Source: Verrucomicrobiales bacterium (GTDB lineage: Bacteria > Verrucomicrobiota > Verrucomicrobiia > Verrucomicrobiales > SLCJ01). From it: a stretch of 55,034 bases of DNA. This document shows, piece by piece, positions 1 through 55,034 of the stretch. The notes beneath the pieces are model-generated. The model did not search any database. It was not told the origin of the DNA and worked only from the letters and a program-made list of their open reading frames with translations. The position numbers were made by a program, and so were the translations under genes. How positions within the stretch are numbered: position 1 is the first letter of the stretch; each line of letters opens with the position of its first letter. The stretch spans positions 1 to 55,034 of the forward strand of contig JBJTQJ010000043.1 of NCBI GenBank assembly GCA_046075565.1, read 5' to 3'.

Positions 1-3
1 TCC

Positions 4-34
4 AACCCCGCCGGGCGAACCCGGCGGGGTTTTT
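4..34 (+). terminator. Intrinsic terminator of a gene upstream of the window
   Basis: Perfect stem AACCCCGCCGGG-cgaa-CCCGGCGGGGTT running into a T tract. Confidence 0.8.
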
Positions 35-72
35 GTTTCCAGGGCAAGAGCGGGACGCTCTAGCTGCTTGGC

Positions 73-210
73 GGCACCGCTTCCGGTGCCTGTATTGGGT
101 GACATGCCATGTCTTCTTGGGCATCGGCGTCCCTCCCCGACGGAACGCGAAGGCGTTCCGCTACATCTCGCACGCGAGTCTCCGTCGTAGCGGCACCGCT
201 TCCGGTGCCG
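73..210. repeat. Cluster of GTAG-type REP palindromes
   Basis: GGCACCG-CTTC-CGGTGCC at 73-90 and 187-210 (the latter preceded by GTAGC); GTAG-CGGAACGC-CTTC-GCGTTCCG on the minus strand at 141-164. Confidence 0.7.
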
Positions 211-429
211 TTGGTGGCTGAACAATGATACGGTCATGATTTATTTGTTCCACACGACTAACAAAATAGATGTAACAGGATTCATGCTGTGCATTTTGGT
301 GGATGTTGAAAAATCCTGATGGTCCACAGATGCGTGTGACATGAATGAGTTCCCCGCCTCAGGGAACGCGAGCCACGCAAGCTCCCTCTTGCGACCGCGC
401 ATGGTTGGGTGGAAATTATCCACCTAACT

Positions 430-1005
430 ATGAAACCGGATCCCCGCCGCGAGAGCAACCGCCGACGTCCCAACACGCACGCCAACCTTCTCGCGCCGGT
501 TCCCCGGCTTGAAGAAGAGGACGTGCTGGAGCTTGTCCGCGGACGCAAGGATGCGTTCCTGCTCGTGTTGGACGGTGTGCAGGATCCGCACAATCTCGGG
601 GCTTGTCTCCGCACCGCCAATGCCGCCGGGGTGCAGGCCGTCATCGCGCCCAAGGATCGCGCGGTCGCCCTTACCGAAACCGCCCGCCAGGTTGCCTGCG
701 GCGCCGCCGAAATCACGCCCTTTGTGCAGGTGACCAATCTCGCCCGGTTTCTCTCGCGTTTGCAAGAGGCCGGCCTCTGGCTGGTCGGCACCGCCGATGA
801 GGCCACCCAATCCATTTACCAGACGGATCTGAAAGGACCGATCGCCATTGTCATGGGGGCGGAAGGCAAAGGCATCCGTCGTCTGACTGCGGAGGGATGT
901 GATTTTCTCGTCCGCGTTCCGATGCGCGGGCAAGTGGATTGCCTAAATGTTTCCGTGGCCACCGGCGTCTGTCTTTTCGAGGCGCTGCGCCAGCGATTGG
1001 TCTGA
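430..1005 (+). CDS. rlmB: TrmH/SpoU-family RNA 2'-O-methyltransferase, RlmB-like, catalytic domain only
   Basis: Motifs [36 protein letters not shown] at 430 chosen over the upstream GTG. Confidence 0.85.
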
Positions 1006-1006
1006 G

Positions 1007-2143
1007 TCACTCCCCGCACCAAGCCAACCATCCGCCGCGGAGGTGGCGCACGCCCGGGATACCCGCTTCGTTCAGGAGTAGCACGCCTTTGGCGCTGCGT
1101 TTGCCCCCTTGGCAATGCAGGATGATTTCCCTGCCGGTTTCCGACATCTCGCGCAGGGCCTCGCAAGCTTCGGCAAGCCGACCGAGGGGAATAAGCCGGC
1201 TTCCGCCGATGTGACCCGCCTCGTGCTCCGAGGGTTCGCGCAGATCAATGAGCAACCCATTCCATCCGGTGTCCAACAGGGCCCGCAGTTCCGTGCAGGA
1301 GATTTCCGGCACTTCTTTCTCATCCCCACTCGCGCGGTTTCCCAGTGCACAACCGCAGGCTGGATCCACGTCGGTGAGGGAGCGAATCGTCGGGTTTGCT
1401 CCGCACAACGCGCAGGAAGGATCCTTGCGCAACTTGATTTCCCGGGTCCTGCCAGCGAGAGCATCATAATGGAGCACGCGTCCGGTTAGAGGATTGCCGA
1501 TTCCGAGCAGAAGCTTGAGGGCTTCCATGGCTTGCAAACTGCCGAGAATGCCGGGCAAAGCGCCGAGCACGCCTGCCTCCGCACAGGTTGGCACGGCCCC
1601 GGCCGCGGGAGAGATGGGCAGCAAACACCGGTAACAAGGACCACCCGAGGCCGGATGGAACACCGAGACCTGCCCGGCGAAACGAAGGATCGATGCGTGC
1701 ACAACCGGTTTGCCCAGGAAAAATCCGGTGTCGTTGCAGAGGTAACGGGCGGGGAAGTTGTCGGCCCCGTCGAGAATCACATCGTATTTTTCCGCGATGG
1801 CGAGGGCATTTGAGGCATCCAGCCAGGTCTCGTGGGTTTCGATTTCCAGATGCGGATTCAGGTCGCGCAGGCGAGCAGCGGCGGCGGCGAGTTTGGGCTG
1901 GCCGACATTCGATTCCCCGTAGAGCACCTGACGCTGGAGATTCGAGCGGTCCACGGTATCGGCATCCACCAGACCGATGCGCCCGACGCCGGCGGCCGCG
2001 AGATAAAGGGACGATGCCGAACCCAAGGCCCCGGCACCCACCACCAGCACGGAGCCGGATTTCAAGCGTTCCTGGCCCTCCTTTCCCACTCCCGGCAGGG
2101 CAATCTGGCGGCTGTAGCGCGCGGCTTCTCTGGCATCCATCAT
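1007..2143 (-). CDS. moeB: MoeB/ThiF adenylyltransferase with C-terminal rhodanese domain (MoeZ/UBA4-like)
   Basis: RYSRQI, VGAGALGS, SNLQRQ, CYRC and CALC Zn motifs, rhodanese HCQGGKRS; start at MMDARE. Confidence 0.9.
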   Translation of the reverse strand: MMDAREAARYSRQIALPGVGKEGQERLKSGSVLVVGAGALGSASSLYLAAAGVGRIGLVDADTVDRSNLQRQVLYGESNVGQPKLAAAAARLRDLNPHLEIETHETWLDASNALAIAEKYDVILDGADNFPARYLCNDTGFFLGKPVVHASILRFAGQVSVFHPASGGPCYRCLLPISPAAGAVPTCAEAGVLGALPGILGSLQAMEALKLLLGIGNPLTGRVLHYDALAGRTREIKLRKDPSCALCGANPTIRSLTDVDPACGCALGNRASGDEKEVPEISCTELRALLDTGWNGLLIDLREPSEHEAGHIGGSRLIPLGRLAEACEALREMSETGREIILHCQGGKRSAKGVLLLNEAGIPGVRHLRGGWLAWCGE

Positions 2144-2206
2144 ATTCCCACAATTGACAGCGATTTGCCGAACGCGCAAGCCTGCATCCCGCGTATTAAG
2201 AGCCGT

Positions 2207-3064
2207 ATGAGTGAATCCGACCTTCTCCGCCTCGAACAAGACCCCGGCGTGCCCGCCAATCGGCTGCGCATCGCCCGTTGGGTGGAGTCCGCATCGATCC
2301 AGAAGATTGTCGTCGCGGTCATTCTCGCCAACTCGGTCATTCTCGGACTGGAAACCAATGCCGCCCTGATGGCCACCCACGGTGTCCTCCTGCGGATTCT
2401 CGATAAACTCTGCCTGGTGATCTTTGTCGCGGAACTCGCGATCAAGCTGTTCTGTTACCGCCGCCACTTTTGGAAAAGCGGATGGAATCTCTTCGACTTT
2501 GCCGTCGTGGCCATCGCTCTGGCTCCCGGCGCGGGAACATGGGCCGTGCTACGTTCGTTGCGGGTCTTGCGGGTGCTCCGCCTGCTCACCGTTGTGCCGA
2601 GTTTGCGCAAAGTGGTTGCCGCCTTTATCCATGCCATCCCCGGCTTGTCGGGGGTGATGGCAGTGATGGCCATTTTCTTTTACACTGCCGGGGTGCTTGC
2701 CACGAAATTGTTCGGAGCCGCTTTCCCCGATTGGTTTGGATCTCTCGGAGGCAGTCTTTATAGTTTGTTCCAAATTATGACCCTCGAGAGTTGGTCAATG
2801 GGTATCGTGCGTCCGGTTATGGAAGTCTATCCTTGGGCTTGGGCTTTCTTTGTGCCGTTCATCATCATAGCCACCTTCACCATTCTGAACCTGTTCATCG
2901 GGATCATCGTCTCGACCATGCAGGAGTTGGCAATGAAGGAGAATGCGGCCGAGCCGGTAATCCCTGCCGTCCACGAAGAAACGGGTGCCATCCTCGCCCG
3001 CATGGAAACCGACCTCGAAGCCCTTCGTTCGAGACTTTCGAGCAGAGACGCAGTCGGGAGATAA
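2207..3064 (+). CDS. Bacterial voltage-gated sodium channel (BacNav, ion transporter family)
   Basis: 6 TM segments, S4 RSLRVLRVLRLL, pore filter FQIMTLESWSMG, C-terminal coiled coil. Confidence 0.92.
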   Translation: MSESDLLRLEQDPGVPANRLRIARWVESASIQKIVVAVILANSVILGLETNAALMATHGVLLRILDKLCLVIFVAELAIKLFCYRRHFWKSGWNLFDFAVVAIALAPGAGTWAVLRSLRVLRVLRLLTVVPSLRKVVAAFIHAIPGLSGVMAVMAIFFYTAGVLATKLFGAAFPDWFGSLGGSLYSLFQIMTLESWSMGIVRPVMEVYPWAWAFFVPFIIIATFTILNLFIGIIVSTMQELAMKENAAEPVIPAVHEETGAILARMETDLEALRSRLSSRDAVGR

Positions 3065-3127
3065 TCGTCGCCGGTTTCTCGCTGTCGGAGACTGCGCTTG
3101 GGAAGATTGGTCGCGGTGTTCCGTCGA

Positions 3128-4570
3128 CTACGCCAATATCCCTTCCACCACTTTCGCCGGTTCCACGCCGGTCAACCGTTGGTCCAAGCCGCGGAACGGG
3201 AAGACGAGGCGGTTGTGGTCGAGCCCGAGTTGTTGAAGGATGGTTGCGTGGAGGTCGCGCAGGTGCACCGGGTCTTTCGTGATGCTCCAGCAGAAGTCAT
3301 CCGTTTCGCCATGCACATGCCCGCCTTTGATGCCGGCGCCGGCCATCCAGATGGAGAAACAACGCCCATGGTGATCGCGCCCGGCGATTGCGCTGTTGGG
3401 ATCCCCTTGCGAATAAATCGTGCGCCCGAATTCCCCGCCCCAAACGACGAGGGTATCATCGAGCAGTCCGCGTTGTTTCAGATCCATGATGAGAGCGGCA
3501 CTCGGTTGATCGGTGTCGCGGCACTGGGCGGGCAATTGCCGCGAAAGGGCGATGTGCTGGTCCCAGCCGCGATGGAAAAGCTGGATGAAACGCACGCCCC
3601 GTTCAGCGAGTCGGCGGGCGAGCAAGCAGTTGGCGGCATAGGTGCCGGGCTTGCGTGATTCCGGTCCGTAGAGTTCGAACATGGAAGCCGGTTCCTTCGA
3701 CAAATCGGTCAACTCGGGCACGGAGGCCTGCATGCGGAAAGCCATCTCGTAGGCATGGACGCGGGCGAGAGTTTCCGGGTCACCGGTTTGGGCGGCGAAG
3801 CGTTGATTGAGTGCGGACAGATCGTCCAGCAATTCCCGGCGCTGCCCCCGCTTCACGCCTTTCGGGTTGTCGAGATAAAGCACCGGATCCGCTCCCGCCT
3901 GCAAGAGCACGCCCTGGTGTTGCGAGGGCAGATAGCCCGTGCCCCAAAGGCGGGAGAAAATCGGCTGATCCGGATTCTTGCCCGTGCCTTGGGAAACGAG
4001 CACCATGAAGGCGGGCAGGTTCTGGTTGTCGTTGCCGAGTCCGTAACTGACCCATGCGCCCATCGAGGCATGACCTAGCTGCATCGAGCCCGTGTTGGCC
4101 AAAGTGATGGCGGGGTCATGGTTGATAGCCTCGGTGTGCATCGAGCGGATGACGCAGATGTCGCCCGCGATATTCTGAGTCCAGGGAAGCAGATCGCTAA
4201 TCCATGTGCCGGAGGGGCCGCAGAGTTTGCCCGATTGCAAGGGACGAACGACGGGAAATTTTGATTGGCCGGACGTCATGCCGGTGACGCGCTGGCCGGC
4301 ACGGACCGAGTCCGGCAACTCCGTGCCATGGAGTTTATCAAGCACCGGTTTTCCGTCGAAAAGATCGACATGCGATGGTCCGCCAGATTGGAACAAGAAA
4401 ATCACACGTTTGGCTTTGGGGGCGAAACGCCGGAATGGTGCGATGGAAACCGCATCGCCGCGGGCGGCCCGGGCGGCAGATTGCATGAGCAACGATGACA
4501 ACGCGATGTGGCCGAGACCAGTGGCGGCTTTGCCAAGGAAGGCACGACGGTTGAGATGAATCGGGAGCAT
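3128..4570 (-). CDS. DUF1501 domain sulfatase-like protein with Tat-like leader
   Basis: NRRAFL leader, AKRVIFLFQSGGPSHVDLFD, GWDQH, WGGEFGRT, GRDHH. Confidence 0.9.
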   Translation of the reverse strand: MLPIHLNRRAFLGKAATGLGHIALSSLLMQSAARAARGDAVSIAPFRRFAPKAKRVIFLFQSGGPSHVDLFDGKPVLDKLHGTELPDSVRAGQRVTGMTSGQSKFPVVRPLQSGKLCGPSGTWISDLLPWTQNIAGDICVIRSMHTEAINHDPAITLANTGSMQLGHASMGAWVSYGLGNDNQNLPAFMVLVSQGTGKNPDQPIFSRLWGTGYLPSQHQGVLLQAGADPVLYLDNPKGVKRGQRRELLDDLSALNQRFAAQTGDPETLARVHAYEMAFRMQASVPELTDLSKEPASMFELYGPESRKPGTYAANCLLARRLAERGVRFIQLFHRGWDQHIALSRQLPAQCRDTDQPSAALIMDLKQRGLLDDTLVVWGGEFGRTIYSQGDPNSAIAGRDHHGRCFSIWMAGAGIKGGHVHGETDDFCWSITKDPVHLRDLHATILQQLGLDHNRLVFPFRGLDQRLTGVEPAKVVEGILA

Positions 4571-4605
4571 GGTCGTCGAAGGATTTACCGTGGGAAGGAG
4601 AATAG

Positions 4606-4746
4606 AACCACGAATTGGCACGAATGGGCACGAATCCTCAACGGAATGTGGATTTTTCCCAATTCCTCCAGTGGGTGAGTGAAGTTCGTTTCATAAACAT
4701 CCGTTTTTCTGTTCTTTATTCGTGGCAATTCGTGTCCATTTGTGGT
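4606..4746. repeat. Inverted-repeat element built from 10-bp-period CACGAAT units (MITE/REP-like)
   Basis: AACCACGAATTGGCACGAATGGGCACGAAT at 4606-4635 and inverted ATTCGTGGCAATTCGTGTCCATTTGTGGT at 4718-4746, around an AT-rich spacer. Confidence 0.7.
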
Positions 4747-4755
4747 GTTTTTGGT

Positions 4756-7700
4756 TTACCGGCGAGTAACGGTTTCGGAAAGATTGTGGATCAAACTGGT
4801 GATCTGCATCCAGGCGGCCAGTTCGGCAGGCGATAGATCATCGGGAACACGGGACTCGCCGATGGCAAGCACGGCCGCGGCGGCGTTTGGTTCGGACTCG
4901 TAACGCGCGCGTTCGCGGAGCAGAGCCTTTGTTAGGGTTTCCGCTTCCTGTGCTTCGGGTGGACGCCCGGTCGTCTCCGTGAACAACCGTGCAAGCCTTG
5001 ATGCGTCGTCGGGGAGACTCGCCCGCAGGATTTTGGAGGCATGGGCGCGGGCCGCTTCGACAAACTGCGGATCATTGAGAAGCACGAGGGCTTGCAGCGG
5101 GGTGTTGGTGGTTGTTCTGCCGATGGTGCAGACCTCGCGGTTTGGCGCGTCGAAGACGGCGAGGTTGACCGGTGGCAATGTGCGTTTCCAATACGTGTAG
5201 AGTGATCTCCGATACAGTTTTTCCCCATGGTCTTGAACGAAGGTCTGGGAAGTGGCCGGGCTGGAGCCGTAGTGGGAAATCTGCCGCCAGAGGTCACCGG
5301 GCTGGTAAGGTCGCACGCTCGGTCCGCCCAGTCGTTCGACCAAAAGACCCGACACCGAGAGCGCCTGATCGCGCACTTGTTCCGCACCGAGGCGCCAGCG
5401 GGGCGCGCGTGCCAGCAACTCATTGAGTGGATCGCGTTCCAGCATTTCCGGCGTGGAATCTGATGATTGCCTGTAGGTGCGCGAGGTGACCATCAATCGG
5501 ATCAAGGCTTTCACATCCCAACCCGTGGTGGAGAAATGCACGGCCAACCAGTCGAGCAATTCCGGATGGCTCGGCCACGGTGATTGGGAGCCGAAGTCAG
5601 CCGATGAGGCGGATAATCCGCGACCAAAGACGGTTTCCCAGTAACGATTCACCGCTACCCGCGCGACGAGCGGATGATCGGGCCGGGTCATCCAACGGGC
5701 GAGGTCGAGGCGATTGAGATCGCGGCCTTCCGGGGCGACCATGGGGGGCAGGATGGCCGGGGTGCCTGGTTTGACTTCTTCCAATGGCGACGAATAGACA
5801 CCGCGATCCAGCACATGGGTCTTGCGGGGTTTCGCGGAAGTATTCATCACCATGACGGAGTGTTTGCCCGTCAGCACGGAAAGTCTTTCCTCGAGATTGG
5901 CAATCTGGTGGCGGACCCGGGATTTCGCCGCGCAATTGGCGTGGAAATAGCTCTGGAGAGACGCAGCTTGTTCCGGCGAACGTTGGGAGGCTTCTGTTAG
6001 AAGAATGGAGCTTATGTCTTCCGGGTGCGGCGAGCCGTCATCGTTGCCGGTGAAGGCGAAAAGTTGGAACCGACCCGGTGAGCAGTTGTTGCCGTAATTG
6101 AAAAGCAGCTCGGCGGTGAGATATGGCGCGGCCTTCGGATCAGTCGGTTCGGCAAAGGTCACCGTGATATGTTGTGGGCCCGCCGCGCCGGTCGGTGGCG
6201 CCCATCCATTGGTGGGCGTGGTATCGAGGATGCGGGTGGCGGCATATCCGGGTTGAGCCCCGGTGGCGGAGATGCGCGAGAACGGCAGCATCGCGTTCAG
6301 GTCAACGTTTGCGGCGGGGAATGATGAGGTCGAGACCGTGAGGGTGCTCATCACAAAGTTCTTTTCCAGGCCCTTTGCGCTGCCGTAGCCGAGTTGGTTG
6401 TTTTTTCCGCCCTGGAAGACTACCCGGAGTCCGCGAATGGGTCCGGCGTCACGCGGCAGTTCGCAGAGCACGTTGTAGGCGGAGTAGTCCCCGCTGTTGA
6501 TCGAGACCGAACCATCCGGCTCGATAACAATCCGATCCGGATTGCCATTGGGAGCGGTGGCGCTGGCCGCCTTGAGCGCGTGCAAGCGGAGGTCTCTTCC
6601 TCGTGCGGAAAGATCTTCCCTTTGTTCAGCTTCCCATGCGGCTTGGGCCTCGGGTAGGGGAAGGGCGAACTCTTCTTTCAATTTGGCGAGATCCGCCTGA
6701 ACGTGGCCGATTTCTTCCGGCGTGGAAAGACAGGAGCTTGCTTGGATCGAAGGTCGCGGGTTGACGCCAGCGTTCCCGTCCAATCCGATGTCATCGGCGG
6801 TGTTGAAAAACGCGAAGAACTGGTAATACTCACGGATGGAAATAGGATCGTATTTATGATCGTGGCACTGCGCGCAGGCCATGGTCAGGCCCATGAAGGT
6901 CTCCGACGTTGTCTTGACCCGATCGGCCACGTAGTTGACGAGATTCTCTTCAGGGATGGTTCCGCCCTCGTGGGTTACGGCGTTGTTGCGATTGAATCCG
7001 GAGGCGACGAGTTGATTTTCGCTGGCATCAGGAAGTAGATCGCCCGCAAGTTGCTCGATGAGAAACTGATCGTAGGGCTTGTTGTCATTGAACGCCTTGA
7101 TCACCCAGTCCCGCCACAGCCATTGGTGGCGTCCGCCGTCGATGGAAAAGCCATTCGTATCGGAATAACGCGCGGCATCGAGCCAGGCCACGGCCATGTG
7201 CTCGCCGAAACGGGGTGAGGATAGCAAGCGCTCCACCTGGCGTTCGTAGGCACCGGATGCGTTGTCCGCGAGAAAGGCTTGGGTTTCTTCCGGTGTCGGG
7301 GGCAATCCGGTCAAATCGAGGGACAATCTCCGCAACAGGGTCGCGCGGCCGGCCTCTGGTGAAAATGTCATCCGTTCACTTTCCAACCGCGCGCCGACGA
7401 ACCGGTCGATGGGATTTTCGCCTGCTTCAGCAATCGCCGGCACCGGCGGGGCGACGGGAGCTTGGAATGCCCAGTGGCCTTGATATTCGCCGCCTTCGGC
7501 AATCCAGCGCGTGAGCAGCTCTTTTTCCTCGGGTTTGAGTTCCAGATGCGACTCCGGAGGCGGCATGATCACATCCGGGTCGGAGGACCGGATGCGGGCC
7601 ACAAGCTGGCTTTCTTCAGGTTTGCCGGGAACGATGGCGGGTTTGTCGGATTCTCCACCCTTGAGGGCGAACTCCACCTGATCGAGCCGGAGTTTCGCTT

Positions 7701-7845
7701 TCTGCCCGTGGGCGGCGTCCGGTCCGTGGCACGCGAAACAATTCTTCGAGAGAATAGGCCGGATGTCGCGGTTGAAGACGACCGGTTCTCCCGCCATCAG
7801 GAGGGAAGGTAGGAAGAACGGAAGGAGCCAGAGTCGCAAGCGCAT
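4756..7845 (-). CDS. Planctomycete cytochrome c plus DUF1549/DUF1553 (PSD1) protein
   Basis: Signal peptide, FNRDIRPILSKNCFACHGPD, WLDAARYSD, CAQCHDHKYDP, PSHPELLDWLA, YRRSLY, NTPLQAL. Confidence 0.92.
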   Translation of the reverse strand: MRLRLWLLPFFLPSLLMAGEPVVFNRDIRPILSKNCFACHGPDAAHGQKAKLRLDQVEFALKGGESDKPAIVPGKPEESQLVARIRSSDPDVIMPPPESHLELKPEEKELLTRWIAEGGEYQGHWAFQAPVAPPVPAIAEAGENPIDRFVGARLESERMTFSPEAGRATLLRRLSLDLTGLPPTPEETQAFLADNASGAYERQVERLLSSPRFGEHMAVAWLDAARYSDTNGFSIDGGRHQWLWRDWVIKAFNDNKPYDQFLIEQLAGDLLPDASENQLVASGFNRNNAVTHEGGTIPEENLVNYVADRVKTTSETFMGLTMACAQCHDHKYDPISIREYYQFFAFFNTADDIGLDGNAGVNPRPSIQASSCLSTPEEIGHVQADLAKLKEEFALPLPEAQAAWEAEQREDLSARGRDLRLHALKAASATAPNGNPDRIVIEPDGSVSINSGDYSAYNVLCELPRDAGPIRGLRVVFQGGKNNQLGYGSAKGLEKNFVMSTLTVSTSSFPAANVDLNAMLPFSRISATGAQPGYAATRILDTTPTNGWAPPTGAAGPQHITVTFAEPTDPKAAPYLTAELLFNYGNNCSPGRFQLFAFTGNDDGSPHPEDISSILLTEASQRSPEQAASLQSYFHANCAAKSRVRHQIANLEERLSVLTGKHSVMVMNTSAKPRKTHVLDRGVYSSPLEEVKPGTPAILPPMVAPEGRDLNRLDLARWMTRPDHPLVARVAVNRYWETVFGRGLSASSADFGSQSPWPSHPELLDWLAVHFSTTGWDVKALIRLMVTSRTYRQSSDSTPEMLERDPLNELLARAPRWRLGAEQVRDQALSVSGLLVERLGGPSVRPYQPGDLWRQISHYGSSPATSQTFVQDHGEKLYRRSLYTYWKRTLPPVNLAVFDAPNREVCTIGRTTTNTPLQALVLLNDPQFVEAARAHASKILRASLPDDASRLARLFTETTGRPPEAQEAETLTKALLRERARYESEPNAAAAVLAIGESRVPDDLSPAELAAWMQITSLIHNLSETVTRR

Positions 7846-7901
7846 GGAAGGGTGCTTGTGGAAACACGTTACGCGGCGCTTCGCCGTCTTATTTCGACAT
7901 T

Positions 7902-9056
7902 TTACCCCGGCTTTTTGCCGAGGGTGTAGATGAAATGGGGTGCGTAGAGATCGGGTTCGAGCAGGAACGAATCGTGGCCTTTGTCGGAATGGACGGTGAC
8001 GTGCATGTTGGCCACTCCGGCGTGCCGCAGGTGGGAAACGAGCGCGTCCTGTTCTTCGGGGTAAAAACAAAAATCCGAATCGATGGTAAAGACGAGGAAT
8101 TTATGCCCGGCGGCTTTGCAGCGCGCGAAGATTTCGCTCATGTTGGCGGCACCGGTTTCTTTGACCGGATCGAATCCTGACCACAATTCGGTGAATCGGA
8201 GATACGTGTTGGCATCGAATCGCTCCACGAAGGTCTTGCCCTGATGGAGGATGTAGGATTCGACGGGATCCCGCAATTGATACCAGTCGAAATGGTCGCT
8301 CGATTGGATCACGGATCGACGGGCGCGGCGTTCGATCGCATCGAGGTGCACGAAAGTCTTGTGGGAAATCATCCGCGCGAGAGCGAGCCCGAGCGCCGGT
8401 GGTTTGCGATCATAGTAATCGCCACCTTGGAAGTGTGGATCATTTTCGATGGCGAGGATCTGCTCGAACAAAATCAATCGGTTGAGCACGGTTGTCTTCA
8501 CCCCGCTGGCAATCGGGATCACCTGGTGCACGCGCTCGGGATGCCGGGCGGCCAGCGTGAGGGCGAGCAGCCCGCCAATGGACGGGCCGATGACCGCGTG
8601 CAGGCGTTGGATGCCAAAATGATCGAGCAGGGGCAGGAGGGAGTTCACCACATCGGTTGCCGTCAGATGCGGGAAGGATTTTCCGTAGGGTTTGCCGGTC
8701 TTGGGATTGATGCTCGATGGGCCAGTGCTCCCGTAACAACCCCCGAAGGTGTTCGGGCAAATGATGAAAAATTTCTCCGTGTCCAGCGGTTTGCCCGGAC
8801 CAATGAAGTCACTCCACCAGCCGCGGTGCAGTTCCTCGGTCCAGAATTTTTCCACTCCCGGCACGGTGCGCATGGTTCCGGCGGCGTGATGGCTCCCGGA
8901 AAGTGCGTGGAAGAGCAGGATGGCATTCCCGGCATCGGCGTCGAGCTCGCCGTAGGTGGAATAGGCCAGGCGCGCGTCCGGGATGGAATCACCCGAAACA
9001 AATTGAAACGGCCGCCCGGGGGCGGTGAGGGAAAGGAATTGGGTCTCCGACTGCAT
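7902..9056 (-). CDS. metX: Homoserine O-acetyltransferase
   Basis: HALSG, NTFGGCYGSTGP, GPSIGG nucleophile, RFDANTY, GHDSFL. Confidence 0.9.
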   Translation of the reverse strand: MQSETQFLSLTAPGRPFQFVSGDSIPDARLAYSTYGELDADAGNAILLFHALSGSHHAAGTMRTVPGVEKFWTEELHRGWWSDFIGPGKPLDTEKFFIICPNTFGGCYGSTGPSSINPKTGKPYGKSFPHLTATDVVNSLLPLLDHFGIQRLHAVIGPSIGGLLALTLAARHPERVHQVIPIASGVKTTVLNRLILFEQILAIENDPHFQGGDYYDRKPPALGLALARMISHKTFVHLDAIERRARRSVIQSSDHFDWYQLRDPVESYILHQGKTFVERFDANTYLRFTELWSGFDPVKETGAANMSEIFARCKAAGHKFLVFTIDSDFCFYPEEQDALVSHLRHAGVANMHVTVHSDKGHDSFLLEPDLYAPHFIYTLGKKPG

Positions 9057-9242
9057 GCGATTGGCCGCCAGTTTAACCCGGATTTCAATTTCTGCACGGA
9101 TTCTCCCGTGTCGGGCGCCCGGGGAGGGGGGTAGCCGAAAACGGGAAAAATCCATAGGTTGCCGACCCCCGTTGGAAACGCTACTTTCGAAGGCGGTGGG
9201 ACCGTGATTTCCACGCCCGCCGCCGGTGCCTACCCCATTCCG

Positions 9243-11816
9243 ATGTCCGCCTCCCAATCCATCCCCGCCGGTCTTACCCTGCTCGGCCCGCTAGGCCACG
9301 GCAGTTGTGGGGAGTCGTGCCTCGCCCGCGACGCGAATGGAAACCTCAGGGTGGTCAAATTTTTCAAGGCGATGGGCATCAACCGCCGGTTGCTCATGGG
9401 CGCCCACGCCCGCCTCGCCGAATCCGAGGGCCATCCAGGGGTTGCGAGGGTGCTGGCCAGTGATTTCGACGCCCGCCCGGCGTGGGTTTTGCTCGACTTT
9501 TATGGCGAGCATGGCGCTCGTGGCGCCGTGCCCTGCAATCTGGAAACCTGGCTCGGCCAGCTCCCGCCGCCCGACCTGGCCTGGAAAATCATCCGGCAGC
9601 TCGCCGAGGCCCTCGCTTTCCTCCATCGCATCGGCGTCGCCCATGCCAACCTCCAACCCCGCAACATTCTCATCACCGACCCCGAGCGGGGCGCCATCGC
9701 GCTTACGGATTTCTCCCAAGGATGGGTGGACGGCGTCTATCACTTCGAGGGCACCGAAGCCCTGCTCTACGCCAGCCCCGAACAATTGCGCGAACCGGAA
9801 GGCATTGAGCAGGGCGTCTGGGGTGGCTGGGACGTCTTCGCCTTCGGTTCCCTCGCATTCCGATTGCTGACCGGACGCTTCCCCCGAGCCGATTCTGAAC
9901 GCCGCCAGTTGGAAATCCGCCGCGCCGCCGGTGATGCCATCTCGCCCGCCGCCTTGCACGGGCTTTTCCCCGGCAGCGAAGCCCCCGAATGGGGAGACTA
10001 TCCCGCCGCCGGTTGGGAGGAAAACGCCCGCCGCCACATTCTCGAAACCTGCCTCGCCCTTGACCCGGAAGTCCGCCCCAAGGACATGCGTGAGGTGCTT
10101 GCCGAATTCGACCGCGTCGATGAGGAACGTGGACTGCGCGACGAACGCGAGCGCGTCCGTTCTCTCCGCCTCCGCGAAGTACGTTCCCTCCGCAAAACCC
10201 GCGCCATCGCCATCGCCCTCGGGGTCGGCTGCGCGCTTGCCACCCTCGTCGCCTTCATTTACTCGAACCAATACCGCCTCGCCAGCCGTGAGGTCGACGA
10301 CCTCAAGACCCGCCTTGGCAGCGCCCTCGCCGAAAAGGAAGACGAAATCCGCGTGCGCGAGGCCGAAGCCCGCCGACGTGAAGAGGTCGCCCGCGCCCAG
10401 GCCGCCGGGGCCGTGCGCGAAACCACCGCCATCAAGGAAAATCTCATCCGCTCCCAGGAACAAGCCGATGCCCTCTTCGCGGTTGTGAAAGACCGCAAGC
10501 CCCCCAGCCACCCCGGCTTCAAGGACATCTCGCAGACCGCCACCGAACTCCGCGACTTTTACCAGGACTTCCTCGCCACCACGCCGAAGGATGCTTCCAT
10601 GGACCTGCCCCGTGCCCGCGCCATGGGGAACCTCGCCGAACTCGCCCTCACCGCCGAAGATCGACCCGCCGCCATCCGCTGGCAGACCGACGCCGTCAAG
10701 TTGTGGGAAAAACTCTCCGAACGCGACCTGCGCGACCCCGAACTCCGCTCCCGTCTCGGCTACGCCCTCCTCTTCCTCGCCCAGGCCGATTTTCAGGAAG
10801 GAAAAATCGCCTCCTCCTCTGCGGCCGTGGGGCGTGCCCGCGGGTTGTTCGAGACCCTCGCCAAGGAAAAACCCGGCGACACCGACATCCTCCGTAACCT
10901 CGCCGCCTGTTATCTCCAGCAAGGTCGCATCGAACGCCAGCAAGGCCGCACCGACACCGCCCTCAGTCTCTACAGCGCCGCCAACCAGCAACTCCGACGC
11001 CTCACCGAAAGCACCGGGCGCTTCGACTTCCGCTCGGAGCTCGCCGCCGGTTATGTCGAAATGGGCGAACTCGCCCGCGGCACCAACGACCTCGAGCACG
11101 CTGCCAATGTCCAGCGCGCCGCCCTCGCGCAACTCGTCTCCATGGTCGAGGAAAAACCCGAAATGCTCCTCCCCAAACTCGACCTCGCCCGCGCTTATGG
11201 CGAACTCGGCGAAATCGAATGCGAGGCCGGCAATCCCGACAAAGGCCAGGACCAGTTGAACAAATCCATTGCCATCCTCGAGGAATTGCTCGCCCAGCAA
11301 CCCGGCTCCGAGGAAGTGCTCTTCCAGATGGCGAAAAGATACAGCTCGCTCGCCCGTGCCCACCGCGACCAAGGCCGCCGCGTCGAGGCGGAGAAACTCG
11401 TCGACACCGCCAATGCTTACCTGAAGCGTCTCGCCGAAGCCCACCCCGAGAACTCCTACTACGTTTACAACCGCGCCCTCTCGCTCTGGCAAAAAGCCGA
11501 ACTTCACTCCGACCTCAAACAACTCGACGAAGCCATCGGCGTGATGCGCGAATCGATGAACATCCTCTCCGAACTCTCCGCCCGCCAGGACCTCGATGGC
11601 AGCCAGAGAAAACAAGTCCACATCAGCATGGCTTACCTCACCGGTGACCTCGGCCACCGCTTGGAAGAAGCGCGCCGCCGCGAGGATGCCCTCGCCGCCT
11701 TCCAGACCGCGCTCAAACGCTGGCAAGATGTCGCCGCGACCTACGGACAAGATGAAATCACCGCCGACGCCGTCACTTGGTGCACACGCCGCGTCGAGGA
11801 GTTGAGGTATCCGTAG
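9243..11816 (+). CDS. Ser/Thr kinase-fold protein (probable pseudokinase) with TM, coiled coil and TPR repeats
   Basis: GHGSCG loop, HANLQPRNIL, DFS, YASPEQ, DVFAFG; hydrophobic segment IAIALGVGCALATLVAFIY; TPR-like helices to the C-terminus. Confidence 0.85.
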   Translation: MSASQSIPAGLTLLGPLGHGSCGESCLARDANGNLRVVKFFKAMGINRRLLMGAHARLAESEGHPGVARVLASDFDARPAWVLLDFYGEHGARGAVPCNLETWLGQLPPPDLAWKIIRQLAEALAFLHRIGVAHANLQPRNILITDPERGAIALTDFSQGWVDGVYHFEGTEALLYASPEQLREPEGIEQGVWGGWDVFAFGSLAFRLLTGRFPRADSERRQLEIRRAAGDAISPAALHGLFPGSEAPEWGDYPAAGWEENARRHILETCLALDPEVRPKDMREVLAEFDRVDEERGLRDERERVRSLRLREVRSLRKTRAIAIALGVGCALATLVAFIYSNQYRLASREVDDLKTRLGSALAEKEDEIRVREAEARRREEVARAQAAGAVRETTAIKENLIRSQEQADALFAVVKDRKPPSHPGFKDISQTATELRDFYQDFLATTPKDASMDLPRARAMGNLAELALTAEDRPAAIRWQTDAVKLWEKLSERDLRDPELRSRLGYALLFLAQADFQEGKIASSSAAVGRARGLFETLAKEKPGDTDILRNLAACYLQQGRIERQQGRTDTALSLYSAANQQLRRLTESTGRFDFRSELAAGYVEMGELARGTNDLEHAANVQRAALAQLVSMVEEKPEMLLPKLDLARAYGELGEIECEAGNPDKGQDQLNKSIAILEELLAQQPGSEEVLFQMAKRYSSLARAHRDQGRRVEAEKLVDTANAYLKRLAEAHPENSYYVYNRALSLWQKAELHSDLKQLDEAIGVMRESMNILSELSARQDLDGSQRKQVHISMAYLTGDLGHRLEEARRREDALAAFQTALKRWQDVAATYGQDEITADAVTWCTRRVEELRYP

Positions 11817-11817
11817 A

Positions 11818-11851
11818 GAGACACAAGACGGCAAGACATAAGACACAAGAC
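11818..11851. repeat. Short imperfect heptamer tandem repeat (AAGACAC-like)
   Basis: gagacac aagacggc aagacat aagacac aagac immediately after the kinase stop codon. Confidence 0.55.
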
Positions 11852-11890
11852 TTGAGGCCGGGATCGCCGACGCTTGCCCGCCGACGCCTG

Positions 11891-11951
11891 CTGGGAACGC
11901 CGACAGCCCGCCCGCCGGAGCCCCCTGGGAACGCCGACGTCCCCGTCGGCA
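11891..11951 (+). repeat. REP-like CTGGGAACGCCGAC copies with hairpin
   Basis: CTGGGAACGCCGAC occurs twice; the second continues as palindrome GCCGACG-tccc-CGTCGGC. Confidence 0.55.
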
Positions 11952-11979
11952 GTATCTGTCCTATCACCTCCGAACTCCC

Positions 11980-12462
11980 TCAAGGCTCCGTTTGTTGCCC
12001 GGCCTTGGCCTTTTGGATGTCTTTCGCCATGGATTCAATATCGGCAATCAGGCCTCCGCAAAAGCCAAACTTCAGCGGCCCCCAATGGGTCCTGCTATTG
12101 AGATTCGTGCCAGTGTTTGGATCGATGAAGTGAATGGACTGGAGGATGACCGGGCGCAAAGCGGTTTTATCCACGGTAAAACTTTTCGCGACAGGCATCC
12201 ACGACTGTTCATCTCCGTAGTAAATCAGAAACAGGCCCTTCTCCATGAAGAAAGGAAAGCATGTCAATCTCGACCGGATCAATGACTTGGCGGCTTTGCT
12301 TCCAAAGTCGCCCGGCGGCACATCTCGGAAAGGCATCGTCATCGAAACATATGCGCCCTTTTTGAATACGAGATAGCCATTTGGCATGTTTGCCGACAAG
12401 TCCGAACGATAGTGCTTGGGCAAGACCGAGCTTCGCAAGCGTTGCAGCAGTTCCAGGCTCAT
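11980..12462 (-). CDS. Hypothetical protein, last cassette
   Basis: 160 aa ORF starting 5 nt downstream of the attC R' box; no recognised family. Confidence 0.75.
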   Translation of the reverse strand: MSLELLQRLRSSVLPKHYRSDLSANMPNGYLVFKKGAYVSMTMPFRDVPPGDFGSKAAKSLIRSRLTCFPFFMEKGLFLIYYGDEQSWMPVAKSFTVDKTALRPVILQSIHFIDPNTGTNLNSRTHWGPLKFGFCGGLIADIESMAKDIQKAKAGQQTEP

Positions 12463-12467
12463 GTTGA

Positions 12468-12555
12468 AATCAACGCAGAGGGGTGGCTCCGCTGCGGCAA
12501 GGGCTGAATTCGGCTAGGGGCGCTATCCCGGGTTGCCACTCACGTCTGGTTCGCC
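12468..12555 (-). other. attC-like recombination site (88 bp)
   Basis: Minus strand: R'' GGCGAAC, 5 bp CAGAC, L'' GTGAGTGG ... L' CCACCCC, TCTGC, R' GTTGATT. Confidence 0.75.
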
Positions 12556-12665
12556 CTTCTCCGGTTTCGTTGAGAGGCTCCTGGCTGTAACAGTTCGGAT
12601 GGAGCCATCATTCGTCTTGCCCAGCAAACCCTTCGCACACAGGCTACGGGGAACTGGATTTGCAA

Positions 12666-13688
12666 TTACGGTGGATCCTGCAAATCGGTTCGCACGTTGC
12701 TTTCGATAGGATCGCTGGGCCTTGCGGGTTTCGTGCTGGCAACCAACTGACTCACCCATTTTCGGAGGCTCGTCCGGGTGGCTGTGTCGCGCTGAATCCA
12801 CTCACCGTCATGATTGACCCAGGGGAAAGTGTCAAAAGTGACCTTGGCATCGGGATGGTTCTGTGTGATGAAGTCCCGGATTCCTTCCTGTTCAAGAATC
12901 GACTTCAGGTTGAGCTCGCGTGTGGCGGAATCGATGTCGGTGAAGCCTCGTTCCCGGACCAGTGCCAGCAGTCGCTGATCGTTGTGCTTCTCGGCCAATT
13001 GCATTTCGCCGCAGACATATTGTGGAGTCGTGACGAGACGCCGCAAACGTTCGACGCGAAGGGACTGTTCAACTTCGGGTTGCTTCCAGGCGCGGTTGTC
13101 ATAATGGCTTACGGGGATCATTCCAAGCCAGAGCTTGGCGATAGCATCATTACGCAGGCCGATGTAGTTGCAGGCGATCGCGCCGCGAGAATAGCCGGTG
13201 AGAATGACGGCTTTGGGATTTCCTCCCCATTGAGTGCAGATGGACTCGATGGCCTTCATTGCGTAGTCGGCGGTGCGATCCGCATCACCCCACCACCAGT
13301 CCATATCCTCTTGGCGGTCTTCACTGACGAACGGAAGAGTAACCCATATGAATTCTTTGCCACCGCTGATCCCGTAGCCCTGCACGGCCTTGCCGCCGGC
13401 CACCGTTCCGCCATTGCCGGTGAACTCGGCTATGACAGGGTAAGTATTTCCTTTTTTCCAATCGGTCGGCAGATAAAGCGCGTGCCGAACCGCGGACATC
13501 TGGTATTCAGGCAGTGCTTGAAGAACGCGTTTTCCCGGCGCTGGATCACCCGATATCACCTGTGGCATGACGAGGTCCGCCGGGATGCTCATCACGTCCG
13601 GCGGCGACCCGCTCGCCGATTTTGTGAGAACCAAGACCGCGCAGGAGAAAAGAAGGTAAATCGTTCCTTTAAGGGCGGCAGTGTTCAT
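12666..13688 (-). CDS. Secreted alpha/beta-hydrolase-fold protein (cassette)
   Basis: Signal peptide, YLPTDW..YPVI, GYSRGA nucleophile elbow. Confidence 0.75.
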   Translation of the reverse strand: MNTAALKGTIYLLFSCAVLVLTKSASGSPPDVMSIPADLVMPQVISGDPAPGKRVLQALPEYQMSAVRHALYLPTDWKKGNTYPVIAEFTGNGGTVAGGKAVQGYGISGGKEFIWVTLPFVSEDRQEDMDWWWGDADRTADYAMKAIESICTQWGGNPKAVILTGYSRGAIACNYIGLRNDAIAKLWLGMIPVSHYDNRAWKQPEVEQSLRVERLRRLVTTPQYVCGEMQLAEKHNDQRLLALVRERGFTDIDSATRELNLKSILEQEGIRDFITQNHPDAKVTFDTFPWVNHDGEWIQRDTATRTSLRKWVSQLVASTKPARPSDPIESNVRTDLQDPP

Positions 13689-13698
13689 GGTCTATTTC

Positions 13699-13758
13699 GG
13701 CGAAAGTATAATGGTGGTTCCGGCGCAGCAAGGGCTGAATTCGGTTAGGGGCGCTATC
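13699..13758 (-). other. Truncated attC-like site (3' half only)
   Basis: 13728-13758 matches 12497-12527 at 30/31 nt; R' reads TTTCGCC instead of GTTCGCC; the left half is replaced by unrelated sequence. Confidence 0.7.
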
Positions 13759-14016
13759 GCCAGTGGCCTTTTCAACGCAGCATCTTGATAGGCCGGGGGG
13801 CTCCGGTCGCCGGGGAAAAGGTGCCGCCGGAATCCATCCTCGGGGAGTAGCGGCGGAAGCCGACCGACCAGAGCCCCGCAAGCTCCTTGCGGGCCACCGC
13901 ATTCGGCGGCGTGAATGTCGGATGACCCATGGGTTTGGAAACCGAGTTACCACGGGCCAGGACATCAAACCCCGAGCTGAGGAGTTCCTGAGAAAGCCAG
14001 CGAAGGGAAAATGTGT

Positions 14017-14109
14017 GGAGTGCGGCGGCAACCCCGACCACGTCGGGGGCGACGCCGCTTTGGCGAGGGAGGCTCCACCCCGAAAGCGCCGTCACAGCCG
14101 GCGCACTCC
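14017..14109. repeat. REP doublet (REPIN-like) inside the cassette array
   Basis: GGAGTGCGGCGGC...GCCGGCGCACTCC outer arms and GACGCCGCTTT...AAAGCGCCGTC inner arms. Confidence 0.65.
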
Positions 14110-14217
14110 GAGACTGCCGCTGCCCTTCCGCTTCTGGAGATGTTCCAAGACATCCCAACACTCAAAGCTCCGCCCGCACTGCCTCGAATAGATGCCACTC
14201 CGCCTTCAAATTTCTGA

Positions 14218-14310
14218 GCCTATTGTCTCGGATCAGGCGACGGCGAGCGCAAGACGTTGCGGACACGAAATACAGCATTCGAGCCGTTGCATGCATCCGC
14301 TTTGTTAGAC
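14218..14310 (-). other. attC-like site (93 bp) with mutated R'
   Basis: R'' GTCTAAC (contains the ORF stop TAA), AAAGC, L'' GGATGCAT, ACGGC..GCCGT stem, L' CTGATCC, GAGAC, R' AATAGGC where GTTRRRY is expected. Confidence 0.8.
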
Positions 14311-14780
14311 GTTCCCGGTCGCATTGGAGAGGCGGGTAAAAGTGTCGGCGAGTTGCTGGTATTGCTCACGCAGGCCGATGTAAATCTCGGGGTCGGCGTC
14401 GTAACGGTCGAACTGCTCGACGACTGTTCCGCAAAAGTCGGCAAGGAGGCTCGCACATGGAATCAACTCGCCTGGGTGTTGTTCGTGCCACAGGGCTATT
14501 GTGCCGGCAAGGCCGTTGATAAAGTCGCACTCTCCGTTGGCGCTCTCCGTGAGAGCAAAGCGGATGGCCGCGCGATGTAGAATCGGAAACCAACGGGCTC
14601 CATCCACGCCAGGTCTTCGATGTAGGCGAGCGGGATGTAAGCTCGTGCGCTGTAGGCGAAAAGTTCCACCGCCTGCGCAAGCGTTTTGCCGTGGAAGTGT
14701 TTGACGGCGTAGCTGCCATGAATGCTGTCGGAGGCAATCTCACCGCGAGTAGGGAGGCGCTCTGTGCTGTCAGTGGTCAT
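14305..14780 (-). pseudogene. Frameshifted cassette gene (hypothetical protein)
   Basis: N-half in ORF 14496-14780 (..EDLAWMEPVGFRFYI) and C-half in ORF 14305-14607 (AAIRFALTES..) join near 14575 and fill one cassette. Confidence 0.7.
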
Positions 14781-15358
14781 GCTGTGACATTCAATTTCAC
14801 GAGAAGCGAGGAAACGTCTAACGTCGAGGCCGGGCGGCCGCTACCGCGAGGGCGCTTTAGCTTCAGACAAGGTTTGTCTCCGCCTTCCGGCTTCGCCTCG
14901 GGGCGGGTAGCCGGCGCTGCTGGCGCGGCTTGTTCGGCGTTCTTCTGCCGTTGCAGGGTGACCTTGCCCACGGCGTGTTTGGTGCCATCCGGATCGAGAT
15001 AGACGATGGAATATTCTCCGTCCGGGTAGGCAGCAAGATCAATGGGTTTGGGCGAGGTCGAAACTCCCTTGCCAATCAGGCAGGTTACCAAGGTCAGACT
15101 GATCGTGTTCCCGTCTCGCTTGTGCTTGAGGCTGCGGACACCCAAGGCCGAATTGATAATGGTCGGCTCGACAGTCACTTTCTTTAATCCTGAAACGTTG
15201 CACTCGACGTGAAGCGAGGTGTTTTTTATCGAGGCCTTCATGCCGCCCACGGATTGGACGAAGTTCCAGTCGCGTTTATCATGGGTAAGGAACCCGGTGA
15301 CATCCGAAAATACGAAGGTAGCGGATAGCAAAAAAATCAGAGGGGTAAGGAATTTCAT
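14777..15358 (-). CDS. Secreted hypothetical protein (cassette) reading through its attC
   Basis: Signal peptide MKFLTPLIFLLSATFVFS; C-terminal AEQAAPAAPATRPEAKPEGGDKP.. is encoded by the attC. Confidence 0.75.
   Translation of the reverse strand: MKFLTPLIFLLSATFVFSDVTGFLTHDKRDWNFVQSVGGMKASIKNTSLHVECNVSGLKKVTVEPTIINSALGVRSLKHKRDGNTISLTLVTCLIGKGVSTSPKPIDLAAYPDGEYSIVYLDPDGTKHAVGKVTLQRQKNAEQAAPAAPATRPEAKPEGGDKPCLKLKRPRGSGRPASTLDVSSLLVKLNVTA
14816..14938 (-). other. attC-like site (123 bp)
   Basis: R'' GCCGAAC, GCTACC..GGTAGC stem, ending GGCCTCGAC and canonical R' GTTAGAC, which complements the next cassette's R'' GTCTAAC. Confidence 0.8.
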
Positions 15359-15386
15359 GATTGTGTTGGTTTGTTGATACTTGAAT

Positions 15387-15513
15387 GGTGATAGTCGAGG
15401 CCTTGCAGTCTGCTGTTCGGGGGTGCTAGTTCGATTCAGCTTGTGGTTTGTCATTGCCCTCCCGCTTCGACGCAGGGAGGGGGGGTCGGTTGCCCAGTGC
15501 CGGTTGGCTCTGC
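15387..15513 (-). other. Strongly degenerate attC-like site, same family as 14816-14938
   Basis: Shares CGAAG, GACAAACC, CTGAA and GGCCTCGAC landmarks at equivalent spacing; R'' GCAGAGC and R' TATCACC have both lost their cores. Confidence 0.65.
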
Positions 15514-16023
15514 GTCCCTCTGATTCGTAGATGGCGTTTTCTTCGAGTCTTCTGCCGCCAACTCCATGATTCGGCTTAATGACAGGGTGTATCCACCAAA
15601 ACCAGGGTTTCCAAATTCGCGTTTCAGCCCCTCGGAAAGGAGCTTCGGAACGAGTATCTTCAATTCCGATTTTTTGATGTTTTCATTTCCAACGGCAAAG
15701 AGAATCTTCATCTTGTCACCGTCTCCCGGTTTACGCTCGACGCGATGTGCCGAGACGGTTTGGTGATTGTCCGTGAGCACATGCAGCGTCATGATGACAT
15801 TCTGGTCTTTACCCACCTTCGAAGCATCAAAGGTGATCTCCAACCAGTTCAATGCCGGATCTTCGCCGATCTGATCATGCTTCCATGTCGTGATGGTTAT
15901 ACCTGCCTCCTTCAATCGGGCTCTATCCCATCCATCAATGTTCCATATGGCACTGTATCCGAATGCTGATTGCAGGGAGCAGAACATCAACAGCAGGAAG
16001 ATCGCAATTGCTTGGGTTTTCAT
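15451..16023 (-). CDS. Secreted hypothetical protein, first cassette
   Basis: Signal peptide MKTQAIAIFLLLMFCSLQSAFG; tail AEPTGTGQPTPPP.. is encoded by the degenerate attC. Confidence 0.75.
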   Translation of the reverse strand: MKTQAIAIFLLLMFCSLQSAFGYSAIWNIDGWDRARLKEAGITITTWKHDQIGEDPALNWLEITFDASKVGKDQNVIMTLHVLTDNHQTVSAHRVERKPGDGDKMKILFAVGNENIKKSELKILVPKLLSEGLKREFGNPGFGGYTLSLSRIMELAAEDSKKTPSTNQRDAEPTGTGQPTPPPCVEAGGQ

Positions 16024-16196
16024 CTGGAGGTTCTCTTTTCGGGTTATGGGAAGAATGCTCTGCATGTCCAATATGACACGGCGGCGGGGGGATTCTTAAA
16101 ATTTTTGCAGGAACGTGGAGGCCTTGCACCCGCCGCCGGGGGTGGTCAAGGACTTCAGGGAATCGGAAATATTCAATCGGCAATGAACCCGCACCA

Positions 16197-16217
16197 CGGG
16201 CTAAAGCCCGAACTCCA
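16197..16217 (-). repeat. Single REP-like palindrome
   Basis: TGGAGTT-CGGGCT-TT-AGCCCG on the minus strand. Confidence 0.5.
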
Positions 16218-16278
16218 ACGGGGAGAGGTTCCTATTCCGTCGCCGCGCTGTTTGGCTTTATTTCGGCAGCTCTCTCGT

Positions 16279-17466
16279 TTAGATCACCACGGCCCAGAGC
16301 ACCTTGAGGTAACGGCTTTCCGGGCAGTTGGATAACACCGGGTGGTCGGGTCCGGCGCCGGTGCGCTCGAGAAAGCGGAGGCGACGGCCGACGCGGTGGG
16401 CGGCTTTGACGACGATGGCTTCGAAGTCCTCGGCACTCACGAGTCCGGAGCAGGAGCAGGTGACGAACAATGCACCGGGTTCGGCGAGGGTGAGGGCGAT
16501 GGCGTTTAGGTCGTTGTATTTCCTCATGCCTTCCTCATGGCTGTCGCGTCCGTGCACGAACTTCGGCGGGTCGAGGATGATGACCGGCCATGTCTCGCCG
16601 TTGCGTTGCATCTGGCGCAGATAAGTGAAGGCGTCGGCATGAACCAGATTGAGGCGGGTCTGGTTGATGTTCATGTTGCGTTTTGCCTGCGCGATGGCTT
16701 CCTCATCGAGATCCACGGCGGTGACGTCCGGGCTTTCTCCGGCGAGTTTGGCGGCGAGGGCGAAGCCGCCGCTGTAGGAACAAATGTCGAGCACGCGGCG
16801 GCCTTTTGTCCATTCGCCGAGGCGTTTGCGGTTTTCGCGTTGGTCGCAGAAGAAGCCGGTCTTGTGTCCGGTGCCGAAGTCGGCTTCGTAGCGGATGCCA
16901 TTTTCCTGGAATTTCACCGAGGCGACGGGATCACTTTCGTCGCCGCGCACGATGATGCCTTCCATACGGGCGATGTCGGGATCGACGGAGATGCGGGCGC
17001 GTCGGGTGCCGAGCAGGTGGTGCATTTCCGGAATCCACGCGGGCAGCATTTTCCAAATGCCGAGGGTGGTTACTTCGATGGAGAGCACATCGGCATAGCG
17101 GTCCACGACGAGGCCCGGCAGGCCGTCGCCATCGGAGTGGATGACCCGGTAAGCTTCGGTGGTGTCGTCGAGGCGGAGGAAATCTTTCCTGAGGGCGATG
17201 GCTTCGCGCAGGCGGATTGTTAGGAAATCATCAGGTGGAGGCTGCGATCCATGATGGAACATGCGCAGTGGCACCCGCGCGCCGTGATTGAGGAATCCCG
17301 TGCCGAAATAGTCGCCATTGCGGTCATAAACATGCACGGTCGAACCGCTGCGGATCGATCCCGAGTTGTCGCCGAGGAAACGCGGGAAGACACTCGGGTG
17401 GAAGGTGTAATACTTGAGCTGCACCCAGGGCAAGTGGCGCTCGGAGAGGGCGGGGACGGGATTCAT
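16279..17466 (-). CDS. rlmI: Class I SAM-dependent rRNA methyltransferase, RlmI family
   Basis: YRVIHSDGDGLPGLVVDRY, GHKTGFFCDQRENR, ILDPPKF, TCSCS, DHP..PESRYLK. Confidence 0.88.
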   Translation of the reverse strand: MNPVPALSERHLPWVQLKYYTFHPSVFPRFLGDNSGSIRSGSTVHVYDRNGDYFGTGFLNHGARVPLRMFHHGSQPPPDDFLTIRLREAIALRKDFLRLDDTTEAYRVIHSDGDGLPGLVVDRYADVLSIEVTTLGIWKMLPAWIPEMHHLLGTRRARISVDPDIARMEGIIVRGDESDPVASVKFQENGIRYEADFGTGHKTGFFCDQRENRKRLGEWTKGRRVLDICSYSGGFALAAKLAGESPDVTAVDLDEEAIAQAKRNMNINQTRLNLVHADAFTYLRQMQRNGETWPVIILDPPKFVHGRDSHEEGMRKYNDLNAIALTLAEPGALFVTCSCSGLVSAEDFEAIVVKAAHRVGRRLRFLERTGAGPDHPVLSNCPESRYLKVLWAVVI

Positions 17467-18110
17467 GCGCGGGCGGGAACGGGGCTGGCGGGCGCGGCGA
17501 ATCCCCGCAGCACACGCAGGCCATTGTCCTGGCTGCGTTCGGGGTGGAATTGCACGCCCTCGATGGCGCCCGTTTCGATGGCGCAGGCGAACGGTCCATC
17601 GTAGTCGGTCCAGCCCGCGACGATGTTGTCATCTTCCGGCACCGGATGGAACGAATGCACGAAATAGAAATACGGGTTGGCAGGCAATCCATCCCAGAGG
17701 CGGAGACCGTCTTTGGCGATGCGCACGGTATTCCATCCCATGTGGGGGACCTTGAGGCCGGGTTTGGCCGCGAAACGTTTCACGGTTCCCCGGAATTTGC
17801 CGAGGCCTTGCAGTCCGGGGCTTTCCTCGCTCGTGTCGAAGAGGATCTGGTAGCCGAGGCAGATGCCGAAATAGGGACGGTCGGCCATGACCCATTCGCG
17901 CAGCGGTTCCCAAAGCGATTGGGTGCGCAGATTCGCCACACAATCACCGAAGGAGCCGACCCCTGGCAGGATGATTTTTTCGATGCCGGCGAGGTCATCG
18001 GGGCCGCGCACGAGTTTCGGTTCCACGCCGAAGGAACGCAACGCGTTGTGCACGCTGAGCAGATTGCCGGCGCCGTAATCGATGAGTCCTAGGGTGGGGG
18101 AGGTGGACAT
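17463..18110 (-). CDS. hisH: Imidazole glycerol phosphate synthase glutaminase subunit
   Basis: IDYGAGN, LPGVGSF, GICLGYQ, VPHMGWN, YFVHS, QFHPE. Confidence 0.97.
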   Translation of the reverse strand: MSTSPTLGLIDYGAGNLLSVHNALRSFGVEPKLVRGPDDLAGIEKIILPGVGSFGDCVANLRTQSLWEPLREWVMADRPYFGICLGYQILFDTSEESPGLQGLGKFRGTVKRFAAKPGLKVPHMGWNTVRIAKDGLRLWDGLPANPYFYFVHSFHPVPEDDNIVAGWTDYDGPFACAIETGAIEGVQFHPERSQDNGLRVLRGFAAPASPVPARA

Positions 18111-18121
18111 GGATAACTCGT

Positions 18122-19576
18122 TCAGCCGGGTTCGTTGTCGTCGCGGGTGCGGTCGCGGAAGCGCATCAGTTCACCGAGGAAGACAAGCGGGACGTCGCCG
18201 GTGGGGCCGTTCCGTTGTTTGGCGATGAAGAGCTCGGCCTTGTTGCCTTTCTCCTCGCGGTCTTCATCGTCCTTGGCGTAGTAGGCATCGCGCACGAGCA
18301 GACCGACGAGGTCGGCGTCCTGCTCGATGGAGCCGGATTCCCGGAGGTCGGAAAGGCGGGGTTTTCCGCCCTCGCGTTGTTCCGGATTCCGGTTGAGCTG
18401 CGCCAGCACGATGACGGGGATTTTCAGTTCCTTGGCGAGCGCCTTGATGCCGGAGGAAATTTCCGAGATCTCCTGCTGGCGGTTCTCCTGGGCGCGTTTG
18501 GTGGTGGAGCGCATCAATTGCAGGTAGTCGATGGCGACGAGGGACAGTGGTTGCTGCGAGTGGACCCGGCGGGCTTTGGCGCGCAACTCGATGATGGAGA
18601 TGCTCGGCGTGTCGTCGATGAAGAGTTTTTTCTCCGCCAGTTCCTTGCCTGTGGACATGATGCGTGCGAAGTCGGCCTTGTTGGCATAACCGTCGCGGAT
18701 GCGTTTGAGGGAAACCCCGGCGCGCGCGCAAATGAGACGTTGCACCAGTTGCTGCGAAGACATTTCCAGGGAGAAAACGAGGGCGGCCTGATTCATGTCG
18801 CAGGCCACGTGTTCGACGATGTTCATCACCAGCGAGGTCTTGCCCATGGACGGCCGGGCCGCAATGACGATCATTTCGGAGGCGTGCAGACCGTCCGTCA
18901 TGGTGTCGAAGTCCTTGAATCCGGTCGCCAGCCCGCTCAGCTCGCCTTTGCTGCTCATCATCTTGTTCAAGCCGCCGACCGCCTCCAATACCTCGCCCTT
19001 GAGGGTGCGCACGGTGTTTTTGGTGTCGGATTGGCGGATGTCGAGGATGTCCTTTTCCACCTCGTCGAGCAGGCCTTTCACATCCCCCTGTTCGTCGTGG
19101 GCGCGGGTGACACAGCGCGTGCAGGACGCGATGATCGAACGGAGCACACGTTTGTCCTCCAGAATTTCCACATATTGCTCGAACAGGGCCGTCGTCGGCA
19201 CGTAGTCCATCAATTCGGACAAATAGGCCGCGCCGCCGACCTCGTTCAATTTCCCGATGTTGTGCAGGTGGGCGGTCAGGGTGACCAGGTCGAGGTGCAG
19301 CCGCTGGTCCTTGAGGGTCGAGATGGCGGCGAAAATCTCCCGGTGGGCGGGATTGAGGAAGGCCTCGGGCTTAAGTTTGCCCAGAACGTTGCCGAGGCAG
19401 CCCTCCGGGTCGACCATCATACAGCAGAGCCCGCCTTTTTCGGCCTCTTCGCTCGACGGCAGGGCCCGGACCGGATCGACCGTTTCTGGCTGGGACTTGC
19501 CCCGCCCGGACCTCTTGGTGCCCCCGGGAACGAGGCTGGCGGCGGATTCGGTGATGGAAGGTGCGGGGTCGGCCAT
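18122..19576 (-). CDS. dnaB: Replicative DNA helicase
   Basis: AARPSMGKT, FSLEMS, IDYLQLM, QLNR, DLRESGSIEQDAD, KQRNGP. Confidence 0.98.
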   Translation of the reverse strand: MADPAPSITESAASLVPGGTKRSGRGKSQPETVDPVRALPSSEEAEKGGLCCMMVDPEGCLGNVLGKLKPEAFLNPAHREIFAAISTLKDQRLHLDLVTLTAHLHNIGKLNEVGGAAYLSELMDYVPTTALFEQYVEILEDKRVLRSIIASCTRCVTRAHDEQGDVKGLLDEVEKDILDIRQSDTKNTVRTLKGEVLEAVGGLNKMMSSKGELSGLATGFKDFDTMTDGLHASEMIVIAARPSMGKTSLVMNIVEHVACDMNQAALVFSLEMSSQQLVQRLICARAGVSLKRIRDGYANKADFARIMSTGKELAEKKLFIDDTPSISIIELRAKARRVHSQQPLSLVAIDYLQLMRSTTKRAQENRQQEISEISSGIKALAKELKIPVIVLAQLNRNPEQREGGKPRLSDLRESGSIEQDADLVGLLVRDAYYAKDDEDREEKGNKAELFIAKQRNGPTGDVPLVFLGELMRFRDRTRDDNEPG

Positions 19577-19587
19577 GGCGGGGGACG

Positions 19588-19616
19588 AATCTACCCGCTC
19601 CGGGGAAAGATCGCAA
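19588..19616 (-). promoter_or_regulatory. Putative sigma70 promoter of dnaB
   Basis: TTGCGA-17 bp-TAGATT, 11 nt before the ATG. Confidence 0.55.
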
Positions 19617-19948
19617 GAACCCGCGGGGCTTTCGCAAGAACTTTGAATTATTTTTCCTCCCGGCGTCGTTCACTCCAGAGCGGATTTTTCCCGGAAAAAC
19701 CGGGGGATGTTTCAATTGGAGGATCCTCCGGATTTCGATTGCGCGATGTTACGAAAGAATTTACTTTACAAATTCGCCCGAATTCGGTGGAAAAGAGAAG
19801 ATCCACTGCAATTCCGGACGACCGCTCCCCGTAACTGGTGCGGTGCTGACAGGTTTACGTGGATCCCACGTGGCTCTGGTGGCTCCGCACATCCGTTCGG
19901 GGCAGCCGGGCCATACCTATCCAGACCAGAGACGCCGCCACAACCACA

Positions 19949-21400
19949 ATGTCCAGTTTTGAACTAGACGGGGGAATCAAGATCTACCTGCGGGAGATCG
20001 GAAAAACCCCATTACTTACCCCCGACGAGGAAGTCCAGCTCGCCGCCCGCATCAAAAAGGGCGATGAGTCGGCTCGGGCCCACATGATCAAGGCCAACCT
20101 CCGCCTTGTGGTGAAAATCGCCCAGGACTACGCCAACTACGGCCTGCCCCTGCTCGACCTCATTTCCGAAGGCAATATCGGCCTGATGAAGGCCGTGGAA
20201 CGCTTCGACCCCGCCAAAGGGGGCAAACTCTCCACCTATGCCGCCTGGTGGATCAAGCAGTCCATCAAACGCGCCTTGGCCAACCAGAGCAAGACCATCC
20301 GTTTGCCGGTGCACATGGTCGACAAGATTTCAAAAATGCGCCGCGTCGCCATGGTCCTGGCCGAGGAACTCGGCCGCGAACCCAGCGACGAGGAGCTGGC
20401 CGAGGAAATCGGCATCGATCGGGCCAAACTCGCCCACCTCAAATCTGCTGCCCTCCGCCCGGCCTCGCTCGACGCGCCTATCAGCGACGACGATACCACG
20501 GAATTCGGGGAAATTGTCGGCGATGAGAACGCACAGACTCCGTTCGAGCTGCTCAGCCACAAGAATATGCACCTGCAGCTCGACGGGCTGCTCGAAGTGT
20601 TGGACGAGCGCGAGCTGAAAATCATCGAGGCACGGTTCGGTCTCAACGGCCAGAAGCCCCGCACCCTCGAAGAAGTGGGTCAGGAATTCGGCGTGACCCG
20701 GGAACGGATCCGCCAGCTGCAGAATATCGCCCTCAAGAAGCTCCGCCGGGCCCTCCAGAAACGCGAAGACCCCGGTCCACGCGCGACCAACAAGGGAGGC
20801 CGCCGCCGCCGCGGTTCAGCCCGCGCCGACGACGATTTCGGCGATGATGATTTTGACGATCTCAACGACGACGACCACGGCGACGATTTCAAGGTCGATG
20901 ACCACCCCGAGCGCGGGGATGATCATTTCGATGAGCCGACCGAACGGCTGGAAAAAGTGGTGATTTATCCATCGGCACCCCTTGAGGAAGGACCCGCCAA
21001 GGCGGAAGTGGCCTTGGTTGAGCTACTTTCAAAGGTTCCGGTGGCCGCAACCAAGGCCGCCAAAGCCTCTGCGAAAGCCTCTGCGAAGGCTCTGGCGAAA
21101 TCTGCCGCCGCACCTGCCAAGTCCAAGGCTTCGGCCAAGGCAGCCGAACCTGCGGCTAAAGCTTCCGCCAAGCCTGCGACCAAATCGCCAGCCAAACAAC
21201 CGGCCAAAGAACCGGCCAAACCCGCGCCCAAGCCTGCGGCGAAAGCTGCCGCAAAAGCTCCGGCGAAAGCTGCCGCAAAAGCTCCGGCCAAGGCACCCGC
21301 GAAAGCTGCGGCGAAACCGGCGGCAAAAGCTCCGGCCAAGGCTGCAGCAAAGGCTCCTGCCAAGGCGTCCAAGCCTGCGAAACCAGCCAAGAAGCGATAA
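19949..21400 (+). CDS. RpoD/SigA-family sigma70 factor lacking region 1.1, with C-terminal acidic patch and histone H1-like tail
   Basis: YLREIG, NLRLVV, DLISEGNIGLMKAVERFDP, STYAAWWIKQ, RTLEEVG..VTRERIRQ; followed by a D-rich patch and (PAKAAAKA)n. Confidence 0.93.
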   Translation: MSSFELDGGIKIYLREIGKTPLLTPDEEVQLAARIKKGDESARAHMIKANLRLVVKIAQDYANYGLPLLDLISEGNIGLMKAVERFDPAKGGKLSTYAAWWIKQSIKRALANQSKTIRLPVHMVDKISKMRRVAMVLAEELGREPSDEELAEEIGIDRAKLAHLKSAALRPASLDAPISDDDTTEFGEIVGDENAQTPFELLSHKNMHLQLDGLLEVLDERELKIIEARFGLNGQKPRTLEEVGQEFGVTRERIRQLQNIALKKLRRALQKREDPGPRATNKGGRRRRGSARADDDFGDDDFDDLNDDDHGDDFKVDDHPERGDDHFDEPTERLEKVVIYPSAPLEEGPAKAEVALVELLSKVPVAATKAAKASAKASAKALAKSAAAPAKSKASAKAAEPAAKASAKPATKSPAKQPAKEPAKPAPKPAAKAAAKAPAKAAAKAPAKAPAKAAAKPAAKAPAKAAAKAPAKASKPAKPAKKR

Positions 21401-21408
21401 TCCTGCCG

Positions 21409-21430
21409 GCAGCGGAAACGGTTCCGCTGC
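21409..21430 (+). terminator. GC hairpin after the sigma gene (possible terminator or stabiliser)
   Basis: GCAGCGGAA-acgg-TTCCGCTGC; no U tract. Confidence 0.35.
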
Positions 21431-21564
21431 GGGCGAAAGCTTCAGGAGTCGCTGGGAATGGTTTTGCGTTCCTTGGGGCAATGTGCAAAATCGTCGCCCC
21501 GGGCAATCTTTGTTGAAAGTTTCTATCCCACACGCCCTGTTAAGCAACCATCTCCGGTTCAAAC

Positions 21565-22860
21565 ATGGATACCTCGCACACCTCCGCCCGCAGTTCTTCC
21601 GTCATTCCCCGTCTCTCCCTGATGATGTTTCTCCAGTTCTTCATCTGGGGAGGCTTTTTTGTCACCATGGGCAGTTACATGCTGCAACTTTTCGGCAAAG
21701 AAGAGAACATCAATACCATCATCGGCCAGGCCTACGCCACGCAAACGTGGGCCGGGTTGATCGCCCCGCTTTTTGTCGGTCTGATCGCGGATCGTTTTTT
21801 CAACGCGGAAAAGGTCAATGCCATCTGCCACATCCTCGGGGCCGGTGTGCTCTGGTATGCGAGCACGGTCACGGAACCGTCCACCTTTATCTGGACGATG
21901 TTCCTTTACTTCATGCTCTACATGCCGACCCTCGCGCTGGTCAATGCCATCGCCTTCTCCAACATTGAAAGTGCGGAGAAACAATTCCCCGCCATCCGTG
22001 TTTGGGGCACCATCGGCTGGATTGCCTCGGGATTTATCGTGGCCCAAACCGTGCTCGGATTCGTCGAGATTCCCCTCATCAAGGCAATTACCGGTGTGGA
22101 AAATGCTCAGAAGACCGCCATCCCGTTGCAGATGTGCGCGATTGTTTCCGCGATTTACGGCATCTACAGTTTCACCCTGCCGGCCTGCAAGCCGGGAGCC
22201 AAAGGCACGCCGATGAATATCGGCAAGGCCCTAGGCTTCGACGCGCTCCAGCTTTTCGCCAAACCCGGGTTCGCCGTTTTCGCCATCTGCTCGTTCCTCG
22301 TCTGTATTCCGCTGGCCTTCTATTACGCCCGCACCAACGATTTCATCTCGGCCATGGCCTTCGGAGAAAAGTCGGCCTCTTACATGACCATCGGGCAGAT
22401 CTCCGAAATCGGTTTCATGCTGCTTGTGCCGTTTTTCCTCGCCCAGCTCGGTGTGAAAAAAATGCTGCTGGTGGGGATGCTGGCCTGGACGCTCCGCTAC
22501 GCGCTTTTCGCGTGGTTTCCCGAGTCCACCGCCATGTTGCTCCTGGGTGTTGCGTTGCACGGCATTTGTTATGACTTCTTCTTCGTGACCGGCCAGCTCT
22601 ATACGGATCGCGTGGCTCCCAAGGAAATCCGCGCCAGTGCCCAGGCGCTGATCGGCCTGCTCACGTATGGTGCCGGCATGCTCGTCGGCAATATCGTTCT
22701 CGGGGCCTGGGGTGATCGCCTCGCACTCGATGGCACCACCAAGGAAGGCTGGCTCGCCGACGCGGCTCAGTTCTGGGGTATGCCCGCCGCCGCCGCCCTC
22801 GCGGTCGCGATTGTTTTCTTCCTCAGTTTCCGCGAACCCGCTCGCACCGAACAAAACTGA
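21565..22860 (+). CDS. MFS transporter, nucleoside:H+ symporter (NupG/XapB/YegT) family
   Basis: RLSLMMFLQFFIWG, FPAIRVWGTIGWI, GQISE, LHGICYDFFFVTGQLY. Confidence 0.92.
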   Translation: MDTSHTSARSSSVIPRLSLMMFLQFFIWGGFFVTMGSYMLQLFGKEENINTIIGQAYATQTWAGLIAPLFVGLIADRFFNAEKVNAICHILGAGVLWYASTVTEPSTFIWTMFLYFMLYMPTLALVNAIAFSNIESAEKQFPAIRVWGTIGWIASGFIVAQTVLGFVEIPLIKAITGVENAQKTAIPLQMCAIVSAIYGIYSFTLPACKPGAKGTPMNIGKALGFDALQLFAKPGFAVFAICSFLVCIPLAFYYARTNDFISAMAFGEKSASYMTIGQISEIGFMLLVPFFLAQLGVKKMLLVGMLAWTLRYALFAWFPESTAMLLLGVALHGICYDFFFVTGQLYTDRVAPKEIRASAQALIGLLTYGAGMLVGNIVLGAWGDRLALDGTTKEGWLADAAQFWGMPAAAALAVAIVFFLSFREPARTEQN

Positions 22861-22913
22861 CATTTCCTTTTTCCAATACCTTCTTGATCCGAAATATCAA
22901 ACCAATTCCGCTC

Positions 22914-24203
22914 ATGCTTACACGCCGCAACGCCATCAAGTCCATGGCCGCCATGGCCACCGTGCAAATCGTGCCCCGCCACGTCATCGGGCAGGGAGTC
23001 ACGCCCCCGAGCGAGACGCTCACCAAGGCAGTCATCGGGTGCGGTGGCATGTCGGAAGCCCACCTTTTCAGTTACACCGGCAAATTGCTCGCCATCTGCG
23101 ATGTGGACAAAAAACATCTCCAGGGGCGGCTTGATGAATGCAAAGGCAAGGGCTGGAATGACGTGAAGGCCTACCACGACTACCGTGAGGTTCTCCAGCG
23201 TCCCGACATCGACATCGTCCATATCGTCACGCCTCCCCATTGGCATGGTCTCATGGCCATCGCCGCTGCCAAAGCCGGCAAGGATATCTGGTGCGAGAAA
23301 CCGATGACCCGCACCATCGGCGAGGGACTCAAGGTGATCGAAGCCATCGAGAAGCACCAGCGTATGATGCGCATCAACACTTGGTTCCGCTTTGACAGCC
23401 GCTACTACAGCACGATGAAACCCAGTCGCGATATCCGCAAGGCGGTGGCCGCAGGGCTCTTCGGTTGGCCGCTCAAGTTCAATATCGGCAACAACCTCGT
23501 CGGCGGTGGCTGGAAGCTCCGCATGTGGATGGGCCGCACCGATCTCAAGGAACAGCCCGTGCCCGAGGAACTGGACTACAATCGCTGGCTCGGTCCCGCG
23601 CCCGTGAAGCCCTACCACCCGCACCGCGTGCACCAGTCGTTCCGCGGCTACTGGGATTACGATGGCGGCGGCCTCGGCGACATGGGCATGCATTTCCTCG
23701 ATCCCGCCCAATACATTCTCGGCAAAGATGACACCAGCCCCATCAGCATCGAAGTTGATGGAGATCCGCAGGACAAAGATGCCGTCCTGCCTTGGCGTAA
23801 GATCGTTCTCCGTTACGAGGATGGATGTGAAATCCACCTCTGGGGCGAAACCAAGGAGCCGGAGAATCTTCCCATCATCGAAGGTCCGGAAGGCAAATTG
23901 TTCCCCGGCTTCAAGAGCGACATCGCCGGCTTCAAGGACAAGGTGGAAGCCCTGCCCGATCCCGACCTCGGTATCACCGATTTCCAAATATCGGTGCGTG
24001 AACGCAAGAAATTCGCCCTCAACGAGGTCAACGGCCATCGCTCCACTACGATTATCAATCTGGCCAAGACCGCGCTCCAGGTTGGCCGCAGCCTGACCTT
24101 TGATCCGGTCAAACAAGTCTTCACCGGCGAAGAATCCGAGGCGGCCAATGCCTACATCCACCAGCCCATGCGCCCTGAATTCAACTACGAGACCGCCACT
24201 TGA
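22914..24203 (+). CDS. Gfo/Idh/MocA oxidoreductase with Tat-like leader
   Basis: TRRNAIK, IGCGGM, TPPHWH, CEKP, GDMGMHFLD. Confidence 0.9.
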   Translation: MLTRRNAIKSMAAMATVQIVPRHVIGQGVTPPSETLTKAVIGCGGMSEAHLFSYTGKLLAICDVDKKHLQGRLDECKGKGWNDVKAYHDYREVLQRPDIDIVHIVTPPHWHGLMAIAAAKAGKDIWCEKPMTRTIGEGLKVIEAIEKHQRMMRINTWFRFDSRYYSTMKPSRDIRKAVAAGLFGWPLKFNIGNNLVGGGWKLRMWMGRTDLKEQPVPEELDYNRWLGPAPVKPYHPHRVHQSFRGYWDYDGGGLGDMGMHFLDPAQYILGKDDTSPISIEVDGDPQDKDAVLPWRKIVLRYEDGCEIHLWGETKEPENLPIIEGPEGKLFPGFKSDIAGFKDKVEALPDPDLGITDFQISVRERKKFALNEVNGHRSTTIINLAKTALQVGRSLTFDPVKQVFTGEESEAANAYIHQPMRPEFNYETAT

Positions 24204-24211
24204 TTTTGCAG

Positions 24212-25285
24212 ATGAAGAAGATTCGAGTCCTCAATGTCGGATGCGGCCACATGGGCCGCTCCCACGCCCTCGCCTACCACCAGTTGGATGAATTCGAACT
24301 CGTCGGGTTGGTCAGCCGTGGCCAAGCGAGCCGTGACAAGGTGAATGCCGAACTCGGTGGTGGTTACGCCGGTTTCTCCGACTTTCACGCCGCGCTCTCC
24401 GAGACCAAACCCGATGCCGTCTCCATCAGCACCTATCCTGATACCCATTACGAATACGTGAAAACCGCGCTCGAAGCCGGTTGCCACATCTTCTGCGAGA
24501 AGCCGCTCGCGGAAACGGTCGAACAAGCCGCCGAATTGATCGAGCTTTCCCGTGCCAAAGGACTCAAACTCGTTGTCGGATACATCCTGCGCGTCCATCC
24601 CTCGTGGAAAAAATTCATCGAGATGTCGCATGGTCTGGGCAAACCGCTCGTCATGCGCATGAACCTGAACCAGCAGAGCAGCGGCGAGAACTGGCAAACC
24701 CACCGCGCCCTCATGAGTTCGATCTCGCCCATTGTCGATTGTGGTGTCCACTACGTCGATGTGATGTGCCAGATGACCCGCAGCCGTCCCATCCGCGTTT
24801 CCGGTATCGGAGCCCGTTTGACCGACGACCTGCCCCCGGGCAAAATCAATTATGGGCATCTCCAGGTGACGTTCGAAAATGGTTCCGTCGGATGGTATGA
24901 AGCCGGTTGGGGACCGATGATGTCGGAAGTCGCATTTTTCGTAAAGGATGTGGTTGGACCCAAAGGTTGCGTGAGCATTATGGCCCGCAACGCCGGCGGC
25001 GCTGGTGCCTCCGCCGATGTCGATTCCCATACCAAAACGGAATCGCTCAAACTTCACCATTCCCAGCTCAACGCCGAGGGCAAGTTCGCGCGAGCCGATG
25101 AATGGGTGGACCTTGCCGACGAACCAACCCACGACGACCTCTGCCGCCGCGAGCAGGACTACTTCCTCGCCGCGATCCAAGGGAAGGAAGATCTCACCAG
25201 TCACCTCGACGACGCCATCAACAGCATGCGTATCGTCGCCGCCGCTGACGAGAGCTTCCGCACCGGCAAGACCATCGAGTTGTGA
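24212..25285 (+). CDS. Gfo/Idh/MocA oxidoreductase (cytoplasmic)
   Basis: VGCGHMGRSH, CEKPLA, DCGVHYVD. Confidence 0.9.
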   Translation: MKKIRVLNVGCGHMGRSHALAYHQLDEFELVGLVSRGQASRDKVNAELGGGYAGFSDFHAALSETKPDAVSISTYPDTHYEYVKTALEAGCHIFCEKPLAETVEQAAELIELSRAKGLKLVVGYILRVHPSWKKFIEMSHGLGKPLVMRMNLNQQSSGENWQTHRALMSSISPIVDCGVHYVDVMCQMTRSRPIRVSGIGARLTDDLPPGKINYGHLQVTFENGSVGWYEAGWGPMMSEVAFFVKDVVGPKGCVSIMARNAGGAGASADVDSHTKTESLKLHHSQLNAEGKFARADEWVDLADEPTHDDLCRREQDYFLAAIQGKEDLTSHLDDAINSMRIVAAADESFRTGKTIEL

Positions 25286-25409
25286 GCCGGCTGTAGAGCG
25301 TCAGGCGGGGTGTATCGTTCGTGCGAGCGACGGACACGACCCTGCGGGATCGTGTGCCTCCGTTAGGTGGAAAGATTGAAGCAAGGGCATGCTGCCCGTT
25401 GCGCGGTCC

Positions 25410-27614
25410 TTAGATCGTCCCGATTGCTTTACGACCGATCCAGAACGCGGTGAAGATGGTGAGGATGGCGGCGGCCCAACCCCAGTGGGACCAGAGGCGG
25501 AGGATGCTGATGCTCGGCTCGGGCTCTGGCAGGGCGGCGATCTTTTCGATCAGGGCGGGCAAATCCCCGGAATTGGCGAGGCTGCCACGGGTGATACGTG
25601 CGATGTCGGCGAGGATGCCCGGATTGGCGGGCTGGCCGGTGCGTTCGATGGGTTCGCCCTGAACGAAGAATTTGGTGGTGACCGAATCGCCATTCTCCGG
25701 ACAGGAGGCGGTGAAGATATGTTCGCCGGGTTGGGTGACGGGGAACGTGCCGTGGAAACTGCCGGGGCCGTCGCGGTTGGGTGTGAGTTCGAGGCGGCGG
25801 GTGCGTCCGTCGGGGGTGGTGGCATCTAACAAGACCGTGCCATCCTTGAGCGGCACGCCGAAGTTGTCGTAGGCGTTGGCATTGAGAGTGAGGGTCAAGC
25901 CGGCCACGGGGTTTTCGGGGGCATAAAAGAGCCGCAGCTTTTCACCTTCGGCCATTTTCCGCTGGTAGCTCATCCAGCGGGCGACTTGGCCCCAGAAACG
26001 GTAGTGGTAGAGATCCTCGACGCCTTTCCGCCAGCGCCACGCCGAGTCGGTGCCTAGGTAGAGAACCTTGCCCGTGCCGGCGGTCATGGTCACGAGAAGC
26101 GGGATACGACCGAAATCATTTTTCATCGTCTCATGCACACCGAGCACATCGGTGCCGGCGCGTGCTTTGAGCACGGGAGCGGACCAGTAGAATCCGGGAA
26201 GCGATTTCCAGAGTTTCGGGTTGTCGCGTTCGTCCGGGGTGAGGATGGTGAGCAGATTGCGGTTGCCGGAATCGGTCAGCACGAGGGCGGATGGAGCGGG
26301 TGCGGCGGTGCCTTGCTTGCGGTTTTCATCAAGCACCACGGGCAGCAGGTCGCCGAGAGGGGTGCCGGCGATGCTGCTCTGGTCGCCCATACGCCCCGGG
26401 ATAAAGACGATGCCGCTGGCTTGCTGCTCGACCAGTTCCTTGAGTAGCCCAGCTTGTTCGATGCTCAGCTGTCCCGGGCCAACGCCGACATCGCCGATGA
26501 AAACGACATCGAAAGTGGAAAGCTCTTTCAGGTCGGAAGGAAATTTATCGACGTAATCGGGACCACCACCGCGGACATCGGTGTCGGGGTGGAAGAGCAT
26601 CGTCTGGACGGTAACCCCGGGGTCGCGCTGGAGGGCGTTGCGGATGAAGCGGTATTCCCAGCGGGGAAGAGTATCAAGCACCAGCACCTTGATGGACTCC
26701 CGACGAGCGTTGAGTTGGATCTTGCGGTCGTTGTTATCGGCGAGCATTTCGCCGGGCACCGCCTCGACGGTGATTTTGAGAGTAGAAGATCCTTCGCGGT
26801 TCGGCGTCCAGAAAACCGATTCGGTGGTCTCGCGTTGAGGTGGGAGTTTGACTTGTTTGGTCACCATGCGGCCGCTGCCGTCGTCGATGCGCACCGTGGT
26901 GGCAATGGCTTCGGGCATACTGTTGCGGATGGTGAATCCGATCTGCGCTTTGTCGCCGACGATGGCAAAAGAAGGGGCACTCACATCGGAGAGGGCAAGG
27001 TCGGGCAATGCCTTGGGAGCGCCGACGGGAATCGGGAAAACGGGAATCTTCTTCGGCCAGTATTCGGCGGCGGCCTCAAGGGGAGAAGATCCGGTATTCG
27101 AATCGCCATCAGTCAGCAACACGACCGCGCGGAGGTTTTCCTGGCGTTTGAGCAGGTTGGAGAGGGCCGCGTTGATGTCGGTTCCATGTTCAGCGGCTTT
27201 CTCGGGCGACGGCGGTGTGGAGAATGGCTCGACGACGACGGAGTTCGGTCCTTCGAGAGAATCCCAGAAACGCGTATCCAATTGACTTTTGATCCACTCG
27301 GCCCGGGTGAGCACCGGAGTATTCTTGTCATCGGGTTTGCCGGTGACATCGCGGGTGGTCATACTCAAGGAATCATCCCAGAGCACGGCGACAACGGGTT
27401 TGCGGTCCGGAGATTGGGTGGTGCGGATTTCCGGCTGCAGCAGGGTGGCGGCTGCGAGCGCGGCGCCGAGTACGCGCAGTGATTCCACAATGACGACGCG
27501 CCGTCCGCCGCCCGAGCGACGCCAGATGAGAATGGAAACAAAGGCAATGGCCACGAAAGCCGCGATGGCCAGGACCTTCATTCCGTTGGAGGCTGCGAAG
27601 TGGAGTTCGTTCAT
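25410..27614 (-). CDS. Membrane protein with vWA-like and GATase1-like domains (MoxR-associated)
   Basis: N-terminal TMs, DDSLSM, GTD, LLTDG, PRWEYRFIRNAL, SAWRWR, C-terminal TM ending W..RK. Confidence 0.8.
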   Translation of the reverse strand: MNELHFAASNGMKVLAIAAFVAIAFVSILIWRRSGGGRRVVIVESLRVLGAALAAATLLQPEIRTTQSPDRKPVVAVLWDDSLSMTTRDVTGKPDDKNTPVLTRAEWIKSQLDTRFWDSLEGPNSVVVEPFSTPPSPEKAAEHGTDINAALSNLLKRQENLRAVVLLTDGDSNTGSSPLEAAAEYWPKKIPVFPIPVGAPKALPDLALSDVSAPSFAIVGDKAQIGFTIRNSMPEAIATTVRIDDGSGRMVTKQVKLPPQRETTESVFWTPNREGSSTLKITVEAVPGEMLADNNDRKIQLNARRESIKVLVLDTLPRWEYRFIRNALQRDPGVTVQTMLFHPDTDVRGGGPDYVDKFPSDLKELSTFDVVFIGDVGVGPGQLSIEQAGLLKELVEQQASGIVFIPGRMGDQSSIAGTPLGDLLPVVLDENRKQGTAAPAPSALVLTDSGNRNLLTILTPDERDNPKLWKSLPGFYWSAPVLKARAGTDVLGVHETMKNDFGRIPLLVTMTAGTGKVLYLGTDSAWRWRKGVEDLYHYRFWGQVARWMSYQRKMAEGEKLRLFYAPENPVAGLTLTLNANAYDNFGVPLKDGTVLLDATTPDGRTRRLELTPNRDGPGSFHGTFPVTQPGEHIFTASCPENGDSVTTKFFVQGEPIERTGQPANPGILADIARITRGSLANSGDLPALIEKIAALPEPEPSISILRLWSHWGWAAAILTIFTAFWIGRKAIGTI

Positions 27615-29605
27615 GTCCGCGGTTGGGGGAGGGCGTCCTCGATTCCTGGCACCTTGCGTCCGGGCAAGGAGAGGAGGGCTTCAGAAAGCAGGAAGAAGAG
27701 CAGGGCGATGGCGAAGGCGCGCCAGATTTCGGAGGCGAGACCTTGTTCGCGGCTCACGCGTTCCTCGAAAAGCCGTGCGCGCATGCCATCGAGCAACTTG
27801 TCGAGTTCGGCGCGTTCAAGGGCAGGTGGAAGAAACTCTGCACCGGGAACATTGACGGCTGCGAGTGTGCTGCCGCGGCGATAGACACCGGCGCGGCTTT
27901 GTGTAGAAGCGGCTCCTTCGGTGGCCGCGCTATCGACGGTTTCCCATGCGGCTTTGGTCGCTGGATCAATTGGCAGTGGATCGCCGAGGGAGAGGGTCGG
28001 GGCATCCTGAGCGAAACGGGCGGCGCTCGAGAGAAGGCGTTCGATCAGCGGCAGGAGAACATTGTAAGATGCGAGGTCCGACCATCTCCGGTCCGGCAGG
28101 GTCGAACAAAACACCGCCTGCCCACGACCGACAACAAGTCGGGAAACCGCAGGAGAACCATCATCGAAAGTAGCAAGCACGGTGGCGTCGCCAGTGGCAA
28201 CGCGGCGGCGGATGATGAAGACTCGATCCATGGCCATGGGCATGCCGTCGCGGAAGTTGGCAAGCGGTCCACCGGTGGTTTCCCAAGAGAGGATGCCGAA
28301 TTTGCCATCGGCAGGCGCCGTCTCTTCAGGTGACCAGCCCAGCCCGAGACAACTTCCGGCGGAGGCCTCGGACGATCCGGGAGGGAAAAAGAGCACCGAC
28401 CCGCCGTTCTCCAGAAAGGTCGTCAACTCTTGCCCAACGGTGGCGTCGGGGAAAGGGGCTTGCCAGATGATTAGTCGCGTGTTTTTCCAATCGATCTTGT
28501 GCGCCTCTTCTGGCGCAAGGACGACCGACTTGCGGCTCGATTGGCCGGGGGGAGCGGAGGCGAGAGCGAGAATCTTGGACGCACGATCCGAGGAAACCAC
28601 CGTGGTGAGCAGGGGGTTCTCCGGGCCGAAGGCGAACCAGATGGCATTGTCGGCGGGCGACAGGTCAGGACCGAGAGTGATGCGGCCCCATCCGCCATCT
28701 TTTCGGTCGCCGACATCGATGCGCTTTCTAAGGGAAAGCACACCTTCTTGAATTTCGATGCTCTCCTGGCTGCCCGCTCCACCATCGAGGGACACCGTGA
28801 GCGGCAGGGAGGCGGATGATTCGCCTACGCGGCGAATATCGAGATCCAACTGCACTTCGGGGCCATCGCGCCAGACATTGATCAAATGGATGCCGTGTTC
28901 GGAAGCAGGTGCGCCTGTGAGGCCGAGCACACGCACGGGAGGGTCCTGACCGAGGGCACGATAGGACGAGCGAATGGTCTGCCAGCGGCCGTCGTTGGCG
29001 GCCCAGTTGCTGGCTTGCAAATCGGAGGCAATCCAGATTTCGGCTTTGCCGGGTTTGGCGGTGGCGAGATAGTCGAGGGCCTTTTCAAAAAGAGCGGGGA
29101 TATCCGCTCCGGCTTCGCTGGGACCGGTTTGCGGAAGATCGGCGAGGGCTTCGGCGGAAGCGAGTTCGATGGGCGAACCTCCCGCGCTGTCGAAGAGCAC
29201 GATGCGCGTGCCGGAGGCGAATTCACGGATGGCGGAGGAAACCCGGTCGAGCGCGTTGGCGCGTTTGGTCGGACCACCTTCTTCGATGCGACTCTCCATG
29301 GAAGCCGAACGATCCAATAACAAAAGGATTGCTTCCGGGCGGTTGCCGCCGAACCAGGAAACCCAGCCACCGGCGAGCGGCCGGCTGAGCGCGAAAATCA
29401 AGGCCGCCACCGCGAGCACGCGGCAGGCAAGAATGAGGAAATGGCGAAGGCGGCGGCGTCCGCGCGCTTGCTGCGTGGCCCGCACCAGGAACATCGTGGC
29501 TGCCCACTTGTAGGTGCGGTGCCTTCGTTTGTTCAGCAGGTGCACGAGGATGGGCACCAGCACGAAGGGCAGGCCGAAAAGCAGGAATGGCTGGAGAAAA
29601 GACAT
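27611..29605 (-). CDS. BatA domain and vWA domain protein
   Basis: MSFLQP..PILVHL..WAATMFL, DRSASM MIDAS motif, C-terminal TM. Confidence 0.88.
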   Translation of the reverse strand: MSFLQPFLLFGLPFVLVPILVHLLNKRRHRTYKWAATMFLVRATQQARGRRRLRHFLILACRVLAVAALIFALSRPLAGGWVSWFGGNRPEAILLLLDRSASMESRIEEGGPTKRANALDRVSSAIREFASGTRIVLFDSAGGSPIELASAEALADLPQTGPSEAGADIPALFEKALDYLATAKPGKAEIWIASDLQASNWAANDGRWQTIRSSYRALGQDPPVRVLGLTGAPASEHGIHLINVWRDGPEVQLDLDIRRVGESSASLPLTVSLDGGAGSQESIEIQEGVLSLRKRIDVGDRKDGGWGRITLGPDLSPADNAIWFAFGPENPLLTTVVSSDRASKILALASAPPGQSSRKSVVLAPEEAHKIDWKNTRLIIWQAPFPDATVGQELTTFLENGGSVLFFPPGSSEASAGSCLGLGWSPEETAPADGKFGILSWETTGGPLANFRDGMPMAMDRVFIIRRRVATGDATVLATFDDGSPAVSRLVVGRGQAVFCSTLPDRRWSDLASYNVLLPLIERLLSSAARFAQDAPTLSLGDPLPIDPATKAAWETVDSAATEGAASTQSRAGVYRRGSTLAAVNVPGAEFLPPALERAELDKLLDGMRARLFEERVSREQGLASEIWRAFAIALLFFLLSEALLSLPGRKVPGIEDALPQPRT

Positions 29606-29620
29606 GGGTCTGGAGCCGGA

Positions 29621-30523
29621 TCAGCGTTTCTTGGGCGTGCGGGCGGTGAGGAAGTCGGCCAGCAGGTCTCCTTGGTCGCAGTCGGTCGTCACGAGATGGT
29701 AATCGGTTTTACAGGCGTGGCATATTCTGCGCACTTCGGCCAGGTAATCGCGCAGGCCCTCATGATAGCGTTCAGCGATGATCCTCGGCTCAAGCGGAAT
29801 GGTCGTGCCGTCCTCGAGATCGACGAAACGCAGCGGACGGTCGAAACGGAACTCGATCTCCTGGCGGTCGAACAGATGGAAAACCGCGACATCGTGTTTG
29901 TTGAAACGCAAATGCTGGAGAGCTTCGTTCAGGCCTTCCGGTTCGAAGAACAAATCGGAAAGCACGACCACCAGCGCGCGTTGGCGGATTTTCTCCGCGA
30001 CCGTGTGAAGGGACGCCACGAGTCCTGTGCCACCTTGCGGGTTGGAGGACACCAGCGCTTCGTAAATCGTCTGCAAGTGCGACGCCTTCCGCATGGGCGG
30101 GATATCCTTGGTGATCTTTTCGCTGCACGTGGTCAAGCCGACCGCGTCACCACCGAGAATGGTCAGGTGCGCGAGCGTGGCTGCCATGCTTCGGGCGAAG
30201 TCGAGTTTGCTCGGACCACCCGAACTGAATCCCATCGAAGCGCTCGTATCGACGACGACATAGAAACGCAAATTCGTGTCGGCCTCGAACTCCTTGATGT
30301 AATAGCGATCCGAGCGCGCGTAAGCCCGCCAATCGAGACGTCGCGGATCATCGCCCGGCACGTATTTCCGGTATTCGGCGAACTCAACGCTCGAACCCCG
30401 GTGCGGACTCTGGTGGCGACCCGAGACGTTGCCGAGCATGGGCATCCGCGAGAAGAGCGGAAGCGCGGCCAAGCGACCCAATACTTTCGGATCGACAAAA
30501 TCTCGGATGGTCGGCGCAGCCAT
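29621..30523 (-). CDS. DUF58 family protein
   Basis: GRHQS..GSSVEFAEYRKYVPGDDPRRLDW, DTSASM. Confidence 0.93.
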   Translation of the reverse strand: MAAPTIRDFVDPKVLGRLAALPLFSRMPMLGNVSGRHQSPHRGSSVEFAEYRKYVPGDDPRRLDWRAYARSDRYYIKEFEADTNLRFYVVVDTSASMGFSSGGPSKLDFARSMAATLAHLTILGGDAVGLTTCSEKITKDIPPMRKASHLQTIYEALVSSNPQGGTGLVASLHTVAEKIRQRALVVVLSDLFFEPEGLNEALQHLRFNKHDVAVFHLFDRQEIEFRFDRPLRFVDLEDGTTIPLEPRIIAERYHEGLRDYLAEVRRICHACKTDYHLVTTDCDQGDLLADFLTARTPKKR

Positions 30524-30548
30524 GAAGTCGCTAGGAGTGATTCCCTAC

Positions 30549-31574
30549 TCAGGCATCCTTGCTGGTTTCTTCGATCAGGCGGCTGACGATTTTTTTGCTC
30601 GAAAAGCCCTCGCTCTCGGCGGTGAAATTCGTCAATACGCGGTGAACGAGCACGGGTTCGGCCACGGCCTCGATGTCTTCCATGCGGGCCATGTAGCTGC
30701 CTTGCAGGGCGGCGCGGGCTTTCGCTCCGAGGACCAGATACTGCACGGCCCGCGGGCCGGCACCCCAGCTGACATATTGTTTGATCCAGTCGGGCGCGGT
30801 CGGATCATCCGGGCGGGTGCGGCGCACGAGGTTGACCGCGTAATCATAAAGGTGGTCCGGCACCGGCAGGCGGCGGACGAGCGACTGGAAGCGCATCAGT
30901 TCTTCGCCGCTGATGATGCGGTTGAGTGTGTTGCGAAAGTCGCCTGTCGTCTCGCGGGCGATGCGTAGTTCTTCCTCCGCGCTGGGATAACCGACCTCGA
31001 TGAGGAACATGAAGCGGTCGAGTTGCGCTTCCGGCAATGGATAGGTTCCTTCCTGTTCGACCGGGTTCTGCGTGGCCAGCACGAAGAATGGTTGATCGAG
31101 ATGGAAGGTCTTGCCCATGATTGTGACCCTGTGTTCCTGCATCGCCTCGAGCAAGGCGGCCTGGGTTTTCGCCGGGGCGCGGTTGATTTCGTCGGCGAGC
31201 ACGATGTTCGCGAAAATCGGACCTCTGACGAATTCGAAAATCCGCTTTCCGCCCGTCACATCATCCTGGAGGATGTCCGTGCCGGTAATGTCCATCGGCA
31301 TCAGGTCGGGGGTGAACTGGATCCGGCTGAAAGTCAGCGACATCGTCTGGGCCAGCGAGCTGATGAGCAAGGTCTTCGCCAAACCGGGAACACCCATGAG
31401 CAGGGAGTGGCCGCGCCCGAAAATCGAAATGGCGAGACGTTCGATGACTTCCTGTTGACCGATAATGACTTTGCCAAGCTCGTTGTTGAGGTTGGCGTAA
31501 AGTTGGCCGAGTTGGTCGATGGCGGCGACGTCATCCTCGTGGATGGTTTGCTGGGCTTGGGCTGAGGTATTCAT
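30549..31574 (-). CDS. MoxR-family AAA+ ATPase
   Basis: GVPGLAKT, RIQFTPDLMP, LADEINRA, ATQNPVEQEGTYPLPEAQLDRF. Confidence 0.95.
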   Translation of the reverse strand: MNTSAQAQQTIHEDDVAAIDQLGQLYANLNNELGKVIIGQQEVIERLAISIFGRGHSLLMGVPGLAKTLLISSLAQTMSLTFSRIQFTPDLMPMDITGTDILQDDVTGGKRIFEFVRGPIFANIVLADEINRAPAKTQAALLEAMQEHRVTIMGKTFHLDQPFFVLATQNPVEQEGTYPLPEAQLDRFMFLIEVGYPSAEEELRIARETTGDFRNTLNRIISGEELMRFQSLVRRLPVPDHLYDYAVNLVRRTRPDDPTAPDWIKQYVSWGAGPRAVQYLVLGAKARAALQGSYMARMEDIEAVAEPVLVHRVLTNFTAESEGFSSKKIVSRLIEETSKDA

Positions 31575-31721
31575 GGATTGATAAAAAAGCGCTGGCGCAA
31601 AGGATTACGCAGGAAAGCGTCGCAGTCTGGCGCGGCAATCTTCATTTGTCCACTTCCGCCTGCATTTTCTTGGCAGGAAATACCCGCCGGGCCGACTTTC
31701 CACGGGCGACCATCACCAGCC

Positions 31722-32675
31722 TCAGACCGGGAGCAAGGGCAGAGCGAAGCGTTGGTGGAAAATCGCAAGCGCCGATTCCGAACATGAACGTCCGGAGTCG
31801 AGCAATTGGCGGTGAATGGAACGCGGGCTGGCCTTCGGATTTTCCTCCAGCGACCGCCGGACAAATATTTCCAGCTCGAGCGAGCCGATTTTACGACGGG
31901 CGGTGGCTTTGGGTTTACTCTCTGGACGGGGGAGCCGCCAGCTCATTTGCCTCATCCAACCCTGGAGAAAATCGGCCCGCCATTCCTCCGGGGAAAATTC
32001 CGTCATGATATGCCGGGCCATACGGCTGGTCACGGTGGCCCGGGGTCCCCCGAGCATTTTCTCGAATAGGGCGTCCACTTTCAGCAGGGATGCGCCAAGT
32101 CCGGGGTCGGAGGAATGGGTGCTGGTCAGGATGAGGAAGCGATTTCCGTCTTTCGCCGCTTCTTTTGCCTCCCAAAGGTCGGCATGGAGGGCATCCAGGG
32201 CCTCCGAACCTAGTATAATCAGGTAGGCGGCCTCGGGAAACCTCCGCACGAGGTCCGCCACGCCATTGGGATACCCCGATTTTGCCCGCAACGTGCCTAG
32301 GGATTCCCACCAAGCCTGCATGGCCACCGACGTGCGGGCCGGAGCCTCGGGATGGTCGGGGTCGAACGAGGCGAGGGCGTGCGGGCACGATTCCTTGTGG
32401 TGCAACAACCCGGCGGACGCGGAGGCGACCCACCAGTCTTTTAACCCCTGCATGGACTGAAATCCCGTCTTGATCTGGTTCCAGGCGTCGCCACTTCCCG
32501 CCGCATCAACCGGCAAGGGGGAGCGCGCCCGCGTGAGCCGGGCGATCCATTCCTCGAACCGTTTCGACGCGGGACCGGGGGCGAGATTGGAGACCCGTTG
32601 AGCCGTCGCCGGGGGCAGCCGCGACCCCGGGGATTGCGGAGAGATCAAGATGGCGGCGGGCGAGGCGGACTCCAT
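31722..32675 (-). CDS. Hypothetical protein, possibly a diverged YaaA/DpdC-like protein
   Basis: 317 aa ORF filling the gap, with its own promoter-like TTGAGC-17-CATAGT; family assignment rests on recalled motif similarity only. Confidence 0.6.
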   Translation of the reverse strand: MESASPAAILISPQSPGSRLPPATAQRVSNLAPGPASKRFEEWIARLTRARSPLPVDAAGSGDAWNQIKTGFQSMQGLKDWWVASASAGLLHHKESCPHALASFDPDHPEAPARTSVAMQAWWESLGTLRAKSGYPNGVADLVRRFPEAAYLIILGSEALDALHADLWEAKEAAKDGNRFLILTSTHSSDPGLGASLLKVDALFEKMLGGPRATVTSRMARHIMTEFSPEEWRADFLQGWMRQMSWRLPRPESKPKATARRKIGSLELEIFVRRSLEENPKASPRSIHRQLLDSGRSCSESALAIFHQRFALPLLPV

Positions 32676-32966
32676 GAACAGCGCCCACTATGCGTTGCCG
32701 GGCGCCCCCGCTCAAGGCGATTCCTCGCCGTCTTTCCGGTCTCGTGCTCTAAATGTTCCCTTCCCGGACAGTGAATTGCCATAATTGGGCTGTTGTTTCC
32801 GCGATCGAAGACTCGCATCTTTGAAAAGGTGTTGGCAAAAACTTCCACAAATCCGCATTTCCTTGTTTCCGGATTGTCCTTTGTGGTTTAGTGTTCTTGC
32901 TTCCGCAAGCGGGTGCGGCGCGTATATCACCGACGCTACTGCTTATTGTCCCCATTCACGAATCCC

Positions 32967-34082
32967 ATGTTCAAGCATATTCCCATTGAACGAGTCCGCT
33001 GGACCAATACCGCGTTCCTCGCGGCCATCAACATCACCGCCCTCGTGGCCATGCCGATCTTTATCTGGAAACATGGCATCGACATTTTCCAGATCGGCCT
33101 CTTCCTCCTCTACTTCATCGCGACCGGCATGAGCATCACGCTCGGCTATCACCGCCTCTTCGCCCACCTCTCCTTCAAGGCGAAATGGCCGGTGAAACTT
33201 GCCACCTTGATCTTCGGCGCCTGCGCGTTCGAGAATTCCGCCATCAACTGGGTTTCCGATCACCGCCGGCATCACAAACACGTCGACCACGATGATGATC
33301 CGTATGATATCACCAAGGGGTTCCTCTGGGCCCACATCGGCTGGATTCTTTTCAAACTTCGCCCCGAGCCGCCGGTCGAAAATGTGAATGATCTCTGGAA
33401 AGACAAACTTGTGGTCTGGCAGCACAAATACTGCATCCCTATCGCCATTGTTTTCGGTCTGGCCTTGCCAGCCGCACTTGGTTACTGGTATGGCGGATCC
33501 ACCGCCGCGCTCGGTGCTTTCCTCATCGGTGGCGTGGGCCGCGTTTTCTTCGTGCAACATTGCACATTCTTCATCAACTCGCTCTGCCACACCATCGGCC
33601 GTCAGCCGTATTCCACGAAGTGCAGCGCCCGTGACAGTGCCGTGATGGCCTTCTTCACGTTCGGCGAAGGTTACCATAACTTCCACCACGAGTTCCAACA
33701 CGACTACCGCAACGGCATCAAGGCTTTCAGCTTCGACCCGACCAAGTGGTCAATCTGGTTGCTCGCCAAAATCGGGCTGGCCAGCGAGCTCCGCCGCGTG
33801 CCTGCTGAAAAAATTCTGCTTGCCGAAATGACCGAAGCGCGCAAACAAGCTGAAGCCCATTTGCATGCTCCCCACTCCTCGTGGGAAGAAGCCGGTCAGC
33901 ACGCCCGCGAAATGCTTGCCCAACTCACCACCCGCGTGACTGAAGCTTACCACGAACTCGAAGTCGCTTTCTCCGAAAAGGTCGAAGTATCCCGTCAGCG
34001 CATGGAAGAATGGCGCAGGGAAACCCGCGAACTAGCAGGCCTCCTGGCTCGCCTTGATCGCGCGGCACCAAACCATTCGTAA
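32967..34082 (+). CDS. Acyl-CoA/acyl-lipid delta-9 desaturase with helical C-terminal extension
   Basis: His boxes YHRLFAH, HRRHH, YHNFHH. Confidence 0.93.
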   Translation: MFKHIPIERVRWTNTAFLAAINITALVAMPIFIWKHGIDIFQIGLFLLYFIATGMSITLGYHRLFAHLSFKAKWPVKLATLIFGACAFENSAINWVSDHRRHHKHVDHDDDPYDITKGFLWAHIGWILFKLRPEPPVENVNDLWKDKLVVWQHKYCIPIAIVFGLALPAALGYWYGGSTAALGAFLIGGVGRVFFVQHCTFFINSLCHTIGRQPYSTKCSARDSAVMAFFTFGEGYHNFHHEFQHDYRNGIKAFSFDPTKWSIWLLAKIGLASELRRVPAEKILLAEMTEARKQAEAHLHAPHSSWEEAGQHAREMLAQLTTRVTEAYHELEVAFSEKVEVSRQRMEEWRRETRELAGLLARLDRAAPNHS

Positions 34083-34094
34083 GTCATCTGAAAA

Positions 34095-34859
34095 ATGCTC
34101 GAACTCGAGGACATCACACGCGACTTCCATCGCGGCAACCAGCATGTCCGCGCGGTTGATGGTGTTTCCCTTGGGATTTCGAGAGGTGAGATTCTAGGAT
34201 TGGTCGGTGAATCCGGTTGCGGAAAGTCGACCCTGTCCCGCATCATCATGCAGTTGTTGCCTCCGAGCAGCGGACGCATCCTCCTCGACGGAACCGATCT
34301 CACCTCGCTCCCTCAGAGGGAAATCCGCGCCCGCCGGTTGGATTTCCAAATGGTTTTCCAGGACCCCTATGGGTCGCTGAACCCGCGTATGACGGTGTTT
34401 TCCACCCTGGCCGAGGCCTTGCGCCAGCGTCATCCTTTTCTGAAAGGAGCGGATCTCGCTGCGCATGTCGGTGTGCTCATGGAACGTGTGGGACTTGCCG
34501 CCGCCCAGATGCGCAAATACCCGCATGAATTCTCCGGCGGCCAACGCCAGCGCGTGGCCATCGCCCGTGCGCTTGCCACCGAGCCACGTTTGATCATCGC
34601 CGACGAACCGGTGAGCGCCCTGGATGTGTCCATCCAGTCGCAGATCCTCAATCTTCTGCAGGGACTGCGCCGCGATCTTGGCCTGACCATGCTTTTCATC
34701 TCGCATGATCTTTCGGTGGTCCATTATCTGGCCGACCGTATCGCGGTCATGCACCGGGGCAAGATTGTCGAAACCGGCCCCGCCGATCAGGTTTTCCACC
34801 AACCCGCCCACGAATACACGCGCAGCCTTCTGGCCGCCATCCCGCGCATCGCCTCTTAA
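34095..34859 (+). CDS. ABC ATP-binding protein, OppF/DppF type
   Basis: GESGCGKST, VFQDP, YPHEFSGGQRQR, DEPVSALDVS. Confidence 0.92.
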   Translation: MLELEDITRDFHRGNQHVRAVDGVSLGISRGEILGLVGESGCGKSTLSRIIMQLLPPSSGRILLDGTDLTSLPQREIRARRLDFQMVFQDPYGSLNPRMTVFSTLAEALRQRHPFLKGADLAAHVGVLMERVGLAAAQMRKYPHEFSGGQRQRVAIARALATEPRLIIADEPVSALDVSIQSQILNLLQGLRRDLGLTMLFISHDLSVVHYLADRIAVMHRGKIVETGPADQVFHQPAHEYTRSLLAAIPRIAS

Positions 34860-34863
34860 TCGA

Positions 34864-35619
34864 ATGGCCCGACAGCCTTCCCTCCGTCTGCAAGCATTGG
34901 CTTGGGTTGTCGTCCTGCTTGTCACCGGCGGTTTGTCGGCTCTCGTATTCCAACGTCTCGCTCCGAGATCCGACTTCTCCGGGGTTTGGGAATTCCGGCA
35001 GTTATTCGTGCAAGGATGGTTGCTCACGCTCGGCGTTTCCATTGCCGCCCTTGCCTGCGCGTGCCTGACCGCCCCACTCTGGGCGGCCATGCGCCTCGCG
35101 CCCCTTTCCGCGACCCGCTGGTTTGCCAGCGCCACCATTGGGTTGTTGCGTGGCACACCCTTCCTCGTCCTCCTTCTTGTCGGCTTCTATGTTATCGCCG
35201 ATGCTCTCGGATTGGAAAACAGACTCGTCGTTGGCATCGGCATGCTCGCCCTTTACCACGGTGCCTATCTCGGCGAAATGCTCAGGGGCGGCATCGAATC
35301 GGTCGGGCGCACGCAATGGGAAGCGGCCCGTGCGGTCGGCCTGGATCGTCACTCCGCCTTTCGCCATGTCATCCTGCCCCAGGCCTTGCGTCGCGTGCTT
35401 CCAGGTCTCGCGGGCCAGTCCATCACGCTCGTGAAGGATTCCGCACTCCTCAGTGTCATTGGCGTGATGGAGTTGACCAAACAGGCGCAGTCGGCCAGCA
35501 CTCTCACCTTCAGCACCTTTGAGGCCTACCTGCCCATGGCGGGCGGGTATTTGCTGCTCACCCTGCCGTTGGACGCGTTGGCCGCGCATCTGGAAAGGAG
35601 GTTCGTCCATGCGGATTGA
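34864..35619 (+). CDS. Polar amino acid ABC permease
   Basis: RGTP, AYLGEMLRGGIESV..QWEAA, VILPQA, LVKDS. Confidence 0.9.
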   Translation: MARQPSLRLQALAWVVVLLVTGGLSALVFQRLAPRSDFSGVWEFRQLFVQGWLLTLGVSIAALACACLTAPLWAAMRLAPLSATRWFASATIGLLRGTPFLVLLLVGFYVIADALGLENRLVVGIGMLALYHGAYLGEMLRGGIESVGRTQWEAARAVGLDRHSAFRHVILPQALRRVLPGLAGQSITLVKDSALLSVIGVMELTKQAQSASTLTFSTFEAYLPMAGGYLLLTLPLDALAAHLERRFVHAD

Positions 35620-36346
35620 ACTTCATGGCCTCAGCAAACGTTACGGGGATGCCCGCGCTCTCGATGGAGTGGATTACACATCAAATGGTCAAAACCGCAT
35701 TCTCACGCTCATTGGACCATCCGGAGGAGGAAAGAGCACCTTGCTTCGGGTGATTGGCGGATTGATTCCTCCCGATAGCGGAAGCGTGGTGCTCAACGAC
35801 GAAAGAATGCCCCGTGATGAAAAGGGGCTCCTAACGTGGCGGCGCTGCCTCGGTTTTGTCTTCCAGCACTTCAATCTCTTCCCCCACCTCAGCGTCGAGC
35901 GCAATCTCACTCTGCCCTTGGAAAAAGTCCACGGATGGTCCCCGCAGGCGGCCCGTTCCCGCGCCGCCGAACTTCTGGACAAGTTCAATCTCCCCGGCCT
36001 CGGTTCACGCTATCCCTCCGAGATCTCCGGCGGTCAGGCCCAGCGGGTCGCTTTGGCCCGCGCCCTCGCGCCCTCGCCTCGGCTCCTGTTGCTCGATGAA
36101 CCCACTTCCGCCCTCGACCCCGAAATCACCGCCGATCTCCTCGAATTGATCCTTAACCTCGCCCGGGAAGGACAGGAGATCATCCTGAGCACCCATGAGA
36201 TGGGATTTGCCCGCGCCCTGGGAGGAGAAGTGCTGTTTCTCCAGGGCGGCTCTTTGCTCGCGCACGGCGATGTCGAGTCGATCTTCACCGCCCGCCGGAA
36301 TCCCGATCTCGCCCGCTTTCTCTCCCGGGTCACCCGGTTCACCTGA
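35609..36346 (+). CDS. Polar amino acid ABC ATP-binding protein
   Basis: GPSGGGKST, VFQHFNLFPH, ISGGQAQR, DEPTSALDPE. Confidence 0.92.
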   Translation: MRIELHGLSKRYGDARALDGVDYTSNGQNRILTLIGPSGGGKSTLLRVIGGLIPPDSGSVVLNDERMPRDEKGLLTWRRCLGFVFQHFNLFPHLSVERNLTLPLEKVHGWSPQAARSRAAELLDKFNLPGLGSRYPSEISGGQAQRVALARALAPSPRLLLLDEPTSALDPEITADLLELILNLAREGQEIILSTHEMGFARALGGEVLFLQGGSLLAHGDVESIFTARRNPDLARFLSRVTRFT

Positions 36347-36453
36347 GATGGCAAGGCCATTTTCACCAAAATGTCCTGAAATATTGCGGGCAAATCAACG
36401 TTCGATGGGGGATACCCACGGTCGGCCACGCCAAATCATCCGCTCAACTCCCC

Positions 36454-37989
36454 ATGACCACCCGCATTCTCGCTATTTGCCTCACCCTATCACTAGCGCC
36501 GAGTCTGGTGTGGTCCGCCGAGGAGAGACGTGAGCAGAAAAAGCCGAATATCCTTTTTATCCTAACGGATGATCAATCGCCATTCGACTTCAAGTTTTAC
36601 GATCCGATGTCTTCCTTGGAATCGCCGCAAATCGACAGTCTCGCGTCCAGTGGCATGGTTCTCGATTCCGCCGTTCACATGGGCTCCTTCGTCGGTGCGG
36701 TTTGCACGCCTTCCCGCCACATGATCATGAGCGGGCGCACGGTTTGGCATTTGCCCATTGGTCCGGGCGAGCGGAATTGTCCGGCCCAGCTGGAACAGAA
36801 TACCATTGGTGCCGTGTTCAATCGCGCCGGTTACGCGACCATGCGCACCTGCAAGAAGGGCAACAGCTATGAAGCCGCCAACCAGCAGTTCAGCATCGTG
36901 CACGACATGACGAAACGTGGAGCCACCGACGAAACCGGGAGCGCTTGGCATGCCGAGCGTGTGCTGGATTATCTAAAGACGCGGCAGGACACCAAAGACG
37001 CCCGGCCGTTCTTCATCTATTTCGGCTTGTCTCATCCTCACGACACGCGGGATGGTAAACCGGAGTTGCTCGCGAAATACGGCGCCACCAATCATACCGA
37101 TCCGAATTCACCGCCACCATCCCACCCGAAGCAGCCACCTCTTCCTCTCAACTGGCTTCCCGCCCATCCCTTCGACAACACGGAATTGAATGTCCGTGAT
37201 GAGCGCAAAGTCAGTGGTGTCTGGGCACGACGGGACCCTGCCACCATTCGCAACGAAATCGGACGCAACCACGCGTGCGCGGAAAATGTCGATATCCAAG
37301 TCGGGCGTGTGCTCGCGCGACTGAAGGAAATGGGTGAGCTCGAGAATACTTACATCTTCTACACCGCCGATCACGGCATCGCCATCGGACGCCACGGCTT
37401 GCAAGGAAAACAAAACCTCTACGAACACAGCTGGCGGGTTCCCCTGATTGTCAAAGGCCCGGGCATCAAACCGGGCAGCCGGGCGACCGGCAATGTTTAT
37501 CTCGCCGACCTGCTCGCGACCATGTGCGACCTGACCGGTGTGCCCCCGCCGAAGACCAATGAAGGGACCAGCCTCAAGCCCGTCCTACTTGGCGAGAAGG
37601 ATTCCATCCGCGATACTCTCTATGGTGTCTATTCCGGGGGCGGCAAGCCCGGGATGCGTTGCGTGAAGCAGGGCGACTACAAACTCATCGAGTATGAATC
37701 CCCGGAAACCCGCGAAACCCAGCTCTTCAATCTGAAGGAGAATCCCCGCGAATTCGTCGCCGAGCACCAAGCGCCGAAAGTCAGCACCCACACTGGTGTT
37801 GCTCCCGCTGCCACGCAAACCAACCTTGCCAACGATCCCGCCCACGCGGCAAAGCTCGCCGAGATGCAAGCCCTTCTCCTCGCCGAAATGCGTCGGCTCA
37901 ACGATCCCTACCGCTTTACAAACCAACCCTCCGATGGTCTGGTGCCAACTGCTGACGACAAGGCCAAGGCCCGCGGGCGAAAGAAGTAA
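36454..37989 (+). CDS. Secreted formylglycine-dependent sulfatase
   Basis: PNILFILTDD, CTPSR, PHD, ADHG, GKQNLYE. Confidence 0.93.
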   Translation: MTTRILAICLTLSLAPSLVWSAEERREQKKPNILFILTDDQSPFDFKFYDPMSSLESPQIDSLASSGMVLDSAVHMGSFVGAVCTPSRHMIMSGRTVWHLPIGPGERNCPAQLEQNTIGAVFNRAGYATMRTCKKGNSYEAANQQFSIVHDMTKRGATDETGSAWHAERVLDYLKTRQDTKDARPFFIYFGLSHPHDTRDGKPELLAKYGATNHTDPNSPPPSHPKQPPLPLNWLPAHPFDNTELNVRDERKVSGVWARRDPATIRNEIGRNHACAENVDIQVGRVLARLKEMGELENTYIFYTADHGIAIGRHGLQGKQNLYEHSWRVPLIVKGPGIKPGSRATGNVYLADLLATMCDLTGVPPPKTNEGTSLKPVLLGEKDSIRDTLYGVYSGGGKPGMRCVKQGDYKLIEYESPETRETQLFNLKENPREFVAEHQAPKVSTHTGVAPAATQTNLANDPAHAAKLAEMQALLLAEMRRLNDPYRFTNQPSDGLVPTADDKAKARGRKK

Positions 37990-38081
37990 TCCACTGCCCG
38001 GCTCATCCCGAGAGCACACAGCCGACCCGCCCTTTCAACGACCCGGAACCATCACTTCACTTTCTCAATATTCTTTAGCCC

Positions 38082-42164
<4,083 letters not shown>

Positions 42165-42170
42165 TTCGGC

Positions 42171-43082
42171 TTATTCCCTCTGGACACAGGGGGCCGACGC
42201 CTTCGCCCGGTAGTCCGATGGGCTCATGTTCATTTCGCGGCGGAAGAGCCGATTGAAAAACGACAATTGGTTGAAACCGTTGTCGAAGGCGATGTTGGTT
42301 ATCGGTGTGGCGGTGTCGCGCAGCGCACTGCACACGGCTTGAAGGCGCACATGGTTGAGGAAGGGCGAGAAGGAGCGTCCGGCGTGAAGTTGGAATTGGC
42401 GGGCAAAGGTCGCACGACTCATCGCGGTGAGTTCCAGCAGTGCATCCAGCCGGATAGGTTCCCGGTAGTGGGCGATGATATAACTCAACGCACGGCGGAT
42501 GGAATCCTGTTGTTCGTCGGTTCCCGATAGGGAGAAGGTACGCGCCGAGAGGGTCCGAACTTCTTCGTCAGGCGCTCTTGTCAGTGCGGTTATGATGGAG
42601 AACAAATGGGTAAGTCTGGGTAGCCCGACATGCCGGTGCATGGTTTCCATCAGGCTGCGGATGGTGGAGGCAGTGTGGCCGCCAAGGTGCAGGCCCTTGC
42701 GCGCCCTCCCTTCCAGCGAGCGCAATGAAGCGATCTCGTTGAAGTCCCAGATGCCGTGGTGCTCGGGGAAATGCCATTGGATGGCCAGGCCCGTGGACCT
42801 GCCGCGCACGTGCCAGTAGTGGGGGACATTCGAACCAATCAAAACCAGATCGCCCGGGTGGAACTGCTCGATGTGATCGGCGACGTAGCGCGTGCCTTCT
42901 CCACGTTGCACCAGGGTCAGTTCGGTCTGCGGGTGGTAATGCCATTGGTCACCACGCCCTTGTAACCGGATGGCCTCACCTGGTGCCGTGATTTCCTCCA
43001 CTTCGCTAATGCGGTCGGTCCAGCGCAAGACCCGAAATGCTTGCCCTGCGCCAAGTTGGATGTTTTCCCGGGAAGTTGCCAT
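42171..43082 (-). CDS. AraC family transcriptional regulator (cupin plus HTH)
   Basis: WHYHPQTEL, GSNVPH cupin; IAFDNGFNQLSFFNRLF HTH. Confidence 0.93.
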   Translation of the reverse strand: MATSRENIQLGAGQAFRVLRWTDRISEVEEITAPGEAIRLQGRGDQWHYHPQTELTLVQRGEGTRYVADHIEQFHPGDLVLIGSNVPHYWHVRGRSTGLAIQWHFPEHHGIWDFNEIASLRSLEGRARKGLHLGGHTASTIRSLMETMHRHVGLPRLTHLFSIITALTRAPDEEVRTLSARTFSLSGTDEQQDSIRRALSYIIAHYREPIRLDALLELTAMSRATFARQFQLHAGRSFSPFLNHVRLQAVCSALRDTATPITNIAFDNGFNQLSFFNRLFRREMNMSPSDYRAKASAPCVQRE

Positions 43083-43128
43083 ATTGGCATTTTTTAGCGC
43101 TTCCGCTGGATCATTAAAGCCAAATGTT

Positions 43129-43161
43129 GAGACTATAGTGCCAAATAACGAGCCAAAAGTC
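43129..43161. promoter_or_regulatory. Putative AraC-type operator (direct half-sites 21 bp apart)
   Basis: GAGACTATAGTG at 43129 and GAGCCAAAAGTC at 43150, in the divergent intergenic region. Confidence 0.45.
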
Positions 43162-43316
43162 GTAGTCGAACGGCTTGCCGTGGGATATAGACGGAATGAC
43201 AGACGTCGATTCGGTCTCGATACCGGCATGTTAACTCCACCACCGGTGGAGCAGCGGAACGGACTGGTTCCGATTGCCGTGAGTTGTTATCTTTCGCCGC
43301 CCCATACGCCAAGACC

Positions 43317-44666
43317 ATGAAAACCCGTTTTACACGCCGCCAGTTCATTCACACGACCGGAATTGGTTTTGTTGCCATGTCCGCCGGGAGGGCGGCCACG
43401 CCGAACGGCAAATTGAACCATGCTTGCATCGGTGTCGGCGGAATCGGGGCTGTCGATATGCACAATTTCATGTCCCACGCAAATGTCCGCGTTGTTGCCA
43501 TCTGCGATGTTGATGGAAATCGGCTCGAGGCGGCCGCGAAACTCGTTCCCGACGTGCGCAAATACACGGACTGGCGTGAGTTGCTTGCCAAAGAGGGCGA
43601 CAAGATTGATTCGGTGAACATCGCGGTTCCCGACCACATGCATGCGGCCATCACCATGACCGCGCTGGCGGCGAAAAAGCATGTTTACTGTCAAAAACCG
43701 CTCTGCCACGACGTGGCCGAATGCCGCGCGGTGGCGGCCGCGGCCAAGGAAGCCGGCGTGGTGACGCAGCTGGGCACTCAATATGCTTCCGGCATCGGCG
43801 ACCGCATGGCAGTGCAATTGCTGCGCGAAGGTGCCATCGGCATGATCAAGCGGGTCGTGCTTTGCTCGAACCGGACGGGCGCGGTCGAGGCCTATCGGCT
43901 TGAGGGTCCGCGCCCTGCCGAAGCGAGGCCGGCGCCGGCCCATCTTGATTGGGGTCTTTGGCTTGGCACGGCTCCCCAGCGCCCCTACGCGCCCGACATC
44001 TATCATCCGATGAAGTGGCGGGCCTGGCAGGATTTCGGCACCGGTTGGTCCGGCGACATCGGTTGTCATATTTTTGATGCGGTCTGGAAAGGCTTGGGCC
44101 TCACCGCGCCCGAAACCATCACCGCCGAAGTCCAGAAGTCATGGCAGGAATCTCCCGTCCGCCGCGCCGACACCTGGCCCCAATGGAATCACATCACCTG
44201 GTCTTTCCCCGGCAACGCAATGACCGATGGCAATACATTGCCGGTGGAATGGTTTGATGGCGAGAAGTTGCCGCCCGAAGAGGTGAGAAAATTGGGGGAA
44301 TTGGCCAGCTACCCCGAGGAGGCGGCCATGGTCATCGGCACCGAAGGTTCCCTGCTCCTGCCGCATCAGTCGCTCCCCCGCTTGAACCCGCGAGAGAAAT
44401 TCAAGGAGCAGCCGCGGCCAAAACTGCCGCCACGCAATCATTACCATCATTTCGTGGATGCTTGTCTGGGCGGTGAAATGACCGAATCGCATTTCGGCCA
44501 GAGCGCCCCGATGACCGAGGCCATCCTGCTCGGCACGGTGGCGATCCGCTGCTCCGGCGAGACCCTGAAATGGGATTCCGCCAAAATGGAAATCGCCAAT
44601 AATGCCACCGCCCAAGGCTTGCTCAAGCGCACCTACCGGGAAGGATGGAAGGTTGCAGGACTTTGA
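43317..44666 (+). CDS. Gfo/Idh/MocA oxidoreductase with Tat leader
   Basis: TRRQFI, IGVGGIG, VPDHMH, YCQKP, GDIGCHIFD. Confidence 0.92.
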   Translation: MKTRFTRRQFIHTTGIGFVAMSAGRAATPNGKLNHACIGVGGIGAVDMHNFMSHANVRVVAICDVDGNRLEAAAKLVPDVRKYTDWRELLAKEGDKIDSVNIAVPDHMHAAITMTALAAKKHVYCQKPLCHDVAECRAVAAAAKEAGVVTQLGTQYASGIGDRMAVQLLREGAIGMIKRVVLCSNRTGAVEAYRLEGPRPAEARPAPAHLDWGLWLGTAPQRPYAPDIYHPMKWRAWQDFGTGWSGDIGCHIFDAVWKGLGLTAPETITAEVQKSWQESPVRRADTWPQWNHITWSFPGNAMTDGNTLPVEWFDGEKLPPEEVRKLGELASYPEEAAMVIGTEGSLLLPHQSLPRLNPREKFKEQPRPKLPPRNHYHHFVDACLGGEMTESHFGQSAPMTEAILLGTVAIRCSGETLKWDSAKMEIANNATAQGLLKRTYREGWKVAGL

Positions 44667-44686
44667 TATTTCTGCAGAATGAAGGC

Positions 44687-45730
44687 ATGAAACGTCTCGA
44701 CCGGAAATTGGCCAATCTGCTCGCGGGCTCGACCTCGCCTGCCGACTTCATCATCGCCGATGCCAAGGATGCCGACATGGCCTTCGGACGCACCTCGCCC
44801 GGGCCGCAGGCCGGCTCCGATCGCCGTGGCTTGGGTGCCAAGGCGGGTGGCTGGAAAACCTTGCCGCAATACCTCGAGCAAATCCGTGGCGTCATCGCCC
44901 AGGACATCGTCGATATCGTCCTGCTTTCCGCTTCCAACCTCGAACGCCTCGCCATCAAAGAGGGCATGTTCCGCGATTCCGAAATCACGCCCGCGGCGAG
45001 GGCCAACGATACCTCCGACATATGGGCGGTGCGCGGCGGAACGTATGCGTCCGAACATCCGTCGCGCCCCTTCCGCGGCGTGAGCATCGATCACATCAAA
45101 TACGGACGTCTGACGGAGGATCACCGTCAGCCCTTCACGGGCGCCGACCTCGGTCTTTATTCCATCACTTTCACCAACCACATCGACTGGGACCACCGGG
45201 CGCTGGTGGATTACCGGGATTTTCGCATCGAATGCGAACGCAAGGGCTTCCGGCATTTTCTCGAGGTCTTCAACCCGAATGTGGATCCCGGCATCCCCGG
45301 AGAACAGGCCACCGGTTTTCTCAATGACCACATCATCCGCACCCTCGCTGGAGTCACGGAGGCCGGGCGACCGATCTTCCTGAAAATCCCCTACAATGGC
45401 CCCGGCCCGCTGGAGGAACTGGTCGGCTATGACCCGAATCTGGTCGTGGGTATTCTGGGGGGCAGCGCGGGCACCACGCGTGATGCCTTCCAGCTCATTC
45501 ATGATGCCAGCAAGCATGGCGCGCGCGCCGCTTTGTTCGGCCGCAAAATCAACCTTTCCGAGCACCCGCTGGCCTTCATCGAATTCTTGCGCCGGGTAGT
45601 GGACCGCGAGATCGAACCGACCGACGCGGTGAAGGCTTACCATGATGTGCTGCGGAAATGCCACATCTCCACGCAGCGGGATTTGCCACAGGACATTCAG
45701 CTCACTTCGCCCACAATCCACCACCCATGA
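44687..45730 (+). CDS. Uncharacterised class I aldolase-like TIM-barrel protein
   Basis: FLKIPY (Schiff-base Lys position), GILGG, LFGRKI resemble DhnA/LsrF C-terminal motifs. Confidence 0.6.
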   Translation: MKRLDRKLANLLAGSTSPADFIIADAKDADMAFGRTSPGPQAGSDRRGLGAKAGGWKTLPQYLEQIRGVIAQDIVDIVLLSASNLERLAIKEGMFRDSEITPAARANDTSDIWAVRGGTYASEHPSRPFRGVSIDHIKYGRLTEDHRQPFTGADLGLYSITFTNHIDWDHRALVDYRDFRIECERKGFRHFLEVFNPNVDPGIPGEQATGFLNDHIIRTLAGVTEAGRPIFLKIPYNGPGPLEELVGYDPNLVVGILGGSAGTTRDAFQLIHDASKHGARAALFGRKINLSEHPLAFIEFLRRVVDREIEPTDAVKAYHDVLRKCHISTQRDLPQDIQLTSPTIHHP

Positions 45731-45819
45731 AACGCGGTATTATCTCCCTCTTGTTGTTTGTTTGCTGCGGCTCTGGTCGGCGACGAATGCGTGCTCGAAG
45801 AGGGTTTAATGTTGCTTGA
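45727..45819 (+). pseudogene. Truncated start of a secreted-protein gene
   Basis: ATGA overlap with the upstream stop; MKRGIISLLLF signal-like start cut off by the repeat at 45814. Confidence 0.4.
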
Positions 45820-46089
45820 GGGCAGCGCGGTCTGGAGTGTGCCATCGGCATCTTGCCGGTGGAGTTCACACGAAACAGGCAGGATGCCTGTTTTACTGTC
45901 CAGAGGGAAGATATCGCGATCGGGGAGAGGCGGAGAGTCATTCCCTCACGGCATCGGAAGCGATGCCGCTACCGAGAAGAGGTCATATCGGGTTTACTTG
46001 ATTCCGCCTCGCACCATTTCCAAGATTCTCCGCGTCGCGGTTTCGGAATCCTTCGCTTGCAAGAGCGCAGACACGACGACAATGCGCCG
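45814..46089 (+). repeat. Direct repeat copy 2 (REPIN, GTAG REP and intact thiE 3' end)
   Basis: Aligns with 41912-42164; contains REPIN 45832-45903 and REP 45949-45972. Confidence 0.85.
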
Positions 46090-46644
46090 CGCCCCGGCGG
46101 CGAGCACAGCCGGAAGGGTGGATTCGTTGATTCCGCCGATGCAGTAAAGCGGTCGCTGGACTTTCGCCATGGCCGTGGCGATGTCCGCCAGTCCGATGGC
46201 CGGCCGACCCGGTTTGGTGCCGGTGGGAAAAAGCGGACCGAAGCCGAGATAATCGAATCCTTCGGAATCGGCGGCGAGGGCTTGTTCAAGCGAATGTGTT
46301 GAGCGTCCGATGATGGCATCCGCTCCCACGACGGCCCGGGTTTCTTCGAGTGTGCCGTCATCCTGACCGATGTGGACGCCATCCGCTCCGATGTCCGCCG
46401 CGATGTGCGGGTGATCATTGATGATGAAATTGATGCCTTCGCCACGGCAGATCGGAAGAAGCTGGCGGGCGAGGCGGGTGATGTCCGCCGGCTCGCGACC
46501 TTTGGCGCGCAATTGCAGGATGCCGGCTCCGCCGCGAATGAGGGCACGGGTCATACCGGGCATGGCCTCGTCGGCGACATAGCCGCCATCGACGATGGCG
46601 TAGAGCGCGGGCGCGTGCTCCGGATCTAACTTGCTCGTGTTCAC
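45994..46644 (-). CDS. thiE: Thiamine-phosphate synthase
   Basis: [38 protein letters not shown]. Confidence 0.95.
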
Positions 46645-48026
46645 TCCTGCCCGGGTTGTTCCGGTTTCCCGACCAAGTGTCCACCCTTATCCATCCAGTC
46701 TTTCACCCAGTTGATGCTGTAGGTGCCATTACGGAAGTCGGGATGATCGATGACGGAAAGCTGGAAGGGAATCGTCGTCTTGATGCCTTGGATGTAAAAT
46801 TCCTTGAGCGCGCGTTTCATGCGCCGGATGGCGGAATCGCGGGTGGCCCCGTGCACGATGAGTTTGGCGATCATCGAGTCGTAGTTCGGTGGCACGGTGT
46901 AGTTGGTATAGACGTGGGTATCAACCCGCACGCCCCGTCCACCGGGAGCATACCAGAGGCTGATCAGGCCGGGAGAGGGAGCGAAGTTGTTGTAGGGATC
47001 CTCGGCATTGATGCGGCATTCGATGGCATGGCCGCGGGGTGAACTGCTGAAGAGATGCTGGGAAATGGGCAAACCGGCCGCGATCTGGACCTGTTCCTTG
47101 ATCAGATCGACGCCGAATAGTTCTTCCGTCACCGGGTGTTCCACCTGGATGCGGGTGTTCATTTCCATGAAGTAGAAATTGCCGTTGTCATCGACGAGGT
47201 ATTCGATGGTGCCGGCATTTTCATAGCCGATGGCTTGGGCAAGTCGGGTGGTGGCCTCACCCATACGCTGGCGCAGTTCGGGAGTAAGGATAGGCGACGG
47301 GCACTCCTCGATGATCTTCTGGTTGCGGCGTTGCATCGAGCAATCACGTTCGCCGAGATGCATGAAGTTGCCATGCGTGTCGCAGAGCACCTGAAACTCG
47401 ACGTGGTGCGGGTTGAGTACGAGTTTTTCGAGATAACAGTCCCCGTTATCGAAGGCGGCCTTCGCTTCGGCGCTGGCCGCGCGGAAAAGATTCAGGAAGT
47501 CTTCTTCGGCGAAGACCGGGCGCATGCCGCGTCCGCCGCCGCCGGCCGTGGCTTTCACCATCACCGGGAAACCAATCTGCTTCGCCACGGCAAGTGCTTC
47601 CTCCTCGTCGCGCACGCAGCCATTGGAACCGGGGGTCACGGGGATGCCATGAGCGGTGGCGGTGGCACGGGCGGTGTTTTTGTCGCCCATCATGCGGATC
47701 ACTTCCGCCGAAGGTCCGATAAATTTGATATTGCAGCTTTCGCAGATTTCCGCGAAGCGGGCGTTTTCCGAAAGGAACCCATAGCCGGGGTGAATGGCAT
47801 CGGCCCCGGTGATTTCGGCGGCGGCAATGATGCGATCGATTTTCAGATAACTCTGTGGGCTGGGAGCCGGGCCGATACATACTGCCTCGTCGGCGAGTTG
47901 CACGTGCATGGAATCGACATCGGCTTCCGAATAGACAGCGACGGTGGGGATATCGAGTTCACGGCAGGCGCGGATGACCCGGAGGGCGATTTCGCCGCGA
48001 TTGGCCACGAGGACTTTCTTGAACAT
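46641..48026 (-). CDS. accC: Acetyl-CoA carboxylase biotin carboxylase
   Basis: [47 protein letters not shown]. Confidence 0.97.
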
Positions 48027-48069
48027 GGAGGCGGAAGAGGGAAGGTGGAACGGAGGACGCCGGCCCGGC

Positions 48070-48549
48070 TTACTTGAGGAGGAAGAGCGTGGCCCCGAAC
48101 TGAACCGGGGTGCCGTCTTCGGCGACGATGGCGGTAAGGATGCCGGATTTTTCGGCTTTGATTTCGTTCATCACTTTCATGGCCTCGATGATACAAATGG
48201 TCTGGCCCACCGAGATGGTGTCGCCAACTTTGACAAAGGAATCGGCACCGGGCGACGGAGCGGAGTAGAAAGTGCCGACCATCGGGGAGGTGATCTCCGT
48301 GCCTTCGGGTTTGGCCGGGGCGGCGGCGGGTGCGGTGGAAGCGGCAGGCGCTGCGGCTGCGGCGGCAACGGGTTGCGGTGCGTAGGCGGCCGGCGCGGCG
48401 AAGACTTGCTCGGCTCCCCGGCGGAGCTTCACCTTGAACCCGTCTTTTTCGAACTGGAAATAGGACAAATCATTGTCCTTCATCAGTCTCACGATGCGGC
48501 GGAGTTCTTCCAGAGGGACGGTAGTTTGCGGGGTGGCGTCTTTGTTCAT
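48070..48549 (-). CDS. accB: Biotin carboxyl carrier protein
   Basis: Ala/Pro linker, [17 protein letters not shown]. Confidence 0.97.
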
Positions 48550-48585
48550 GGGTGGGAGCGTGTGAGGGAATTCGGAGATTTGTGG

Positions 48586-48614
48586 AGTTTAACAGCGGGT
48601 GAACGGGCAGGCAA
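48586..48614 (-). promoter_or_regulatory. Putative promoter of accB-accC-thiE
   Basis: TTGCCT-17 bp-TAAACT with extended -10 TG. Confidence 0.55.
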
Positions 48615-48630
48615 GGATTCTTCCGTGAGG

Positions 48631-49002
48631 TCAAATTCCGGAGCGGCGGGCGGCGGCCCCCTCGTCGATCAATTTCCAGAAGTGTTTGTTACCGGCGAGG
48701 GCTTCGTCCTCATCCGCGTCGCCGAGGTTCGAGCGGAAAAGAAAGTCCGCGAGGGTTCCTTTGTGCAGGACACGGTGCACCAGCACATAGCCGTCCTTGG
48801 CCTCGAAGTAGATGCGGTTGTCCTTGGCCCGGTAGCGGTGCAGTTTTTTGCCGCCGTGGTCGAGGGTGCCGAAACGTTTGCCGTCCGGTTTTTGCAGGTC
48901 CTCCGGGGTCACCTTGAATTCGGCCAGCAACTCAAGCTGGGCGAGGGTGTCGAGCCGGGATATTTCGGCGGCGCTGATTTCGTTGAAAACGATCTGGAAC
49001 AC
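48631..49002 (-). CDS. RelE/ParE-fold-like small protein
   Basis: FQIVFN..S start, LHRYRAKDNRIYF, LVHRVLH match the RelE/ParE pattern; GTG start 7 nt after TTGACA-17-GAGATT. Confidence 0.65.
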   Translation of the reverse strand: MFQIVFNEISAAEISRLDTLAQLELLAEFKVTPEDLQKPDGKRFGTLDHGGKKLHRYRAKDNRIYFEAKDGYVLVHRVLHKGTLADFLFRSNLGDADEDEALAGNKHFWKLIDEGAAARRSGI

Positions 49003-49068
49003 GGGGGCAAATCTCCCCGCTGGCCCGGGCCTTGTCAAAAGGCATTGGGCCGAATCGCCGGCTCCCGT

Positions 49069-49626
49069 TCAGTTTTGCAGGGTGGCAAGCGAGTCGTCAG
49101 TGGCTTCGGGCGAAGAGGCGGACGAGGTGTTCTTCCCTGGGGAAAAGGCGGCTGGTTCCGGAGCGGTCTCCGCTTTTTTCTCAAAGGCATTGAGCACGGC
49201 GGCTCCAGTGATGAAGATTAGAATGGTCGAGACAGTCAGGGAAAGCAGGTTTTTCCAGATGGCGCGTCGTGATTGCTCGCGGCGGCGGCGGGCGGCGTCG
49301 CCAGGGCGTTGGGAGCCAAAATTGTTCCGCTCGGGCATGGGCGCGACCTCGCGGGTGAGGCGCACCCGTTCGGCGGGCGGGGCGGGAGCTTCATCGGACC
49401 AAGCCATGGGGCGCTGCCCGGGGGCACGGCGAGGGGGGAGTTTGACCCGCTGGATCAAAGTATCGAGGCGAGGCTCGGGGGTGGGGGAAGGTGCTTCGAT
49501 CCTCCCGCCGCAGCTCGAACAGGGGCCGGAAACCATGGCCATGCCGGGCCGCAGGCGCAGCTCGATCCGGCAGTGCGGGCAAGCGAACGATTCGCAGGAT
49601 AGAATGGTCGGTGTCACGGGAGGCAA
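49069..49626 (-). CDS. Hypothetical Zn-ribbon membrane protein
   Basis: CPHC..CSSC near the N-terminus, Pro-rich linker, single TM; start uncertain. Confidence 0.65.
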   Translation of the reverse strand: MPPVTPTILSCESFACPHCRIELRLRPGMAMVSGPCSSCGGRIEAPSPTPEPRLDTLIQRVKLPPRRAPGQRPMAWSDEAPAPPAERVRLTREVAPMPERNNFGSQRPGDAARRRREQSRRAIWKNLLSLTVSTILIFITGAAVLNAFEKKAETAPEPAAFSPGKNTSSASSPEATDDSLATLQN

Positions 49627-49694
49627 AATCGAGGAATTACCTCCAGCTTATGAGAAATCAGACCAATTGCAAGAGAAAATTCCAATAATTATAA

Positions 49695-51515
49695 TCATGC
49701 GGTTTCTTTCCTCCGGTTGGTGGAGGGGAAACAAGCACCGACGGCCATGGTAACGAGGCTCCCGACCATGATCCGCCAGGTGAAGGCGAGGACTGGCAGC
49801 TTGTCCGATTGGAACCACGGGCGATGGGCATTGGAGTGAGTCCATGCGGCGGCGACTTCCTCAGGACCGAGTCGGGTTTTTTTGGAGAGTCCGGTGATTT
49901 GGGCATCCGTGAGGACCATTTCAGGACCGGTGAAGGAAGGGAAAGCCAGCCGCTCGCCATGGAAATCGGCCTTGGCCTCGGCCGCCCGGAGTTCGACGAC
50001 GGCCTTGCGCACGCGAGCCTCTTTTTCCAGGAAAATGTCGTGGAGGTCGTTGTGAGCGCCGCTCAGGATGCCAACGGCAATGAATCCGCTGGCCATGGCG
50101 ATGAGGTTCCCCCGGCAGTTGCCGCGGGTTTTTGTTAGCATCCCGAGCAGGAAGACCCCAAGCAGCGAACCGTAGGTGTAGCCGAAGCTTCCGAGCACGA
50201 TCGGAATGATGCGCAGATCCGGATTGGCGAGTTTGAGGGCGGCGGTGCCAATGCCCACGGCGGCCAGCACGATGGCAAATCCGACAGTGCTCCAGCGCGC
50301 GACCACAAGCTGCTCCTTTTCGCTCGCGCTCGGTTTCCACAAACCGAGATACCAGTCGCGGGTGAAACTGGTGGCCAAGGCATTCAGTGCGGTCGAGAGC
50401 GAACCCATGGCGGTGGCGAAGAGCCCGGCCGTAAGCAATCCGCGCAATCCGGGGCTCAGGTCATGAATGATGAACCACGGGAAGGCATCCTTTCCGGCCG
50501 GCAGGCCACCGGGATCCACTTTCGTGAAATACAAATGCAGCATGATCCCGATGGTGAGAAAACCGAGCACGATGGGCAAATCCACCAAACCGGATCCGAT
50601 CACGGCCCAACGGCTCTTGCGTTGATCGGTAGCGGTCAACATTCGCTGGACCATGTCTTGGTCGGTGCCATGGGTGGCCATGGTTGTGAAGACCGAACCC
50701 AAAAAAGCAGCCCAGACGGTGTATTCGCTCGATAGGATATTCTTCACATGCGGCCAGAGTCCTGCCGCCATGCCGCCGTCGGCATTTTTCGCAAATCCGA
50801 AGTCCCAGAAGATCGGCTGCCGGAGCACGCTGCCGATGGCATCGGCTCCGCCGGTTTTTCCCCATAGCCAGAAGAAGACATAAGCGGCTGCACTGAACAT
50901 GAGGGTGATTTGGATCAGATCCGTCCACACCACGGCCTTGATGCCGCCCAGTGCCGTGTAAAGCGTCGTCAATGCGGTCACCCCGATCACCGCCCAGAAA
51001 TAAAACCAGAACAAGGTGGCGCGATCGCCGGACACCAGCGGATCCAATTTCAGGCCGTGCATGGCTTCATAGGCGAGCACGATGAGAATGGCCGCGACGT
51101 AGAGCCGCGAACCACTGGCCAGCGAACGCGTGAGCAAGAAAACAAAACTCGCCAGACGTTTCGTGAGGATGCCGAAGCGGTGCTCGAGATATTCATAGAT
51201 GGAAACCACCTTCATCTCGTAAAACGGGCGGATAAATACACCCGCCACAATCAAACGTGCGAGGATCGTGCCGATAACCAGCAACGCGTAGGTGTAGGCC
51301 AGCTTCTTATACCCCTCGTCGGGGGCACCGAGAAAGGTTGCCGCCGAAATCTCCGCTGCGAGGATGGACGCGAGCACCGCCCACCACGGCATGCTGCGGT
51401 TGCCGAGCGCGAAGGTCTCCATGCTTTTCTGCCCGCGCGCGGCATACAATCCGATGCCAATGATGACGACGAAATAGGTGATGATGACAATGATGTCGAG
51501 CAGGTATTCGGACAT
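49695..51515 (-). CDS. Sodium:solute symporter (SSS) family protein
   Basis: MPWWAV, AAEISAATFLG, GGIKAVVWTD, GTDQDMVQR. Confidence 0.93.
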   Translation of the reverse strand: MSEYLLDIIVIITYFVVIIGIGLYAARGQKSMETFALGNRSMPWWAVLASILAAEISAATFLGAPDEGYKKLAYTYALLVIGTILARLIVAGVFIRPFYEMKVVSIYEYLEHRFGILTKRLASFVFLLTRSLASGSRLYVAAILIVLAYEAMHGLKLDPLVSGDRATLFWFYFWAVIGVTALTTLYTALGGIKAVVWTDLIQITLMFSAAAYVFFWLWGKTGGADAIGSVLRQPIFWDFGFAKNADGGMAAGLWPHVKNILSSEYTVWAAFLGSVFTTMATHGTDQDMVQRMLTATDQRKSRWAVIGSGLVDLPIVLGFLTIGIMLHLYFTKVDPGGLPAGKDAFPWFIIHDLSPGLRGLLTAGLFATAMGSLSTALNALATSFTRDWYLGLWKPSASEKEQLVVARWSTVGFAIVLAAVGIGTAALKLANPDLRIIPIVLGSFGYTYGSLLGVFLLGMLTKTRGNCRGNLIAMASGFIAVGILSGAHNDLHDIFLEKEARVRKAVVELRAAEAKADFHGERLAFPSFTGPEMVLTDAQITGLSKKTRLGPEEVAAAWTHSNAHRPWFQSDKLPVLAFTWRIMVGSLVTMAVGACFPSTNRRKETA

Positions 51516-51623
51516 GACCGCCAGAATGCGCGAATCTGCCCCATCCGGCAACCCCAACCTTTTCGTCTTGCGAAATCCGTGCCCTGACTTGCCCGGCGGT
51601 CAGAGCCGCGCCAAATTCCGACC

Positions 51624-52199
51624 ATGACCAACATCGGATTCAAGGAATGGCTTGGCGTCTGCACTCACCTCGGCGCGGGCACGAGCAGCCTACTCCTGCG
51701 AAAAGGCGGCATCCACGAGGGCCGCGACGGATTTTCCTTCAAACACGAACGTTTTTTCCTTTTCCCGACGGGATTCCATGAAGCCGCCGAAGGTCTCACG
51801 GCTCCCGCGCCTTTCAGCGAACTCCTTCCGGCGACTGAGGAAAATGGCGTTTCCATCCGGCATTTCGCCGTCGCCGACTGGGCCGTGCTGCTCCGCGACC
51901 GGGAAATCATCGAAGCGCTGGCCCCGCACCATCTCTGGACCCCGCAAGTTGTCTGGGACCGTTACAGCTACAGCGAAAAACTCGAAGCCGACTGCATCTC
52001 CGTCGCCTTCGTTCGTGTTTATGAGCTGCCAGCCATCTGGTCATTCCCCTATCAGCCGAAATTCGGAGGCTGCCGGTCCTGGGTTGACCTGCCCGAGCCG
52101 CCCGCCAATTGGGAAAAAGAGATGCGCCCGGTGATCTCGGATGAGGAGCATGCCGCGCGGGCGACGGCACTTGCTGCCACTATCGGAAAGGTCGTGTAG
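51624..52199 (+). CDS. DUF1802 family protein
   Basis: FKEW, LLRKGGIHE, FFLFPT..H, GGCRSWV. Confidence 0.9.
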   Translation: MTNIGFKEWLGVCTHLGAGTSSLLLRKGGIHEGRDGFSFKHERFFLFPTGFHEAAEGLTAPAPFSELLPATEENGVSIRHFAVADWAVLLRDREIIEALAPHHLWTPQVVWDRYSYSEKLEADCISVAFVRVYELPAIWSFPYQPKFGGCRSWVDLPEPPANWEKEMRPVISDEEHAARATALAATIGKVV

Positions 52200-52228
52200 A
52201 TCCCGATTCGCGAACGCCGCCTGTTCCT

Positions 52229-52378
52229 CTGGAGTGTGCCACAGGCATCCTGCCTGTGGCCCCACACCGTGGAGTTGCCATCTTCCCCATTGAGGGAACG
52301 GGCAAGATGCCCGTTCTCCTTTTCCTTCTTCCGCGCGGCTCACCGGCTCTTGCCGTAGTGGCACCGCTTCCGGTGCCG
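52229..52378. repeat. REPIN (CTGGAGTGTGCC family) plus GTAG REP
   Basis: CCACAGGCATCCTGCCTGTGG and GAACGGGCAAGATGCCCGTTC arms; GTAGTGGCACCGCTTCCGGTGCCG at 52355-52378. Confidence 0.75.
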
Positions 52379-52493
52379 GGTGGTGGAGCCGCCACGCTTG
52401 GTCACTTGCGATTGCCCCGCGAGCTCACGGACCGCTGGGGACAGCGGTCCCTGCATGTCGAATGTTTGGGGCCGTCAGAACTCCAGAAGCACT

Positions 52494-52757
52494 CTAGCCT
52501 TCATGCCCAGCGACCAATTTCCCCGCGTCGGGTGTGAGAACGGGGATGCCGTCGAAGACAGGATACCATGTCGCGGGATCGGTAGTGGTGCGCCAGGCCT
52601 CACTCCACGGATAGGTGAGTTTCGTTCCATCACCGAGCACGACGGGCATTTGGCCTTCCATGGCGCGGTTGAAAGCGGACAACTCTTCCGTCGTGGCAGG
52701 ACGCAACGGCGAGGCGGTAAGCGGACAACGGAAAATTTCGTGGGGAAACGGGTCCAT
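52494..52757 (-). CDS. Trm112-like protein
   Basis: IFRCPLT..L and WYPVFDGIPVL. Confidence 0.75.
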   Translation of the reverse strand: MDPFPHEIFRCPLTASPLRPATTEELSAFNRAMEGQMPVVLGDGTKLTYPWSEAWRTTTDPATWYPVFDGIPVLTPDAGKLVAGHEG

Positions 52758-52766
52758 CGGGCGGGA

Positions 52767-53708
52767 TCAGGTGGCGGGGGCGAGGCGGCGGAGAATGAGG
52801 GCGAGCGCGAAGGCGGAAAGGGGGATGGCGAGCAACGCCGGTTGCACCAGCCATGATGGCGCGAGCAGGATGGTATCGACGAGCGCGAGTCCGGGCAGGG
52901 AGCGTCCTACGAAAGTGGCGGTGGACTTGGCGGCGCTGGCGAACCAGACCCAGCCCAGACCTAACGAACCGGCAATACCCGCGATAGCGCCCGCCTGCCA
53001 ACCGCTCGCTTCGGTATCGCCGAGGAAAAACCAGAGCAAGTAAGCGATGGGAACGAAGAAGGGGAGCGAGAGTAGAAGGCGCGCGATGGCCATGGCTACA
53101 GGCCGCGGGTTCTCCGTCGATTCGCCCCGGGCGGCCAGCGAGATGCCGAGGGTATAACAGAAGACGAGCCCGGCAGCGCCGCCGAGCAACCAACCCGTGC
53201 GATTGAGTTCCTTGCCCCATTCGGTGATTGCGCCGGCCGCGCCGAGCGCGACGAGCAAAGCGCGGCAGAGAGCCATGAAGACGATACCGGAGGCACTGCG
53301 TTTGTGTAATAGAGTATAAATCCACACTCCAATGGCGATGGCGGTGGCGGCGGCGAGGGCGTGTTTGCCAGCGGGGATGGCGGCGGCGAGTCCGCCCAGT
53401 CCGGCCAGCAGGCCGAGATTGAGCACGGTGTCCCGTTTCCAGCGTCCGGAGGGAATAGCGCGTTCCGGTCGGTGGCGGATGTCCCATTCGGCATCGAAGG
53501 CATCGTTGATGAATGTCCCGTGCAAATAGAGCAAGGTGCCCGAGAGCATCAGCCAGAAGAGCATCTCCGGGCGGAAGGGCAATTCGAGGCTGGTATCAGC
53601 CAGCGCGGCGCGGGCGAGCCCGAGGGCAAGCAGATGGGAAACAGCAACCGTGCTCCAGACCGTGGGCAGGTTGGGCAATCGGGCGAAGGCGGCGAGATCG
53701 CGGAGCAT
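52767..53708 (-). CDS. UbiA-family prenyltransferase (EboC-like)
   Basis: ARLPNLPTVWS, NDAFDAEWD..RPERAIPSG, multiple TMs. Confidence 0.88.
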   Translation of the reverse strand: MLRDLAAFARLPNLPTVWSTVAVSHLLALGLARAALADTSLELPFRPEMLFWLMLSGTLLYLHGTFINDAFDAEWDIRHRPERAIPSGRWKRDTVLNLGLLAGLGGLAAAIPAGKHALAAATAIAIGVWIYTLLHKRSASGIVFMALCRALLVALGAAGAITEWGKELNRTGWLLGGAAGLVFCYTLGISLAARGESTENPRPVAMAIARLLLSLPFFVPIAYLLWFFLGDTEASGWQAGAIAGIAGSLGLGWVWFASAAKSTATFVGRSLPGLALVDTILLAPSWLVQPALLAIPLSAFALALILRRLAPAT

Positions 53709-53717
53709 GGACAGCTT

Positions 53718-54770
53718 TCAGGAGATACCGCGCATGGCCCGGCGGAATTCGGTGGCATTCGCACTCGCTTGTTCGGCCACCGCTTGATCAATGGTTCCCT
53801 CTTGCGCGGCCTCGACCAAGGAAGCGAGGAAGGATCGATTGCCCGGCACGGCGGCCTTGCGCAAGTGGTCGGTGATTTCCGGCAAGGCGGTCGCGCGGAT
53901 CCAATCGCGCGTCGCGCCTTCGTTATGTAAATGTTCGACCACCACCCGGAGTCCGCCATGGGTTGCCGGCAATAGTTTCTGCGAGAGGATGCCGATCAAT
54001 TGCGAGGAGAGCAACAACAGGGCCGATGCGCGTTCTTCCGGCGGGAAAAGATTGGTCAGTCGTTCAAGCGTGTCGGTAACCGACGAACTATGCAGCGTCG
54101 AAAGAACGAGGTGACCGGTTTCCGCGGCCTGGAGCGCGGTGGTGGCGGTTTCGCTATCTCGGATTTCCCCGACGAGAATCACATCCGGGCTTTGCCGCAG
54201 CGACGCGCGCAATCCTTTGGCGAAGGATGTGGTGTCCACATGCACTTCACGCTGGGAGAAAAACGAGAGTTTGTTCTCGAACAGATACTCGACCGGATCC
54301 TCAATGGTCACGATGTGGCGGTCGGAATGGGCATTGAGCCAATCGAGGCAGGAGGCGAGAGTGGTGGACTTGCCCGAGCCGGTTGCACCCGTCACGAGCA
54401 CGAGACCGGATGGCTGGAGCATCCAACTTTGCAAGAGTTCGGCCGGTAACCCGAGCTCGCCAAGCTGCGGAATGTGGCTCTTGATGTGCCGAAGCACGGC
54501 GGCCGGTCGACCAAGATGACGGTAAAGATTCACCCGGAATCTGTTTCCGTCCGCATCGACATGGCTTGTGTCGTGGTCGGTGGTATTTGCCGGGTCCGCG
54601 CCGAGCTGACGCCAGAAGGCGAGCATGGTTTCTTCTGAAAGAGGCGATTCCCCGAGGGTGGCGATGCTGCCGCCCACGCGGATCCGCGGCACTTCCCCGG
54701 CGCTGAGGAAAAGATCCGAAGCACCGTGGGTGGCGGCGCTGGATGTGAGGGCGCTGATTTCACTGGTCAT
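53718..54770 (-). CDS. pilT: PilT/PilU-family type IV pilus ATPase
   Basis: GASDL, RFRVN, GATGSGKSTT, TIEDPVE, LRQSPDVILVGEIRD, AAETGHLVLSTLH. Confidence 0.9.
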   Translation of the reverse strand: MTSEISALTSSAATHGASDLFLSAGEVPRIRVGGSIATLGESPLSEETMLAFWRQLGADPANTTDHDTSHVDADGNRFRVNLYRHLGRPAAVLRHIKSHIPQLGELGLPAELLQSWMLQPSGLVLVTGATGSGKSTTLASCLDWLNAHSDRHIVTIEDPVEYLFENKLSFFSQREVHVDTTSFAKGLRASLRQSPDVILVGEIRDSETATTALQAAETGHLVLSTLHSSSVTDTLERLTNLFPPEERASALLLLSSQLIGILSQKLLPATHGGLRVVVEHLHNEGATRDWIRATALPEITDHLRKAAVPGNRSFLASLVEAAQEGTIDQAVAEQASANATEFRRAMRGIS

Positions 54771-54824
54771 TCCGGCAATGTTGGCAGGGATGCCGGGCAG
54801 AGTCCAGCCCGCATTTCGGGGTGT

Positions 54825-54935
54825 CTCTGGAGTGTGCCACCGGCATCTTGCCGGTGGTTGTGTGAGAAGCGATGGGGGAGGTGGTTGCTCTATGCCATGG
54901 GGCCACAGGCAGGATGCCTGTGGTACATTCCAGAG
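54825..54935. repeat. REPIN (CTGGAGTGTGCC family)
   Basis: CTCTGGAGTGTGCCACCGGCATCTTGCCGGTGG ... CCACAGGCAGGATGCCTGTGGTACATTCCAGAG inverted arms. Confidence 0.8.
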
Positions 54936-54962
54936 GCGGAGGGAGGAGTTCGCACGCTTGTT

Positions 54963-55034
54963 CTACCCAGCAGCTTCCTCCGCCAGCACGCAGGCGAAAG
55001 TCAGTGGGACGACGATGGTGGCGTCGGATTCGAT
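54963..55034 (-). CDS. 3' end of a probable deoxyhypusine synthase-family protein (partial)
   Basis: Minus strand reads IESDATIVVPLTFACVLAEEAAG*; SDATI..PL is the DHS C-terminal motif. Confidence 0.6.
   Translation of the reverse strand: MESDATIVVPLTFACVLAEEAAG

Follow-up and report, generated by a model that had tools for sequence, protein, structure and literature searches.

A sigma-70 family factor with a long, charge-segregated and predicted disordered C-terminal extension in an uncultured Verrucomicrobiales lineage

The window analysed here, a stretch of 55,034 nucleotides of Verrucomicrobiales DNA, carries a gene for a sigma-70 family factor whose reading frame continues far beyond the last sigma domain, through acidic sequence and into a long lysine-rich low-complexity block. 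The locus raises the question of whether this extension is a genuine part of the protein, how it came about, and what it might do on a sigma factor.

The whole gene (positions 19949-21400, plus strand) encodes 483 amino acids in an unbroken translation and ends with the stop codon TAA (21398-21400). Region 1.2 (aa 10-40, 19976-20068; Pfam PF00140 Sigma70_r1_2, E 3.6e-15), region 2 (aa 46-115, 20084-20293; PF04542, E 2.3e-19), region 3 (aa 126-200, 20324-20548; PF04539, E 1.5e-18) and region 4 (aa 214-266, 20588-20746; PF04545, E 3.1e-15) follow one another in this order on the plus strand, each above its Pfam cutoff, as in sigma-70 factors of groups 1 and 2. The protein starts with region 1.2 and does not have the N-terminal region 1.1 of the canonical E. 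coli-type RpoD; when the whole protein was scanned with Pfam, the region 1.1 model gave no match at E<=0.01. A complete set of regions 1.2-4 without region 1.1, as read from the letters in the preliminary description, is therefore confirmed by the four domain matches. Upstream of the ATG at 19949 the frame is open for only 30 codons, to a GTG at 19859, before a stop is reached, and the offset of the region-4 motif from the start is 254 in 113 of the 120 homologues listed (249-291 in the other seven); because of this constant offset and the short upstream frame, the ATG at 19949 is taken as the start, which leaves no space for region 1.1. At the other end, the last modelled helix of region 4 comprises aa 251-273 (AlphaFold), and solved SigA chains align to the query over aa 5-270.

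The protein is extremely well conserved and probably serves its uncultured Verrucomicrobiales lineage as a group-1-like, housekeeping sigma factor. The best match among solved structures is a primary SigA (7l7b_F, E 6e-79, aa 5-270), with RpoS behind (9e-70), and orthologues carry the source names 'primary sigma factor' and 'RpoD/SigA'. Across the best 80 Verrucomicrobiota genomes matched, identity of the core is 74-93%; the neighbouring DnaB shows only 56% identity to that of the nearest named species, Sulfuriroseicoccus oceanibius. The query scored below the NCBIfam equivalog cutoffs for RpoD (NF004208, 324 vs 555) and RpoS (TIGR02394, 311 vs 379), and below the cutoff of TIGR02393 RpoD_Cterm (280 vs 354). 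The genomic scope of this assignment is the 55-kb window together with loci of 4-9 kb from relatives. Some primary sigma factors are without region 1.1 by nature, for example sigma A of the Bacteroidetes, which is similarly short (~290 aa), starts at region 1.2 and is annotated as primary; the short-tailed orthologues of the present factor are 282-318 aa long. We know of no long C-terminal tail on region-1.1-less primary sigma factors such as Bacteroidetes sigma A.

The tail of the query is a real C-terminal extension of 213 residues after region 4, in one polypeptide with the sigma core. It begins with a proximal basic patch (aa 271-292, 20759-20824, plus strand; KREDPGPRATNKGGRRRRGSAR; net charge +7) that includes the sequence GGRRRR (aa 283-288, 20795-20812); an 'EDPGPRP' sequence and a basic run after region 4 are conserved family-wide. 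An acidic block follows (aa 293-339, 20825-20965, plus strand; net -18, with 22 D/E vs 4 K/R) that is built with repeated acidic-aromatic units of the type DDDF/DDF. The conserved non-repetitive motif ERLEKVVIYPS (aa 332-342, 20942-20974, plus strand) was located by regular expression and alignment, and LSKVPV (aa 360-365, 21026-21043, plus strand) is the counterpart of an 'LPKAPV' in relatives, with serine replacing proline in the query. The remainder is an Ala/Lys/Pro (AKP) block of 118 aa (aa 366-483, 21044-21397, plus strand; net +29, with 31 K/R vs 2 D/E); counted from the charge minimum, the distal block amounts to 125 aa with 84% A+K+P and a net charge of +30. The basic GGRRRR, the D-rich stretch and the Ala/Lys/Pro repeats that had been noted in frame behind the sigma core were thus all found in the translation. 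An AKP block or an acidic block of this kind occurs in no other open reading frame of the window. Two further open reading frames, at 20982-21968 (plus strand) and 20965-21390 (minus strand), overlap the tail region.

The periodicity of the AKP block is imperfect (12/24 bp), and the best DNA unit, of 24 bp in five copies, is only 79% matching; the alanine codons of the tail are spread over all four triplets (GCC 20, GCG 15, GCT 12, GCA 9), in agreement with the earlier remark that codons vary among the repeats. The AKP block has a GC3 of 0.56 and mixed alanine codons, and the core a GC3 of 0.80 with GCC at 21 of 26 alanines; given this difference in codon usage, translational selection on the tail looks weaker. 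In an AlphaFold model based on 51 sequences, the block-mean pLDDT was 63-90 for aa 11-170 and 51-74 for region 4 (aa 201-270); from residue 281 on it was 29-43, with no secondary structure. Most of residues 274-483 lie below a pLDDT of 50, with the AKP block at about 30, and residues 274-483 are predicted to be disordered.

Database searches with the tail returned little. The tail alone (aa 270-483, and aa 362-483) matched no Pfam family at E<=10, and no histone H1-like, Hc2 or linker-histone family was matched in Pfam or the Atlas; a search of the ESM Atlas with aa 271-483 gave no usable feature match, and its structure rows were unrelated proteins at TM<=0.33. An exhaustive phmmer search against 1.84 billion representatives gave nine matches at E<=0.001, all to the AKP part and of low complexity; the eight that were scanned with profiles proved unrelated to sigma factors (malectin, LRAT, a BKRF4-like match, or no family). 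The ninth phmmer match is a protein of 5937 aa (P0123). These searches found no free-standing H1-like donor protein, hence there is no support for an origin of the tail by gene fusion. Being Ala/Lys/Pro-dominated, strongly basic, predicted disordered and at least about 100 aa long, the tail falls into the low-complexity class that resembles the C-terminal domain of histone H1; the label 'H1-like' of the preliminary description stands for composition and predicted disorder, and falls for homology to AlgP, Hc2 or H1.

The tail is conserved among the closest relatives. In a quick IQ-TREE phylogeny of 134 rows with SH-aLRT support, the query belongs to a clade of 19 rows from separate contigs and sources (SH-aLRT 99), and in all 19 the tail is open, with a length of 102-238 aa. 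The order of the blocks is common to all of them, i.e., a basic patch (+2 to +9), an acidic block (-10 to -42) and a distal basic block (+12 to +43) with 50-84% A+K+P. This comparison answers the call for a survey of tail presence and length in orthologues, and with the tail architecture conserved throughout the clade the worry about a stop lost after LQKRE is removed as well. Six clade members have identical 270-aa cores, and their tails are 44-53% identical to that of the query; ERLEKVVIYPS was matched by regular expression in eight of the 19 members and an LPKAPV-like motif was found in 11. As far as these alignments indicate, the constraint on the tail is one of composition, not of sequence. 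The net charge of the whole tail ranges from -22 to +30 across the 19 members, a spread that fits poorly with one tuned affinity.

Similar tails were gained independently in a second Verrucomicrobiales clade, near Verrucomicrobium and Prosthecobacter, so that at least two gains took place. Acidic-plus-AKP tails are present in 7 of the 15 rows of this second clade, and six of the seven long tails have the block order of the query; the seventh (P0110) is without an acidic block. Most relatives end 12-48 aa past region 4, usually keeping a basic-then-acidic stub, often with 'DDDFF': among 92 short tails, 52 contain [DE][DE][FY] and in 69 the distal part carries a net negative charge. By the evidence of these stubs, the acidic segment was not acquired together with the AKP tail; since most relatives with short tails possess such a stub already, the AKP block is a later addition. 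Orthologues of Chthoniobacterales and Luteolibacter have stubs of 12-20 aa with few acidic residues. The long tail is absent from all of the best 80 loci, from species-representative genomes, among the at least 600 stretches matched, and is therefore dispensable for the family.

The surroundings of the gene offer few functional clues. As stated earlier, the gene is transcribed divergently from dnaB (18122-19576, minus strand; Pfam DnaB and DnaB_C), which lies 372 bp away, and the intergenic region common to both (19577-19948) contains no sigma-70 consensus promoter. A dnaB gene is found near the sigma gene in only three of the best 80 related loci, where it lies downstream on the same strand; the linkage was accordingly rejected as a functional clue, and from the loci compared the divergence appears incidental. 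A scan of 19400-21700 found no consensus promoter, and terminator-like sites were not above shuffled sequence. Just past the stop codon there is a 9-bp G+C-rich hairpin (21409-21430, plus strand; fold of 21395-21450 at -25.6 kcal/mol, z = -3.1), which likely marks the transcript end, without a T-run. Rfam gave no match in the whole 55-kb window.

The closest known arrangement is that of actinobacterial SigA, which has the same kind of region N-terminally. Actinobacterial SigA/HrdB (PRK05901) combines a group-1 core with an acidic block and a long stretch of AKP repeats, and one such protein (P0122) was retrieved with the tail-only search: about 150 aa of AKPAAKAPAK-type repeats and an acidic stretch are followed by regions 1.2-4, and it passes the actinobacterial-type model NF004561 (730 bits vs a cutoff of 582, over residues 22-544). 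The query, with 266 bits on the same model, is not of this actinobacterial PRK05901 type; its tail is C-terminal, whereas the actinobacterial region occupies the place of region 1.1, the block order is reversed relative to the core, and the two come from different phyla and have different origins. Tails of AlgP, PhaF, mycobacterial HupB and Ku, and chlamydial Hc2 resemble that of the query in AKP composition, disorder, tetrapeptide-scale periodicity and C-terminal position; unlike these, the query tail sits on a sigma factor and is preceded by a large acidic block, and there is no detectable homology to AlgP/Hc2-type tails. HupB, Hc2 and PhaF are counted among the DNA-binding proteins with AKP/KPAA tails. 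For AlgP, binding of DNA by KPAA-repeat peptides and by a C-terminal fragment is described, and trypsin is noted to over-digest its AKP-type tail (PMC9239181). In Mycobacterium smegmatis Ku, the PAKKA repeats of the basic C-terminal tail, which are rich in lysine, are reported to modulate DNA binding (PMC3553676). Fused C-terminal regulatory extensions are also described for ECF sigma factors (ECF41, ECF42 and others; PMC3426412, PMC8999054). ECF41 and ECF42 are sigma-70 family proteins with a functional C-terminal extension past region 4; they differ from the query in being group-4 factors with regions 2 and 4 only and with folded extensions, whereas regions 1.2 and 3 are present in the query and its extension is predicted to be disordered. 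A full-text search, with most subscription journals outside its coverage, found no paper on such a C-terminal tail of a group-1 or group-2 sigma factor.

On balance, we favour with moderate confidence the reading that this fused, charge-segregated and predicted disordered tail would extend region 4 with an element that binds DNA electrostatically, its positive charge being offset within the tail by the acidic block. That the tail may bind DNA is argued from its composition and from analogy. Region 4 binds the -35 element, and in the holoenzyme the attachment point of the tail on region 4 adjoins promoter DNA. The C-terminus of region 4 at -35 would emerge on the upstream face of the promoter, where DNA upstream or close by could be held electrostatically, irrespective of its sequence, by the long AKP block together with the RRRR patch. 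Sigma or the holoenzyme would thereby gain affinity for the nucleoid and for promoters, and the tail would correspond, as an integral part of sigma, to an UP-element reader or to the WhiB7 AT-hook. As a counter-ion inside the protein, the acidic block may fold onto region 4 or onto the basic segments and so limit DNA binding by free sigma; AlphaFold placed it in contact with neither the core, region 4 nor the AKP block, though such models rarely capture fuzzy contacts and this result weighs little for or against.

Sister tails lend indirect support to a putative DNA-contacting role through AT-hook-like motifs at the same position. The sequence RGRGRPRK occurs in the distal block of four clade members (P0015, P0016, P0018 and P0019); with the Pfam AT_hook model (PF02178) P0018 scored 14.6, P0019 14.5 and P0015 and P0016 about 7 bits, all below the cutoff of 17.4. 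The query contains no RGRP, i.e., it does not have the R-G-R-P core with basic flanks of an AT-hook. In the complex of WhiB7 with region 4 of SigA, WhiB7 contributes an AT-hook that recognises AT-rich sequence immediately upstream of -35 (PMC3905903). The likeness lies in a basic DNA-minor-groove element at region 4 that reads DNA just upstream of -35; WhiB7, however, is a protein of its own that is redox-sensitive and has a single defined AT-hook, whereas the element considered here is a covalent part of sigma, present in the query as a diffuse AKP block and in four sister sigma factors with RGRGRPRK.

A more far-reaching form of this proposal can be put forward tentatively, as a possibility to which we would give limited credence: a housekeeping sigma factor would have turned into a nucleoid-associated protein, its H1-like tail, exchanged for AT-hooks in sister lineages, clamping or reading DNA upstream of -35 in the manner of an UP-element or activator and possibly nucleating condensates of polymerase and DNA, with the acidic block, an enlarged form of the ancestral DDDFF stub, gating this binding as a C-terminal functional analogue of region 1.1.

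It is rather unlikely, in our estimate, that the AKP block targets another polyanion (polyphosphate granules, RNA) or drives condensates of RNA polymerase in place of acting at promoters. AlgP, with the same tail composition, sits at polyphosphate granules and requires its KPAA domain for their spacing (PMC9239181); AKP tails are also found on unrelated proteins, e.g. a cold-shock-domain protein (P0121), and the strong segregation of the blocks (+7, -18, +29) would favour self-coacervation. However, there are no polyphosphate or granule genes within the 55-kb window, the AT-hook-like motifs of the sister tails point to DNA, and the attachment point on region 4 adjoins promoter DNA. A role of this kind and the DNA-binding appendage are not mutually exclusive.

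It is improbable that the acidic block stands in for region 1.1 as a DNA mimic, obstructing region 4 or the polymerase channel up to promoter engagement, with the AKP block being secondary. The lack of region 1.1 in the query and the wide occurrence of the basic-then-acidic stub without an AKP block would fit, and the N-terminal part of a Firmicute SigA has a sequence of similar composition, DDFFDQLNDND, upstream of the aligned core. The alignment to that sequence (chain residues 49-67 of 368) is nevertheless insignificant (-0.4 bits, i-Evalue 5.5e3), and the acidic block is docked nowhere in the AlphaFold model, so that the earlier suggestion of a relocated autoinhibitory acidic segment was not borne out. 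The stubs of Chthoniobacterales and Luteolibacter are short and poor in acidic residues, and the long-tailed P0110 of the second clade does without the block; a tail that leaves region 4 also starts far from the main channel of the polymerase.

We likewise give little weight to the idea that the tail has no specific binding role, being a tolerated, drifting low-complexity expansion or an element of solubility or half-life (as an entropic bristle, or as a target of proteases or of lysine acetylation). Its fast sequence turnover, its variable length and net charge, its relaxed codon bias and its absence from the best 80 related species-representative genomes are all in keeping with drift; yet the tail was kept with the same block order in all 19 clade members, with short motifs conserved within it, and originated a second time, and from a near-invariant protein that is probably essential, frequent loss of a drifting repeat would be expected.

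An artefact, in which a lost stop, a frameshift or a mis-assembly joined a sigma factor of ~290 aa to low-complexity DNA that is non-coding or in another frame, is hardly credible: although most relatives end soon after region 4, the GC-rich repeats keep several frames open (the two overlapping open reading frames above) and two other long tails do look artefactual (the R/S-rich P0034, whose core is identical to that of the short-tailed L001, and the non-AKP P0070), long tails that continue the frame of the core and share one three-block order recur on independent contigs throughout the clade, have diverged to 44-53% identity without gaining a stop, retain ERLEKVVIYPS and LPKAPV, and, in the query, are followed directly by a strong hairpin after the annotated stop.

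Sigma is usually thought to touch DNA only via its folded regions 2-4, and extra upstream DNA contacts are usually credited to the alpha subunit or to separate activators. The tail described here, which is replaced by AT-hook-like motifs in relatives, suggests that a sigma factor can itself supply the means of promoter search, of contacting upstream DNA or of clustering polymerase. It is also a natural match, at the C-terminus, for the AKP/acidic regions that actinobacterial SigA and HrdB carry N-terminally and that are poorly understood. If the tail indeed turns a housekeeping sigma factor into a nucleoid-associated protein, it would represent a new, convergently evolved way to build promoter affinity into sigma, mirrored N-terminally in the Actinobacteria.

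The open reading frame at positions 19949 to 21400 (forward strand) gives an uninterrupted translation of 483 amino acids (aa), with Pfam matches to sigma-70 region 1.2 (aa 10-40), region 2 (aa 46-115), region 3 (aa 126-200) and region 4 (aa 214-266); neither the region 1.1 model nor any further Pfam family matched it at E ≤ 0.01. These matches agree with the preliminary description of a sigma factor with complete regions 1.2-4 and no region 1.1, and the divergent orientation of dnaB (18122 to 19576) was likewise confirmed. A word-index search with the sequence found at least 7998 relatives at E ≤ 0.001 (8000 candidates scored), and the best 120 of the 7998 (284-508 aa) were used as the homologue set; its source-named members are Verrucomicrobiales or Verrucomicrobiota, with one partial record labelled Methylococcales. 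Upstream of ATG 19949, no more than 30 further codons are open in frame (from GTG 19859), and the distance from the start to the region-4 motif is constant among the listed homologues (offset 254 in 113 of 120; 249-291 in the remaining seven); hence, ATG 19949 is the start codon, and region 1.1 is genuinely absent. Solved primary sigma factors align to aa 5-270 and their chains stop no more than about 10 residues further; by this alignment, all sequence past about aa 270 is an extension.

Among solved structures, the best matches are primary SigA proteins from Firmicutes (E 6e-79), with RpoS behind (9e-70), and the source labels of the orthologues read 'primary sigma factor' or 'RpoD/SigA'; no NCBIfam equivalog cutoff is reached by the protein. 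The cores (aa 1-270) of the best 80 loci listed from species-representative genomes across the phylum (Verrucomicrobiales, Chthoniobacterales, Luteolibacter, Haloferula) are 74-93% identical to the core of the query, and six rows of a core tree, the query included, have identical 270-aa cores, against 95, 90, 77 and 72% identity for DnaB homologues of the neighbouring type, a comparison that is only indicative because the contigs are unpaired. The DnaB of the window is 56% identical to that of the nearest named species, Sulfuriroseicoccus oceanibius (Verrucomicrobiaceae). Judged from these alignments, core conservation is extraordinary, and a putative role as housekeeping sigma factor fits this conservation, the similarity to SigA and the source labels.

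The extension comprises a basic patch including GGRRRR (aa 271-292; net charge +7), an acidic block with DDDF/DDF units (aa 293-339; -18), a short mixed linker (aa 340-365; -2) and an Ala/Lys/Pro (AKP) block (aa 366-483; +29), i.e. the in-frame basic motif, D-rich stretch and repeats noted before are all present in the translation. The DNA of the AKP block has an imperfect 12/24-bp periodicity (24-bp unit, five copies, 79% match) and the Ala codons of the tail are mixed (GCC 20, GCG 15, GCT 12, GCA 9), which bears out that codons differ among the repeats. Codon usage in the core is biased (GC3 0.80; Ala is GCC in 21 of 26), whereas the AKP block has a GC3 of 0.56 and uses all four Ala codons; this contrast may reflect avoidance of repeat perfection or weaker translational selection. 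A perfect, G+C-rich 9-bp hairpin without a T-run is located 8 nt past the stop codon (21409-21430; -25.6 kcal/mol, z -3.1, for the fold over 21395-21450). No comparable AKP or acidic block was found in any other ORF of the window.

Other genes of the window include a BatA-N/DUF58 (vWA)/MoxR-type AAA_3 ATPase cluster in the typical layout of an aerotolerance operon (27611-31571, reverse strand), two sulfatases (36454-37986 and 38082-39497) and a PSCyt1-PSCyt2-PSD1 protein of 1103 aa adjoining a DUF1501 protein (3128-8067, reverse strand), a pair that is characteristic of Planctomycetes and Verrucomicrobia. A Ser/Thr protein kinase of 885 aa with TPR repeats is encoded at 9159-11813 (forward strand); a Pro/Lys/Arg-rich stretch from about 10318 lies in a stop-free forward frame that overlaps the kinase ORF.

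In the tail scoring of orthologues that had been suggested, tails of at least 100 aa, counted from where the region-4 motif ends, are present in 28 of the best 120 homologues. In a quick IQ-TREE core tree (134 rows, 118 different; SH-aLRT support only), the query falls within a 19-row clade (support 99) whose members all have long tails. The members of this clade are on separate contigs from four source collections. All 19 tails share one block order, in which the net charge is +2 to +9 for the basic patch, -10 to -42 for the acidic block that follows and +12 to +43 for the distal basic part (50-84% A+K+P); the tails of the identical-core rows are just 44-53% identical to the query tail, yet all frames are open. 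Two short non-repetitive motifs are kept: eight of the 19 members have ERLEKVVIYPS, and 11 have one resembling LPKAPV. Because of this clade-wide pattern, a lost stop or mis-assembly was ruled out, and the earlier concern over a stop lost after LQKRE is contradicted by 19 long, in-frame tails. Of the 28 long-tailed homologues, P0034 has an R/S-rich tail on a core identical to that of the short-tailed genome locus L001, and P0070 has one of mixed, non-AKP composition; in both, the long tail is probably an artefact of a frameshift or read-through in a public assembly.

Among the eight motif-bearing relatives, the residue following ERLEK (window 20942-20974) is V, L or M seven times and Q once, and its codon in the window is GTG. 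An internal start there would produce a separate H1-like protein some 146 aa long, which is pure speculation; the V/L/M pattern fits a hydrophobic position equally well.

The tail matched no Pfam family at E ≤ 10 and gave no usable match in the ESM Atlas. A tail-only word search retrieved nine proteins, i.e. the query, six sigma orthologues, P0121 and P0122, and phmmer, run exhaustively against 1.84 billion representatives, gave nine matches at E ≤ 0.001, to the AKP part only; the eight scanned for families are all unrelated to sigma factors. Since these searches yielded no family, the tail is best described as a compositional module, and homology to AlgP, Hc2 or H1 was rejected. No free-standing donor protein was found in the tail-only searches. 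P0121 (312 aa; cold-shock domain, ArsC-like segment, C-terminal AKP tail; tail-only E 7.7e-5) shows that AKP tails are also appended to other nucleic-acid-binding proteins. In an AlphaFold model (51-sequence alignment), the core is helical (block-mean pLDDT 63-90 over aa 11-170, 51-74 over region 4), aa 281 to the end have no secondary structure (29-43), and no contact is placed between tail and core.

The closest known arrangement is that of actinobacterial principal sigma factors with a disordered N-terminal region that is first AKP-rich and then acidic. P0122, an actinobacterial SigA, has N-terminal AKPAAKAPAK repeats over about 150 aa and an acidic stretch after them, the mirror image of the query, and passes NCBIfam NF004561 (730 bits, cutoff 582, residues 22-544); the query fails this model and has equal ingredients at the opposite end and in another phylum. 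ECF sigma factors with C-terminal extensions (PMC3426412, PMC8999054) are a separate group, and their extensions are folded. No description of a C-terminal AKP/H1-like tail on a group-1 or group-2 sigma factor was found in the full-text literature searched, which was mostly non-subscription.

In holoenzyme structures, the -35 element is bound by region 4, whose C-terminus faces upstream DNA. The basic patch, 10-20 residues past the last helix, and the +29 AKP block on its flexible tether would therefore be positioned to touch DNA that surrounds the promoter or lies upstream of it. As precedents, KPAA-repeat peptides and a C-terminal AlgP fragment bind DNA (PMC9239181), the basic C-terminal tail of M. 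smegmatis Ku, formed by lysine-rich PAKKA repeats, is reported to modulate DNA binding (PMC3553676), and WhiB7, once on SigA region 4, supplies an AT-hook for AT-rich DNA directly upstream of -35 (PMC3905903). Four members of the query's clade (P0015, P0016, P0018, P0019) have shorter distal blocks with RGRGRPRK (aa ~331-342), an AT-hook-like core by its sequence, and two of them additionally have KKGRPPKKK; Pfam AT_hook scores are 14.6 bits (P0018), 14.5 (P0019) and about 7 (P0015, P0016), all below the cutoff of 17.4. By analogy, these motifs in sister tails argue for DNA as the ligand; a role with polyphosphate, RNA or a condensate could be envisaged for such a module, and is considered unlikely. 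The acidic block invariably lies between two basic segments (19 of 19 clade tails), where it could be an internal counter-charge and so hold the DNA binding of free sigma factor in check; we infer this role as the best explanation of the block, and it is the least supported part of the mechanism. That the block is instead a true surrogate for the absent region 1.1 is improbable. The net tail charge ranges from -22 to +30 across the 19 clade members, and none of the best 80 related genome loci listed has a long tail; this spread, the relaxed codon bias and the missing long tails speak against fine tuning of the function. A low-complexity expansion that is largely neutral is also an improbable reading.

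The proteins at those 80 loci are 282-318 aa in total, corresponding to stubs of 12-48 aa, many of which have the first two blocks in miniature (e.g. EDPGPRPLRK then PDDDFFREE); genomes beyond the 80 listed may include long-tailed ones. Among the 92 short or mid-length tails of the best 120 proteins, [DE][DE][FY] occurs in 52 and the distal part is net-negative in 69. Since many short-tailed relatives already have the basic-then-acidic order, the stub is judged to be older, with expansion of the acidic block and addition of the AKP block as later steps. A second clade of 15 rows near Verrucomicrobium sp. BvORR034 and Prosthecobacter (support 98) contains seven acidic-plus-AKP tails, six with the block order of the query, interspersed among short-tailed proteins; this mixture of long and short tails indicates that, as far as the core tree can tell, the AKP-type tail was gained at least twice.
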